Origin: Candidatus Zipacnadia bacterium
Lineage (GTDB): Bacteria > Armatimonadota > Zipacnadia > Zipacnadales > UBA5352
Length of the DNA stretch: 51,392 nucleotides
Direction: 5' to 3'
Assembly: GCA_029821265.1 (NCBI GenBank)
Contig: JALGTR010000012.1
Location: forward strand, 1-51,392
The translations under genes were made by a program, and so were the position numbers. How positions within the stretch are numbered: the stretch's first letter is position 1; each line of letters opens with the position of its first letter. Positions 1-51,392 of the stretch are shown here, piece by piece. Below the pieces are notes generated by a model, which was not told the origin of the DNA, did no database searches, and saw only the letters and a list, made by a program, of their open reading frames with translations.

Positions 1-872
1 ACCGGGAGGCCCTTCTCCTGCACGAACTCGATCAGCTCCGGGTCATCGCCAATATAATCGTAGATCGCGTCATAGGCGAGCACCGCATCCTCGGTGCAGA
101 AGGTCTCCCAGATCAGGTCCGTGATCATCCCCCCTCCCTTCCACTCGTAATGCGGATGGCGGCCACCGTAGGGCGCGGCCCAGAGGCGGTCCTTGCGGTC
201 ATCGTGATTCGGGTATTCGGATGCGAGCCTCGCGAGCAGGATTCCGCACTTGTGCGCGTACTTCTCGTCTCCGGTCAACAGCCACGCGCGCGACAGCGCG
301 TTGAGCGTGGGGATCGTGATCGCGGTGTAGCACGCTGCGGCGTACTCGCGGATGAAGTAAAAGCGCCGACCGTCGGGCGCGAGGTAGCCGGAGCCATCAT
401 CGGGGTAGTCGCCCGAGGTCATGTCCCCGGCGGCGTAATCGTTGCTCGGGTACCACTCACCGCCCATCATGCACTGAATCTTGTACGGATGGTTGATCGG
501 GTCGAGTCGCCACGGGTGCCAGGCGTTGTACTTGCGGACCTCACGCCCGTGCACGGGGCATTCCGCGATCGTCTCGTGAGGGAAGATGCGCGGAATGGTG
601 GTGGGCGGCTGAAGCTCCCACATGAACTCATCGGACTGTGCAACGTAATCCTCTGCCGAGGTGTACTTGTGGCCGATCACGTAGCTGCGCGGGTCGCCCT
701 CGAGGATCCGTCGCAGCTCCTCCTGCGCCCACTCGTACCGTTCGACGTTCTCCCGGGCGGTGGCGATCCGCTCGGGGGTGTAAAAGGTCGGTGAGTCCTT
801 GGCAGCGGCCGGTGTCATGGCGGTCACCACGAGTGCGGTCATCAGCGCGGGTGCGATCATGCGTGCCAGCAT
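1..872 (-). CDS. heparinase II/III-like exported protein, N-terminal part (gene runs off the left edge)
   Basis: The minus-strand frame is open from ATG 872 (GGAGG 6 nt upstream) to position 1. It is absent from the ORF track because no stop lies in the window. MLARMIAPALMTALVVTAMTPAAA looks like a signal peptide. ...ECPVHGREVRKYNAWHPWRLDPINHPYK...YAHKCGILLARLASEYPNHD resembles the N-terminal alginate-lyase-like domain of heparinase II/III proteins and the paralogs at 12027 and 14849. Confidence 0.6.
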   Translation of the reverse strand, partial: MLARMIAPALMTALVVTAMTPAAAKDSPTFYTPERIATARENVERYEWAQEELRRILEGDPRSYVIGHKYTSAEDYVAQSDEFMWELQPPTTIPRIFPHETIAECPVHGREVRKYNAWHPWRLDPINHPYKIQCMMGGEWYPSNDYAAGDMTSGDYPDDGSGYLAPDGRRFYFIREYAAACYTAITIPTLNALSRAWLLTGDEKYAHKCGILLARLASEYPNHDDRKDRLWAAPYGGRHPHYEWKGGGMITDLIWETFCTEDAVLAYDAIYDYIGDDPELIEFVQEKGLP

Positions 873-926
873 AGGCTTCCTCCGGCGGCACTCCGTGTGT
901 TGAACACGGCTCTGGAACTCAGGTCG

Positions 927-2108
927 TCACATCGCCGCCTCGTAGACCGCGATGACGTCCTCGCGCGACATCTCCCGCGGGTTGACCTGCACGTGCGCGG
1001 AAGACATCGCGTCCTCGGCCATTCGCTCGATCGCGTCCTCTTCCACGCCGACCTCGCTCATCGTCGTCGGCGCGCCCACCTGCACCGCGAGCTTCTCAAC
1101 CGCGGAGGGCGCGAGGTTCGCGGCCTCTTCCGTGGAGATGCCGTCGATGTCCTCGCCCAACAGCTCCGCGATCTTCGCGAACGCCTCCGGATCCGCGGGA
1201 CAGTTGAAGCGCATTCCGTGCGGCAGCAGGATCGCGTTGGCGATGCCGTGCGGGACGCCGAACAGCGCCGAAAGCGGCAGCGCCATGGCGTGTACGATCC
1301 CCAGCCGGGTCTGCGCGAACGAGAGGCTCGCGACCATCGCCGCCCGCTGCATCCGCGCCTGCGCCTGCATATCCCCGGCATCCTCCGCCACCCGCGGGAG
1401 ATACTCCGCGACGAGCCCGATGCACTCGGCCGCCCACTTGCGCGTGCTCCGATCAGCCCGCGTGCTGACGTAGGACTCCACCGCGTGCGTGAGCGCGTCC
1501 AGCCCGGCCGCAACACGCACGTGCTTCGGCGCAGAGGTCAGCAGCGCAGGATCCAGCACCGCGCAGCGGGGGTAGAGCCTCTCGTGGTTGAGCACCAGCT
1601 TGCGCTCGGTCCCGGTGAAGGTGATCACCGAGAACGGGTTCACCTCCGAGCCGGTGCCCGCCGTGGTGGGTACGCAGACGATCGGCAGCACGTCATGCTC
1701 GATCTCCGTCGGCTCCCCGGGCCTGTCCTGCGCGTTGATCCAGCCCTCAGCGCCGATCTCCGCCGCGATGGCCTTGGCGCAGTCCATGCTCGAGCCGCCG
1801 CCGATGCCGATGACCGCCTCGGCGCCGAACTCCCGACCCATGCGCCCGCCCTCGAGCACGTTCTCGTCGGTCGGATCCGGCTCGGCGCCGGAGAAGACCT
1901 CGATCTCGATGCAGCCCTCGCAGGCTTCCGTGAACTCCTTCACCTCCGGGAGCTTCACGACGTTCTCACCGCAGACGACTAGCGCCTTCCCGATGCCCAT
2001 GCCGGCCAGGCAGGCTCTGCTGCTGCCAAGCGCCCCGTGCCCGGAGACCACGCGCGTTGGTGTTTCGTCAAAGCACTCGGTGTGGACGGTATCGCTCACA
2101 GTCAACAC
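927..2108 (-). CDS. iron-containing (group III) alcohol dehydrogenase
   Basis: 393-aa ORF. It has the GGGSSMDCAKAIA glycine motif and HAMALPLSALFGVPHGIANAILLPH metal-binding histidines typical of Fe-ADH. The overlapping + strand ORFs are Arg/Ala-rich antisense artefacts. Confidence 0.9.
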   Translation of the reverse strand: MLTVSDTVHTECFDETPTRVVSGHGALGSSRACLAGMGIGKALVVCGENVVKLPEVKEFTEACEGCIEIEVFSGAEPDPTDENVLEGGRMGREFGAEAVIGIGGGSSMDCAKAIAAEIGAEGWINAQDRPGEPTEIEHDVLPIVCVPTTAGTGSEVNPFSVITFTGTERKLVLNHERLYPRCAVLDPALLTSAPKHVRVAAGLDALTHAVESYVSTRADRSTRKWAAECIGLVAEYLPRVAEDAGDMQAQARMQRAAMVASLSFAQTRLGIVHAMALPLSALFGVPHGIANAILLPHGMRFNCPADPEAFAKIAELLGEDIDGISTEEAANLAPSAVEKLAVQVGAPTTMSEVGVEEDAIERMAEDAMSSAHVQVNPREMSREDVIAVYEAAM

Positions 2109-2366
2109 TCCTCGCCGGGGTAGCGCCCGGCACAGATCGCTGCATGCGCGAACGTCGTGTCGCCGCCATTATATCGCGGCGCCGGCGGAACTCACAAGGC
2201 TGCACGCCGCCCCCTCGCACGCGTCCCATTTCGCGAAGCCCACCCGCGAATCCCCCCGTCCAATGCGATTCGCCTCCCGCGCGCGGTCAATCCCCGGCAA
2301 TCGGCGAAGGAGACTCACCGTCCGGGCGGGAAGCGTGAGCACACACAGGCGCGGGAGTGGTCGCAG

Positions 2367-3623
2367 GTGCTGGCGCGAATCTCGCACGGGTTGCGGTCGA
2401 TCGAAGGCTGGCGGCGCTGGATGCTCATCGCCGCGCTCATCGCCGTGCTCGGCGTGCCGCACTACCGGCTGATCCCCTGGTTCGACCCCATCACGCGCAA
2501 AAGCGACCTCGACGGGCTGATGAAGCTGCGCGGCATTCAGCACGATCCCTCCGTCAGCGCGATGCTCGGCTACTGGACCGGCGATGACCCCCAGCGCGTC
2601 CACACATTTCGCCCGCTCCCTGCCACAATCCTGTGGGCCGAGTTCCACCTCTGGGGCTGGGATCGCTTCCCGTACATGGTTACCAACATGCTCTGGTTCA
2701 TCGCGACCGCCCTGTCGCTGGTGTGGCTGTGCCGGATCATCCGGATGCCGTGGATGGCCGCGGTTGGCGCCGGCGGGCTGCTGATGCTACTGCCCACACG
2801 CGGATCGCTCGGTGCGCTGAGGCTGGTCGCCACCCTGCACGATCTTACCTGCACACTCTTTGCGCTGATCGCATTCGGCCTCCTGATCCGATACCTTCGC
2901 GACGGGAGGCGCAGCTCGCTGCTCGCGGCGTCTCTGCTGATGCTCGGGGCGTACCTCTCCAAAGAGATGGCACTCACGCTCGTGCCACTGACCGTCGTCA
3001 TCGCCATCGTGTACCGCCGCGAGGCCCCTCTGCGCCGCCAGCTCTCCGCCATCGGCGCCGCCGTGGCCGTCGGCCTGCTGTGGTTCGGGTGGTATCAGCT
3101 CGCACAGGCGAACATGCAGAGCGTCAACCCGCCCGAACACAGCTTCGCCGGATTGACGGGCCTGCTCGCGATGCGATGGCGCAGCAGCCTCTGGCTGCTG
3201 CTGGGGCTCGTCGCCCGGCCGATAGCCGCGCTCGCCTCCCGCCTCGAGGCGGCCGTGCATGTCCGGGCGGGAGCGCTCATGCTCTTTGACTACGAGTTCC
3301 TCGAACCACTCGGCCTGTCAGTGCTCTTCGTGATCGCCTTCTGGCTGCTGTGGGTCGAGAAACGCCGCTGGCTGGCGGTCCTGTATGCCTGGAAGCTGTG
3401 CACGTACATCCCGATAATCCCGCTCGTAGACACGTTTCCATGGTACGAGTACATGCCGCATGCGCTCGATCCGATCCTGCCCGCCGGAGCCATCGTCGTG
3501 GGCTGGCATCGCTGGTCGGTCGCCGAGCGCGCGAAGGCCCTATGGCGCAACTTCAGATGGTCATTCGCCGACGTCAATCAGCAATCAACGCAAAGCAGTA
3601 CGACAGACAGGGAGGCCCGATGA
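2367..3623 (+). CDS. polytopic membrane protein, possible GT-C (PMT/ArnT/TMTC-like) glycosyltransferase
   Basis: The track ORF is 2157-3623. I placed the start at GTG 2367 (GGGAG 9 nt upstream); ATG 2421 is the alternative. It has many hydrophobic helices. The FRPLPATILWAEFHLWGW segment after the first helix resembles GT-C glycosyltransferases. The function rests on weak motif resemblance only. Confidence 0.55.
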   Translation: MLARISHGLRSIEGWRRWMLIAALIAVLGVPHYRLIPWFDPITRKSDLDGLMKLRGIQHDPSVSAMLGYWTGDDPQRVHTFRPLPATILWAEFHLWGWDRFPYMVTNMLWFIATALSLVWLCRIIRMPWMAAVGAGGLLMLLPTRGSLGALRLVATLHDLTCTLFALIAFGLLIRYLRDGRRSSLLAASLLMLGAYLSKEMALTLVPLTVVIAIVYRREAPLRRQLSAIGAAVAVGLLWFGWYQLAQANMQSVNPPEHSFAGLTGLLAMRWRSSLWLLLGLVARPIAALASRLEAAVHVRAGALMLFDYEFLEPLGLSVLFVIAFWLLWVEKRRWLAVLYAWKLCTYIPIIPLVDTFPWYEYMPHALDPILPAGAIVVGWHRWSVAERAKALWRNFRWSFADVNQQSTQSSTTDREAR

Positions 3624-4624
3624 TGGAGAAGATCCGCCCACTTCGCGAGGAGGAATACGACGAGCACGCCGAGCTCGTCTACGTCTCGTACAGCCACGAA
3701 CGCGATCTGCAGCCGGGGGAGATGCTCGCCCATCGCGACTGGTGGATCACCGGCATCGAGCGCGACCCCTACTACGAGCCGGAGCAGACGCGAGTGCTGG
3801 AGATCGACGGCAGGCTCGTCGCCAGCGTCACCTGCTTCTACCGCCCGAGCTACGTCGGCGGAGAGGTCGTCGATGCCGGCTGCATCGGCAGTGTGTGCAC
3901 GCACCCCGACCACCGGCAGAAGGGCTACGTCCGGCGACTGCTCGCCGAGGCTGTGGAGTGGATGACCGCGCAGGGATGGCAGTGGTCGTTCCTGTACGGC
4001 CGCGAGGAGATCTATGGCGGCAGCGGCTGGCAGATGCTCGCCTCATACGATGTCATCGCCGACCTGCGCCCGAGCTGCGAGCTCGGGCAGGGCATCATGG
4101 ACCGCCGCGCCAATCCCGAGCGCGACATCGGCGTGCTATGCGACATCTACGACAGCTTCTGCAGCGAGCTGACCGGTCCGACGGTGCGGAGCGAGGAGTA
4201 CTGGCGTCAACGTGTGCTGGCCTCCACGCCGTGGGCGGGGGCGCCCCAGTACCGGATCGTGGAACGCAACGGGACGCCGCTGGGATACTATAACATGGAG
4301 GGCACCCGCGTTCGGGAGCTGGCCTGGGTGCAGGACGCGCAGGATCTCCTCGCGCACATCATCCGACGCGCCGGCGGCCAGCCGGTACGCATCACCGGAC
4401 GACTGCCGATGCTCGAGGACCTGCTGCGTAACGTGGCCGAGATGCCCTCACAGGCTGAATGCTTCGACCGCCCGGGCGGCCTCGAGCTGCGGGAGACCTA
4501 TCGCGGACTCTGGCGGCTCCACCCGGTGCGCAATCCGATCGTCAGAGGCCTGACGAATACGCACGACCTGACCCGCTTTCTCCGCGAGCGGGATTACGTG
4601 ATGTGGCCGGCTGATCGGGCCTGA
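3620..4624 (+). CDS. GNAT family N-acetyltransferase, Eis-like two-domain type
   Basis: ATG 3620 overlaps the upstream stop (ATGA at 3620-3623), with GGGAGG 4 nt upstream. 334 aa. It carries the acetyl-CoA binding motif VCTHPDHRQKGYVRRLLAEA. The length and C-terminal extension fit Eis-type GNATs. The longer track ORF (3350-) is an upstream over-extension. Confidence 0.8.
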   Translation: MMEKIRPLREEEYDEHAELVYVSYSHERDLQPGEMLAHRDWWITGIERDPYYEPEQTRVLEIDGRLVASVTCFYRPSYVGGEVVDAGCIGSVCTHPDHRQKGYVRRLLAEAVEWMTAQGWQWSFLYGREEIYGGSGWQMLASYDVIADLRPSCELGQGIMDRRANPERDIGVLCDIYDSFCSELTGPTVRSEEYWRQRVLASTPWAGAPQYRIVERNGTPLGYYNMEGTRVRELAWVQDAQDLLAHIIRRAGGQPVRITGRLPMLEDLLRNVAEMPSQAECFDRPGGLELRETYRGLWRLHPVRNPIVRGLTNTHDLTRFLRERDYVMWPADRA

Positions 4625-4775
4625 ATCCACCGGGCATGCAGAGAACCCACAGGAACAGAAATCGCCGGAGAGCGCCAGAATCAGTGAGAGCAACGAATCC
4701 GCGGATTGTTGAGAAAAAATGTGGAAAACTTTCTCCCCCGCTTGAACCCTTTTGGGCCCTACTACGTCTTATAGT

Positions 4776-5074
4776 ATGCGAGGGCGGAAACAAGGCTTGC
4801 GACGATAGCGACGGCTGTGTGATCCACGCGAAGGTTCCAACCCTCCCTCCTTCACGTGACAGGCCTCCGCCCTCGCAGATCATTCCTTCCAGACGGTCGC
4901 TTCCTGTCCGACCCGACCTTCAGTAGCAGGCTGTTTGTCCGAATACTCGTTCATACACGCCGGTCCGTGCGCATGCGGGGCGAATGGCTCATACGTTTGT
5001 CTCGTGTCCGCCCCTCATCAGTGCGACCATGGACAAAGCAGGGCCCGCTTCCCGGAGCGGGCCCTGCTGGCTTT
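4776..5074 (+). ncRNA. candidate small RNA / structured leader (family not recognised)
   Basis: A 550-nt gap with no credible ORF. A local AT-rich dip holds a TATAGT -10-like hexamer (4770-4775). A 10-bp long-range helix pairs GCGAGGGCGG (4778-4787) with CCGCCCTCGC (4867-4876) and encloses a hairpin whose loop exposes CCCTCCCTCC (4841-4850). The stretch ends in the perfect 11-bp hairpin CAGGGCCCGCT/AGCGGGCCCTG (5039-5066) followed by CTGGCTTT. Confidence 0.3.
5039..5066 (+). terminator. GC-rich hairpin (11-bp stem, 6-nt loop), putative intrinsic terminator
   Basis: CAGGGCCCGCT-TCCCGG-AGCGGGCCCTG followed by CTGGCTTTAA. The U tract is weak. Confidence 0.4.
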
Positions 5075-5176
5075 AAGGCCTCGGCCCGCGTCACGACCAC
5101 GGCACGCAGGGGGAGACCGCTGCAGGAGCGAAAGGACCATCCGCGCCGAGCACCACAGCCAACGGGAGACCAGTCC

Positions 5177-6196
5177 ATGCGCCTGCGCGACGTCGGAGAG
5201 TTTGGGTTCATCGATCGCATCGCTGCGATGGTCGGCGAGGATTCCCGCGTCGTCCTCGGCATAGGCGATGATGCCGCGCTGCTCGACCTCGGCGGGCCGG
5301 AGCTTGTCGCTGTCACCACGGATGCGATGCTCGAGCATCAGCACTTCGACCTCACCTGGCTCGAGCCGGGCGAGGTCGGCTGGCGCGCGGCATCGGGAGC
5401 GCTCAGCGACCTCGCGGCGATGGGCGCTACACCCGTTTCGGTCTTCTGTACCGTGGGCCTGCCGCCGTTCTGGCTGGTCGAGGCCGCCGAGGCGCTGCTT
5501 CGAGGCGTGGCCGAGGCCGCGCGGGCCGTTGACGCCACCCTCACGGGCGGCGACGTAATCGCCGCCGAGAACGCCCTCGTGGACATCATGGCCCTCGGCC
5601 TCGTGCCCGACGGCCAACAGCTCACGCGCGGCGGAGCCCGGCCGGGCAACCTGCTGGCCGTCACCGGTAGCCTCGGCGCCCCGGCCGCGGCCGTCCAGGC
5701 CCTGAGCGAGTGGGGTCACGACGCGCTCGACCATGACCCTCGCCGGGCGCCGATCCGCGCGCGCTTCGCCCACCCCGAGCCCCGCGTGGCGGCGGGTCGG
5801 GCGATCGCGCTCTCCGGGCTCGCCACCGCCGCGATCGATATCAGCGACGGCATCATCCAGGACGCGGGGCATATTGCCGAACGCAGTGGCGTTCGCTGCA
5901 TCATCGAGGCCCCGCGCATTCCGGTCGCCGAAGGCGTCAGGGCGATCGCCGAGGAGCTTGGGACCGATCCGCTGCCGTGGATCCTCGCGGGCGGCGAGGA
6001 GTTCGAGCTGCTGCTCGCCATCGAACCCAACAGTGCCGAGGCGCTTGCGTCACTTGAGGAGGTCGCGGCGATCGGCCTCACCGTCATCGGCCGCGTCGAG
6101 GCGGGCGAGGGCGTGGTGGCGGTTGATGACTCAGGCCAGGTAATCGATCTTCCGACCGGCGGCTGGGATCACTTCTGGCGCCATCCGCGTTCGTAG
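5177..6196 (+). CDS. thiL: thiamine-monophosphate kinase
   Basis: ATG 5177 (GGGAG 8 nt upstream) lies inside the longer track ORF 4856-6196. MRLRDVGEFGFIDRIAAM...LGIGDDAALLDL...VAVTTDAMLEHQHF is the ThiL-type N-terminus of the PurM superfamily. 339 aa. Confidence 0.85.
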   Translation: MRLRDVGEFGFIDRIAAMVGEDSRVVLGIGDDAALLDLGGPELVAVTTDAMLEHQHFDLTWLEPGEVGWRAASGALSDLAAMGATPVSVFCTVGLPPFWLVEAAEALLRGVAEAARAVDATLTGGDVIAAENALVDIMALGLVPDGQQLTRGGARPGNLLAVTGSLGAPAAAVQALSEWGHDALDHDPRRAPIRARFAHPEPRVAAGRAIALSGLATAAIDISDGIIQDAGHIAERSGVRCIIEAPRIPVAEGVRAIAEELGTDPLPWILAGGEEFELLLAIEPNSAEALASLEEVAAIGLTVIGRVEAGEGVVAVDDSGQVIDLPTGGWDHFWRHPRS

Positions 6197-6569
6197 CCGT
6201 CCCTGAAGACCTGGCGGCAGGCGCGAAGAAACACTCCTGTGCCGCAGTGCGCCCCCGAACCTGCGTCGCACCGGTCGCCCGCCTCACGCGCCGGGACGCC
6301 AGTAAAATCCCCCTTTTGCATTGGAGCGCGGGCGCGCCCGCCCGCGGTCCTGTGTGCGTAGGCCACGCGCGGACGCAGGTCGCTCCCCACGGCGATGAAG
6401 GCCACACGGCCGCCCCGAACCGCCTCAACTCTTGCCTTCATCTGCCGAATTATGCTACGGTGTCTTATTGCCTGCGGACATTTTGCGTCAAATCGCGCAC
6501 AAAACGCGCACGCCGCGTGCCCGGACGCTCTCGGGCGGCGGCGTGCAGCATCCCGAGTGAGTTGGTTCC

Positions 6570-7211
6570 ATGAAGCTCCGTGACACATCCGCCAGCACCC
6601 GTCGCCACATCGTGATCGCAGTCGTTCTGACGCTCCTGATCGCGATGACCATGACGGCGGCGTTCGGCAGTGAGATCGCACGACTCGCATCCATACACTC
6701 CTGGCTTCCGTGGCCCGACCGGCAGGTTCAGGACCACCCGCTGACGCCGATCATCAGGGGCATCCTGCGCGGCGAGTACGGCGAGCAGCCCGCGTGGAAG
6801 CTCCCCATGCTCGTCAACGGCCTGCGCAAGGAGCCGAAGACCGCCACCATCAGCGCCTACTGCTCACAATGCTGCGATGGCGGCGGCCAGTACACTCGCT
6901 GGGGCTCACCGGTGCGCCGCGGTATCTGCGCCGCAGATCCCGACTACTGGGGCCCCGGCAGCGTCATCTGGGTTGGCCCCCCCGTCAACGAGGTACTGAT
7001 CGTCGAGGACACCGGCGGCGCCATCCAGGGACCGCATCGCTTCGATGTCTGCATGGAGGGCGCGCACGAGATGTGCCGGGAGATCGGCATCAGCGAGACG
7101 ATCTATGTTCCGCTGCACCGCGTCCCGCCGCGCAAGCGCTGGGGCGAGAAGCCCGAGGGCTGGGAGCCGCCCGTATGGTGCACCCCGCCGCAACAGGATG
7201 ACAGCGCCTAA
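6570..7211 (+). CDS. 3D-domain (MltA/RlpA-like double-psi barrel) cell-wall-associated protein
   Basis: 213 aa with an N-terminal hydrophobic anchor (IVIAVVLTLLIAMTMTAAFG). The C-terminal ISAYCSQCCDGGGQYTRWGSPVRRGICAADPDYWGPGSVIWV...VEDTGGAIQGPHRFDV matches the 3D domain pattern. Confidence 0.75.
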   Translation: MKLRDTSASTRRHIVIAVVLTLLIAMTMTAAFGSEIARLASIHSWLPWPDRQVQDHPLTPIIRGILRGEYGEQPAWKLPMLVNGLRKEPKTATISAYCSQCCDGGGQYTRWGSPVRRGICAADPDYWGPGSVIWVGPPVNEVLIVEDTGGAIQGPHRFDVCMEGAHEMCREIGISETIYVPLHRVPPRKRWGEKPEGWEPPVWCTPPQQDDSA

Positions 7212-7238
7212 GCTCCGCACGCTCCGAAGAGCAGTCAC

Positions 7239-7266
7239 GGGGGCCGCCCGACACTGGGCGGCCCCC
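7239..7266 (+). terminator. GC-rich hairpin downstream of the 3D-domain gene
   Basis: GGGGGCCGCCC-GACACT-GGGCGGCCCCC (11-bp stem), 28 nt after the stop. There is no strong U tract. Confidence 0.45.
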
Positions 7267-7349
7267 TCCATCTGAGCGGGGCAGGTCCCTTCGACGCTCA
7301 CGCGCAATCATTCGTCAGGACCCAGGCCGAACTCCAGAGGGTGCTGTCG

Positions 7350-8507
7350 ATGGACGTCCACTGCAAGCCCTGTCTTGACCCGACACGCGTCGCGGGCGAG
7401 CCGATTCCCTACGCCCACCCGGGTCCGGATGGTCGCTATCATATCGTTGCCTCACCGGGCGAGCGCCTGCTCGGTTACCTCGTGGACGAGGCCATCATCG
7501 ACGTCCCTGTGCTGCTCGGCGGCTGGCTGCTGCTCGGCATTGTCGTCCCCGAGCAGCGCGTGGTGCCCATCAAGCTCTTCGCCCTCGCACTTGTCCTCGC
7601 CCGTGCCATCTACCACGCCGCATTCATCGCCGCCATCGGTCGCACGCCGGGGAAGGCCATGCTCGGGATGACGGTCGTTGACGATCGCGGAAAGATCCCC
7701 TCGCGCTCCCAGGCCATCAAGCGGGCGTTCATCGCCGAGTTCTTCCGCCTCTTCCGCACCTGCCTGCTCGGTCTGTTCGACCCGGCGTCGATCTACGAAA
7801 GCCGCGAGCGTCGCACCTGGCATGACAGCAGCGCGAACACATGGGTCATCCGGCACGGAACGCGCGTGGGCAGCCTCCACTCCACCGCCGCCCTGATCAT
7901 CGGTCTGTTCGCCTTCTTCACGCCGATCGTGCTGTCCGCGCAGTATGACGTGCAGAATCCACTCGATCCGTTGATCCTCGAGGTCATGCCGGCGGTCGAT
8001 GACGCGATGTCGCCGACGATCCGACGTGGCGACTTCCTCCTCGTGTCCAGCCGCCTCTACAGCCAGCGCGAGTACCGTCCGCAGCGGGGCGACATCGCCG
8101 AGATCGCCCCGCCGCGCCGCGTCCAGCACGCCGGTCGCTCGCTCTTGCGGATCATCGCCCTGCCGGGGGACCGAGTCGCGATCGTGGACGGCGCCCTTTA
8201 CCGCAACGGGCAGCGCGTCCCCGAGCCCTATCTGAGCGCGCCGAGGCCCTACTCCTTCCCCGGCGATCATCGCCGCATGCTGCTGCCCGACGGCGACGTC
8301 CAGCGCCTCACCGACGGCTGGCTCACCGTACCACCGGGCCACCTCTTCGCGCTGGGCGACAACCCTGAGGCGATGGACAGCCACACATGGACCGCACGAC
8401 GCCGGCCGGGCGAGGTCCTGCCCTGTCCATACGCGCCAGCCCACGCGGCGGGCCCCAGGGCCAGCGCCATCGTCTGGCCTCCATCGCGCATCCGCAGCCT
8501 CGAGTGA
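7350..8507 (+). CDS. RDD-domain membrane protein fused to a signal-peptidase-I (S26)-like domain lacking the Ser/Lys dyad
   Basis: The track ORF starts at GTG 7341; ATG 7350 has AGAGGG 8 nt upstream. The N-terminal half (RLLGYLVDEAIIDVPVLLGG...GRTPGKAMLGMTVVD) is RDD-like. The C-terminal half carries S26 boxes: DDAMSPTI (box B), LLRIIALPGDRV (box D) and GDNPEAMDSHTW (box E). Confidence 0.8.
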   Translation: MDVHCKPCLDPTRVAGEPIPYAHPGPDGRYHIVASPGERLLGYLVDEAIIDVPVLLGGWLLLGIVVPEQRVVPIKLFALALVLARAIYHAAFIAAIGRTPGKAMLGMTVVDDRGKIPSRSQAIKRAFIAEFFRLFRTCLLGLFDPASIYESRERRTWHDSSANTWVIRHGTRVGSLHSTAALIIGLFAFFTPIVLSAQYDVQNPLDPLILEVMPAVDDAMSPTIRRGDFLLVSSRLYSQREYRPQRGDIAEIAPPRRVQHAGRSLLRIIALPGDRVAIVDGALYRNGQRVPEPYLSAPRPYSFPGDHRRMLLPDGDVQRLTDGWLTVPPGHLFALGDNPEAMDSHTWTARRRPGEVLPCPYAPAHAAGPRASAIVWPPSRIRSLE

Positions 8508-8591
8508 CGGATCCGGGCAGCGTGAATGTCATGCCAGGCGACGAACCGAACTCCCGGGCGTCGCGTCTGACGAAGACGAAGGAGAGAAGGC

Positions 8592-9359
8592 ATGGATCTG
8601 CACCTGACCGCGTCACTGCTTACGCTTACACTACTCGCCATCATGCTCGCTGCCCCGGCGACAGCCGAGGACTTCTGGTTCGCCCAGGTGAGCGATGCGC
8701 ACGTCACCGACACGCAGTCGGTTGAGATCGTCAACGATGGCGTGGACATGATCAACGCCGATGAGCGTATCGAGTTCAGTCTCTGGCTCGGCGACCTGAC
8801 GCAGAACTCCACCTCCGACGAGATGGCCCTTGCACGGATGGCGCTCGATCGCCTCGAGAGACCCCGCTACACGCTGCGCGGAAATCATGACATGGGGGCC
8901 GATCACTATCAGCGCGAGTTCGGCGAACTCAACCGCGTGGTCGATCACGGCGGGTGGCGTTTCATCCTGCTTGACTCCAACCCGGGCGACGCCACGCCCA
9001 TCGACCAGCAACGCATCGAGTGGCTCAAGGGGGTCCTCGCCGAGACTGATCCGCAGACACCGCTGGTGCTGTGCACGCACCATCCATTGTATCCGAACAC
9101 CAAGCACTACCTGCTCGCCGGCGCCGACGAGGTGCTCCGGCTCTTCGACGGCCACAACCTCAAGGCCGCGCTCGCCGGCCACTATCACGGGAACCAGCAG
9201 GAGGTCATCGACGGCGTGCTCTATACGACCACCGCATGCCTCGCGACCAGCCGCGGCAACTTTGACGGCGAGACGGCGAAGGGCTTCCGCATGTTCCGCT
9301 GTCACGACGGCCGGATCGAGACGATCTTCGTGACCGTCCGCGACGAGCCTGAGGAGTAA
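8592..9359 (+). CDS. exported calcineurin-like metallophosphoesterase
   Basis: 255 aa with a signal peptide and AAGGAGAG upstream. Phosphoesterase motifs are present: VSDAHV, LGDLT, GNHD, THHP, GHYH. Confidence 0.85.
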   Translation: MDLHLTASLLTLTLLAIMLAAPATAEDFWFAQVSDAHVTDTQSVEIVNDGVDMINADERIEFSLWLGDLTQNSTSDEMALARMALDRLERPRYTLRGNHDMGADHYQREFGELNRVVDHGGWRFILLDSNPGDATPIDQQRIEWLKGVLAETDPQTPLVLCTHHPLYPNTKHYLLAGADEVLRLFDGHNLKAALAGHYHGNQQEVIDGVLYTTTACLATSRGNFDGETAKGFRMFRCHDGRIETIFVTVRDEPEE

Positions 9360-9365
9360 CCGACT

Positions 9366-10142
9366 ATGCTCCGCATCCGCCTCACGAGTCGACTCGCCCG
9401 CGCGGCGCTTCTCTTCGCGCTCGTAGTGCTGCTTGCGGTCCCCGCAGCCCCCGAGGATTTCTGGTTCGCGGCCGCCAGCGATACACATGTGCGGGCGAAC
9501 CATGACAACGCGATCCTGCGTGATGCCATCGCCCGCATCAATGCCGATGAGCGCATCGCGTTCAGCCTCTGGCTCGGCGACATCACGGACCACTCGACGC
9601 CTGAGGAGATGGCCCTGGCCAGGCGCCTGCTCCGCGGCCTCAAGCGCCCATGGTACACCGTGCGCGGGAACCATGACGTCAAAGATGGCCTCTATGAGCA
9701 GCACTTCGGCGCCCTCAACCGCGTCATCCGCCACAAGGGTTGGGCGTTTATGCTGCTCGACAGCAACGCGGACGGCGACAGGCTCGTAGATGAGACCCGG
9801 ATGCGCTGGCTGCGCGAGCAGCTTGCCACGATCGACCCCGCCACGCCGATCGTGCTGTGCTGCCACCATCCGCTTATCCTCGGTGGCGTGGTGCCGGTCG
9901 CGGGCGCACCGGAGATACTCGACCTATTCGCCGGACACAACCTCAAGGCCGTCCTCGCCGGCCACCTGCACACGAATCAGAAGCATACCGTCGATGGCGT
10001 GCTGCACACCACGAACGTGTGCCTGACGAACGTGCGCCAGAACATCGACCGCGACCCCCGCCGCGGCTACCGCGTTTTCCGCTGCCACGACGGCGAGCTG
10101 TCCCTGCAGTTCGTCACGATCCGCGAGATCGCCGCCGAGTGA
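9366..10142 (+). CDS. exported calcineurin-like metallophosphoesterase (tandem paralog)
   Basis: 258 aa, 6 nt after the previous stop. It has the same motif order (ASDTHV, LGDIT, GNHD, CHHP, GHLH) and is collinear with the upstream copy at roughly half identical residues by eye. Confidence 0.85.
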   Translation: MLRIRLTSRLARAALLFALVVLLAVPAAPEDFWFAAASDTHVRANHDNAILRDAIARINADERIAFSLWLGDITDHSTPEEMALARRLLRGLKRPWYTVRGNHDVKDGLYEQHFGALNRVIRHKGWAFMLLDSNADGDRLVDETRMRWLREQLATIDPATPIVLCCHHPLILGGVVPVAGAPEILDLFAGHNLKAVLAGHLHTNQKHTVDGVLHTTNVCLTNVRQNIDRDPRRGYRVFRCHDGELSLQFVTIREIAAE

Positions 10143-10245
10143 GCCCACAAGAGGGCATCCCCCGCGCGCGTCGAAACCATTCGTGGAGATCACAGCGGTT
10201 GCGGGGGCAACTGTCGCCTCCCGCAATCTGACGGGAGGCGCTTTC

Positions 10246-11067
10246 ATGGCAGATCAGAAGCTCAAGCTCGGTGTCATGGTCCATCTTCGCGACGATCCCG
10301 AGGGCGCGATCAGGAAGGTCGCGGACCTCGGTCTTCCCTCGATGCAGCTCGGCTGGCCTCCGGGCAAGACCGTCGAGGACGGCCTCGAGGTCAGGCGCAT
10401 CGCTGATGACATGGGCGTGGAGATCACCACGCTCTGGGCGTCGCTTCCCGGCCTCGCGGTCTGGAACTTCATCGAGGGCCCGATCACCATCGGCCTCGTA
10501 CCGCCCGAGTGGCGCGCCCAGCGCGTACAGGCACTCGAGCAGGCGGCGCGCATCGCGGCCGAGATGGGCGTGCAGTCGATCACCACCCACTGCGGCTTCA
10601 TCCCCGAGTTCCCGGGTGACCCGCTCTACCAGGGCACGATCGTGGCGCTCAAGCAGGTCATGCGCACCTGCGATTCCCTCGGCGTCGAGTTCTGGTTCGA
10701 GACCGGCCAGGAGACGCCAATCACGCTGCTGCGCACCATCCAGGATGTCGGCAGCGAGAACATGGGAATCAACCTCGACCCGGCGAATCTGCTCATGTAC
10801 GGGAAGGCCAACCCGGTCGATGCGCTCGACACCTTCGGCGAGTGGGTGCGCGGTGTTCACGCCAAGGATGGCCAGTACCCAACCGACGGCAAGTCGCTCG
10901 GCAGGGAGATGCCGCTGGGTGAGGGGCTGGTCAACTTCCCGGTGCTTGTGCCCAGGCTCAAGGAATGCGGCTTCACCGGCGCGCTGACCATCGAGCGTGA
11001 GATCTCGGGCGAGAAGCAGATCGAGGACATCAAGCGCGGTATCGAATTGCTCGAGCCGCTGCTTTGA
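10246..11067 (+). CDS. sugar phosphate isomerase/epimerase (xylose-isomerase-like TIM barrel)
   Basis: ATG 10246 with GGGAGG 7 nt upstream, inside track ORF 10183-11067. ...ITTHCGFIPE...FWFETGQE...GINLDPANL...VHAKDG...GEG.VNF is typical of the AP-endonuclease-2/xylose-isomerase-like fold. Confidence 0.75.
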   Translation: MADQKLKLGVMVHLRDDPEGAIRKVADLGLPSMQLGWPPGKTVEDGLEVRRIADDMGVEITTLWASLPGLAVWNFIEGPITIGLVPPEWRAQRVQALEQAARIAAEMGVQSITTHCGFIPEFPGDPLYQGTIVALKQVMRTCDSLGVEFWFETGQETPITLLRTIQDVGSENMGINLDPANLLMYGKANPVDALDTFGEWVRGVHAKDGQYPTDGKSLGREMPLGEGLVNFPVLVPRLKECGFTGALTIEREISGEKQIEDIKRGIELLEPLL

Positions 11068-11119
11068 GGGGCGAGCGCACAACGCTGGCGAACATCAAGA
11101 GGATGATCGGCGGAGGGAT

Positions 11120-11148
11120 TTGACGGGTGAAAGCAGGGCGGCTATAGC
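11120..11148 (+). promoter_or_regulatory. sigma70-like promoter for the peroxiredoxin gene
   Basis: TTGACG (11120-11125), a 17-nt spacer, then TATAGC (11143-11148), about 90 nt upstream of ATG 11239. Confidence 0.45.
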
Positions 11149-11238
11149 TGCTAAGAGTTCGCAATACCAATAGCGCACAGGGGCGCCGTCGGAGAACCCG
11201 GCTGCATTGCGTACAGCAACACTGAGGAGGAGAGGACG

Positions 11239-11910
11239 ATGGAGGAACGCTCATTGGCGTTGATCGGCGATCCGGCACCGGCTTTCACCGCGAACACCAC
11301 CCACGGTGAGATCAATTTCCCCGACGACTACGAGGGCAAGTGGGTCATCCTGTTCTCGCACCCCGCGGACTTCACACCCGTCTGCACCACCGAGTTCATG
11401 ACCTTTGCCTCGATGGCCGAGGACTTCAGGGCACGCAACTGCGAGCTGCTCGGGCTGTCGATCGACTCCAACTACAGCCATATCGCGTGGATCCGCAAGA
11501 TCGAGGAAGACATCGAGTACAAGGACATGAAGAACGTGAAGATCACCTTCCCGATCATCGCGGATCTCACCATGGAGGTCGCGAACAAGTTCGGCATGAT
11601 CCAGCCCGGCGCAAGCAGCACCGAGGCCGTTCGCGCGACCTTCTTGATCGATCCGGAGGGCATCATCCGGGCGATCCTCTACTATCCGCTGAGCAACGGG
11701 CGCAACATGGACGAGATCATGCGCACGCTCATCGCCATGCAGACCTCCGACGAGCACGGCGTGGCCACACCAGCGAACTGGCAGCCTGGCGACGAGGTCA
11801 TCGTCCCGCCGCCGCACACCCACGCCGACGCCGAGGAGCGCGTCGCAGGCGCGGGCGAGGACTACCGCTGCCTTGACTGGTTCCTGTGCCTGAAGAAGCT
11901 CGACGTCTGA
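11239..11910 (+). CDS. peroxiredoxin, Prx6/1-Cys-like subfamily with C-terminal CX5C
   Basis: 223 aa with GAGGAGGAGAGG upstream. It has the peroxidatic motif FTPVCTTE and a C-terminal YRCLDWFLCLKK. Confidence 0.9.
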   Translation: MEERSLALIGDPAPAFTANTTHGEINFPDDYEGKWVILFSHPADFTPVCTTEFMTFASMAEDFRARNCELLGLSIDSNYSHIAWIRKIEEDIEYKDMKNVKITFPIIADLTMEVANKFGMIQPGASSTEAVRATFLIDPEGIIRAILYYPLSNGRNMDEIMRTLIAMQTSDEHGVATPANWQPGDEVIVPPPHTHADAEERVAGAGEDYRCLDWFLCLKKLDV

Positions 11911-11946
11911 GACAAGGCCTCAGGCAGTCGCGTAGCGAAATGCCGC

Positions 11947-11978
11947 CGCGGGGCGCCCCGAACCAGGGGCGCCCCGCG
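11947..11978 (+). terminator. GC-rich hairpin downstream of the peroxiredoxin gene
   Basis: CGCGGGGCGCCCC-GAACCA-GGGGCGCCCCGCG, a perfect 13-bp stem. No U tract follows. Confidence 0.45.
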
Positions 11979-12026
11979 CGCGTTATGTAAGCTGCGCTTA
12001 CCACCGCACGGAGAGGTGACGCCGCC

Positions 12027-14822
12027 ATGACGGCCCGCTCGTGGATCATCCTGCTCGCTCTCGCATCAATCATCATCGCGCCCTCGATCAGCAGCGCTCA
12101 GCCGCTCCCCAGCAGCGAGATCTCGCACCCGGCGGTCCTCCACATGGTCACCGACCGGCGCCTTGACGTTGATGACGCCCGCACCGAGCGCCTCGTGCAA
12201 CAGGCTATGGCGTTCAGCGACGAGCAGATCGACGAGCTGATCCTCCCAAAGCATGGGCTTGAGCCGAGACCGGCCTGCCCCGAGTGCGGCGCCCCGAGCC
12301 TCGAGTTCTCGCTCGATCAGCCCGATCGCCTCACCTGCCCTGACTGCGGAGCGGCCATTACCGCCAGCAGCCTGCCGATCGACACCGAGCTGACCGGCGT
12401 CAACGAACTGGGCGAGACCATCACCTACAGGTGCGCCACCGTCGATCGCAATCCCGTCTGTATTGCCGGCGCGATCCGCTACGCCCGCCACCATGAGATG
12501 GCCGCCGCCGCGCGCGCCCTCGGCGAGCGGTATCACGCGACCGGTGACGAGGCGCTGGCTCGGCGCGCGATCCAGATCCTCGACCGTTTCGCCGAGGTCT
12601 ACCCCCACTGGCCGCTCGTCTCCACCTCCAAACCCGCGTCCTACCTGTGGCGCTACGATATGAACCCGCAGCCACCCTACGACCACTGGGGCGTGGGCAA
12701 GTGGACACGCCTGTTCATGTACGAGATCCCGCAGGACCTCGTCTTCGCCTATGACCTCGTCTACGAGGCCGACGCCTGGAACCGGCTGGCGAATGACGGT
12801 ATGCGCCTGCGCCGCCGCATTGAGGACGTGCTCTTCCGCCCTGCGCTTGACCTCGCGCTGGAGGCCCACGAGGACATGGGGGGGCATATCACCAACCTCA
12901 ACCCAACGCTCTATCAGCGCATGATCCACCTCGGTCGCGTGCTCAACGAGCCCGATATCGTCCACCAGGCCGTCGCGTTCATGCAGGACATGATCCGCAT
13001 GTCATACCACTTCGATGGCATGGAGTACGAGGGCGCGATGTGCTACCACGGCATCGTCACCGGCCGCCTCGGCATCGCCATGCGCATGCTCGAGGGCTAC
13101 GTCGATCCCGAGGGATACGTCGATGAGCGCTTCGGCTTCGCCATCGGTCGCGGCGAGCATCCGCTCAGCTTCCCCATCTACAACAGGGCGTGGGAAGTCT
13201 GGTCGCTCATGAAGCATCCCGACGGCAAACAGGTGCACATCCATGACACGAACTGGGTGGTCGGCCGCCCTGAGGTCGAGGATGACGCGCTCATCCCGAA
13301 CATCGAGCTGAACGCGTACGGGCACTTCGCTCTGGGCGGAGGCCTCGGCAATGACGGGATGCAGGCCCACCTGCACTTCTGCCCGCGCGACCAGGGGCCG
13401 CACTACCACCGCGACCGCCTGAGCATGATCCTGTGGGGCGCTGACGAGGAGCTTCTGGCCGATATCGGCTACCAGCACGTGGGCGAGCCGGCGCGGTACT
13501 TTGCCAACCGCGAGACTGCGCACAACATGGTCCAGGTGTTCTTCGACGACCCGCCGGAGCCGCCGGAGATCGAGGAGCTGACCGGCCTGCCCACCGACCC
13601 GGTCGAGCATTTCAAGGCCGTCGCCGAGCATGAGCGCCCGCTGATCGACGCCCGCTCCCACCTGCTCGCGTACGATCCCGGCACGGTGTCAGACGGTCGC
13701 GTGCAGTTGGTCTCGGCGTCCTCGCTCGGGCCGGAGTACATGGGCATACGCCGGCGCGAACGCTCCCTGCTGATGATACAGGTTGACGAGCGGCGCAGCT
13801 ACCTCGTTGACGTCTTCCGCGTGGCCGGCGGCGACCGCCACCGCTTCACACTCCGAGGCAGCGCCGACGAGACGATGAGCGTCGATCACACGTTGTCGCT
13901 TACACCCGTGCCCGGCACGCTCGCCGGCCCGGATGTCCCCTACGGCCAGCACACCGAGGCCGCCGAGCCCTACTCCTGGTTCGTGCACAACCTCCGACGC
14001 GCGGTCATTCCCGGGCCGTGGCAGATGACGTGGACCGGCGACGATTCGGGCTCCTCCGTGCGCATCTTCTTCGCCGGCGACGAGGGCAGCGAGGTGACGC
14101 TTGCCGAATCTCCAAGCCTTCGCCTCGCGAACCATGACTCGCGCAAAGTTCACGACTTCATGGCCCCGCACCTGCTCGTCGAGCGCGATGACGACGGTGA
14201 CGGAAACCTCTTTGCCGCGGTGTACGATTGCTGGCCGGAGGACTCCCGCCCGGCGGTGCAGTCGGTCGCCTGGAAACGCCTCGGCGAGGGCGCCGATGCG
14301 CCCCTTGCCCTGCGCGTGACACTCGACGGCCGCGAGGACGTCATCTACTGCAGCCTCGACTTCGAGCAGCGGGTCATCGCCGACGTAACGGCCTCCGGGC
14401 CGTGGGCGGTCGTGAGCTGGGAGGATGGCCAGCTAGCGTGGGCCTGGACGTACGGTGGTCGCATCGCCGCCGCCGGCACTCATCTCGCCGCCAGGCCGGC
14501 GACGGAGCTGCCGCTCGTCGAGGTGCGGCGCACCGCCGAAGGCGCGCCCGCAAACGCGCTGGTGGTCGACGGCCCGGTCCCTGACGCCGACGAGCTGCCA
14601 GGCACCTGGATCCGCGCCTTCCTCGGCGATCGCGAGGTCTACGGCTACGAGGTCGTGAACGTCGCCACCGAGGGCGAGCGCACGGCCATCGAGATCGCCG
14701 GTGAGCCGGGCTTTGCACTCACGCCCGGGGGTCACTGGGAGCTGCTCTTCAACCCGTTCTATGAGGGCGCCGGCCCCTGCAGCGTGCAGATACAGCGCAG
14801 CGCCTTCACCTCCGCGCGCTGA
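12027..14822 (+). CDS. exported heparinase II/III family-like protein (931 aa)
   Basis: It has a signal peptide (MTARSWIILLALASIIIAPSISSA) with GGAGAGG upstream. An alginate-lyase-like N-terminal region is followed by a large beta-sandwich C-terminal region as in heparinase II/III proteins. There is an internal CPECG-x17-CPDCG pair. Confidence 0.7.
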   Translation: MTARSWIILLALASIIIAPSISSAQPLPSSEISHPAVLHMVTDRRLDVDDARTERLVQQAMAFSDEQIDELILPKHGLEPRPACPECGAPSLEFSLDQPDRLTCPDCGAAITASSLPIDTELTGVNELGETITYRCATVDRNPVCIAGAIRYARHHEMAAAARALGERYHATGDEALARRAIQILDRFAEVYPHWPLVSTSKPASYLWRYDMNPQPPYDHWGVGKWTRLFMYEIPQDLVFAYDLVYEADAWNRLANDGMRLRRRIEDVLFRPALDLALEAHEDMGGHITNLNPTLYQRMIHLGRVLNEPDIVHQAVAFMQDMIRMSYHFDGMEYEGAMCYHGIVTGRLGIAMRMLEGYVDPEGYVDERFGFAIGRGEHPLSFPIYNRAWEVWSLMKHPDGKQVHIHDTNWVVGRPEVEDDALIPNIELNAYGHFALGGGLGNDGMQAHLHFCPRDQGPHYHRDRLSMILWGADEELLADIGYQHVGEPARYFANRETAHNMVQVFFDDPPEPPEIEELTGLPTDPVEHFKAVAEHERPLIDARSHLLAYDPGTVSDGRVQLVSASSLGPEYMGIRRRERSLLMIQVDERRSYLVDVFRVAGGDRHRFTLRGSADETMSVDHTLSLTPVPGTLAGPDVPYGQHTEAAEPYSWFVHNLRRAVIPGPWQMTWTGDDSGSSVRIFFAGDEGSEVTLAESPSLRLANHDSRKVHDFMAPHLLVERDDDGDGNLFAAVYDCWPEDSRPAVQSVAWKRLGEGADAPLALRVTLDGREDVIYCSLDFEQRVIADVTASGPWAVVSWEDGQLAWAWTYGGRIAAAGTHLAARPATELPLVEVRRTAEGAPANALVVDGPVPDADELPGTWIRAFLGDREVYGYEVVNVATEGERTAIEIAGEPGFALTPGGHWELLFNPFYEGAGPCSVQIQRSAFTSAR

Positions 14823-14848
14823 CCGACCCGCCGCATCAGGAGATCGCC

Positions 14849-16927
14849 ATGGAGACTATCGTCAGAATCGCACTGTGCACCGCGTTGACTGTCGCTCTGA
14901 CACTCGCCGCCTTCGGCCAGGACCCGGCCGCTCCGGGCATCCACGAGCGAATTCCGGACCGGGAGCTGTTCGAGGCGCTCGATCTCGACCGTCCCGGGCT
15001 CGAAGCGGTGTCCGCCGCTGTTGAGGCCGGCGATCTCGACGCCGCGACGGCCGCGCTCGCAGACTACTACCGCACGCGGCAGATCGATACGTGGTTCTTC
15101 GGCGCCGATGAGCGGCCTGATGAGATCGTCAAGCCCGCGAACCTGCGCGAGTGGGTCCGCGGCTTCCTAACTCACGAGGGGCCGTTTGCAGACTCGTGGG
15201 AGGAGGACGGGACGCTCGACTGGTGGGAGGAGCCGAATGCGGGCAACAAGCCCCGGCAGTACTTCTTCTCGACGCTCGCCATGGCCTATTTCGCCGCCGG
15301 TGAGGACCCCGATGTCGCGGAGCTGTGGGTCGGCATCATGCGCGATTGGGTGGACGACTGTCCACCGTCATCGGGGCACGATTACTGGAACGGGATGGTC
15401 AACGGTATTCGGCTGCGTGGCGGCTGGCCCGACGCCTTCCACGCCTTCATTCGCGAGCCAGCATTCGGCGATGAAGACATTTTGGTCTTCCTGAAGTCGC
15501 TGCTCGAGCAGGCACGTTTCATCCGCGAGAATCACTGGCCAACCGGCAACCAGCTGGCCTTCGCGATGGTCGGTCTCTACACCGCAGGCGTCGCATGGCC
15601 CGAGTTCGCGGAGGCCGCCGAATGGCGCGAGTTCGCGCTGCAGACCGCCGTCGATGACCTCAAGGCAGGCTACCTGCCCGACGGCATGGGCCTCGAGCTG
15701 TCGCCGGGCTACCACCAGTTCTACTACAACTACCTGCGCATGGCCGATCTTGCGGCGGAGGTGCGCCGCGACGATGACCCGCGTATGCAGCAGATCCTCG
15801 ATCTCTGCGAGCGCCTCTACGCGGTCTACGCGAAGCTCGCCACGCCCGATCGTCGCACTCCCTCGTGGCAGGACGGTGGGGCCCCGAACGTCACGGAGGT
15901 CATGCAGGCGGCAATCAAACGCTATCCCGACAACGAGGTCTTCCGCTGGTTCGCAACCGGGGGCGCGGAGGGGCATGCGCCCGAGTACACTTCGATCGAG
16001 ATGCCCTACGCAGGATACATCGTGATGCGCAGCGGCTGGGAGACCGACGCGAACTACCTCGCCTTTGACGCCGGACCGATCGGCTGGACGCACGCACATC
16101 AGGACAAGCTGGGCGTGGTGCTCTGGGCCTGGGGCCGGCCGATCCTCATCGATCCCGGCCGCCACGAGTACTCGCGCGAGCCACTCTCGAACTGGGCCAT
16201 GGACAGCTTCGCGCACAGCGTCGCCCTCGTGGACAACCGGCCGCAGCGTCGCTACTGGCGCGACCCCAACCCTACCACGATGCCCTACCAGCCGCTCGAG
16301 GACTATCGCTTCAAGACCACGCCGGAGTATGACCACGCGGCGGGGGTCTACGACCAGACCTGGGGCATGCCTGGACCGTCAGATGCCTACCCATACTGGG
16401 AGGGCAGCAACTTCCGTGAGGGCTGGGTCGAGCTGGCGAACCACCATCGCCGCGTGCTCTTCCTCAAGCCCGATCTCTTCGTCGTCGCCGACAGCCTGAT
16501 CCCGGTGGACGGCCAGACGCATGACTTCGAGGTGCGCTGGCAGATCGATTCCACGAACGTGGAGCGGATGGCCGACGGAGTATCGCTCGTGACCGCCGAC
16601 GCCGGTCGGCCCAACCTCGCGATCGTGCCGCTGGTGCGTGAGGGCCTGGGCGTCGAGAGCGGATCGGGACAGATGGAGCCGCAGATCCTGGGCTGGAACC
16701 TCCACGGCGACCCGCAGCCTGCAACCACGGCCATCCACACGCGCTCGGGCCGCGAACTCGTGGAGTTCGTGACGCTGCTGCTCCCGCTGCCGGCGGGAGT
16801 TCAGGCTCCGGAGGTCAGCGTCAACTGGACGGGGCCGGAGACCGCGCTGGTCACTCTGGGCGACGAGACGGTGAGGCTGACGATCCCCGACGATCCCGCG
16901 GAGGACCTGAGTGCGACGCGCGGCTGA
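14849..16927 (+). CDS. exported heparinase II/III family protein (692 aa)
   Basis: It has a signal peptide (ALCTALTVALTLAAFGQ) with AGGAG upstream. ...NHWPTGNQLAFAMVGLY...GLELSPGYHQFY...HAHQDKLGVVLWAWGRPILIDPG follows the typical heparinase II/III pattern. Confidence 0.8.
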   Translation: METIVRIALCTALTVALTLAAFGQDPAAPGIHERIPDRELFEALDLDRPGLEAVSAAVEAGDLDAATAALADYYRTRQIDTWFFGADERPDEIVKPANLREWVRGFLTHEGPFADSWEEDGTLDWWEEPNAGNKPRQYFFSTLAMAYFAAGEDPDVAELWVGIMRDWVDDCPPSSGHDYWNGMVNGIRLRGGWPDAFHAFIREPAFGDEDILVFLKSLLEQARFIRENHWPTGNQLAFAMVGLYTAGVAWPEFAEAAEWREFALQTAVDDLKAGYLPDGMGLELSPGYHQFYYNYLRMADLAAEVRRDDDPRMQQILDLCERLYAVYAKLATPDRRTPSWQDGGAPNVTEVMQAAIKRYPDNEVFRWFATGGAEGHAPEYTSIEMPYAGYIVMRSGWETDANYLAFDAGPIGWTHAHQDKLGVVLWAWGRPILIDPGRHEYSREPLSNWAMDSFAHSVALVDNRPQRRYWRDPNPTTMPYQPLEDYRFKTTPEYDHAAGVYDQTWGMPGPSDAYPYWEGSNFREGWVELANHHRRVLFLKPDLFVVADSLIPVDGQTHDFEVRWQIDSTNVERMADGVSLVTADAGRPNLAIVPLVREGLGVESGSGQMEPQILGWNLHGDPQPATTAIHTRSGRELVEFVTLLLPLPAGVQAPEVSVNWTGPETALVTLGDETVRLTIPDDPAEDLSATRG

Positions 16928-17024
16928 TGGCGGCATCTGCCTGAACCATGGGAGCGCGCTCGCCGCTTCGCATTGGAGCCGGGCGCTCGCCCTCCAGATT
17001 CGTTGCGCTCACCCCCGCCCGCGC

Positions 17025-19694
17025 TCAGTTAATGAGCTGCTCGGACGGAGTGCCGCCCGCGGCGGGCACGTTGGCGTGCTCCACCACGCCGCCCGCGGCC
17101 TCGTATTCCGAGATGACCTCCGCGCCCTCGCCCTCGGTCCAGAAATCCCCGGGCTTGAACGCCCCCGGCCACTGCACGTCGAGGATCACCTTTGCCGCCC
17201 GTGGCCGGTCGCCTGACAGCAGCGCGCTGCGCAGGTACTCGGCGGGCCATGAGATCCGGGTGTCGAGAATCGCGACCTCGCCCTCGGTCTCGCGCACCTG
17301 CCTGGCAACCTCCCCGCTCCATGTCACCAGCACGGTTGCACCGGGGGCGACATCCGCCGCGCCGTAGTCGAACTCGCCCGCCGACTCGATGGCGTCGGAG
17401 GCGCCCACCTCGAGCGGCAGTGTCACCTCCAGGGTCTCGCCTGCCTCCAGGGTCCCGCCCTCGCCCACGCGGACCTCAACCGGTTCCTCCGCCTCCTCGC
17501 ATGTCACCCGCACCGCCAGTCCATCGCCCGCGCGCGAGACCTCCACGGTCAGGTTCGCATCCGCCATGCGCAGGTTGCGCACCGTCATCGTCGTGGCGGT
17601 GTCCGGCAGGTGCGGGGCCAGCCGCACCGTGCGCGTCGGCGCGTCCGGCTCAAAGCCCGTCAGGTACTGCAGCACCGCGCTACCGTTGATCCCCCCCTCC
17701 CACGGCCGCACCCGATGCATCCCCCACACCTCTCGCGACGGCGTGTCATCCGGGCGGTTCATCTCCGCATACCCGCCCGACGGCGACGCCGCCACAAGCA
17801 CGCCCTCGAGGGCCTTCGCGGCCTCCGGATGGTCGATCGCGCTCAGCGCCGACAGCACGTAGCCCGGCGTCATCCCCACGTAGTATCCGCACGCGGGAGT
17901 GAGGTTTGCAGTCCCCGCCTCCGGCCGATACAGGTGCGACAGTGCGCTCAGCACGTTCCGACGCTGGCGCTCGTCAGGCTCCGCGTACCCGATCCACGTC
18001 GGCCGCAGACAGATGTTCGCGAACGGATACCGGTACAGCTCGCCCGACAGGCTCGACATCGCCGGCGCGTAATAGCCGCGATCCTCCTGCCAGTAGAACG
18101 CCTCGGTGGCCCGGCGTACGAACGCTGCGTCGTCGCGAAAGGCCTCGATCCGGGCCGCATCGATCCCGATTGCCGCCCCCATCTCCGCCATCGCCTCTGC
18201 GGCCGCGACGTACTCAAAGGCCGAATCCGCCGACCGCAGCGTCAGGTGCACATAGTCCGGCACACTGCCCGCGCGCGCCTCATGAAGCTGATAGCCGGGG
18301 AAGCGATAGGTCTCATCGCCGTGGAAAGGCAGCCGGCCCTCCGCGTCGAGATGATGGCCAGTGTACGCTGCCATCAGATACGGCCAGCGCTCCTCAAGCT
18401 GCTCGCTCTCCCCGGTATGCTTCCAGTACCAGTAGTTCTGCAGGATCACGAAGCTCGCGCTCTCGGCCTTCGGCGTCGGGATCGCGTCCCAGTCGATCTC
18501 CGGCACATTGTCGGGATCCACGTTTAGGTTCAGCGGCATATTGTTGTATATCTCCCGACGCGCCGCACAGCCCGCGAAGTGGTAGCTGAGGTCGCGGTCG
18601 ACGGACTCGAAGTCTCCGCAGTCGAGCAGAAACTTGATCGGACCGTTGGAGTCCCGGATCCACCGGTAGGAGTACTTGTGCATCGGCGAGTAGCCGCCCG
18701 CCGACGCCTGCTGGACCCGGCAGAGGTACTTCTGAATCGCCATGAACTGGTCGATCTCATCACCCGCGCCCTCGACCGTGACCGTCCGCTCATGCCAGTC
18801 CTGCCACCACTGGTGGCTGTCCTCGAAGAGCTGCCAGCCGCGCTCGTCGATCTCGGCGACGATGTCGGCCTCCTCGGTCTCGGTCATGCTGATCGCCAGG
18901 TAGGCGATCTTCCCCACCGATTCGTTGGGCTGCACAGCCCCCAGCGGGCAGGTCAGCGCCGAGGTCTCCGCCTTTGCCCCGGCGATCTGCCCCACCTGGT
19001 TGAGCCTCGAGTCCAGCCCCTCCGGCAGCTTCGGCATGAGGCTCTCGCCCTCGATCCGCGTCCTGGCTCCGGCGAAGCCGGCTCGGATGCGGATGTCTCC
19101 GCGGGTGTAGAGGAGGTCGTCATCCAGCGGCCCTTCCTCCGGCAGGGACGACTGCAGCGCCAGCGTCACCTCCGCCGCCTCCTCGCCGGCGTTCGTCACC
19201 AGCATCAACGTCAGGATCGCGTTGAGCTCCGGCGGCACGGTCTGCAGCAGGTCAACCTGCACCGGCCCGCCCTCCCAGCGTGAGTGCACGATGCCGCCCG
19301 GTGCGATCCACTCCATGGACTGCCGCTCCGCGAGTATCGGCTCACCGTCCACCAGAACGATCGGCGCTGTGGCCCCAAGCAGGCCGGTCTGTTTCTGGTA
19401 TGTCGGCCCCAGAACGTCCTGCACGGTCCCCAGCGGCAGCGCAAGCCCGGTGATCGCGAAGACGTTTCCGTTGCCGATCGGGTAGGCCCCGAGGTCGGAG
19501 AAGGTCGGCAGCTCCCCGGAGAGGCTGACCTGTTGCCGCCAGGCGTCGTAGCTGCGGCCGATCCAGGAGTCGGCGGCGAAGATCTCGCCGGCGGTGTACG
19601 TGAGCCGCTGACGGTTCTGCGGTCCACCGCAGCCGGCCGCGGTCATGACGATGATGATCAGTGCTGTCACGCCGGTAATGAGCCTTCGATCCAT
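17025..19694 (-). CDS. GH15-related (alpha/alpha)6-barrel glycoside hydrolase-like lipoprotein
   Basis: The track ORF runs 17025-19739. ATG 19694 has GAGGGAAAG upstream and gives MDRRLITGVTALIIIVMTAAGC, a lipobox-type signal. YSYRWIRDSNGPIKFLL and the downstream helical-repeat region resemble the glucoamylase/glucodextranase (GH15) catalytic domain. The family call is by motif only. Confidence 0.6.
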   Translation of the reverse strand: MDRRLITGVTALIIIVMTAAGCGGPQNRQRLTYTAGEIFAADSWIGRSYDAWRQQVSLSGELPTFSDLGAYPIGNGNVFAITGLALPLGTVQDVLGPTYQKQTGLLGATAPIVLVDGEPILAERQSMEWIAPGGIVHSRWEGGPVQVDLLQTVPPELNAILTLMLVTNAGEEAAEVTLALQSSLPEEGPLDDDLLYTRGDIRIRAGFAGARTRIEGESLMPKLPEGLDSRLNQVGQIAGAKAETSALTCPLGAVQPNESVGKIAYLAISMTETEEADIVAEIDERGWQLFEDSHQWWQDWHERTVTVEGAGDEIDQFMAIQKYLCRVQQASAGGYSPMHKYSYRWIRDSNGPIKFLLDCGDFESVDRDLSYHFAGCAARREIYNNMPLNLNVDPDNVPEIDWDAIPTPKAESASFVILQNYWYWKHTGESEQLEERWPYLMAAYTGHHLDAEGRLPFHGDETYRFPGYQLHEARAGSVPDYVHLTLRSADSAFEYVAAAEAMAEMGAAIGIDAARIEAFRDDAAFVRRATEAFYWQEDRGYYAPAMSSLSGELYRYPFANICLRPTWIGYAEPDERQRRNVLSALSHLYRPEAGTANLTPACGYYVGMTPGYVLSALSAIDHPEAAKALEGVLVAASPSGGYAEMNRPDDTPSREVWGMHRVRPWEGGINGSAVLQYLTGFEPDAPTRTVRLAPHLPDTATTMTVRNLRMADANLTVEVSRAGDGLAVRVTCEEAEEPVEVRVGEGGTLEAGETLEVTLPLEVGASDAIESAGEFDYGAADVAPGATVLVTWSGEVARQVRETEGEVAILDTRISWPAEYLRSALLSGDRPRAAKVILDVQWPGAFKPGDFWTEGEGAEVISEYEAAGGVVEHANVPAAGGTPSEQLIN

Positions 19695-19846
19695 GGTCGC
19701 TTTCCCTCTACTGTCTGACACGTTCGCCGATGGTGTCACTTGCGTCGCGGATCGCTGCAGAGGTGTCTAAAAGGCGGCTCTGCGGCCTTTCGCGGTCGCC
19801 GCATTCCCCCTGCTCTTCGCCTGTTCCCCGCCCTCGCGTCGCTTGC

Positions 19847-20644
19847 TCAGATCATCTCCACCGTCAACCACGCCACACGGCCCCACAGCCTCATCCCCAC
19901 GGCGCCGTCCTTCGACGCGCATGCCGCTGCGATCCCCGCGCCAAAGAGATGCTCGATGCCCTCCTGTACGGGGAACTCCGCCTCGTGCAGCAACACGTAC
20001 TGGTCGAAGCGCACGCCCCCGGCCATTCCCCCGCTGTCCCAGCCGGTGCGGAGCGAGTATCGCCCACGCTCCTTCGGGTGGCAGTGTGCGATCCACACGC
20101 CCATCCAGGCCGCAGTCGTGCCCTGGCGCTGCGCCTCCGCGGCTGCCACGCCGTCCACCACCACCGCCACACGCGCGCGCACGCGGCCATCGCGCGGCGG
20201 TGTGAAGACCAGGCACGGGCTCGCGATAGAGTAGGCGTACTGCCCTGTGCCGGAGCGCAGGTCTATGTCGAAGATCCCCCGATGGTCGCCCGCATTGACG
20301 ACCGCCTCACCGCTGCCGCGCGCTGAGTTGTTGCAGCCGCGCGGCATCGGCGGCGTGAAGATCCAGTGCGCATCGCTGTCCGGCTGCGCAGGATCCGGCA
20401 GCGCCCACTGCTCGGGCTGTTCGGCCGCGTCGAGCCAGCCGTCGATCGCCGCCGTGTCCCCGACCGCCTCCGCGCCGGCCACGAAACGCTCCAGGCTCTG
20501 CTGCATCGCGTCCATCATCAGCAGCGGGCCCTGCTTGCCGCCGGCGCCTCGCGTCAGCCACTGCTCGCCGTCGTACTGCGCCACCGCGGCCGTCGCCAGC
20601 AGCGTCGCCGTGCAGATCACCATCATCGCCCACGGCATCGTCAT
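19847..20644 (-). CDS. hypothetical exported protein
   Basis: This is only the C-terminal 265 codons of the 1026-aa track ORF 19847-22927. Translation from ATG 20644 (alternatives 20638 and 20671) begins MTMPWAMMVICTATLLATAAVAQ, a signal peptide, with a purine-rich GAGGTGCGAGGGG upstream. I recognise no family. Confidence 0.55.
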   Translation of the reverse strand: MTMPWAMMVICTATLLATAAVAQYDGEQWLTRGAGGKQGPLLMMDAMQQSLERFVAGAEAVGDTAAIDGWLDAAEQPEQWALPDPAQPDSDAHWIFTPPMPRGCNNSARGSGEAVVNAGDHRGIFDIDLRSGTGQYAYSIASPCLVFTPPRDGRVRARVAVVVDGVAAAEAQRQGTTAAWMGVWIAHCHPKERGRYSLRTGWDSGGMAGGVRFDQYVLLHEAEFPVQEGIEHLFGAGIAAACASKDGAVGMRLWGRVAWLTVEMI

Positions 20645-20731
20645 CCCCTCGCACCTCTTCCATGCTGCCATGATTCGCTTGCCGGCGGGCCGGAGGAATG
20701 GGCGCGCCGGTCGTGGAAGCTCCAAATCACC

Positions 20732-20828
20732 TGGAGGCGGGTGTGCGAGTCGAACGCACCCGGGGGCCGATGCGCTGGCCCCCGCCGCGGATTTGCAGTC
20801 CGCGGGGGACACCGGTCCCGTCCCCGCC
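20732..20828 (-). tRNA. atypical tRNA-Cys(GCA), 97 nt, long variable arm and tRNA-Sec-like core
   Basis: The reverse complement reads GGCGGGG-AC-GGGAC-CGGT-GTCCC-CC-GCGGA-CTGCAAA-TCCGC-GGC-GGGGGCC-AGCGCATC-GGCCCCC-GG-GTGCG-TTCGACT-CGCAC-ACCCGCC-T-CCA. The acceptor has 6 WC pairs plus a G7/A66 mismatch. The T arm is 5 bp with a TTCGACT loop. The anticodon loop is C-U-GCA-A-A. The discriminator is U and the CCA is encoded. It lies in the 252-nt divergent intergenic region. Confidence 0.75.
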
Positions 20829-20896
20829 CGTACTCCAAAACGATTCGCGGCCCGCCGCGTGTTCCCCTTGCCGGCGGCGCACGAGGAGGCCACAAA

Positions 20897-22840
20897 ATGC
20901 TGCCTGAGGCGCCCACCCCGGAGACTGTCGGATCGATCACGCTCTCGCCCGCCGGACCGTTCGTCGCCGGAAGCCGCCACACGTTTACCCTCAGATACAC
21001 CGCCGGCCCGTCGGGGATCGAGGTCGGCGGGGGCCTGCGGATTTTCCCGCCACACCGCGGCCACACCTACTGGGAGCTCGGCAAGGTCACCGCAACCTGC
21101 TCGCGCGAAGCGGCCTCCGTCGAGGTCGAGACCTTCAACGATCATCCCTACACCTACCATCACTCCAACCCGCCGCATATCCGCGTAACGATCTGGGGTG
21201 AGCCGCTGCAGGAGGGCGACACCGTCACCATCACCATCGGCGAACATGGCGGCTACTCCGCAGGCTACTTCCGCCTCGCGCGCGTCGCCGATCATGCGTG
21301 GGGCGGCTACCAGTTCAGCGTCTCGGTCGATGTCCTCGGCAACGGCCGTCGGCCCCGTGAGTTCGATCGCCCCGATGCGTTCGTGGACCTGCCAGACGCG
21401 CCCGAGCTTGATGTTATCGCCGATGAGCCCGCCCGACTCCACGTCGTCGCACGACCTCCCGCGGGGGTCGATTCGGACGAGTTCGATCTCGTGATCTCGG
21501 TCCGCGATCAGTTCGGGAACCTCGCCGACTATGAGGGTACGCTCAAGCTCGAGAGCACCGATCCGGACGCCGCGCTCCCCGATGCCGTCAGTGTCAACGA
21601 GGGCGCGGGGCTGTGCCGTATCAGCCCCGGCCGTCCGCTCCACGGCGTCGCGCGCATCGACGGCTGCCGGACCTCCGCCAGGCGCGCCCGAGTCACCGTC
21701 TACGATCCGCGTCAGGAGCTGATCGGCACCTCGAACGTGGTCGCGCCCGCCTTCGGTGGCGAAGACCACCACGTCTACTTCGGCGATCTGCACGTGATGA
21801 CCGGCGATCACGGCCGAATGATGCTCGGCGGTACCGAGTATGCCCATCGGTGGGCGCGCGACGTGCAGGGCCTCGACTTCACGGTCGCGACCAACTCCGG
21901 TGCCGACGAACAGAGCTGGGCCGAGGACCTGCGCCTCGACGATGAGTTCACTGAGCCCGGACGCTTCGTGGTCATCCCCGCGATGGAGCGTTACGCGGTG
22001 ACAGGCCACAAGAACGTCTACTTCCGCTCCTCCGAGGGCGTTCCGCACATGCCGAAGATGTCCCCGGCCGAGATGTTCGAGTGGCTCGCCCGGCTCGACC
22101 TGCCCTGCCTCGTGATATCCCACCACACGAACTGCCACTCCGAGACCAGCCGCTATCACGCATGGGGGCCGCACGACTTCTCCACCATCGATCCGCGTTT
22201 CGAGCGGCTCATCGAGATCACGCAGGACCGCGGCAGCTTTGAGCGCGACGAGGTCGGCGGCGCAGTATCGCTCGGAGGACACGGCTCCTCGGTCCAGGAC
22301 GCGCTGGCCCTCGGCCTGCGCCTCGGCTTCGTCGGCGGCACCGACAACCATCGCGGCCAGCCCGGCTCGAAGCGCTCCAACCTCGGCGGCCTCGTGGCCG
22401 ACGAGATCATCAACGGCGGCATCACCGGCGTCCTCGCACCCCGGCTCACCCGAGAGGCGATCTTCGACGCGCTCTGGGAGCGCCGCTGTTATGCCACGAC
22501 CTCCGAGCGCATTCTCCTCGACGTGCGCCTCGGCGAGCATATGATGGGCAGCGACCTCACCGCCGAGGAGGCTGCGCCGTTCGCGAGCGAACGCGAGATC
22601 CGCATCGAGGCCATCGGCCGCCGTCACATCGACCGTATCGAGGTGGTCTGCAACAACGAAACCGTCGCATCCTGCGAGATCGACGATGAGGACGCGCTGA
22701 TCACCTACACAGACCCGACCCCGCTCGCGGAGGTCCCCCCGGTCTCCAGCAAGGCGCCCGACGTGGTCTTCTACTACGTGCGTCTGATCGAGGCCGATGG
22801 CAACATGGCGTGGTCCAGCCCCATCTGGCTCGCCCGGTAG
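20897..22840 (+). CDS. DUF3604-like metal-dependent (PHP-fold) protein with N-terminal beta-sandwich region
   Basis: ATG 20897 with GAGGAGG 7 nt upstream, inside track ORF 20366-22840. VYFGDLHVMTGDH, ISHHTNCHSE, GGTDNHRGQPG, RRCYATTSERILLD and FYYVRLIEADGNMAWSSPIWL follow the DUF3604 pattern. There is no signal peptide. Confidence 0.6.
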   Translation: MLPEAPTPETVGSITLSPAGPFVAGSRHTFTLRYTAGPSGIEVGGGLRIFPPHRGHTYWELGKVTATCSREAASVEVETFNDHPYTYHHSNPPHIRVTIWGEPLQEGDTVTITIGEHGGYSAGYFRLARVADHAWGGYQFSVSVDVLGNGRRPREFDRPDAFVDLPDAPELDVIADEPARLHVVARPPAGVDSDEFDLVISVRDQFGNLADYEGTLKLESTDPDAALPDAVSVNEGAGLCRISPGRPLHGVARIDGCRTSARRARVTVYDPRQELIGTSNVVAPAFGGEDHHVYFGDLHVMTGDHGRMMLGGTEYAHRWARDVQGLDFTVATNSGADEQSWAEDLRLDDEFTEPGRFVVIPAMERYAVTGHKNVYFRSSEGVPHMPKMSPAEMFEWLARLDLPCLVISHHTNCHSETSRYHAWGPHDFSTIDPRFERLIEITQDRGSFERDEVGGAVSLGGHGSSVQDALALGLRLGFVGGTDNHRGQPGSKRSNLGGLVADEIINGGITGVLAPRLTREAIFDALWERRCYATTSERILLDVRLGEHMMGSDLTAEEAAPFASEREIRIEAIGRRHIDRIEVVCNNETVASCEIDDEDALITYTDPTPLAEVPPVSSKAPDVVFYYVRLIEADGNMAWSSPIWLAR

Positions 22841-22978
22841 GCCGGTTTGTCTGCGTAACAAATGGTGTATCTTGCGCCAACATATGTGCAGCATTGATGA
22901 TAATGGGTATAATGCGAAAACCATCACTCGGTGCGTACCGCAGTGACCCGGCGTTCATCACGCTCACGGAGGGCCAGC

Positions 22979-23482
22979 ATGTCCCACTGGCACGAGGTGG
23001 CGCATTTCATGCTCGGCCGCGGCTTCTGGTACGCTGACCCTGTCAGGGAGGTCCGCGGGCTCGAGCGCGATGAGCTGTTTTGGGTGCCCGGCGAGGGCGT
23101 GTTCTGCGTCCTCTGGCACGTCGGTCACATCGCCCATCGCGAACGCGTGCATATCGGCCGCTTCATCCAGAACCGGCAGGAGGAGCTGATCCCGCCTGAG
23201 TACGAGGTCTTCGGCCCCGACTGGCGCGCCGGTGAGCACCTGTGCGACCGTATTCCCGACACCGATGAGGTCTTCGACTGGGTCCGCGAGGTGCGACGCC
23301 TCAGTCACGAGGCCGTCGATTCGCTCTCAGATCAGGATATGCTTCGCCCGGCACAGGGCGATCCGGACGGCCACTCAGCCGCACACTGGCTGATGATCAC
23401 CGCCGCTCATACGTCGCTGCATATCGGCCGCATTCAGATGCTCCGCGCTATGCTCGAGCGCAGCCGTCAGCACGTCCCCTGA
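22979..23482 (+). CDS. DinB-family (DinB_2-like) four-helix-bundle metalloprotein
   Basis: ATG 22979 with GGAGGG 5 nt upstream, inside track ORF 22931-23482. LWHVGHIAHRERVHI...AAHWLMITAAHTSLHIGRIQMLR shows the conserved His pattern of DinB-like proteins. An AT-rich stretch with TATAAT (22907-22912) lies upstream. Confidence 0.65.
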   Translation: MSHWHEVAHFMLGRGFWYADPVREVRGLERDELFWVPGEGVFCVLWHVGHIAHRERVHIGRFIQNRQEELIPPEYEVFGPDWRAGEHLCDRIPDTDEVFDWVREVRRLSHEAVDSLSDQDMLRPAQGDPDGHSAAHWLMITAAHTSLHIGRIQMLRAMLERSRQHVP

Positions 23483-23569
23483 CCGATGCTCCCTCGGCGA
23501 GGATTTCTCCCCGCAGATGGCGAACGACGCCTTCGTGTGGCCGACAACGCCGTCCCGGGGACTGAGACC

Positions 23570-24688
23570 GTGACCCATCGCGAGCGCATCGAGACCGCCT
23601 GGAGTTTCCGCGAGCCCGACCGGGTGCCGATCGAGATCATGGTGTCACCGGGCCTCACCGATGAGCCACGCGCCGCACGCCTCAACGCGCTCATCGCCGA
23701 GCACGCGGACAACTTCATCGGCGTTCCCTGCTACGACTGGGGCTTCTTCGGCCACTCCGCCCGACGAACCGAGCGCGTTCTCGAGGACACCGGCGATCAG
23801 CAGCGCATCGAGTGGACGATGCACACCCCGGCCGGGGATTTCACCGCCATCATCCGCCGCCCGCGCTTCGCCACGGGAATCGAGGACTACCACTGGGAGA
23901 AGCGCTACTTCATGGAGCCGGCCGACCTCGAGCGCCTGCTGGCCGTCGAGCCGGAGCTTCGAGCGCCGGACGTGGACGCCTTCAACTCCGCTCGCAGACG
24001 CATCGGCGACGACGGCGTCGAGTACTGCGCGCTGCTGCATCCGCTGGGCGTCCTGGTGCGCTACGCGCAGATGGAGGAGGTCTACGCGTGGCTGCGCAGC
24101 GAGCCGGAGCTGATCCATCGCTTCCTCGAGGCCACCAACGGCTACGTGATCGAGGCGATCGGGCTCATCGCCGACGCCGGGATCCGCACCACCTTCATGA
24201 GTTGGGCACACGAGATGCTGATCGATCCGTGGCTGGGCCGCGCGCACTTTGAGGAGTTCGTCTTCCCCTATGACAGCCGCGTATACGACGCCCTCCACGC
24301 CGCCGGCTCTCGCTTCCGCGCGCACTGTCACGGCAACTGCATGCAGTACCTCGAGCGCTTTCACGAGATGGGCATCGATTCGGTCGAGCCTCTGGAGCCG
24401 CCCCCATACGGCGATTGCGACCTCGCCGAAGCAAAGCGCCGGGTGGGTGACCGAATGCTGCTGTCGGGCAACGTCGCCAGTCAGGCCTTCGTCTTCCGCA
24501 CTCCTGATGAGGTCAGGGAGGAAGTGCGGGAAGCAATCGAGGCGGCCGCCCCCGGCGGCGGCTTCACGCTGCGCATGACCGGCGGCTCGGGAGGCACTGG
24601 CGCTGTCCGCAACGACGAGCAGCTCCTCCGCTGCATCGAGAACGCCGAGGCCTACATCGAGGCAGGGCTGCAGTACGGTCGGTACTAA
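23570..24688 (+). CDS. uroporphyrinogen decarboxylase (URO-D) family protein, non-heme-pathway paralog
   Basis: I placed the start at GTG 23570 (THRERIETAWSFREPDRVPIE), by analogy with the paralog at 29368 (GRERILTAIRHEEPDRVPIS). The track ORF begins at 23486. The C-terminal SVEPLEPPPYGDCDLAEAKRRVGDRMLLSGNV is URO-D/MtaA-like. Confidence 0.7.
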   Translation: MTHRERIETAWSFREPDRVPIEIMVSPGLTDEPRAARLNALIAEHADNFIGVPCYDWGFFGHSARRTERVLEDTGDQQRIEWTMHTPAGDFTAIIRRPRFATGIEDYHWEKRYFMEPADLERLLAVEPELRAPDVDAFNSARRRIGDDGVEYCALLHPLGVLVRYAQMEEVYAWLRSEPELIHRFLEATNGYVIEAIGLIADAGIRTTFMSWAHEMLIDPWLGRAHFEEFVFPYDSRVYDALHAAGSRFRAHCHGNCMQYLERFHEMGIDSVEPLEPPPYGDCDLAEAKRRVGDRMLLSGNVASQAFVFRTPDEVREEVREAIEAAAPGGGFTLRMTGGSGGTGAVRNDEQLLRCIENAEAYIEAGLQYGRY

Positions 24689-24700
24689 GAATACCCCAAC

Positions 24701-24719
24701 GGCAGACAGACCGTCTGCC
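24701..24719 (+). terminator. short hairpin downstream of the URO-D paralog
   Basis: GGCAGAC-AGACC-GTCTGCC, 13 nt after the stop. Confidence 0.3.
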
Positions 24720-24781
24720 CCATCCGTTGGCTCGCAACCCGTCGTTCGCACCTCAGAGGCCCGTTGCAGGGAGGCACACAG

Positions 24782-26773
24782 ATGCGCGAGGCACTGACCC
24801 TATCGGCTATCACGACGCTGGCGATCATCGCCGCCTGTCCGGCGTTCGGTCAGGTCAACCGCGAGATGATCCAGCGGGTCGCCGCCGGCGAGGTCACCGA
24901 GGCCCGCGCCTCATGGTGGGGCTTCGACCCTGAGGACGCGACCGATGCCCTGCAGGCCGCGATCGACTCCGGCGCGGCACGAGTCGTTGTCGAGGACATG
25001 GGGCGCCCGTGGATCGTCCGCCCGATCCAGCTCGCCGGCGACCAGGAGGTCGTTTTCGAGGAGGGCGTCGAGATCCTCGCCAAACGCGGTGAGTTCAAGG
25101 GCACCAACGACTGCCTATTCACCGCCCGGGACGTCGAGAACGTCACCCTGCGCGGCTACGGAGCCACCTTCCGCATGTGGCAGGAGGACTACGACAACCG
25201 CGAGCTGTACCGGAAGGCCGAATGGCGGCACTGCCTGCAGCTTCGCGGCGCGCGCAATGTCAACGTCTACGGACTGACGCTCATGGACAGCGGCGGCGAC
25301 GGCATCTACCTCGGCGCCGGGCCGGGCCGCACGCCCAACCGGGATGTCCACATAAAGGACGTGGTCTGCGACAACAACTACCGCCAGGGAATCTCGGTTA
25401 TCACCGTTGAGAACCTCCTGATCGAGGACACCATCATGCGCAACACCTCGGGGACGCCGCCGCAGGCGGGGATCGATTTCGAGCCCAATCGTCCCGAGGA
25501 GCGTCTGGTCAACGTTGTGATGCGCAACTGCCTGACCGAGAACAACAACTCCTACGGCTACGTGCTCTATCTCCGCCCGCTGAATGCCGAGTCCGAGCCC
25601 GTCTCGGTGCGCTTCGAGAACTGCCGGTCGATCGGCGACCACGCCGGCGCCGCGCGCATCACCACCGACGCCTCAGTCGCCACCGCCGCTCCCGGCATCA
25701 TCGAGTTCGTTGACTGCGAGTTCCGCGCATCCGGCGGCCCCGGTATCACCGTCACGAAGCCAGCCGCGCAGGGCCTCGCGCGCTTCGTCAACTGTTCGGT
25801 GATTGACTGCGGCCCGAATCACCCCGCGCCAATCGTCATCTCCAGCGAGAGCGGCGCCGAGGATCCCGTCGGCGGCGTTGTCTTTGACCGCGTTCGTCTC
25901 CGCGACCCGTTCGATCGCGATCCCATGGCGTACATCGATCGCGGCGGCGGAATCCCGCTCGAGCAGATCCACGGTTCGCTCGTCCTCGTCGATGACGAGG
26001 GCAACGAAACCATCGTCGAGCTCACCGATGAGCAACTCGGAGAATGGATGCCGATCGTCGCACTGCGAGACATCCCCCGTGTCGATATCGCGGGCATGCA
26101 GTTCGAGCCGCTGGCATCCCCCGCCGTCGCTGAGGAGCCTCAATGGCCGTGGCGTCGTCGGGAGAGCACCTTCGCGATCCATGCGCGCGCCGGCGAGACG
26201 GTGAGCTTCCTCGCTCAGTTCGCCCAGGTCGGCAGATACTCGGGCGACGAGATGCCCGTCACGATCAAAGCGCCCTCCGGAGCCGTCGTCCACGAGACCG
26301 CGGTGCCCTTCCAGGATCAGGCGACGATCACATTCACCGCGCCCGAGACCGGGCTCTATCGCGTGGTCGCCGATCCCGGCCCGAACCGGGTCATGCTCTC
26401 CGAGGCCTCGCATCCCACGGCAATCCTTGGCACCGGCCGCCCGATCCGCCTGATGCAGTACTCTGGGGAGCTACAATTCTACGTCCCGGAGGGCGTGAAG
26501 CTCTTCGGCGTGCGCATCTCCGGCGAGGGCGTCGGTGAGGCCGTCAGGGCCGCGCTCGTCAGCCCGTCGGGCGAGGTCGTGGACGAGGTGGACAACCAGG
26601 TGAAGGTTCATCAGTTCGAGGTCGAGCTGCAGGAGCCATCACGGGGCGAGATATGGACGCTGCGCACCGGCAGGCCCTCAGCCAGCACCTGGGAGGATTT
26701 CTACGTCGATCCGCGCGGCGTTCCTCCGCTGCTTACGCCCAGGGGACTTGCGCTGATCGTCCCCGCGCGGTAG
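24782..26773 (+). CDS. exported right-handed parallel beta-helix (pectate-lyase-fold) protein, probable glycan hydrolase/lyase
   Basis: ATG 24782 with GGGAGG 7 nt upstream. It has a signal peptide (LSAITTLAIIAACPAFGQ). ARASWWGFDPEDATDALQAAIDSGA..., then repeated ...NVTLRG..., ...NVNVYGLTLMDSGGDGIYLG..., ...VCDNNYRQGISV... coils. Confidence 0.7.
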   Translation: MREALTLSAITTLAIIAACPAFGQVNREMIQRVAAGEVTEARASWWGFDPEDATDALQAAIDSGAARVVVEDMGRPWIVRPIQLAGDQEVVFEEGVEILAKRGEFKGTNDCLFTARDVENVTLRGYGATFRMWQEDYDNRELYRKAEWRHCLQLRGARNVNVYGLTLMDSGGDGIYLGAGPGRTPNRDVHIKDVVCDNNYRQGISVITVENLLIEDTIMRNTSGTPPQAGIDFEPNRPEERLVNVVMRNCLTENNNSYGYVLYLRPLNAESEPVSVRFENCRSIGDHAGAARITTDASVATAAPGIIEFVDCEFRASGGPGITVTKPAAQGLARFVNCSVIDCGPNHPAPIVISSESGAEDPVGGVVFDRVRLRDPFDRDPMAYIDRGGGIPLEQIHGSLVLVDDEGNETIVELTDEQLGEWMPIVALRDIPRVDIAGMQFEPLASPAVAEEPQWPWRRRESTFAIHARAGETVSFLAQFAQVGRYSGDEMPVTIKAPSGAVVHETAVPFQDQATITFTAPETGLYRVVADPGPNRVMLSEASHPTAILGTGRPIRLMQYSGELQFYVPEGVKLFGVRISGEGVGEAVRAALVSPSGEVVDEVDNQVKVHQFEVELQEPSRGEIWTLRTGRPSASTWEDFYVDPRGVPPLLTPRGLALIVPAR

Positions 26774-26851
26774 CACGAGGGCGACACCAGCCTCTGAAGG
26801 TGACCGGGGCCTTGAGGGGCCCCGTCGGGCGCGTCGGTTCCTCGCCGCGCC

Positions 26852-27208
26852 CTACTCGCGGCCGTCGATCAGATCGCCCAACGCGCGCAGAAGCTCGTCA
26901 GGACCGAAGGGCTTCCGCAGCAGGTGGGCATTCGTGACGGATAGCCCGTACTCACTCAGCGCCCTATCCGAACAACCTGTGATGAACATCACGGGCACCT
27001 GCGGGCAGATCCTCTCGGCATGGAGCGCGACATCCGCCCCGCTGAGATTCGGCATTACCACATCGGTGACGATCGTCGTCAGCTCGTCGCAGTGCAGCTC
27101 GGTCAGCGGCATGGCCTCCTCCGCCGTGCCCGTCTCGAGGACCCGGTACCCCGAGGCCTCGAGAACCTGCGTCACGAGATGGCGCACCGTCCCGTCATCG
27201 TCGGCCAC
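26852..27208 (-). CDS. response-regulator receiver domain (stand-alone as called; N-terminal beta-strand truncated)
   Basis: It is called from GTG 27208: (V)ADDDGTVRHLV...IVTDVVMPNLSG...LLRKPF. The acidic pocket, the phospho-acceptor D in TDVVMP and the conserved K are present. The upstream continuation of the frame (RERRLILV) overlaps the kinase stop. Confidence 0.8.
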   Translation of the reverse strand: MADDDGTVRHLVTQVLEASGYRVLETGTAEEAMPLTELHCDELTTIVTDVVMPNLSGADVALHAERICPQVPVMFITGCSDRALSEYGLSVTNAHLLRKPFGPDELLRALGDLIDGRE

Positions 27209-27213
27209 GAGGA

Positions 27214-28878
27214 TCAGGCGCCGCTCGCGCCCCCCTCACCGCCGACTTCACATCCGGAGTCCTGCTCCTTGCCGCAGTCGCAGTCAGCGGCGGGAAGGTA
27301 GGTGCAAAAGCACGTGCCCTCCCCCGGCTCGCTGGTCACGTCGATCCGGCCGCCGTAGCTATCGACGATGTTGTAGACCGTGGCCAGGCCCAGCCCGGTG
27401 CCGCGGTCGGCGGACTTTGTGGTGAAAAAGGGCTCGAAGATATGCGGCAGATGGGCCTGGTCGATGCCCATGCCCGTGTCCTCGACCGTCAGGACCACGT
27501 AACGCCCCGGCTCAACGGTCGGCGGCACTGCCTCTGAGGGTGCCACGACCTCGCGCGTCGTCAGCGACACACGTCCACCGGCGGGCATGGCGTCGCGCGC
27601 GTTCACCACCAGGTTCATGATCACCTGATCCATCTGGGACGGATCGACCAGGATCGCGCCGTCTCCGTTCAGTTCGACCTCAAGCGCTATACTCTCGGGC
27701 AGCGTCCGGCGGAGCATCGGCTCAAGCTCGCTCACGAGCTTGTTAATCCTGACAAGCGTCCGCGTGCCGCCCTGGGGGCGGCTGAAAGTCAGAAGCTGGC
27801 GCGTAAGCTGCGCCGCCCGGCGCGTGGCGGCCATCGCCTCGGCAATGTACTCCCGGGTCTCATCCTTCGGGTCACTGCACATTCCCGCCAGCTCGAGATT
27901 GCCCGCGATCGCCGTGAGCATATTGTTGAAGTCGTGGGCGACCCCGCTCGCCAGCTTACCCAGAGCCTGCATCTTCTGCGACTGCCGCAACCTCTCCTCG
28001 AGGCGCTTGCGCTCGGTCACATCAACCGCCCACACCACCACAGCCGAGAGGTCCTCCTCGTGCCCGGGCATCACCTGCAGGCGCACGTCGACCTCGCGCA
28101 GATCGCCGCTCAATGTCTCGATCTGGCCCGAGAAGTCGATAACCGTCTCTCCCGCCGCCAGTCGCGCCAGCAGCTCAGGAATGATGTCCGACATCGTGCG
28201 GGACACCAGATCGGGGAGGGCGCGCTTCAGATCAGAGATATCATCCGCGCCGAAGCGTTCGGCCACGGACTCATTAACGTCAACAACCTCCATCGACTGC
28301 ACCGCACGCTCCACCAGATCAGGGCGCTCGCGGAAGAAGGCCAGATAGTCGCTCACGCCCTCCTCCCACGCGACCTCCAGAACCTCTCGCACCCCCGAGA
28401 GATCGTGCAGCCACACGCCGATCGGCGCTCTGTCTAAGATCCCGCGGTAGTGCTCCCAGCTTCGCCGAAGCCTCATCTGCGAGGTCTTAAGCTGCGTGAT
28501 ATCGGCGAAAGTGACAACCGCGCCCGCAATCTGCCCCGAATCAGCGTCGTGCATTGGCTCGGCGTTGACAAGCAGCCAGCGGATCTCGCCCGTCGAGGGC
28601 TGACGAACCCCCATCACAACGTCGCGCACCGGCTTGTTGGTTCGCAAAGCGACGCTGGCGGGATGCTCCTCCCCGGGGAACGGCGAACCGTCCTCGCACA
28701 CGCACTCCCAGATGCGATCGGTGCTGAGGCGCCCGGAGGCGTCCTCGGCCGAGATCCCCAGAATCTCCTCAGCCGCGCGGTTCACCTCGACTATGACGCC
28801 CTCGGCGTCATGAACGACAACGCCCTGGGACACGGCCTCGAACAACGCACGGTAACGCTCGCGGTCAAATGGCGACAT
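27214..28878 (-). CDS. cytoplasmic PAS-domain sensor histidine kinase
   Basis: 554 aa with GGAGAGAGG upstream. Two PAS-like segments precede the H-box [19 protein letters not shown], followed by N/G boxes (VNARDAM..., DTGMGI..., GTGLGLATV). Confidence 0.9.
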
Positions 28879-29367
28879 GCAAGCCTCTCTCCGGCCGGTG
28901 CACCACGTGGATCTGTCACAGGGCGCACCGGCCCAGGGGCGTCCTGCCTCACATCGGCCCCAGTGCGAAAGTGTTCAAGATTGTATACGGTAGTGCAGCG
29001 CGTGGCAAGCGCCGCATCGGGAACTCCTGCCCGCATCCTCGCAAGCCCGCGGGAAGCCGTCGCCCCCATCTCGCGGCGCCCTGGCAATCGTCGAGCGCGG
29101 GCGCTCTCGCCCGCGAGCCGTGGCCACAGAGCCACCCCCCCGGTCCCGGATGGCTGTGCCCGCGCCTCGCCGACACTTCGCGTTAAGTCCCGCCCGCGCC
29201 GAACGGCCACGGCGGCCGCCCGATGCACAGGGTTCCACCCTCGCTCATGCTCGAGCCCGATGACCGCCCCGCCGCCAAGGTGCCCGTCTCAGCGCAGGCG
29301 AATACCGGGCCAGGGCGAGCACCAGATCCTATCACCTGAATGTGGCCGGACGAGATGGAGGTCCATC

Positions 29368-30507
29368 ATGGGCGCTGAGATGACCGGACGCGAACGAATC
29401 CTGACCGCAATCCGACACGAAGAGCCCGATCGCGTGCCGATCTCGCCCCGCTACTCCGCATGGTTCATCGCCGAATACGATGACATCAGCCTCGAGAACC
29501 AGCTCCGCCAGCTCCCCGATGTGGACTTCATGCACATCATCGGTGAGCCGACGCGCAACTATATCTACACCTGCCCCGAGAACTACGAGCTGCCCGACGT
29601 CGAGGTCCGGCAGAAGCGCTTCCCGGACGGCGACTGCGAGATCGTCGAACGCACCTTCCACACGCCCGCAGGCGAGATCTCTGACGTCACGCGCATACCT
29701 CCGGCCGGCCGCGAGTACGGTGTCTCGCCGAACCCGGTGAAGATCGAGCACCTCGTCAAGTCGCGCGACGACCTCCCCGCCCTGCGACACATCCTTCCGC
29801 CCGTCGGCGACGATTACAGCTCCCTCCACCGCGCACAGGAGATCATCGGCGACCGCGGGGTCGTCATGCCCTGCATCCGCAGCGGCCTCGACCACCAGGC
29901 CGGCGATGCGCGTGGTATGGAGAACCTCATGATCGACTACTATACCGACCGCGAGCTGTTCGACGAGGTCATCGACATCTTCCACCAGCGCTCCCTGCAG
30001 GCCATCTCGAACGCGCTCGAATCGGGCATCGAGTTCATCTTCGGCTCGTGGTACTACAACTCGCTCTCCTCAGGGTGGTCGCCGGCGATCTTCGAGGAGG
30101 TCTTCGTGCCCCAGATCCGCGAGCACGTCGAACTGACGCACTCCTTCGGCGCGATCTACGACTACTACGACGACGGAAAGCTGGCAAAGAGCTACACGAT
30201 GATCGCCGGCTGCGGCGTGAACGTGCTCGAAACCTGCACCCCACCCCCGGTCGGCGATTTCGACCTCGCCGAGGCCAAGCAGACCGTCGGCGACGAGGTG
30301 ACGCTTAAGGGCTACGTCGACCTGCTCTACGTCATCAAGCACGGAACCCCCCAGTTGGTCGAGCAGACCGTGCGTGAGGCCATGGAGATCGCGAAGCCCG
30401 GCGGCGGCTTCATCATCGGCTCATCAGACAGCTTCCGCGAGGGCACTCCGCGCGAAAACATCGAGACCTACTTCCGCGCCTGCAAGCACTACGGCCAGTA
30501 CGGCTAA
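29368..30507 (+). CDS. uroporphyrinogen decarboxylase (URO-D) family protein, second paralog
   Basis: ATG 29368 with GGAGG 6 nt upstream, inside track ORF 28450-30507. 379 aa, collinear with the 23570 gene (…EPDRVPI…, …CTPPPVGDFDLAEAKQTVGDEVTLKGYV…, …GGGFIIGSSD). Confidence 0.75.
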   Translation: MGAEMTGRERILTAIRHEEPDRVPISPRYSAWFIAEYDDISLENQLRQLPDVDFMHIIGEPTRNYIYTCPENYELPDVEVRQKRFPDGDCEIVERTFHTPAGEISDVTRIPPAGREYGVSPNPVKIEHLVKSRDDLPALRHILPPVGDDYSSLHRAQEIIGDRGVVMPCIRSGLDHQAGDARGMENLMIDYYTDRELFDEVIDIFHQRSLQAISNALESGIEFIFGSWYYNSLSSGWSPAIFEEVFVPQIREHVELTHSFGAIYDYYDDGKLAKSYTMIAGCGVNVLETCTPPPVGDFDLAEAKQTVGDEVTLKGYVDLLYVIKHGTPQLVEQTVREAMEIAKPGGGFIIGSSDSFREGTPRENIETYFRACKHYGQYG

Positions 30508-30514
30508 TGCCGCG

Positions 30515-30804
30515 TCAGTCCTCGGGCCATTCAAGCATTACAGCCAGCGAGCTGCCACGCTCGCCGACGGCGATCGGATATGCCTCGGACGCGTCGGCTG
30601 TCGGCAATCTCTGGATGATCACCTCCTCGAGCGCGTGGCCGCCTCGTCGCTCACCCCATCGGGGATCGGCCACAGCGTGGGTGTTGATTCTCCGACAGAG
30701 GTGCGCAGGCGGTGGGGCAGCGCCGACGCCACGTGATCCCCGACCTGCGACCGGGTGACACTCTCACCCACTGCCTCGATGACGCCCGCGTTCGAGTACC
30801 CCGG
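30515..30804 (-). pseudogene. remnant of a medium-chain (zinc-type) dehydrogenase/quinone oxidoreductase gene
   Basis: Frame A gives PGYSNAGVIEAVGESVTRSQVGDHV...LWPIPDGVSDEAA (MDR N-terminal signature), then TGA. A second frame from ~30631 gives LEEVIIQRLPTADASEAYPIAVGERGSSLAVMLEWPED-stop (MDR C-terminus). About 200 central codons and the first ~30 are missing. Confidence 0.6.
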
Positions 30805-32072
30805 CGTCGCAATTGCGCGCCGCGCCTCCGCCGGGCAACGATCGCCGCGATCCCCAGCGCGAGCATGGCCATCGTCGCCGGCTCGGGGGTGTGCGAATAC
30901 TTCGTGGCCAGCCAGTACTCGCCGATATCGCCCTGTCCGCCGTACGCCACCGCGAGGTCCCAATAGCCCGACTGGTCGACCTCCCACCACAGGGCGCTGG
31001 TCAGCGTCGAACCAAACGGGTTGTTCGAGGCCATGCGCAGGTTTCCGGACGGATCATACAGCTTCAGATAGGTGTCCACCGACAGCGCGTAGCCCTCGTT
31101 GTCCTGCGTCATCGCGATGAAGCGGTTGCCCTTGTCCAGCCATATGCGGTACCAGTCCTGGTCGCCCTCGCTCTCGAGCGTCGCGTAAATCGTCTCCATA
31201 TCGTTGTCGATCAGCTCGGCCATGTCCACGGTGTCGCCGAAGTCGGATTCCTCGACGCGCAGCCCGTCGGTGTCGGGCTCGAAGTAGATCGCGTTGTCCA
31301 CGAAGTAGCCGTCCCCCAGCGACTGCCCCGCCGTCGCCTGCTCCCAGCGCCACCACTCCTGCCCGTCGCGCATCATCGCCTCGATCCCGTAGTGCTCCTC
31401 GGTGGAGCCAACCCCGTTCTGCCAGGTGTCGCGCACCGAGTACCACTGGTTGCCCTTCTCGTCCTCCCACCAGCCGTAGGCGAGCACCGAGTGGCCTGCG
31501 CCCTGCGCGAGACTGACGTTGAGCAGCACCGGGCGACCCTCCTCGATCTCCCTGCGCAGGTCGTTGAAGGTGAATGCCCCGGCGTTGAGGACGTCGCTCC
31601 ACGAGCCGCGGCCGACGGGATGAAACAGCGAGTGGAAGGCGTAGGACTCGTTCAGCCCCGTCGCGGGGTCGTCCCATGCCGCCATGCGACGCAGACCGGT
31701 GGCCACGTTCCACGCGTGGCTGCCACCGGTGTCCGGGTCGGTGTGCATGAAGCAGGCCATGCTGTTCGGCGCGCCCGCATGCGTGCACTCGTTGGATGCA
31801 TACGAGCCGGAGACGTGCTCGCTCGACGCAATGTACTCAAAGATCGTCTCCACCACGCCGTCCGAGTGCGTGGCCGTCAGCGGACAGGTGCCCTCGAAGA
31901 GGTTCGCGTACTCGTCCTGCCGGTCGTAGTACCCCAGCAGAGTCGCGCCCGCGGTCGGGCTGCATCCGTTGTACCATTGATAGTCGGGGACCCCGTCAAG
32001 CCAGATGGGGCTGTCTGCCGCCACGGGAAGGGCGCAGCAGAGTGCGAGGGTTGCCAGCCAGGCGGTTCGCAT
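30651..32072 (-). CDS. exported papain-fold (C39/C10-like) cysteine peptidase with PPC domain and PEP-CTERM anchor
   Basis: The track ORF starts at TTG 32093. ATG 32072 gives MRTAWLATLALCCALPVAA, a signal peptide. Putative catalytic Cys in QWYNGCSPTAGATLL and His in GAGHSVLAYGW. A pre-peptidase C-terminal-like domain follows (DQDWYRIWL...YLKLYDPSGN). Then comes PEPATMAMLALGIAAIVARRRR (30822-30887), followed by 56 extra Arg-rich codons. Confidence 0.75.
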   Translation of the reverse strand: MRTAWLATLALCCALPVAADSPIWLDGVPDYQWYNGCSPTAGATLLGYYDRQDEYANLFEGTCPLTATHSDGVVETIFEYIASSEHVSGSYASNECTHAGAPNSMACFMHTDPDTGGSHAWNVATGLRRMAAWDDPATGLNESYAFHSLFHPVGRGSWSDVLNAGAFTFNDLRREIEEGRPVLLNVSLAQGAGHSVLAYGWWEDEKGNQWYSVRDTWQNGVGSTEEHYGIEAMMRDGQEWWRWEQATAGQSLGDGYFVDNAIYFEPDTDGLRVEESDFGDTVDMAELIDNDMETIYATLESEGDQDWYRIWLDKGNRFIAMTQDNEGYALSVDTYLKLYDPSGNLRMASNNPFGSTLTSALWWEVDQSGYWDLAVAYGGQGDIGEYWLATKYSHTPEPATMAMLALGIAAIVARRRRGAQLRRRGTRTRASSRQWVRVSPGRRSGITWRRRCPTACAPLSENQHPRCGRSPMG

Positions 32073-32122
32073 CTTCGTTCCCCAGTGCCTCAATATTCTG
32101 ATTTTTCAGTGACGCACCTCTC

Positions 32123-32151
32123 AGTATACTCAAGCCGCCCGGCTGTGTAAA
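32123..32151 (-). promoter_or_regulatory. sigma70-like promoter for the PEP-CTERM peptidase gene
   Basis: On the minus strand: TTTACA (32151-32146), a 17-nt spacer, then TATACT (32128-32123), about 50 nt upstream of ATG 32072. Confidence 0.45.
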
Positions 32152-32350
32152 CGATTTGCGGAGATTATTTTGCAGTAGGCTCTGCATACGCTCAAGAATT
32201 GCGCAGCGATGGGGACGATACGACCCCCGACGCGTAGTCGTTCCGCTCCTCACAGAACACCTGCGTCGGCAGGTCGATGGGGTGCAGCGGGGGCAGAAAA
32301 CAGGGTGTCAGGCGGCGCCCTCAACGGAGCCGTCGCGCAGCAGCGACGCG

Positions 32351-33361
32351 CTACCAGATGGTGCGCTCCTCCCAGTCCTCGAAGAAGCTCTTGCCGCGTG
32401 GGCGATCGCGAGGGATCCTCGGAGCATACTCGACCTTCGAGAGCCATCCGATGTGCGGGGACGCAAGCTGCATCGAGACCATGCGCAACTCCCCTGGCGC
32501 GAGATCCACGAAGACCACCGGACGGTTCAGCTTGATCGCGTCCTCGCTGAAGCGGAAGACCGGCCGATAGCCGCGCCGTACTCCCGAGGGCCCGATCGAG
32601 ACGGTGTGCACGTCCAGTGGCGGCGTCCGCACCTCCAGCGCGATCCGCGCCTGCGCGCCGGTGTTGTTCCATAGCGCGATCATGCCCTCATCACCGCGCA
32701 TGAATGGTCGGAAGCCAATCTCCGCGTCGGGCGAGGAGCCGACCTCATCACTCTGTGACAGGATGGCGAGCGGAACCGCTGCCGCGAGCTCGCGTGCCAT
32801 CTCCGCGAACGCGCGTGCCACAATCCTCCGCGGGTTGCCCGCATCGTCGAACAGCGCCCATCCCGTCGCGCCGGGCGGGCAGTCCTCGGGCCTCGCCAGC
32901 ACCGTCATCCCGGTCGCCCCCTGCCACGCGCAGATGACCATCGTGCGTGCAAGGGCCACCGCGTCAAGTGCCTCGGAGCCACTGCTCTCGGCCGCGAGGT
33001 CGGCAAAGAACATCGGCGTCCGGACCTGCTGCCGGATCGCGCCTACAACGCCGTCGATCTCCAGCGAGCGGGCCAGCGCGGTCCATGCCGGCTGAGGGAC
33101 CTGCGCGCCTGTGCGCCCTATCGTGACCTCGCCGACACCCCGCGAGGAGACGGGCGGCAGACGCAGCGACGGCGCAGCGTGCGCGGATCCGGCAAGCTCG
33201 CAGGCCATCGCGATCGCATCATCCGTCGCAGTCGGTGGCCGGCCTGACAGGTCGATCGGCGGGGTCAGCGGAAGCCCGTCCACCCCAAGCGCCTCGGCCA
33301 GCTCGAGTGTCGCCTCCACCGGCAGGTCGGGGCCGGCCTCGCCGCGACGGTGATGAATCAT
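32351..33361 (-). CDS. hypothetical protein (336 aa), translationally coupled to the upstream gene
   Basis: ATG 33361 overlaps the upstream TGA (ATGA at 33361-33358). I recognise no motifs. The C-terminal third (ALWNNTGAQARIALEVRTPPLDVHTV...VDLAPGELRMVSMQL) looks like a beta-sandwich. The + strand ORFs here are junk. Confidence 0.55.
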   Translation of the reverse strand: MIHHRRGEAGPDLPVEATLELAEALGVDGLPLTPPIDLSGRPPTATDDAIAMACELAGSAHAAPSLRLPPVSSRGVGEVTIGRTGAQVPQPAWTALARSLEIDGVVGAIRQQVRTPMFFADLAAESSGSEALDAVALARTMVICAWQGATGMTVLARPEDCPPGATGWALFDDAGNPRRIVARAFAEMARELAAAVPLAILSQSDEVGSSPDAEIGFRPFMRGDEGMIALWNNTGAQARIALEVRTPPLDVHTVSIGPSGVRRGYRPVFRFSEDAIKLNRPVVFVDLAPGELRMVSMQLASPHIGWLSKVEYAPRIPRDRPRGKSFFEDWEERTIW

Positions 33362-34407
33362 CGCGAACCCGCCGCGCCCGGGTCGAGCAGCAAAAGCCGC
33401 GTCAGGCCCGCCGGCCCCGCGCTCCCGGGGGGAGCCGCTACCATCTGCAGCGCGTCGGGCAGATCCCCGGGCAGCTCCCCGCCCGTGCTCACCCCGATCG
33501 CCGGGAAGCCCTCCGCGACGGTCACCTCAACAGGCGCCGAACGCCGGTCGCCGCTGCTCTCGAAGTGCACGGCGACGGTGAATGTGCCGGTGCGGAAGCA
33601 TTGCAGCGATGCATCGAAGATTGTGGTCGATCCGCCGGGAATCGGCACGGTCCGGTCGGGCACGAAGAACCCCGGTGGCGCGCTGACGCTGACCGTCAGC
33701 TCCCGGTCCTGCACCGAGCGGTTGTCCACCGTCAACCGAAGAGCCCCGCGCAGGCCGCGTCCGGTCTCCACCTCCGGAGAGAGCGTCACCGCGAGGCTCC
33801 CGACATCCACGATGAGCTGCCGCGCGGTCCCGATCTCCCGTTCGCGCGCGTCCATGAGGCCGTCAGGCCGCCAGCCTTCGTCAGGGTGGCCACCGAGCGT
33901 CGGCTCAGGATCGATCGCCAGCGTCTGAGGCTCGGCGGTCTCGGCGGAGATCGCATCGATCATCCATCGGCCACCGCCCTCCGCCCCGACCGCCAGGCGC
34001 GCCGGACCGCCCCGCGAATACAGCTCCACGCGCACCGGCTGCCAGCCCCCGCCCAGCGCCTTGCCGGTCAGTGCCGCCTCTGCGGCCGGCTCCTCGCCAT
34101 CGGGCGTGAGCGCCAGCATCAGCCTGCCGGGAGTGCGCGGCCCGTCCACCGCCCGGGCGCGCAGGTCGATCGCGATCCATCCCGCGGGCAGCTCGGCGAC
34201 CTGCGACAGCGCCCAGCCGTCCTCGATCTGCAGCGCCGAGCGCCCCCGGGCCCCGCCATCCTCGATCGTCGCCTCCGCGCCATCGAGCGACCAGCCATTC
34301 GCCCCATCCTCGAAACTCGCGTTGGCGGGGAACCCCTCGATCGGCTCGGCTCCAAGTGGCAGTGCAACCATCAGCGCACATGCGGCAGCAATCACTACGC
34401 GCGTCAT
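33358..34407 (-). CDS. hypothetical exported protein (349 aa) with CBM-like and CARDB/Ig-like segments
   Basis: It has a signal peptide (MTRVVIAAACALMVALPLGA). FPANASFEDGANGWSLDGAEA is reminiscent of CBM4/9-like modules. LRLTVDNRSVQDRELTVSVSAPPGFFVPDRTVPIPGGSTTIFDASL resembles CARDB-type Ig folds. The start is 9 nt after the gspF-like stop, with GAGGTGGGA upstream. Confidence 0.6.
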   Translation of the reverse strand: MTRVVIAAACALMVALPLGAEPIEGFPANASFEDGANGWSLDGAEATIEDGGARGRSALQIEDGWALSQVAELPAGWIAIDLRARAVDGPRTPGRLMLALTPDGEEPAAEAALTGKALGGGWQPVRVELYSRGGPARLAVGAEGGGRWMIDAISAETAEPQTLAIDPEPTLGGHPDEGWRPDGLMDAREREIGTARQLIVDVGSLAVTLSPEVETGRGLRGALRLTVDNRSVQDRELTVSVSAPPGFFVPDRTVPIPGGSTTIFDASLQCFRTGTFTVAVHFESSGDRRSAPVEVTVAEGFPAIGVSTGGELPGDLPDALQMVAAPPGSAGPAGLTRLLLLDPGAAGSR

Positions 34408-34416
34408 CGTCCCACC

Positions 34417-35583
34417 TCAGACTCCGGCGCGCTCGAAGAGCGCCTCGTAGAAGTTTCGCCACGCGATCGCCAGCGCCACGAGCGTCACGATGCCCGCCAG
34501 CACCAGCGCACCCCCCGAAAACCCCGCCACGACCGTCCCAAGCGCCGCGTCACGCCGCTCCTCGGCCCATGCGCGGGCGGCCGACAGCACGCGCTCGAGG
34601 TCGCCAGAGCGTTCGGCTCCGGCCAGCATCTCGCGCACCCGCCGGGGCAGCATCTCCATCTCGGACGTGGCCTGACCCAGGCTCTCACCGCGACGGACCC
34701 GCTCGGATGCTCGCGTCGCGCCCCGCCGCATCACCGGATGCCCGGACGCCTCACCGGCCATCTGCAGCCCGCGGTCGAGCGTCACCCCCGCCTGCTGGGA
34801 CAGCTCCAGCGTATCGAGTGTTCGCGCAATCATCGCCCAGCGCGCCGCCGAGCCGACCACCGGAAGCCCACAACTGATCCGCGCGTACAAATCCCGCAGC
34901 GCCGGCGTGCGTAGCGCCCCTCGGATCAGCCACACTACCAAGAATGCCACCAGAATCCCCGGAAGCAGCCTCGTCGCCGCAAGCCGCGCGTACCAACCGA
35001 AGCCCCGCGCAACCATCAGCGGGAAGGGCGCCACCAGCGCCGCAAGCACCAGCGTCGCGCCGTAATACCACCGTACCCAGCGCAGGCGGCCCTCAATTAT
35101 CGCCTCGCTCTCAAACTGCTCCGCCAGGCCCTGCAGCGCTTGCGGAAGGCCACCGAACTGCTCCCCCGCGCGCACGACGTTCACCGCATACTCCGGAAAG
35201 AGCGCCGGATAGCGCACGAGCTGATCGGCGATCGCCTCGCCCTCCGCGAGACGCGCTGCCATCTCGTCGGCTGCACGCCCCAGCCGCCCGTCGCTGATCA
35301 GCCCCGACAGCTCGCGCATCGCATCGTGGGCGGTCACGCCGCTGCGCAGCAGGCTCGCAAGCTGCAGGAAAAACTGCGAAAGCCGTGCGGGAGGGACCGG
35401 CGAGAGATACGCCTGCAGGCCGCTGGCCCACCCCGCCGGGCGCGGATGGTCCTCCGTCAGCCGAACCGGGAAGAGGTCGCGCTCACGCAGCGACCTCGCC
35501 GCCGACGCACGATCGTCCGCCTCGATCCGCCCCGAGCGGAGCACCCCGTCCCGGTCACGCGCTTGATACTGAAATCGCGCCAT
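34417..35583 (-). CDS. type II secretion / type IV pilus platform protein (GspF/PilC family)
   Basis: ATG 35583 (GGAGG 8 nt upstream) gives MARFQYQARDRDGVLRSGRIEADDRASAARSLRERDLFPVRL, the typical GspF/PilC N-terminus. Two T2SSF repeats follow (…YPALFPEYAVNVVRAGEQFGGLPQALQGLAEQFE… and …MLPRRVREMLAGAERSGDLERVL…) with 3-4 TM helices. Confidence 0.85.
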   Translation of the reverse strand: MARFQYQARDRDGVLRSGRIEADDRASAARSLRERDLFPVRLTEDHPRPAGWASGLQAYLSPVPPARLSQFFLQLASLLRSGVTAHDAMRELSGLISDGRLGRAADEMAARLAEGEAIADQLVRYPALFPEYAVNVVRAGEQFGGLPQALQGLAEQFESEAIIEGRLRWVRWYYGATLVLAALVAPFPLMVARGFGWYARLAATRLLPGILVAFLVVWLIRGALRTPALRDLYARISCGLPVVGSAARWAMIARTLDTLELSQQAGVTLDRGLQMAGEASGHPVMRRGATRASERVRRGESLGQATSEMEMLPRRVREMLAGAERSGDLERVLSAARAWAEERRDAALGTVVAGFSGGALVLAGIVTLVALAIAWRNFYEALFERAGV

Positions 35584-35813
35584 CACCAGCGCCTCCATCG
35601 GCATGCGCTCGACGACTTATTGTACCCCGCAACCGTCCGCAGTTCAATGTCGGCACTGCCGTTCGCACCAGACCGGACCCCGGGCCTGACTGCAAGCCGT
35701 GTCGTCGCAGGCTCCGTGCGCGTCGCCGGCAGGAGAGTCCGTCGCCGGCCCGAAGACTTAGGTACCACCACGGGAGGTGGGTCGACGCACATCGCTTGAG
35801 GAGGGGTCGGATC

Positions 35814-36290
35814 GTGGAGTACCGCAGTGTCGGACGCGCCGGCTGTATGGTCAGCCCGCTGTGCCTTGGAACCATGCTCTTCGGTGGAGATATCCCCGCC
35901 GATGAGGCTTACGATATCGTTGACCGCGCCATCGACGCGGGGATCAACGTCATCGATACCGCGAATGTCTACCACAGCGGCACCAGCGAGCAGGTGCTCG
36001 GCCAGGCCCTGAAGCGCAACGGTGAGCGCGACCACGTCGTCTTCGCGACCAAGGTCCACGGCGTCATGGATCGCGATGACCCCAACGGGCGCGGGAACCA
36101 CCGCCAGCACATCATCCGCCAGTGCGAGGCCCCGTTGCAGCGCATCGAGCGCGAGCTGATCCCGTTCGCATAGAGCTACGACTTCGGCATCATCCCCTGG
36201 TCCCCCCTCGCAGGGGGCTTTCTGACCGGCGAGTGCCTCGTGCCCTACTACGAGGCCGACTTCGGCCCCAGCCGCTGGACATGGCTGTAG
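35814..36290 (+). pseudogene. aldo/keto reductase pseudogene (internal in-frame deletion, TAG nonsense codon, 3' truncation)
   Basis: GTG 35814 (GAGGAGGGG upstream) gives VEYRSVGRAGCMVSPLCLGTMLFGG...INVIDTANVYHSGTSEQVLGQALK...FATKV...HIIRQCEAPLQR. It then jumps to IERELIPFA-TAG-SYDFGIIPWSPLAGGFLTGE and stops at 36290. The ~120 codons between the LQR and IERE segments of a full-length AKR are absent, as is the C-terminus. Confidence 0.7.
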
Positions 36291-36312
36291 CCTCTGTCCG
36301 GCGGATGCATCG

Positions 36313-36342
36313 TGCGGGCGGCCCGCTCCCCCGGGCCGCCCG
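36313..36342 (+). terminator. GC-rich hairpin after the AKR remnant
   Basis: GCGGGCGGCCCG-CTCCCC-CGGGCCGCCCGC, a perfect 12-bp stem. Confidence 0.35.
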
Positions 36343-36431
36343 CGTGTCTGGCCGCCTCCATCCCCCGACCCACCGCGGAGTCGTCGGAACTGCCATCCTC
36401 ACCGGCATGGTGATATTCTTCACCGTTTCAC

Positions 36432-36485
36432 TTGACTCAGCCGCCAAACAGGTATACATTCCTAACAGCACTAATTACTATTTAG
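36432..36485 (+). promoter_or_regulatory. promoter plus AT-rich 7-1-7 inverted repeat (putative Fur/PerR-type operator)
   Basis: TTGACT (36432-36437), a 17-nt spacer, then TACATT (36455-36460). CTAATTA-C-TATTTAG (36471-36485) is an imperfect palindrome (6/7 per arm) between the -10 and ATG 36498, in the lowest-GC stretch of this region. Confidence 0.45.
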
Positions 36486-36497
36486 GTAAGTGACGAC

Positions 36498-36944
36498 ATG
36501 GATACCCCCGAGAACCTCGGCGACAGGGTCCGGGAACACGGCGGGCGGATGACACGCCAGCGCAAACTCGTCCTCGAGACGCTGGCGCAGTCGCAGTGCC
36601 ATCCGACCGCCACCGAGCTGTACGACATGGTCAAAGAGCGCATGCCGGGCATCAGCCAGGGCACCGTCTACCGGAACCTCAACCGGCTGCAGGAGCTCGG
36701 CTACGTGCAGGAGCTCGACTACGGTGCAGGCGCTTCGCACTACGACGCGCGCGTCGAGCCGCACTATCACGTGCGCTGCGAGCAGTGCGGCCGCGTCGAT
36801 GACGTGCAGATCGACCTCGAACCGCGCCCGAGCATCGGCGACGCCGCCCGGGTGGCAGAGGGCTGGCGCATTCACGAGCAGCGTGTCGAGTTCACGGGAG
36901 TCTGCCCCGAGTGCCAGGACACACGCTCCGAGGACGAAGAGTAG
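36498..36944 (+). CDS. Fur-family transcriptional regulator (PerR-like by context)
   Basis: 148 aa. RMTRQRKLVLETL...HPTATELYDMV...ISQGTVYRNLNRLQELG is a winged helix. HYHVRCEQCGRV...CPEC gives the CxxC...CxxC structural zinc site. Confidence 0.85.
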   Translation: MDTPENLGDRVREHGGRMTRQRKLVLETLAQSQCHPTATELYDMVKERMPGISQGTVYRNLNRLQELGYVQELDYGAGASHYDARVEPHYHVRCEQCGRVDDVQIDLEPRPSIGDAARVAEGWRIHEQRVEFTGVCPECQDTRSEDEE

Positions 36945-36986
36945 GCATGTACGGAGGATCATCAGTCTGACGTGGAGGAGTAGCTC

Positions 36987-37559
36987 ATGGAGCTGAAGGG
37001 GAGCCGCACCGAACAGAACATCCTGACCGCGTTTGCCGGCGAGTCGCAGGCACGCAACAGATACACCTACTTCGCCGAAAAAGCGCGCGACGAAGGCTAT
37101 GAGCAGATTGCGGCGATCTTCGAGGAGACCGCAAACCAGGAGCGTGCTCACGCAAAGCGGCTCTTCAAGTTCCTCGAGGGCGGCGAGGTCGAGATCCAGG
37201 CCGCCTACCCGGCCGGGTACATCGGCACCACCGCCGAAAACCTCAGGGCCGCGGCCGAGGGCGAACACCACGAGTACAGCGAGATGTACCCTCAGTTCGC
37301 TGAGGTCGCGAAAGAGGAGGGCTTCAACAAGATCGCGGCGGCGTTCACCTCGATCGCGAAGGCCGAGGTCGGCCACGAGCGCCGCTACCGCTCCCTGCTC
37401 GAGAACGTGCGGGGAAACCGGGTCTTCGAGCGTGACACCAAGGTCGTCTGGCGCTGCCGCAACTGCGGCTACCTGCACGAGGCGACCGCCGCGCCCAGCA
37501 AGTGCGCGGCCTGCGAGGAGCCTCAGGCGCAGTTCGAGGTCTACACCGAGACGTGGTAA
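36987..37559 (+). CDS. rbr: rubrerythrin
   Basis: 190 aa with GGAGGAG upstream. It has a ferritin-like di-iron domain (FAGESQARNRYTYF...EETANQERAHAKRLF...AAEGEHHEY) and a C-terminal rubredoxin-like WRCRNCGY...KCAACEEP. Confidence 0.92.
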   Translation: MELKGSRTEQNILTAFAGESQARNRYTYFAEKARDEGYEQIAAIFEETANQERAHAKRLFKFLEGGEVEIQAAYPAGYIGTTAENLRAAAEGEHHEYSEMYPQFAEVAKEEGFNKIAAAFTSIAKAEVGHERRYRSLLENVRGNRVFERDTKVVWRCRNCGYLHEATAAPSKCAACEEPQAQFEVYTETW

Positions 37560-37766
37560 GGGCCACGTGACGAACCCGGCGGGGCTTCCGCCCCGGCAGG
37601 AGCCCCGCCGGATGGAAGCGAAACAACTCACGACCGAACCAGAAGGGTCGCAGACCTCGCGTGCCGTCTCTACGACAATCGAGGCTGCTGACCCTCTGCA
37701 GTGTCTGCCGTGGGTCAGCCAGCCCGCCCTCACCGGCTGAGCCGACGACTCGCGGAGTGTCTGATC

Positions 37767-38975
37767 ATGCACGTTGAGCTGACCGACGGAATCAACTGGG
37801 TCGGCGCGATCGACTGGAACGTCCGTGACTTCCACGGCTACGAGACCAGGCGCGGCTCGACCTACAACGCCTACCTCGTCCAGGGCGAGAAGACCGCGCT
37901 CGTTGACACCGTCAAGAGGAACTTCGCGAATACGCTGCTTGCCAGTGTCGATGAGCTCACCGGACTCGACGCGGTGGACTACGTGATTGTCAACCACGGT
38001 GAGCCCGATCACTCCAGCGCCCTGCCTGCAGTCATGGAGGCCTGCCCGCAGGCAACGGTGGTCACCAACGAGAAGGCCGTCGCCACGCTGGAGGGCTACT
38101 ACGACCCGACCGACTGGCAGATCGAGGTCATCAACAGCGGCGACAGCCTCGACCTCGGCGGCCGCTCCCTCACCTTCGTGCAGACCCCCATGGTCCACTG
38201 GCCCGACTCCATGGTCAGCTACTGCCCGGAGGAGAAGATCCTCTTCTCCAACGATGCCTTCGGGCAGCACCTCGCGTCCTCCCACCGATTCGACGACCAG
38301 ATGGACCTGTCGGTCGTGATGGAGGAGGCGAAGACATACTACGCCAACATCGTGATGCTCTACGGCCGGCCGATCGCGAAAGCGATGGAGGCCCTCGGCG
38401 ACCTCGAGATCGAGATCATCGCGCCAGCCCACGGCGTCGTCTGGCGGGAGCACATCCCGACCATCCTCGACGCCTACACTAACTGGGTCGCCTGCCGGCC
38501 GACCGCAAAGGTCCTCGTCATCTACGAGTCGATGTGGCAATCCACCGACTGCATGGCCCACGAGATCGTCAAGGGCGCCACACGCGATGGCGTCGAGGTC
38601 AAACTTCTGAACGTCACCAGGACCGGGCGAACCGTCCTCGCGACCGAGGTGCTCGACGCCGCGGCGATCGCGTTCGGCTCGCCCACACTCAATATGACGC
38701 TCATGCCGGAGATGGCCGGCGCGCTCACCTACCTCAAGGGCCTGTCACCCAAGAACAAGGCCGCCATGGCCTTCGGCTCCTATGGCTGGGCGCCGAGCGG
38801 GCCCCGTGCGATCCAGCAGTACATCGAGGAGATGGACATGAAGATCCTGCGCGAGCCCCTCACCGCGCAGTGGAGGCCCGATGAACAGGCGCGCGAGGCC
38901 TGTCGCCAGGCGGGCGCAATGCTCGCGGATTACGCCGAGGAGGCCGCCGCAAACGCCGAGTCCTTCCATCCATAG
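37767..38975 (+). CDS. flavodiiron protein (rubredoxin:oxygen/NO oxidoreductase type)
   Basis: ATG 37767 lies inside track ORF 37701-38975. It has a metallo-beta-lactamase-like domain with the VNHGEPDHSSA di-iron motif, then a flavodoxin-like domain (KVLVIYESMWQSTDCMA...AIAFGSPTLNMT). Confidence 0.9.
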   Translation: MHVELTDGINWVGAIDWNVRDFHGYETRRGSTYNAYLVQGEKTALVDTVKRNFANTLLASVDELTGLDAVDYVIVNHGEPDHSSALPAVMEACPQATVVTNEKAVATLEGYYDPTDWQIEVINSGDSLDLGGRSLTFVQTPMVHWPDSMVSYCPEEKILFSNDAFGQHLASSHRFDDQMDLSVVMEEAKTYYANIVMLYGRPIAKAMEALGDLEIEIIAPAHGVVWREHIPTILDAYTNWVACRPTAKVLVIYESMWQSTDCMAHEIVKGATRDGVEVKLLNVTRTGRTVLATEVLDAAAIAFGSPTLNMTLMPEMAGALTYLKGLSPKNKAAMAFGSYGWAPSGPRAIQQYIEEMDMKILREPLTAQWRPDEQAREACRQAGAMLADYAEEAAANAESFHP

Positions 38976-39059
38976 CCCCCCGAGGCAAACGCCGCGAACT
39001 AAGATCGCACAATCGACGCACATATACCGCGCCGTCATTCGCCGAGGAGGGTAAGATTG

Positions 39060-39221
39060 ATGCAAAAATACGAATGCCTCGCATGTAGCTATGTCTACGA
39101 TCCCGAGAAGGGAGACCCTGATAACGGCGTCGAGCCCGGGACGCCCTTCGAAGATCTGCCCGATGACTGGGTCTGCCCCGACTGCGGCGTGGGCAAAGAG
39201 ATGTTCGAGCCCATCGACTGA
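39060..39221 (+). CDS. rubredoxin (53 aa)
   Basis: Too short for the ORF track. [53 protein letters not shown] has the CxxC...CPxCG signature, with GAGGAGGG upstream. Confidence 0.9.
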
Positions 39222-39257
39222 GCTCAGCCCCGTGACCCAATGTACGCCATGTACGCC

Positions 39258-39281
39258 GGGCGAGGCCTCCAGGCCTCGCCC
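39258..39281 (+). terminator. hairpin terminator of the perR-rbr-fdp-rd operon
   Basis: GGGCGAGGCCT-CC-AGGCCTCGCCC followed by GAACTCTTTCCC. Confidence 0.5.
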
Positions 39282-39371
39282 GAACTCTTTCCCACCTCAA
39301 GAACACCTCGCCATATTGTAACGTCTCTTGCACATTTTTGAAGCGTTTCCGCCACACCTGCAATGCCGCAG

Positions 39372-39680
39372 TTGTCCACGAACTTGAAGCTTATCAACAC
39401 TTTGGATTCTCGTGGAGTCTCTGTGAAAGCCGCGACAACGCCGCTCGCCAATCCATCCTCACGGCACCAGCACGCCTCTACGGCCCTCTACGCGATTTTC
39501 GCAGAATCCGCTGATTCCCTTTGCAATGCGTCCGGGGTTCTGCTATACTACGACCGCATGGGGAGGGAGAAACAGGTTTTCCACAAGTGTTGATAACTAT
39601 GTGGAAAACCCGGTAAGCCGAACGGACTCACGGTCTCCCGTGGGTCAAACACCGTTCAGGAGACGCTAAGTTATCCACGC
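39372..39680. other. DnaA-box cluster upstream of dnaA (oriC part / dnaA autoregulatory region)
   Basis: 9-mers within 1-2 mismatches of TTATCCACA: TTGTCCACG (39372-39380), TTATCAACA (39391-39399), TTTTCCACA (39578-39586), TGTTGATAA (39589-39597), TGTGGAAAA (39601-39609) and TTATCCACG (39672-39680). Local GC is well below the window average. Confidence 0.6.
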
Positions 39681-39823
39681 AGACCGCATCACAGCAACCA
39701 TCGCGGTACTGGTCTCATCCACGCGCTGCTACGTCCCGACCATGCCTGTACGGAAGGCGGCTGCGACCGCATTCCACTCGCACCGGCAGCACACAGGCAC
39801 AGTGAAAAGGACGGATACCGTAG

Positions 39824-41272
39824 ATGGCAAGCGAGACACAGCTTTCCGGGGAGCAACTCTGGCGCGCAAGCCTGCCTCTGCTGGCCGAGAAGGTCAGCCC
39901 CGCGACCTACGATGGGTTCCTTACCAGCGCCGTTGCGCTCGACTTCCAGGGCGATAATCTGACCATCGGCGTGGTCAACGAATTTGCGAGGGACTGGCTT
40001 GAACGACACCACTCCGCAGCGATGACCGAGTGCGTGCGGGAGGTCGCCCAGCGACCCGTCAACGTCAACGTCTGCGTCGCGCCCGAGACACTGGCCGACA
40101 CCAAAACCGAGACGCCGTCAGAGGTCCCGGCCGAGGACGCAGCGACCGGCGTCGAGACCGCTTCTGACCCGGCCCCGGCAGTGCAGGCCCCGAGCCCCGC
40201 TGCCACGCCGGTCTCCCTGGTTCCCGACTCCACCGGCGAGCTTCGCTCGTTTCCGCTCAACCCCAAATACACATTCAACGACTTCGTCGTGGCGGACTGT
40301 AACCGCTTCGCACACGCGGCCGCACTTCAGGTGGCCAAGTCACCGGGCCAGGCCTACAACCCGCTATTCATCCACTCCGCCTCCGGCCTCGGAAAGACCC
40401 ACCTGATCCAGGCGATCGGCCACTCCATCATCGCCAACCGGCCCGACTGCAAAGTCGTCTACATCTCCGCCGAGGCGTTCGTCAACCACATGATCTCGTG
40501 TATGCGCGACAACACCATCGACCGCTTCCGCCAGAACTACCGCTCGGTCGATGTCTGGCTGGTGGATGACATCCAGTTCATCGCCGCCATTGAGGGCCCG
40601 GCTTCCGAGGAGGAGTTCTTCCACACCTTCAACACCCTCTACGAGACCAACCGCCAGGTGGTCATCGCCTCCGATTGCCCGCCGCGCCATCTGCAGCTTA
40701 TGAACGAGCGCCTCCGCTCCCGACTGGAGATGGGCATCGTCGCCGACCTGCGCGTTCCCGACGTCGAGACCCGCGTGGCCATCCTCGAGAAGAAGGCCCA
40801 GGCCGAGGGCGTCCCGCTCTCGCGCGATATCCTCGAGTATGTGGCCTCCAAGATCGAATCGAATATCCGGGTCCTCGAGGGCGCGCTCCTGAAGATCTGC
40901 GCATACGCCTCCCTCAACGACCAGGAGATCACGCGCTCGCTCGTCGAGGAGATCATCGGCGATTACTCCACCTCCACGACCGAGCGCCGAATCTCGCTCA
41001 AAGAGATCGTCGATCTCGTCTCCGCGGAACTCGACGTCCCTGCGGATGACATCGTCTCGAAGAAGCGCTCCGCCGACATCGCGTGGGCCAGGCAGGTCGC
41101 GATCTACCTCTCCCGCGAACTCACCGACAACTCGCTGGCGCGCATAGGCGAGGCATTCGGGGGTCGCGACCACTCGACCGTCCTCCACTCATATAACAAG
41201 GTCGCGGAGCTGATCGAAGAGGACGAGCAGGTCCTGTGGCTCATCAACGACCTCAAGGCCGCCTTCGAGTAG
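39824..41272 (+). CDS. dnaA: chromosomal replication initiator protein DnaA
   Basis: 482 aa. It has the AAA+ Walker A GLGKTHLIQAIG, Walker B VWLVDDIQF, and a C-terminal DNA-binding domain ...IAWARQVAIYLSRELTDNSLARIGEAFGGRDHSTVLHSYNKV. Confidence 0.97.
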   Translation: MASETQLSGEQLWRASLPLLAEKVSPATYDGFLTSAVALDFQGDNLTIGVVNEFARDWLERHHSAAMTECVREVAQRPVNVNVCVAPETLADTKTETPSEVPAEDAATGVETASDPAPAVQAPSPAATPVSLVPDSTGELRSFPLNPKYTFNDFVVADCNRFAHAAALQVAKSPGQAYNPLFIHSASGLGKTHLIQAIGHSIIANRPDCKVVYISAEAFVNHMISCMRDNTIDRFRQNYRSVDVWLVDDIQFIAAIEGPASEEEFFHTFNTLYETNRQVVIASDCPPRHLQLMNERLRSRLEMGIVADLRVPDVETRVAILEKKAQAEGVPLSRDILEYVASKIESNIRVLEGALLKICAYASLNDQEITRSLVEEIIGDYSTSTTERRISLKEIVDLVSAELDVPADDIVSKKRSADIAWARQVAIYLSRELTDNSLARIGEAFGGRDHSTVLHSYNKVAELIEEDEQVLWLINDLKAAFE

Positions 41273-41276
41273 CGCC

Positions 41277-41297
41277 CGCCTGAGTTCCCCTCAGGCG
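41277..41297 (+). terminator. hairpin immediately after dnaA
   Basis: CGCCTGAG-TTCCC-CTCAGGCG, 5 nt after the stop. Two further GC hairpins follow within 70 nt. Confidence 0.4.
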
Positions 41298-41650
41298 AAG
41301 GCGCAATGGATGGCGCCTCCCATGTGCGAAGAGCCAGCCTTCCCGGGCTGGCGCTTCGCCGTTCACCTGCCGACGACAACGCGGCAGCCGACGCGCGACG
41401 CACAAGCATCCCGCCACCCACACCGCTCGCCTCGCCGGCCCCTGACACGTGACACTACCCACCAGCGTCTGAGGTCCCTCCATGCCGACTCGTTGCTGCA
41501 CCGCGGCTGTGAGTCCGGCGAAGGCAAACGCAAGACTTCGCGTGGAATACTCCAGCCGACTGACGCCGATGTGGGTTCTGTTGAGATCATCGCCAGTTCT
41601 CAGCAAGTTCTCTTGAGATTGCCTTCATCGAACGCCCGTGCGGCGTGCCG

Positions 41651-41896
41651 ACAGTCCACATCTCAACACCGTGGAGGCCCGAGCGCTCTCAACGTTCTCC
41701 ACGCCCCAGGGGACGTGTGACGGCCCGCTACGCCGCTTTCCCCGCGGACTCTCCACGACCGTCCACGACCCCGCCTTCGGGTTCCCTTCAGCGCACCTGC
41801 GCCCCACCGTTGCCTCATCAGCGCTTCTCCACGTTCTCAACGGACGGAGTAGTAGGAGTAGTAAGGTATGTTAAAGCAAAAGACAGTACTACTATA
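41651..41896 (+). other. oriC core candidate: co-oriented DnaA-box-like repeats, TAG/TAA trio run, AT-rich unwinding element
   Basis: The TCCAC(A/G) core occurs at acaGTCCACA (41651-41660), TTCTCCACG (41695-41703), CTCTCCACG (41749-41757), CCGTCCACG (41759-41767) and TTCTCCACG (41825-41833). Three of these are juxtaposed with TCTCAAC(A/G). After GACGG comes TAG-TAG-GAG-TAG-TAA (41850-41864), then TATGTTAAAGCAAAAGACAGTACTACTATAG. Confidence 0.6.
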
Positions 41897-42042
41897 GCCG
41901 TTGACAACCCTGACCATCGCCCGCCCATCGCTGCCCGATGACGATCCGCATCGGCGTTCGGAACCGGCTTCACGACATCCCGCCGCCCCTCCGACATCTC
42001 TGCTCCTGCCCGGAGGTCTTCTCCCCCACGCGGCGAATTGCC

Positions 42043-42071
42043 TTGACGCACCCGCCGCAATGCGGTTAACT
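42043..42071 (+). promoter_or_regulatory. sigma70-like promoter for dnaN
   Basis: TTGACG (42043-42048), a 17-nt spacer, then TTAACT (42066-42071), 48 nt before ATG 42119. Confidence 0.4.
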
Positions 42072-42118
42072 AAGAGGCTGCTATCGTAGCCGTGAAGAGT
42101 TCCAGGGAGGCCCCGGAG

Positions 42119-43231
42119 ATGCTCAACGTCTCTTGCACTCAGACGGAGCTGTACGAAGCTGTGCAGACGGTATCGCACGGCGTGTCGGGGCGCAGCACGC
42201 AGCCCGTCCAGAATAACATCTACCTCGAGAGCACCGCAGACCAGTTGCGGCTGGTGGCCACCGACCTCGAGTTCATCAGCCTCGAGGCGGTCATCAACGC
42301 GAGCGTCGTCGATCAGGGAGCAGTAACCGTCCCTGCGAGACTGCTCACCGACGTGGTCGGCTCGGTCGGCGCCTCGGAGATCAGCCTTCGGGCCAACGAC
42401 AACAGCATGCTCACGGTCGAGGCCGGCCGGTCGAGCTTCCTGATCCGGGGCATGTCCGCCGCAGACTTCGAGATGCTTCCGCCGATGGAGGATGCGCTCG
42501 AGTTCGAGTTGACCCAGCGCGACCTGCACAGCATCCTCTCTCAGATCGTCTTTGCGACCTCCCGTGACGAGACTCGTCCGATCCTCACCGGTGCGCTGTT
42601 CAACATCAGCCCCGGTGGCCTCGAGGTCGTTGCCACCGACACCTACCGCCTCGCGCTGCGCCGCATGACCGCCGAGATACCCATCGACGAGCCGACCAGC
42701 GCGATCATCTCCGAGCGCGCCCTCAACGAGATTCTGCGCATCCTCGAGCCCGAGTCCGAGGAGCCCGTTCGCGTCTCCCTCACCGACTCGCAGGTCAGCT
42801 GCGTCGTGGGGAACGTCACCGTCGGCTCCCGGCTCATCGAAGGGCAGTTCCCCAATTACGAGAAGGTCCTGCCCGACTCCAGCGACCGCCGGGTCACCGT
42901 CGATCGCGAGGGACTTACCGACTCGCTGCGCAGGATGCTCATCGTGGCCCGCGAGGACGCCAACCGCATCGTCCTGCGCGGCTCCGACGGGGAGCTTACC
43001 ATCACCGCCGACTCGCAGGACGTGGGGCACGCTGAGGAGCAGATCCCGGCCACCCTCGAGGGCGAGGAGCCGGAGATCGCATTCAACGCCCGGTACCTGC
43101 TCGATGCACTGCAGGCCATCACTCAGGAGCAGGTGGTGCTGGAGCTGTCACAGCCGCTGGCTCCCGGCACCCTCAAGCCGCTGGACTCCGATGATTACCT
43201 CTACGTGATCATGCCGATGCAGATCATGTGA
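42119..43231 (+). CDS. dnaN: DNA polymerase III beta sliding clamp
   Basis: ATG 42119 (GGGAGG 8 nt upstream) lies inside track ORF 42092-43231. 370 aa. MLNVSCTQTELYEAVQTVSHGVS...TRPILTGALF...RLIEGQFPNYEKVLP...YVIMPMQI is the canonical beta-clamp pattern. Confidence 0.95.
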   Translation: MLNVSCTQTELYEAVQTVSHGVSGRSTQPVQNNIYLESTADQLRLVATDLEFISLEAVINASVVDQGAVTVPARLLTDVVGSVGASEISLRANDNSMLTVEAGRSSFLIRGMSAADFEMLPPMEDALEFELTQRDLHSILSQIVFATSRDETRPILTGALFNISPGGLEVVATDTYRLALRRMTAEIPIDEPTSAIISERALNEILRILEPESEEPVRVSLTDSQVSCVVGNVTVGSRLIEGQFPNYEKVLPDSSDRRVTVDREGLTDSLRRMLIVAREDANRIVLRGSDGELTITADSQDVGHAEEQIPATLEGEEPEIAFNARYLLDALQAITQEQVVLELSQPLAPGTLKPLDSDDYLYVIMPMQIM

Positions 43232-43259
43232 GGCGCCGCATCGGCGCATCCGATCTTCC

Positions 43260-43290
43260 AGCGGGCACAGGCGATTCGTCTGTGCCCGCT
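43260..43290 (+). terminator. hairpin between dnaN and recF
   Basis: AGCGGGCACAG-GCGATTCGT-CTGTGCCCGCT followed by TCGTGTC. Confidence 0.4.
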
Positions 43291-43383
43291 TCGTGTCAGG
43301 GGCCGGGGGCGTGAGAAGAGCCGAAGGCGAACCCTGCCACAGAGACCACCACCGGACTGGAGGACAGGCGGGCAGAACAGGGC

Positions 43384-44559
43384 ATGTATCTGAAGACGCT
43401 GACGCTTGAAAACTTCCGCTGCTACGAGCAGACCCGGATCGAGCTGCCCCGCGGGCTCGTCGTGGTCCTGGGGCCGAACGCCTCCGGGAAGACCACACTG
43501 CTTGAGGCGGTCTACCTCCTGGCGACCACCACCTCGCCGCGCTCAGGTCCCGCCCGAGCGATGGTCCGTCACGGGCAGTCATGGGGCCGCGTAACGGGCG
43601 TCTTCGAGCGCGACGGGCGCGAGGTCACGATCAGCGTGACGCTCGGCGATCCATCCGGCTCGCGCTCGGGCTCGAAGACGGTAGAGGTCGATGGCCGCGA
43701 GGTGGACAGCCTGCGTGAGGCGATCGGGCGGGTGCAGGCCAGCCTGTTCTGGGTGGGATCACTGGAGGTTGTGAAGGGCTCGCCGTCTGAGCGCCGGCGC
43801 TTCATGAACGAGGCGATCGGGCAGACCAGCGCCCGCTACCTCGATGACCTCGCCCGCTACCGCCGGGCGCTTCGCCAGCGCAACGAGCTGCTTAGGTCCA
43901 TTCGGGCACGTGGCGGATCAGGCTCGATCCTCGCCCCGTGGACCCGCGCGCTGGTGGATGCCGGTGTGCCGATCATCGAGGATCGTGCCTCATTCGTCCG
44001 CGCGCTCGCCGCCGAGGCCGCGCCAATGCATCTGCGGCTGGGAGCCGGCGCCGAGGAGCTGTCGGTGCAGTACGATCCGTCCGTGGCCGCCGGCTCCGAT
44101 CTCGATGCCGAGGACGAGTTCTACCAGCGCCTGGAGGAGACGCACGAGCGGGAGGTCGAGCGCGGTTCGACGCAGGTCGGCCCACACCGCGATGACGTCA
44201 TCCTCACCGTGGACGGCGTGGACGTGCGACGCTTCGGCTCACAGGGCCAGCAGCGCACGGCGGCTCTGGCGCTTACCCTGGCCCAGGCGTCGGTGGCGCG
44301 GGTGCGCACCGAGACTGAGCCGATCCTCCTGCTGGATGACTGTCTGTCGGAGCTTGATCCGGCCCGTGGTGCGGCGATGCTCGATCTGTCGGAGGATCGT
44401 GAGCAGATGATCGTGACGAGCGCGTGCTGTCCGGAACACCTCGCGGAACGGCTCGCAGACGCGCACGTGATCGACACCGGCGGGGAACTGGCCTCCTGCA
44501 GACCATGTCGAATTCCCGACATTGAGGGCCGTAACACGGAGTCTCACCATGGACCATGA
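43384..44559 (+). CDS. recF: DNA replication and repair protein RecF
   Basis: 391 aa. MYLKTLTLENFRCYE...VVLGPNASGKTTLLEAV (Walker A) ...SQGQQRTAALALTLAQ (signature) ...ILLLDDCLSELD (Walker B). Confidence 0.93.
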   Translation: MYLKTLTLENFRCYEQTRIELPRGLVVVLGPNASGKTTLLEAVYLLATTTSPRSGPARAMVRHGQSWGRVTGVFERDGREVTISVTLGDPSGSRSGSKTVEVDGREVDSLREAIGRVQASLFWVGSLEVVKGSPSERRRFMNEAIGQTSARYLDDLARYRRALRQRNELLRSIRARGGSGSILAPWTRALVDAGVPIIEDRASFVRALAAEAAPMHLRLGAGAEELSVQYDPSVAAGSDLDAEDEFYQRLEETHEREVERGSTQVGPHRDDVILTVDGVDVRRFGSQGQQRTAALALTLAQASVARVRTETEPILLLDDCLSELDPARGAAMLDLSEDREQMIVTSACCPEHLAERLADAHVIDTGGELASCRPCRIPDIEGRNTESHHGP

Positions 44560-45193
44560 TCGGCAGCATCACGAAAAGCGCATCGGGGATGTGCTGAACG
44601 CGTTCCTCAAGAGCCACGGGATGCTCGAGGAATCGCGCGAGGAGCTCTGTGCACTGCTGTGGCCGGAGGTCGCCGGCAGGTGGTACGCCGAGCACTCCTA
44701 CGTCACCAGCGTGCGCGACGGTGTCTGTAACGTGCGCTGCGATTCGGCGCCCCGCGCGCACCAGCTTCAGCTTGACTCGCCCGCCATCGTTCAGCGCCTC
44801 AACGAGCGGCTGGGCGTCGAGTTCATCAGCGAGATCCGCGCCTCCAGCGCCGGTATCGGCGATCGGCCCACCGAGGAGTTCGCCGAGCCGGATCCTGAGC
44901 CGACCCCAACGCCCGAGGAGCTTGACGCGATCGCCGTCCCGCCTGAGGAGGTCAGGGCGATCCTCGAGGCCACCGCCGCTCTCGAGGGGGAGATTCGCAA
45001 CCGGCTCGAGAAGCTTATGTTGCGGCAGGCGCGAGTGGACATCTGGAAGCGCGAACACGGTTACGTGCAGTGCCCAGGCTGCGGCACGCTCCATCGAGAT
45101 CGCCCGAAATGGTGTCTCGCCTGCAGGCCACCGGAGGCCCCCTCACAGGGCGGCGGCGAGGAGGGCCTCAGCGCCTTCTTCGACGCGGACTGA
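44549..45193 (+). CDS. DUF721/DciA-like protein with C-terminal zinc ribbon
   Basis: ATG 44549 (GGAG 7 nt upstream) overlaps the recF end by 11 nt. RIGDVLNAFLKSHGMLEESREELCALLWPEVAG...VRDGVCNVRCDSAPRAHQLQLDSPAIVQRLNERLG is the DUF721 pattern, which is conserved after recF. The C-terminus has CPGCGTLHRDRPKWCLAC. Confidence 0.75.
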   Translation: MDHDRQHHEKRIGDVLNAFLKSHGMLEESREELCALLWPEVAGRWYAEHSYVTSVRDGVCNVRCDSAPRAHQLQLDSPAIVQRLNERLGVEFISEIRASSAGIGDRPTEEFAEPDPEPTPTPEELDAIAVPPEEVRAILEATAALEGEIRNRLEKLMLRQARVDIWKREHGYVQCPGCGTLHRDRPKWCLACRPPEAPSQGGGEEGLSAFFDAD

Positions 45194-45253
45194 CCACCGC
45201 CGCCTGCCGAAGATCACGGTCATTGATGAGCGATCACTCGGAGGTCAACTATC

Positions 45254-46714
45254 ATGTCCCAGCAGTTCGAGGGCTCGATCGAGAAGATTGACGACTACCA
45301 CTGGCGCATCCCGCGCGAGCAGGACAGCCGCATGCGCACAGACGGCATCGTGATCGCCGACGAGGAGCTGATGAAAGATATACGCACCGATTCCGCGCTC
45401 ACGCAGGTGCAGAACGTGGCCTGCCTGCCGGGAATCGTCGGCGCGTCGATGGCCATGCCCGACTGCCACTACGGCTACGGCTTCCCGATCGGGGGCGTCG
45501 CGGCGTTCGACACCTCCGAGGGCGTCATCTCCCCCGGCGGCGTCGGCTACGATATCAACTGCGGCGTCCGCCTGCTGCGCACCGACCTCGAGGACCACGA
45601 CATCCGAGACAGGCTCGACGCGCTGATCGATCACATCTTCCGCGAGATCCCCGCCGGCATCGGCGAATCAGGCAGGGTCCGCCTCAATCACGCCGAACTG
45701 CGCCGCGTGCTGACGAAGGGCGTGAGCTGGGCGATCTCCCAGGGCTACGGCACCGAGGCCGACCTCGAGACCTGTGAGGAGCGCGGCTGCCTCGAGGGCG
45801 CCGACCCCGACGCACTGTCGGATCGCGCGCTGGAGCGCGGCCTGCCGCAGCTGGGCACCGTCGGCTCGGGCAACCACTTCCTCGAGATCCAGCGCGTCGA
45901 TCGGATCTGCGACCGCGGCGCGGCCGACGCCATGGGACTGCTCGACGAGGGCCAGGTGATGGTCATGATCCACACCGGCTCGCGCGGGCTCGGCTACCAG
46001 GTCTGCGATGACTCGCTCAGGCCCATGCAGAAGGCCGCCAGCAAATACGGGATCGACCTGCCTGACCGTCAGCTCGCCTGCGCGCCCGTCGAATCGCCCG
46101 AGGGCCAGCGATACTACGCCGCGATGGCGTGCGCGGCCAACTACGGCTGGTGCAACCGCCAGATAATCACCCACTGGGTGCGCGAGGCCTTTGAGCGCAC
46201 GCTCGGGATGGGCGTGGCCAGAATCGGCCTGCAACTCGTCTACGACGTGGCCCACAACGTCGCCAAGATCGAGTGGCACGAGGTCGATGGTGTGCGTCGC
46301 CAACTGTGCGTGCATCGCAAGGGCGCCACCCGCGCCTTCGGGCCCGGTCGGCAGGAGGTCCCCGAGACGTATCGTGACATCGGCCAGCCGGTTCTCGTGC
46401 CCGGCGACATGGGCACGGCCTCGTGGCTGCTGCGCGGCACCGACGAGGCGATGAGGCAGACTTTCGGCTCCACCTGCCATGGCGCCGGCCGCGTGATGTC
46501 CCGCACTGCCGCCACGAAGCGCCAGCACGGACGCGAGGTCCAGTCGGAACTGCAGGCCCGCGGCATCCACGTGCGATCCGCTGGCCTGAAGACGCTGGCC
46601 GAGGAGGCCCCATACGCCTACAAGGACGTCGACCGCGTCATCACCGTCGCGCATGAGGCGGGCATCTCCCGCCGTGTCGCGCGCATGACGCCCATGGCCG
46701 TCGTCAAGGGATGA
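45254..46714 (+). CDS. rtcB: RNA 3'-phosphate ligase RtcB
   Basis: 486 aa. ...VQNVACLPGIVGASMAMPDCHYGYGFPIGGVAAFD...GGVGYDINCGVRLL...GSGNHFLEIQ...MIHTGSRGLGYQV...CHGAGRVMSR are the RtcB metal and GTP/His motifs. Confidence 0.93.
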   Translation: MSQQFEGSIEKIDDYHWRIPREQDSRMRTDGIVIADEELMKDIRTDSALTQVQNVACLPGIVGASMAMPDCHYGYGFPIGGVAAFDTSEGVISPGGVGYDINCGVRLLRTDLEDHDIRDRLDALIDHIFREIPAGIGESGRVRLNHAELRRVLTKGVSWAISQGYGTEADLETCEERGCLEGADPDALSDRALERGLPQLGTVGSGNHFLEIQRVDRICDRGAADAMGLLDEGQVMVMIHTGSRGLGYQVCDDSLRPMQKAASKYGIDLPDRQLACAPVESPEGQRYYAAMACAANYGWCNRQIITHWVREAFERTLGMGVARIGLQLVYDVAHNVAKIEWHEVDGVRRQLCVHRKGATRAFGPGRQEVPETYRDIGQPVLVPGDMGTASWLLRGTDEAMRQTFGSTCHGAGRVMSRTAATKRQHGREVQSELQARGIHVRSAGLKTLAEEAPYAYKDVDRVITVAHEAGISRRVARMTPMAVVKG

Positions 46715-46774
46715 GCCCGCGCTCACCCGAGCATCCTCCGCCACCAGTGGCGGCTGAGCGCCCGGCACCGAGCA

Positions 46775-46804
46775 TTGCCAGACGTAACACCCTTGCGCTA
46801 TAAT
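46775..46804 (+). promoter_or_regulatory. sigma70-like promoter for the P-type ATPase gene
   Basis: TTGCCA (46775-46780), an 18-nt spacer, then TATAAT (46799-46804). A 7-bp hairpin AGCGCCC/GGGCGCT lies in the ~60-nt leader. Confidence 0.5.
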
Positions 46805-46865
46805 GCACCCCGAAAGCGACTACCAGCGCCCTCGTGCGGGCGCTTCACGGATGTGACAACTGACG

Positions 46866-49688
46866 ATGAGCGCAGAAGACCAGACCGCGCTCGCCGAAGA
46901 TGAACGCGAGGACTACTACGCCGCGGAGACCGACCGCGTCCTCAAGGAACTGAACACCGACCCCGAGAACGGTCTCAGCACTGAGGAAGCCCGACGGCGC
47001 CTCGAGGCATACGGCCCCAACGAGCTCGAGAGCGAGGGCGGCGTCCACCCGCTGAAGATCCTCCTCCGGCAGTTCACCGAGATCCTGGTGATCGTGCTGA
47101 TTGCCGCCTCCATCGTGTCTGGCGCGATCGGCGAGATCGTCGACTCGATTGTCATCATGGCAATCGTCATCCTCAACGCCATCCTCGGCTTCGTGCAGGA
47201 GTACCGCGCCGAGCAGGCCGTCGAGGCCCTGCGCAAGATGGCCTCCCCCACCGCCACCGTGCTGCGCGACGGCCGGCAGGTGGAGGTCCCATCATCGGAA
47301 GTCGTCCCGGGCGACATCCTCATCCTCGAGACCGGAGACAAGATCGCCGCCGACGCGCGTGTGCTGGAGGCGTACAACCTCGAGACAGACGAGGCCCTGC
47401 TCACCGGTGAGTCGCTGCCCGTCTCCAAGGGCCCCTCCGTCTGTCCGATCGACACGCCCCTTGCCGAGCGCACCGCCATGGTCTTCATGGGCACACACGT
47501 GACCTACGGCCGCGGGCGCGCCGTCGTCACCAACACCGGCATGCGGACCCAGATGGGCCTCATCGCCGAGCAGGTGCAGGCCCCCGACGCCACCGCCACC
47601 AGCCTTGAGCGCAAGCTGCAGGTGCTCGCCAAGTGGCTGCTCGCCGTCGTCTGCGGCCTGTGCGCGATCATCTTCCTGATCGGCTGGCTCTGGCGTGGCG
47701 GCGACCCGCTGCAGCTGTTCATGACCGTCGTCGCCCTCGCCGTCGCAGCCATCCCGGAGGGCCTGCCGGCGGTCGTGACCCTCTCGCTCGCCCTCTCCGT
47801 CCGGCGCATGGCCCAGCGTAATGCCATCGTCAAGCGCCTCTCCGCCGCCGAGGCCCTCGGCTCAACCACCGTCATCTGCTCGGACAAGACCGGCACGATG
47901 ACCGCCAACGAGATGGCCGTCGTCCGCATCTGGGCCGACGGCAAAGAGTACGAGGTCGAGAGCCGCGGCTACGCGCCCGAGGGCAATGTGCTTGATGACG
48001 GAAAGCCCATCACAGCCGATGACAGCACGGTCATGGAGCTGATCGCGCGGATCTCGGCACTCTGCAACGATTCGACCCTGGTCCAGGACGACGACTGGAC
48101 CATCACAGGCGACCCCACCGAGGGCGCCCTGCTGCCGCTGGCACGCAAGCTGGGCGTAAACGAGAACGAGCTTCGCGATAGCATGCCCCGCGTGCACGAG
48201 ATCGCCTTCGACTCCGAGCGCAAGCGCATGACCACGCTGCACGAGCAGAATGGCTCGATCTTCGTCGCCACCAAGGGCGCTGCGGAGGTGGTTCTCGAAC
48301 GCTGCTCGCACATCCAGACCGAGGACGGTCCACGCGAACTCTCCGCCGAGGAAGCGCGGCAGATCGCCGACGTCGGTTCATCGATGGCTGACGACGCGCT
48401 GCGGGTCCTCGCACTTGCGTGGCGGGAGATGGATCCCGATCAGGTCGGTGAGGCCTGCGACGCCGATGTTGTGGAGACCGACCTGGTCTTCGCCGGCCTC
48501 GTGGGCATGATCGACCCGGCGCGGCCTGAGGTCGCGCAGTCCATTGAGGAGTGCCACAGCGCAGGTGTGCAGGTGAAGATGGTCACCGGTGACCACGCGC
48601 GCACCGCCGCCGCAATCGCGAGGGAGATCAACCTCATCAGCGATGACGCGGATCGCGTCGTCGATGGCGTCGAGCTCGACGAGATGAGCGACGAAGAGCT
48701 CCGGCGTGAGGTCGATCGGATCGCCGTCTTCGCCCGTATGGCCCCCGACCACAAGGTGCGAATCCTCGAGGCGCTCCAGAGCCGCGGGCATATCGTCGGT
48801 ATGACCGGCGATGGCATCAACGACGCCCCGGCGCTCAAGCGCTCGGACATCGGCGTCGGCATGGCGAAGAAGGGCACCGACGTCACCCGCGAGGTCTCCG
48901 ACATCGTCCTCGCCGACGACAACTTCGCCTCCATCGTGGCCGCCGTTGAGGAAGGCCGTGTCGTCTACGACAACATCCGCAAGTTCACGCGCTTTCTGCT
49001 CTCCGCCAACTTCGGTGAGCTGCTTATCATCTCGATCGCCGTGTTGCTTGGCTGGCCGCTGCCTCTAGTGCCGCTGCAGATCCTCTGGGTCAACCTCGTG
49101 ACCGATGGCCTGCCCGCGCTGGCGCTTGGCGTCACAAAGGGCGAGCCGGACATCATGCATCGTCCGCCCCGTGACCCCGAGGAGAACATGCTCAGGGATA
49201 TGCTCCCATACCTTGTCGTCGTCGCAGTCCTCTGCGCCGCCGGCGCACTCGGCGGCTTCGTCTGGGAGATGGCCGCCCAGGGCGTCGGCTACAACGAGAT
49301 GCTGCAGCTTGCCACCGGTGGCCATGGCGCCGCCGTCGAGATGACCCAGGCGCAGGAGCACGCGCTCAAGATGGCGCGCACGGTTGCGTTGACGCAACTG
49401 GTGCTCTTCGAGCTGTTCTTGGTCTTCAACTGTCAGTCAGATCGCCAGTCGTTCCGCCAGATCGGCTTCCGAAACCCGCAGCTCTTCGGCGCCGTCGTCA
49501 TCTCGCTGGCCCTGCATGCCGTCCTGCTCTACATCCCGGCGGTGCGTGAGATGTTCCATCTCGGGGCGCTCGAGCTCGATGACTGGGGCCGGATCCTGCT
49601 GCTGGCCCTGCCCGGGCTGTTCATCAGCCCGCGCGTGCTCGTCCGTCATCACGGCGAGGCCAAATCGAACGGGCAGCAAGCCGCATGA
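46866..49688 (+). CDS. cation-transporting P-type ATPase, P2 (SERCA/PMCA-like, probably Ca2+) subfamily
   Basis: 940 aa. It has TGES (LLTGESLPV), the phosphorylation site CSDKTGTMT, KGA, MVTGDH, the TGDGINDAPALK hinge and 10 predicted TM helices. Confidence 0.92.
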   Translation: MSAEDQTALAEDEREDYYAAETDRVLKELNTDPENGLSTEEARRRLEAYGPNELESEGGVHPLKILLRQFTEILVIVLIAASIVSGAIGEIVDSIVIMAIVILNAILGFVQEYRAEQAVEALRKMASPTATVLRDGRQVEVPSSEVVPGDILILETGDKIAADARVLEAYNLETDEALLTGESLPVSKGPSVCPIDTPLAERTAMVFMGTHVTYGRGRAVVTNTGMRTQMGLIAEQVQAPDATATSLERKLQVLAKWLLAVVCGLCAIIFLIGWLWRGGDPLQLFMTVVALAVAAIPEGLPAVVTLSLALSVRRMAQRNAIVKRLSAAEALGSTTVICSDKTGTMTANEMAVVRIWADGKEYEVESRGYAPEGNVLDDGKPITADDSTVMELIARISALCNDSTLVQDDDWTITGDPTEGALLPLARKLGVNENELRDSMPRVHEIAFDSERKRMTTLHEQNGSIFVATKGAAEVVLERCSHIQTEDGPRELSAEEARQIADVGSSMADDALRVLALAWREMDPDQVGEACDADVVETDLVFAGLVGMIDPARPEVAQSIEECHSAGVQVKMVTGDHARTAAAIAREINLISDDADRVVDGVELDEMSDEELRREVDRIAVFARMAPDHKVRILEALQSRGHIVGMTGDGINDAPALKRSDIGVGMAKKGTDVTREVSDIVLADDNFASIVAAVEEGRVVYDNIRKFTRFLLSANFGELLIISIAVLLGWPLPLVPLQILWVNLVTDGLPALALGVTKGEPDIMHRPPRDPEENMLRDMLPYLVVVAVLCAAGALGGFVWEMAAQGVGYNEMLQLATGGHGAAVEMTQAQEHALKMARTVALTQLVLFELFLVFNCQSDRQSFRQIGFRNPQLFGAVVISLALHAVLLYIPAVREMFHLGALELDDWGRILLLALPGLFISPRVLVRHHGEAKSNGQQAA

Positions 49689-49941
49689 GCAGCGCGCGCA
49701 AATGCACAACCAACAGCCGTCGCCGCAGCCGGGAGCGTTGCCGCAGGCCCGACGTGTGAGCCTGCTCGGGGCGTCCCCACCTTCACTGGAGGCGAGCGCC
49801 TCGCCCGGCAGGAGTGTAGGGCGGTGCACGCTCCGGCGCGGCAACGGCCGTCCGTGACCTGAAAGCCCGCCGGCGTGTGCAGCCGCGGGCCCGGGACCGC
49901 TGACCAACGACCTATCGATCTGCCGAAAGGATGCTCCGTTC

Positions 49942-51225
49942 ATGATCGACCACAGGATCGTCCGCGAGACCCCCGAGATCATCCGCGAGGCGCTGCGCAG
50001 GCGCCGCTTCGAGTACGACCTCGACCGTCTGATCGAGCTTGAGGCCAGGCGCCGCGAGCTGCTCCAGGTGGAGAATCTGCGCGCGGAGAAGAACCGGCTC
50101 TCCAATGAGATCGGGGCGGCCTATCGCGAGGGCGACGAGCAGCGGGCCGAGGAGCTGAAAGAGCGCGTCGCCGAGATCTCCGCGCAGATCGAAGCGCAGG
50201 AGGAGGAGCTCGAGCGCGTCGAGGAGCAGTTCCACGCGATGATGCTCGAGCTGCCCAATATCCCACTCGACGAGGTCCCGGAGGGCGACGGCGAGGAGGA
50301 CAACCCTGTGCTCTACGAGTGGGGCGACAGACCCGAGTTCAGCTTCGAGCCTCTCCCCCACTGGGAGCTCGCCGAACGCCTCGGGATCCTCGATTTCGAG
50401 CGCGCGGCGAAGATCGCCGCAGCGCGCTTCACCATGAACGTCGGCGCCGGCGCAACCATCGAGCGCGCGCTCATCAACTTCATGCTCGACGTCCACACCC
50501 GCGAGCACGGCTACACCGAGGTCGTCCCGCCTTACCTCGCCAATACCCGCTCGCTCATCGGCACAGCCACCCTGCCGAAGTTCGAGCAGGACCAGTTCAA
50601 GACCCGCGAGGGCCTCTACCTCATCCCGACCGCCGAGGTCCCGCTCACCAACATGCACCAGGACGAGATTCTCAGCGCCGAGGAGCTGCCCAAGTACTAT
50701 GCCGCCTACACCGCCTGCTTCCGCCGCGAGGCCGGATCGGCTGGCCAGGAATCGCGCGGCCTCATCCGGCTGCACCAGTTCAATAAAGTCGAGCTCATGA
50801 AGTTCGTCACACCCGAAACCGCCGACGAGGAGCTCGAGCGCCTCACACTCAACGCCGAGGAGATCCTCAAGCGCCTCGAGCTGCCCTACCGCCGCATCCT
50901 CCTCTGTACCGGCGACATGGGCTTCCAGCCCCAGCGCACCTTCGACCTCGAGGTCTGGATGCCCGGAATGAACCGCTGGGTCGAGATCAGCTCCTGCAGC
51001 CAGTACGGCGAGTTCCAGGCCCGCCGCGCCGGCACACGCTACCGCCCCGAGCCCGAGGCCTCCCCTCGATACGTCCACACCATGAACGGCTCCGGCGTCG
51101 CCGCCGGCCGATGCCTCGCCGCCGTGCTGGAGAACTACCAGCAGGAGGACGGCTCGATCGCGGTGCCCGATGTGCTGCGACCCTACGTCGGCGGCCTCGT
51201 CGAAATCCCGGCACCGGTCGGATAG
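49942..51225 (+). CDS. serS: seryl-tRNA synthetase
   Basis: 427 aa. It has an N-terminal coiled-coil arm (…[28 protein letters not shown]…) and class II motifs (…[13 protein letters not shown]…RLHQFNKVE…, …[13 protein letters not shown]…, …[11 protein letters not shown]…). Confidence 0.95.
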
Positions 51226-51345
51226 ACCTGACCGCACCGTGGAGCACGCCCCGGGCGCCGCGTCAGGGCCGCCCGCACCGCCTGATACACCGGCGCCCAA
51301 TAGCCGTGCTCTTCCCGTAAAGACACGGCGGAAGCGTGGAGGGCC

Positions 51346-51374
51346 TTGACATAATGAACGGTATCTGCTAACTT
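51346..51374 (+). promoter_or_regulatory. sigma70-like promoter firing rightward out of the window
   Basis: TTGACA (51346-51351), a 17-nt spacer, then TAACTT (51369-51374), in a low-GC patch 120 nt after serS. The target lies beyond the window. Confidence 0.35.
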
Positions 51375-51392
51375 GCCGCACAATATTCAGAG

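Follow-up and report, generated by a model that had tools for sequence, protein, structure and literature searches.

A tRNA whose identity elements are those of cysteine and whose body is that of a selenocysteine tRNA poses a double question: what is it charged with, and which elongation factor carries it to which codons? Such a tRNA is encoded on the minus strand of the 51,392-bp stretch of DNA analysed here (the window), which is one entire contig and whose proteins have their nearest counterparts in Armatimonadota MAGs.

Molecules of this type were defined in 2017 by Mukai and colleagues as selC* tRNA-Cys, a group that resembles tRNA-Sec and has U73 together with either GCA or UCA as its anticodon (PMC5389517). 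Their hosts are anaerobic Firmicutes, Thermodesulfobacteria, Nitrospirae and delta-proteobacteria, with selA, selB, selC and selD always co-present; cysteinylation by CysRS and opal suppression were shown experimentally for class members, and for those with a 12-bp acceptor/T branch of 8/4 type the use of SelB* was proposed (PMC5389517). Linked selB*/cysS* or selenium/sulfur genes occur only in some selC* sub-groups. The name tRNA-ReC goes back to Vargas-Rodriguez et al. (2018, RNA Biol 15:471), as given in PMC11415595 and PMC13582414. According to these papers, the tRNA-ReC (GCA) of Desulfotomaculum nigrificans is reportedly charged by CysRS, carried by SelB and not by EF-Tu, and reported to place Cys at SECIS-directed UGA (PMC11415595, PMC13582414). 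A survey of September 2026 lists tRNA-ReC-like genes together with canonical selC in all five Armatimonadota genomes examined, which also encode UXXU-type Group 4 [NiFeSe] hydrogenases (PMC13582414); these tRNAs may belong to the family described below.

Results

Detection of the tRNA gene and its orthologues

ARAGORN finds a single tRNA in the whole 51,392-bp window, a 97-nt tRNA-Cys with anticodon GCA at 20732-20828 on the minus strand. The sequence reads exactly as transcribed in the earlier note on this DNA; the description of the gene as hidden does not stand, since a standard tool finds it. In the Rfam cmscan of the window, the sole match at or above the gathering score is to the tRNA-Sec model RF01852 (20735-20829, minus strand, E=1.4e-08), which beats the general tRNA model RF00005 in clan competition. 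The score of 55.4 bits exceeds the gathering score of 47 bits. The ARAGORN and Rfam calls together bear out the central claim of the earlier note, namely that the Cys identity set sits here on a tRNA-Sec-like body and that the tRNA is genuine. The note had also warned that standard annotation may miss or mislabel the gene: it is not missed, and the labels do conflict, with Cys from ARAGORN and Sec from Rfam.

Orthologues were collected by synteny look-ups and one generic genome scan (at least 119 loci among the matches listed). The same tRNA was found in L028, L029/L034, L048, L054/L151, L117, L118, L132, L139, L152 and L153, giving at least 11 distinct sequences in the Armatimonadota-lineage set from the synteny look-ups and the matches listed. 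Labels on the tRNA-bearing records are Armatimonadota, Candidatus Zipacnadia (itself an Armatimonadota class), candidate division WS1 or uncultured bacterium. The orthologues score 60-63 bits with RF01852.

Fold and covariation

The minimum-free-energy structure, at -60 kcal/mol and with a 62% share of the ensemble (z=-3.3 relative to shuffles), is the Sec-like cloverleaf that the earlier note had laid out. The acceptor 5' strand GGCGGGG (tRNA positions 1-7, 20822-20828), which carries the Cys-identity nucleotides G1, G2 and C3 and is invariant in the 11 sequences, pairs with 20736-20742 to give six acceptor pairs and a G7.A66 mismatch. The 3' part of the acceptor (20732-20742) comprises the strand ACCCGCC, U73 (20735) and an encoded CCA (20732-20734), the UCCA being invariant in the 11 sequences. 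The D arm (20806-20819) is Sec-like, with an invariant 5-bp stem GGGAC/GUCCC and a CGGU tetraloop in place of a G15:G48-type loop. It is followed by an anticodon arm (20785-20805) with a 7-bp stem, CCGCGGA/UCCGCGG, upheld by both covariation and the MFE fold, and the loop CUGCAAA; the Cys anticodon GCA (20794-20796; ARAGORN anticodon position 33) is invariant among the orthologues. The long variable arm (20761-20784) has an 8-nt loop on an 8-bp stem (45-52/61-68), in which 4 of the 8 pairs show double changes. The earlier note had rightly seen a long stem here and counted 7 bp; the eighth pair is C45-G68, which is U-A in L054. The T arm (20743-20759) consists of a 5-bp stem GUGCG/CGCAC and the loop UUCGACU. 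All of these parts lie on the minus strand.

In the 11-sequence alignment, 96.5% of the cells at stem positions make standard pairs, compared with 38-59% when the partners are slid by 1-3 columns, and double-sided compensatory changes occur in 7 pairs, which 0 of 500 shuffles reached. The anticodon stem contributes two of these pairs (G-C to A-U and A-U to G-C) and has three further pairs with one-sided G-U/U-G changes; the variable stem contributes four, including the C45-G68 to U-A change, and the T stem one (U-A to C-G in L029). The acceptor and D stems do not vary in the 11 sequences, with the exception of 7:66, so that covariation is uninformative on these stems. No variation is seen in U33, GCA, A37, the greater part of the T loop, U73 or CCA, while both flanks diverge freely. 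The gene is a real tRNA under structural selection; its invariant functional positions and compensatory stems mark it as a functional tRNA gene and no relic, and the conservation with compensatory change for which the earlier note had looked to relatives is present. The Sec-like features themselves are kept by selection, not drift: four variable-stem pairs are compensated, and the D arm stays constant where other stems change.

The CysRS identity set (G1-C72, G2-C71, C3-G70, U73, GCA) is complete and invariant across the 11 sequences. With a 24-nt variable arm, a 4-nt D loop and 97 nt, the window tRNA falls outside the canonical class I tRNA-Cys shape; with a 7/5 branch, U73, GCA and a 5-bp D stem, it also falls outside the definition of bacterial tRNA-Sec. 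It shows the features by which selC* is recognised in practice (PMC5389517, PMC13582414), namely U73, a GCA (or UCA) anticodon, here GCA, and a size of 80 nt or more; the 11 sequences measure 95-97 nt. It also has the long variable arm, lengthened anticodon stem and D tetraloop of that class, although its D stem is 5 bp and not 6 bp.

Upstream of the gene, the motif GAAYCGTTT (20837-20846, minus strand, 9-18 nt 5' of the tRNA) recurs in 8 of the 11 upstream regions, which are otherwise diverged. A sigma-70 consensus scan gave no match; the motif may be a promoter or leader element.

Relationship to other Sec-like tRNAs

Among the matches listed in the generic scan, which looked for long-arm tRNA-Cys, there is also a larger family with the pattern GGCYGGUU..GGGAGC-CGGY-GCUCCC (family B), hosted by Desulfobacterota, Acidobacteriota, Planctomycetota, Krumholzibacteria and UASB14/270 bacteria, and a Thermoleophilia-type long-arm tRNA-Cys that folds 8/4. 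The window family, family B and the Thermoleophilia type all score as tRNA-Sec in Rfam; the long tRNA-Cys of Synechococcus, Saccharibacteria and jumbo phages, by contrast, are recognised as ordinary tRNA. The selC* tRNA-Cys that Mukai et al. described in 2017 (PMC5389517) are the published counterpart of family B. Members of family B adjoin SelD, YedE-like transporter, rhodanese and HdrA genes, which serves as a positive control for selenium linkage.

In a joint alignment, the window tRNA is 68-69% identical overall to the Desulfarculaceae/Thermodesulfobacteriota subtype of family B, rising to 86% over the T arm and 3' acceptor. Identity to other family B members is 57-66% and to the Thermoleophilia type 58%; it is 55% to E. 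coli selC (the reference being a 100% match to annotated tRNA-Sec) and 46% to E. coli cysT, whose sequence was likewise verified. Taking one base pair from the D arm of family B, GGGAGC-CGGU-GCUCCC, yields that of the window tRNA, and the 5' anticodon arm CCGCGGACUGCAAA is identical between the window tRNA and family B members. By these comparisons, the window tRNA shares ancestry with the Sec-like tRNA-Cys known from Desulfobacterota and further phyla and is the Armatimonadota lineage of the already described rare class selC*/tRNA-ReC. The hallmarks of this lineage are a 7/5 branch with G.A or G-C at 7:66, a 5-bp D stem and no selenium-gene linkage.

The earlier note had proposed a selC-derived scaffold re-assigned to cysteine. 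We considered a conversion of the lineage's own selC and rejected it, because the tRNA is closer kin to selC*/tRNA-ReC members than to selC. The resemblance to E. coli selC that the note had pointed out agrees with the real gene in the CGGU D loop, the GGGGCC...CCCGG variable arm and the UUCGACU T loop. The same UUCGACU T loop is found in E. coli tRNA-Cys.

Register of the acceptor/T branch

The acceptor/T branch is 7/5 (12 bp), as the earlier note had read it. At 7:66, eight sequences have the G.A mismatch and three (L132, L152 and L153) a G-C pair, and these G7-C66 pairs fix the 7-bp acceptor register; the 8/4 alternative is unable to form because A8 faces C65. The 8-bp acceptor of the delta-proteobacterial selC* (8/4) is thus absent from the window tRNA. 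The Desulfarculaceae subtype also folds 7/5, so not every selC*/tRNA-ReC member has an 8-bp acceptor, nor is the window tRNA alone in its 7/5 form. What the family has as a trait is the 12-bp branch. Position -1 is a purine in 10 of the 11 sequences and could pair with U73 as an eighth acceptor pair; we set this pair aside as specific evidence, as family B shows the same purine bias (16/21).

Gene neighbourhood

In every tRNA-bearing locus, the tRNA lies between a same-strand gene of ~900 aa and a divergent gene for a DUF3604/CehA-McbA-type metallohydrolase, and it is the sole tRNA gene of each of these loci. The ~900-aa protein itself has no sequence match in Pfam, NCBIfam or the PDB; its homologues carry glycoside-hydrolase (GH) domains of the rhamnosidase/trehalase-like six-hairpin type, and for this reason we rejected the gene as a SelB*/CysRS*-like partner of the tRNA. 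Only in the window does a further gene (19847-20644, minus strand) separate the tRNA from the ~900-aa gene. It encodes a 265-aa signal-peptide protein, is co-oriented with the tRNA and begins 87 nt after it, in agreement with the exported-protein gene that the earlier note had placed downstream.

No selA, selB, selC, selD, selB*, cysS*, selenium/sulfur gene or canonical tRNA-Cys was found within the 51-kb window, nor any SelA or SepCysS-like gene near the tRNA there. Across all tRNA loci no selenium/sulfur linkage was seen, the neighbours always being the GH and DUF3604/CehA-McbA genes, and when the window and 14 related loci were screened for selenoprotein candidates with an in-frame TGA, ordinary gene boundaries were all that turned up. 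The window does encode a standard SerRS, including the N-terminal arm by which long variable arms are recognised, and its genes contain 149 UGY codons, for which GCA is the cognate anticodon. It also holds dnaA-dnaN-recF and RtcB. Its anaerobe-type oxidative-stress genes (rubrerythrin, flavodiiron protein and Fe-ADH) are consistent with the published ecology of selC*. In relatives, Group 4 hydrogenase-type modules lie near the tRNA, with Mrp/Mbh antiporter genes in L028 and HycI in L029; the Mrp/Mbh and HycI genes fit the hydrogenase-bearing lineage of PMC13582414.

Distribution

The tRNA is present in L054/L151 (GH 52% identity, DUF3604 about 60%) and in L152/L153, and absent from the GH-DUF3604 junction of L031 (GH 53%, DUF3604 61%), L030, L154 and L155. 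L031 is syntenic, retains the GH-DUF3604 gene pair and contains no degraded tRNA remnant. The deeper GH-family branches L156 and L157 have no tRNA. A metagenome scan with a family-specific pattern returned one locus, L151, identical to L054, and the same pattern found nothing in viral contigs, from which we conclude that the element is not phage-borne. By the matches listed and the synteny look-ups, the family is restricted to one Armatimonadota sub-clade and patchy there. Such patchiness among equally diverged relatives at the same junction suggests an accessory tRNA.

Discussion

Possible roles of the tRNA

We consider the chances about even that the tRNA has a ReC-type role, as an accessory Cys tRNA on a Sec body that SelB delivers to SECIS/UGA. 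By class precedent, CysRS would charge the Sec-like tRNA with cysteine, the tRNA would exist alongside a normal tRNA-Cys and selC, and SelB or a SelB variant would bring the Cys-tRNA to SECIS-directed UGA codons. When selenium is scarce, selenoprotein genes such as those for UXXU Group 4 [NiFeSe] hydrogenases could then be read through with cysteine. What holds the tRNA in the SelB channel would be its conserved Sec-like D arm, its 7-bp anticodon stem and its long variable arm; domain 3 of SelB has been modelled as contacting the long variable arm (PMC4605307). Delivery by SelB to UGA is favoured by the experimental precedent within the class and by the active maintenance of the Sec-like features through compensatory change. 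Against it stand the helix of 12 and not 13 bp, the lack of adjoining sel genes, unlike in family B, and the fact that the search of the window and related loci yielded no gene with an in-frame UGA.

The 12-bp 7/5 helix favours a different reading, which we regard as possible but rather unlikely: the tRNA would be an ordinary Cys tRNA, charged by CysRS, delivered by EF-Tu and reading UGC/UGU, with the Sec-like body as a leftover. The fixed 7/5 register, the perfect Cys identity set with encoded CCA, the 149 cognate codons, the lack of a linked selenium gene and the status of the tRNA as the only one in each family locus all fit this proposal. On the other hand, an EF-Tu tRNA-Cys would have no need of compensatory upkeep of Sec-like features. 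The G7.A66 mismatch lies at the acceptor/T junction, which Rudinger in 1996 is said to have identified as the site of the EF-Tu antideterminants of tRNA-Sec. The tested class member reportedly makes no use of EF-Tu (PMC11415595), and SelB* has been proposed for other 12-bp members, of 8/4 type (PMC5389517). The earlier note had called the tRNA EF-Tu compatible; that judgement followed from helix length alone and is weakened by the reported carriage of this tested member by SelB and not EF-Tu (PMC11415595). In its strong version, the ordinary-Cys proposal would have the class I tRNA-Cys replaced and the Sec-like tRNA serve as the sole tRNA-Cys of the clade, and the patchy presence among close relatives speaks against such essentiality. 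The most far-reaching form, in which a ReC-type tRNA was shortened to 7/5 and passed to EF-Tu to become a general and possibly the only Cys tRNA, strikes us as improbable. If true, a long-arm tRNA would in nature have taken the place of a class I tRNA for one of the twenty standard amino acids, and after such a handover to EF-Tu the resident SerRS would need to reject a Sec-bodied Cys tRNA.

That synthetase could also be thought to charge the tRNA via its long, stable variable arm, with serine subsequently converted to selenocysteine by SelA or to cysteine by another enzyme, which would make the tRNA a tRNA-Sec variant with a sense anticodon or part of an indirect Cys pathway. The SerRS of the window, with its arm-reading N-terminal domain, would be suited to this, on allo-tRNAs U73 and a long arm can be all that SerRS requires (Mukai 2017, PMC5389517), and a GCA-anticodon tRNA-Sec exists in Aeromonas (PMC11415595). 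We nevertheless consider such a pathway very unlikely, because the invariant U73, G1-C72, G2-C71, C3-G70 and GCA are the CysRS set, class members are cysteinylated by CysRS in experiments (PMC5389517), the helix has 12 bp, the D stem has 5 bp compared with the 6 bp read by SelA, and the tRNA of the window has no SelA or SepCysS-like gene as a neighbour. Least probable of all is that the gene is decaying, or that its product is a tRNA-like RNA with no part in translation, for instance a regulatory or processing element for the GH gene. The constant position of the tRNA ahead of the ~900-aa GH gene, in the same orientation, and the missing sigma-70 match could be read that way, but the translation-relevant positions are invariant and the stems upheld by compensatory changes, L031 keeps the gene pair without the tRNA, and in the window a separate gene intervenes between the tRNA and the GH gene. 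Of these readings, the ReC-type role, with delivery by SelB, is the one that we favour.

Significance

With this tRNA, a rare class that was already known gains a new and well-defined lineage, the Armatimonadota form of selC*/tRNA-ReC. The novelty that had been assumed for it lies in the lineage and not in the class, which was described in 2017-2018 (PMC5389517) and for which tRNA-ReC-like genes are on record from 5/5 Armatimonadota genomes (PMC13582414). The present analysis extends the family firmly into Armatimonadota with a covariation-supported cloverleaf and documents a 7/5 form within a family originally described as 8/4.

With such a form, the old rule that the length of the acceptor stem settles the choice between SelB and EF-Tu can be examined on a natural example: Baron and Bock in 1991 reportedly obtained binding to EF-Tu instead of SelB by cutting the acceptor of E. 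coli tRNA-Sec to 7 bp. Sec-like Cys tRNAs allow a selenocysteine UGA to be read as cysteine and so bear on the translation and annotation of selenoproteins in metagenomes. They are also an annotation pitfall, with Infernal/Rfam pipelines assigning a tRNA-Sec label and ARAGORN a tRNA-Cys label; because of these conflicting labels, Sec-trait calls and predictions of UGA read-through, for example in the UXXU [NiFeSe] hydrogenases of Armatimonadota, can go wrong in either direction.

Comparison with known systems

The window tRNA shares with selC*/tRNA-ReC the match to the tRNA-Sec model, U73, GCA, the long variable arm, the D tetraloop, the lengthened anticodon stem, the 12-bp branch and an anaerobe host, together with homology of the D, anticodon and T arms to Desulfobacterota members. 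It differs in having an acceptor of 7 bp (not 8), a D stem of 5 bp (not 6) and a 7-bp anticodon stem joined directly to the 8-bp variable stem. Its surroundings are those of polysaccharide degradation and not selB*, cysS*, selD, yedE or rhodanese genes, and its phylum, Armatimonadota, is absent from the 2017 list and mentioned in passing in 2026 (PMC13582414).

With E. coli selC, the tRNA has in common the CGGU D tetraloop, an anticodon stem of 6-7 bp, a G/C-rich long variable arm, UUCGACU, a length of ~95 nt and the match to RF01852. In contrast to selC, it has U73 (not G73), GCA (not UCA), a 7/5 branch (not 8/5, 13 bp), a 5-bp D stem (not 6) and acceptor pairs of Cys type and not Ser/Sec type. 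Conversely, it resembles E. coli cysT in G1-C72, G2-C71, C3-G70, U73, GCA, the T loop and the 7/5 branch, and the inner 5-bp anticodon stem is nearly the same (GCGGA/UCCGC in the window, GCGGA/UCCGU in cysT), whereas its variable arm has 24 nt compared with 4 nt, its length is 97 nt compared with 74 nt, and its D loop of 4 nt, compared with 8-9 nt, leaves it without a G15:G48-type core.

The tRNA-Sec(GCA) of Aeromonas salmonicida likewise combines a Sec-type body with a GCA anticodon; it retains Ser/Sec identity and puts Sec at targeted UGC codons (Mukai et al. 2016, cited in PMC11415595). The window tRNA carries the CysRS set and is thus the converse case, with Cys on a Sec body. Finally, the allo-tRNAs of Mukai et al. 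(2017) also possess a 12-bp acceptor/T branch, a long variable arm and a Sec-like tetraloop D arm, but their identity is Ser or in some cases Ala, their anticodons are diverse and their branches split 8/4 or 9/3, whereas the window tRNA is 7/5 and of Cys identity.

Sequences flanking the Sec-like tRNA-Cys gene

The flanks of the window tRNA, a 97-nt Sec-like tRNA-Cys(GCA) at 20732-20828 (-), were compared with those of its orthologues (together family A, 11 distinct sequences). The base directly 5' of the tRNA, position 20829 in the window, is a purine in 10 of the 11 family A genes. The same position in family B, the selC*-type Sec-like tRNA-Cys of Desulfobacterota and other phyla, is occupied by a purine in 16 of 21 genes and by U in none. 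A purine at -1 could pair with U73 or could mark the transcription start. Farther upstream, 9-18 nt 5' of the tRNA, lies a GAAYCGTTT motif (20837-20846 (-)) that is kept in most orthologues, the remaining flank having diverged; a promoter scan of this region revealed no sigma-70 consensus promoter. Directly 5' of the tRNA and on its own strand, a terminator-like G+C hairpin is followed by a T-rich tail (20846-20859 (-)), and no co-oriented gene ends at this hairpin.

An imperfect direct repeat (18 nt, 83%) is present on both sides of the tRNA, at 20671-20688 and 20860-20877, and its downstream copy contains a GCGAATC piece resembling the upstream GAAYCGTTT motif. Between the tRNA and the downstream, co-oriented glycoside hydrolase gene, the window contig alone carries a gene for a 265-aa signal-peptide protein (19847-20644 (-)), for which no Pfam match was found. 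This contig-specific gene suggests that the tRNA locus underwent a small insertion or duplication. Elsewhere in the window (36486-51225), genes of the chromosomal origin region (dnaA, dnaN and recF) precede those encoding RtcB RNA ligase, a P-type ATPase and SerRS, and a Fur-rubrerythrin-flavodiiron cluster typical of anaerobes is located upstream of this set.

In the Zipacnadia orthologue L132 (403-498), the U of the D loop is deleted, leaving the 3-nt loop CGG. This tRNA scores below the gathering threshold of every Rfam family; it has a perfect G7-C66 pair and retains every other family A feature.

Long-arm tRNA-Cys genes with and without Sec-likeness

Six large phage tRNA arrays (IMG/VR contigs) encode a tRNA-Cys(GCA) of 89-93 nt whose variable arm is long (L001 649-741, L004 1065-1154, L005 986-1077, L012 1993-2084, L015 3559-3650 and L025 309-397), flanked in five of the six by tRNA-Tyr and tRNA-Leu(UAA) and accompanied in three (L004, L012 and L015) by normal-length tRNA-Cys genes. 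Rfam scoring identifies these phage tRNAs as ordinary, not Sec-like. Three cellular tRNA-Cys(GCA) genes, from a Synechococcus MAG (L033 364-450), Saccharibacteria (L074 978-1064) and a rumen MAG (L041 2153-2243), are 87-91 nt long, combine an extended variable region with normal D arms, and are located within ordinary tRNA clusters. Rfam assigns them to the general tRNA family RF00005; thus, cellular genomes also have long-arm tRNA-Cys without Sec-likeness.

Among the matches listed, two Thermoleophilia MAGs (L040 6690-6785 and L149 2088-2183) carry Sec-like tRNA-Cys(GCA) genes that form a third such lineage, belonging to Actinomycetota. These 96-nt tRNAs adopt a clean 8/4 fold with a 6-bp D stem and a UGGC loop, and score 56-59 bits with the tRNA-Sec model RF01852. 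Actinomycetota are not among the selC* hosts listed in 2017 (PMC5389517).

In Desulfarculaceae, the family B tRNA precedes a YedE-like transporter gene by 78-96 nt. In UASB14/270, it precedes a SelD ORF by 740-900 nt, and the N-terminus of this ORF is apparently cut off, as expected from an in-frame UGA. Among the matches listed, the hosts of family B (loci L045, L051, L142, L109, L085, L122 and others) include Acidobacteriota, Planctomycetota, Krumholzibacteria and UASB14/UASB270 bacteria, all of which are outside the published host range of selC*-type tRNAs.
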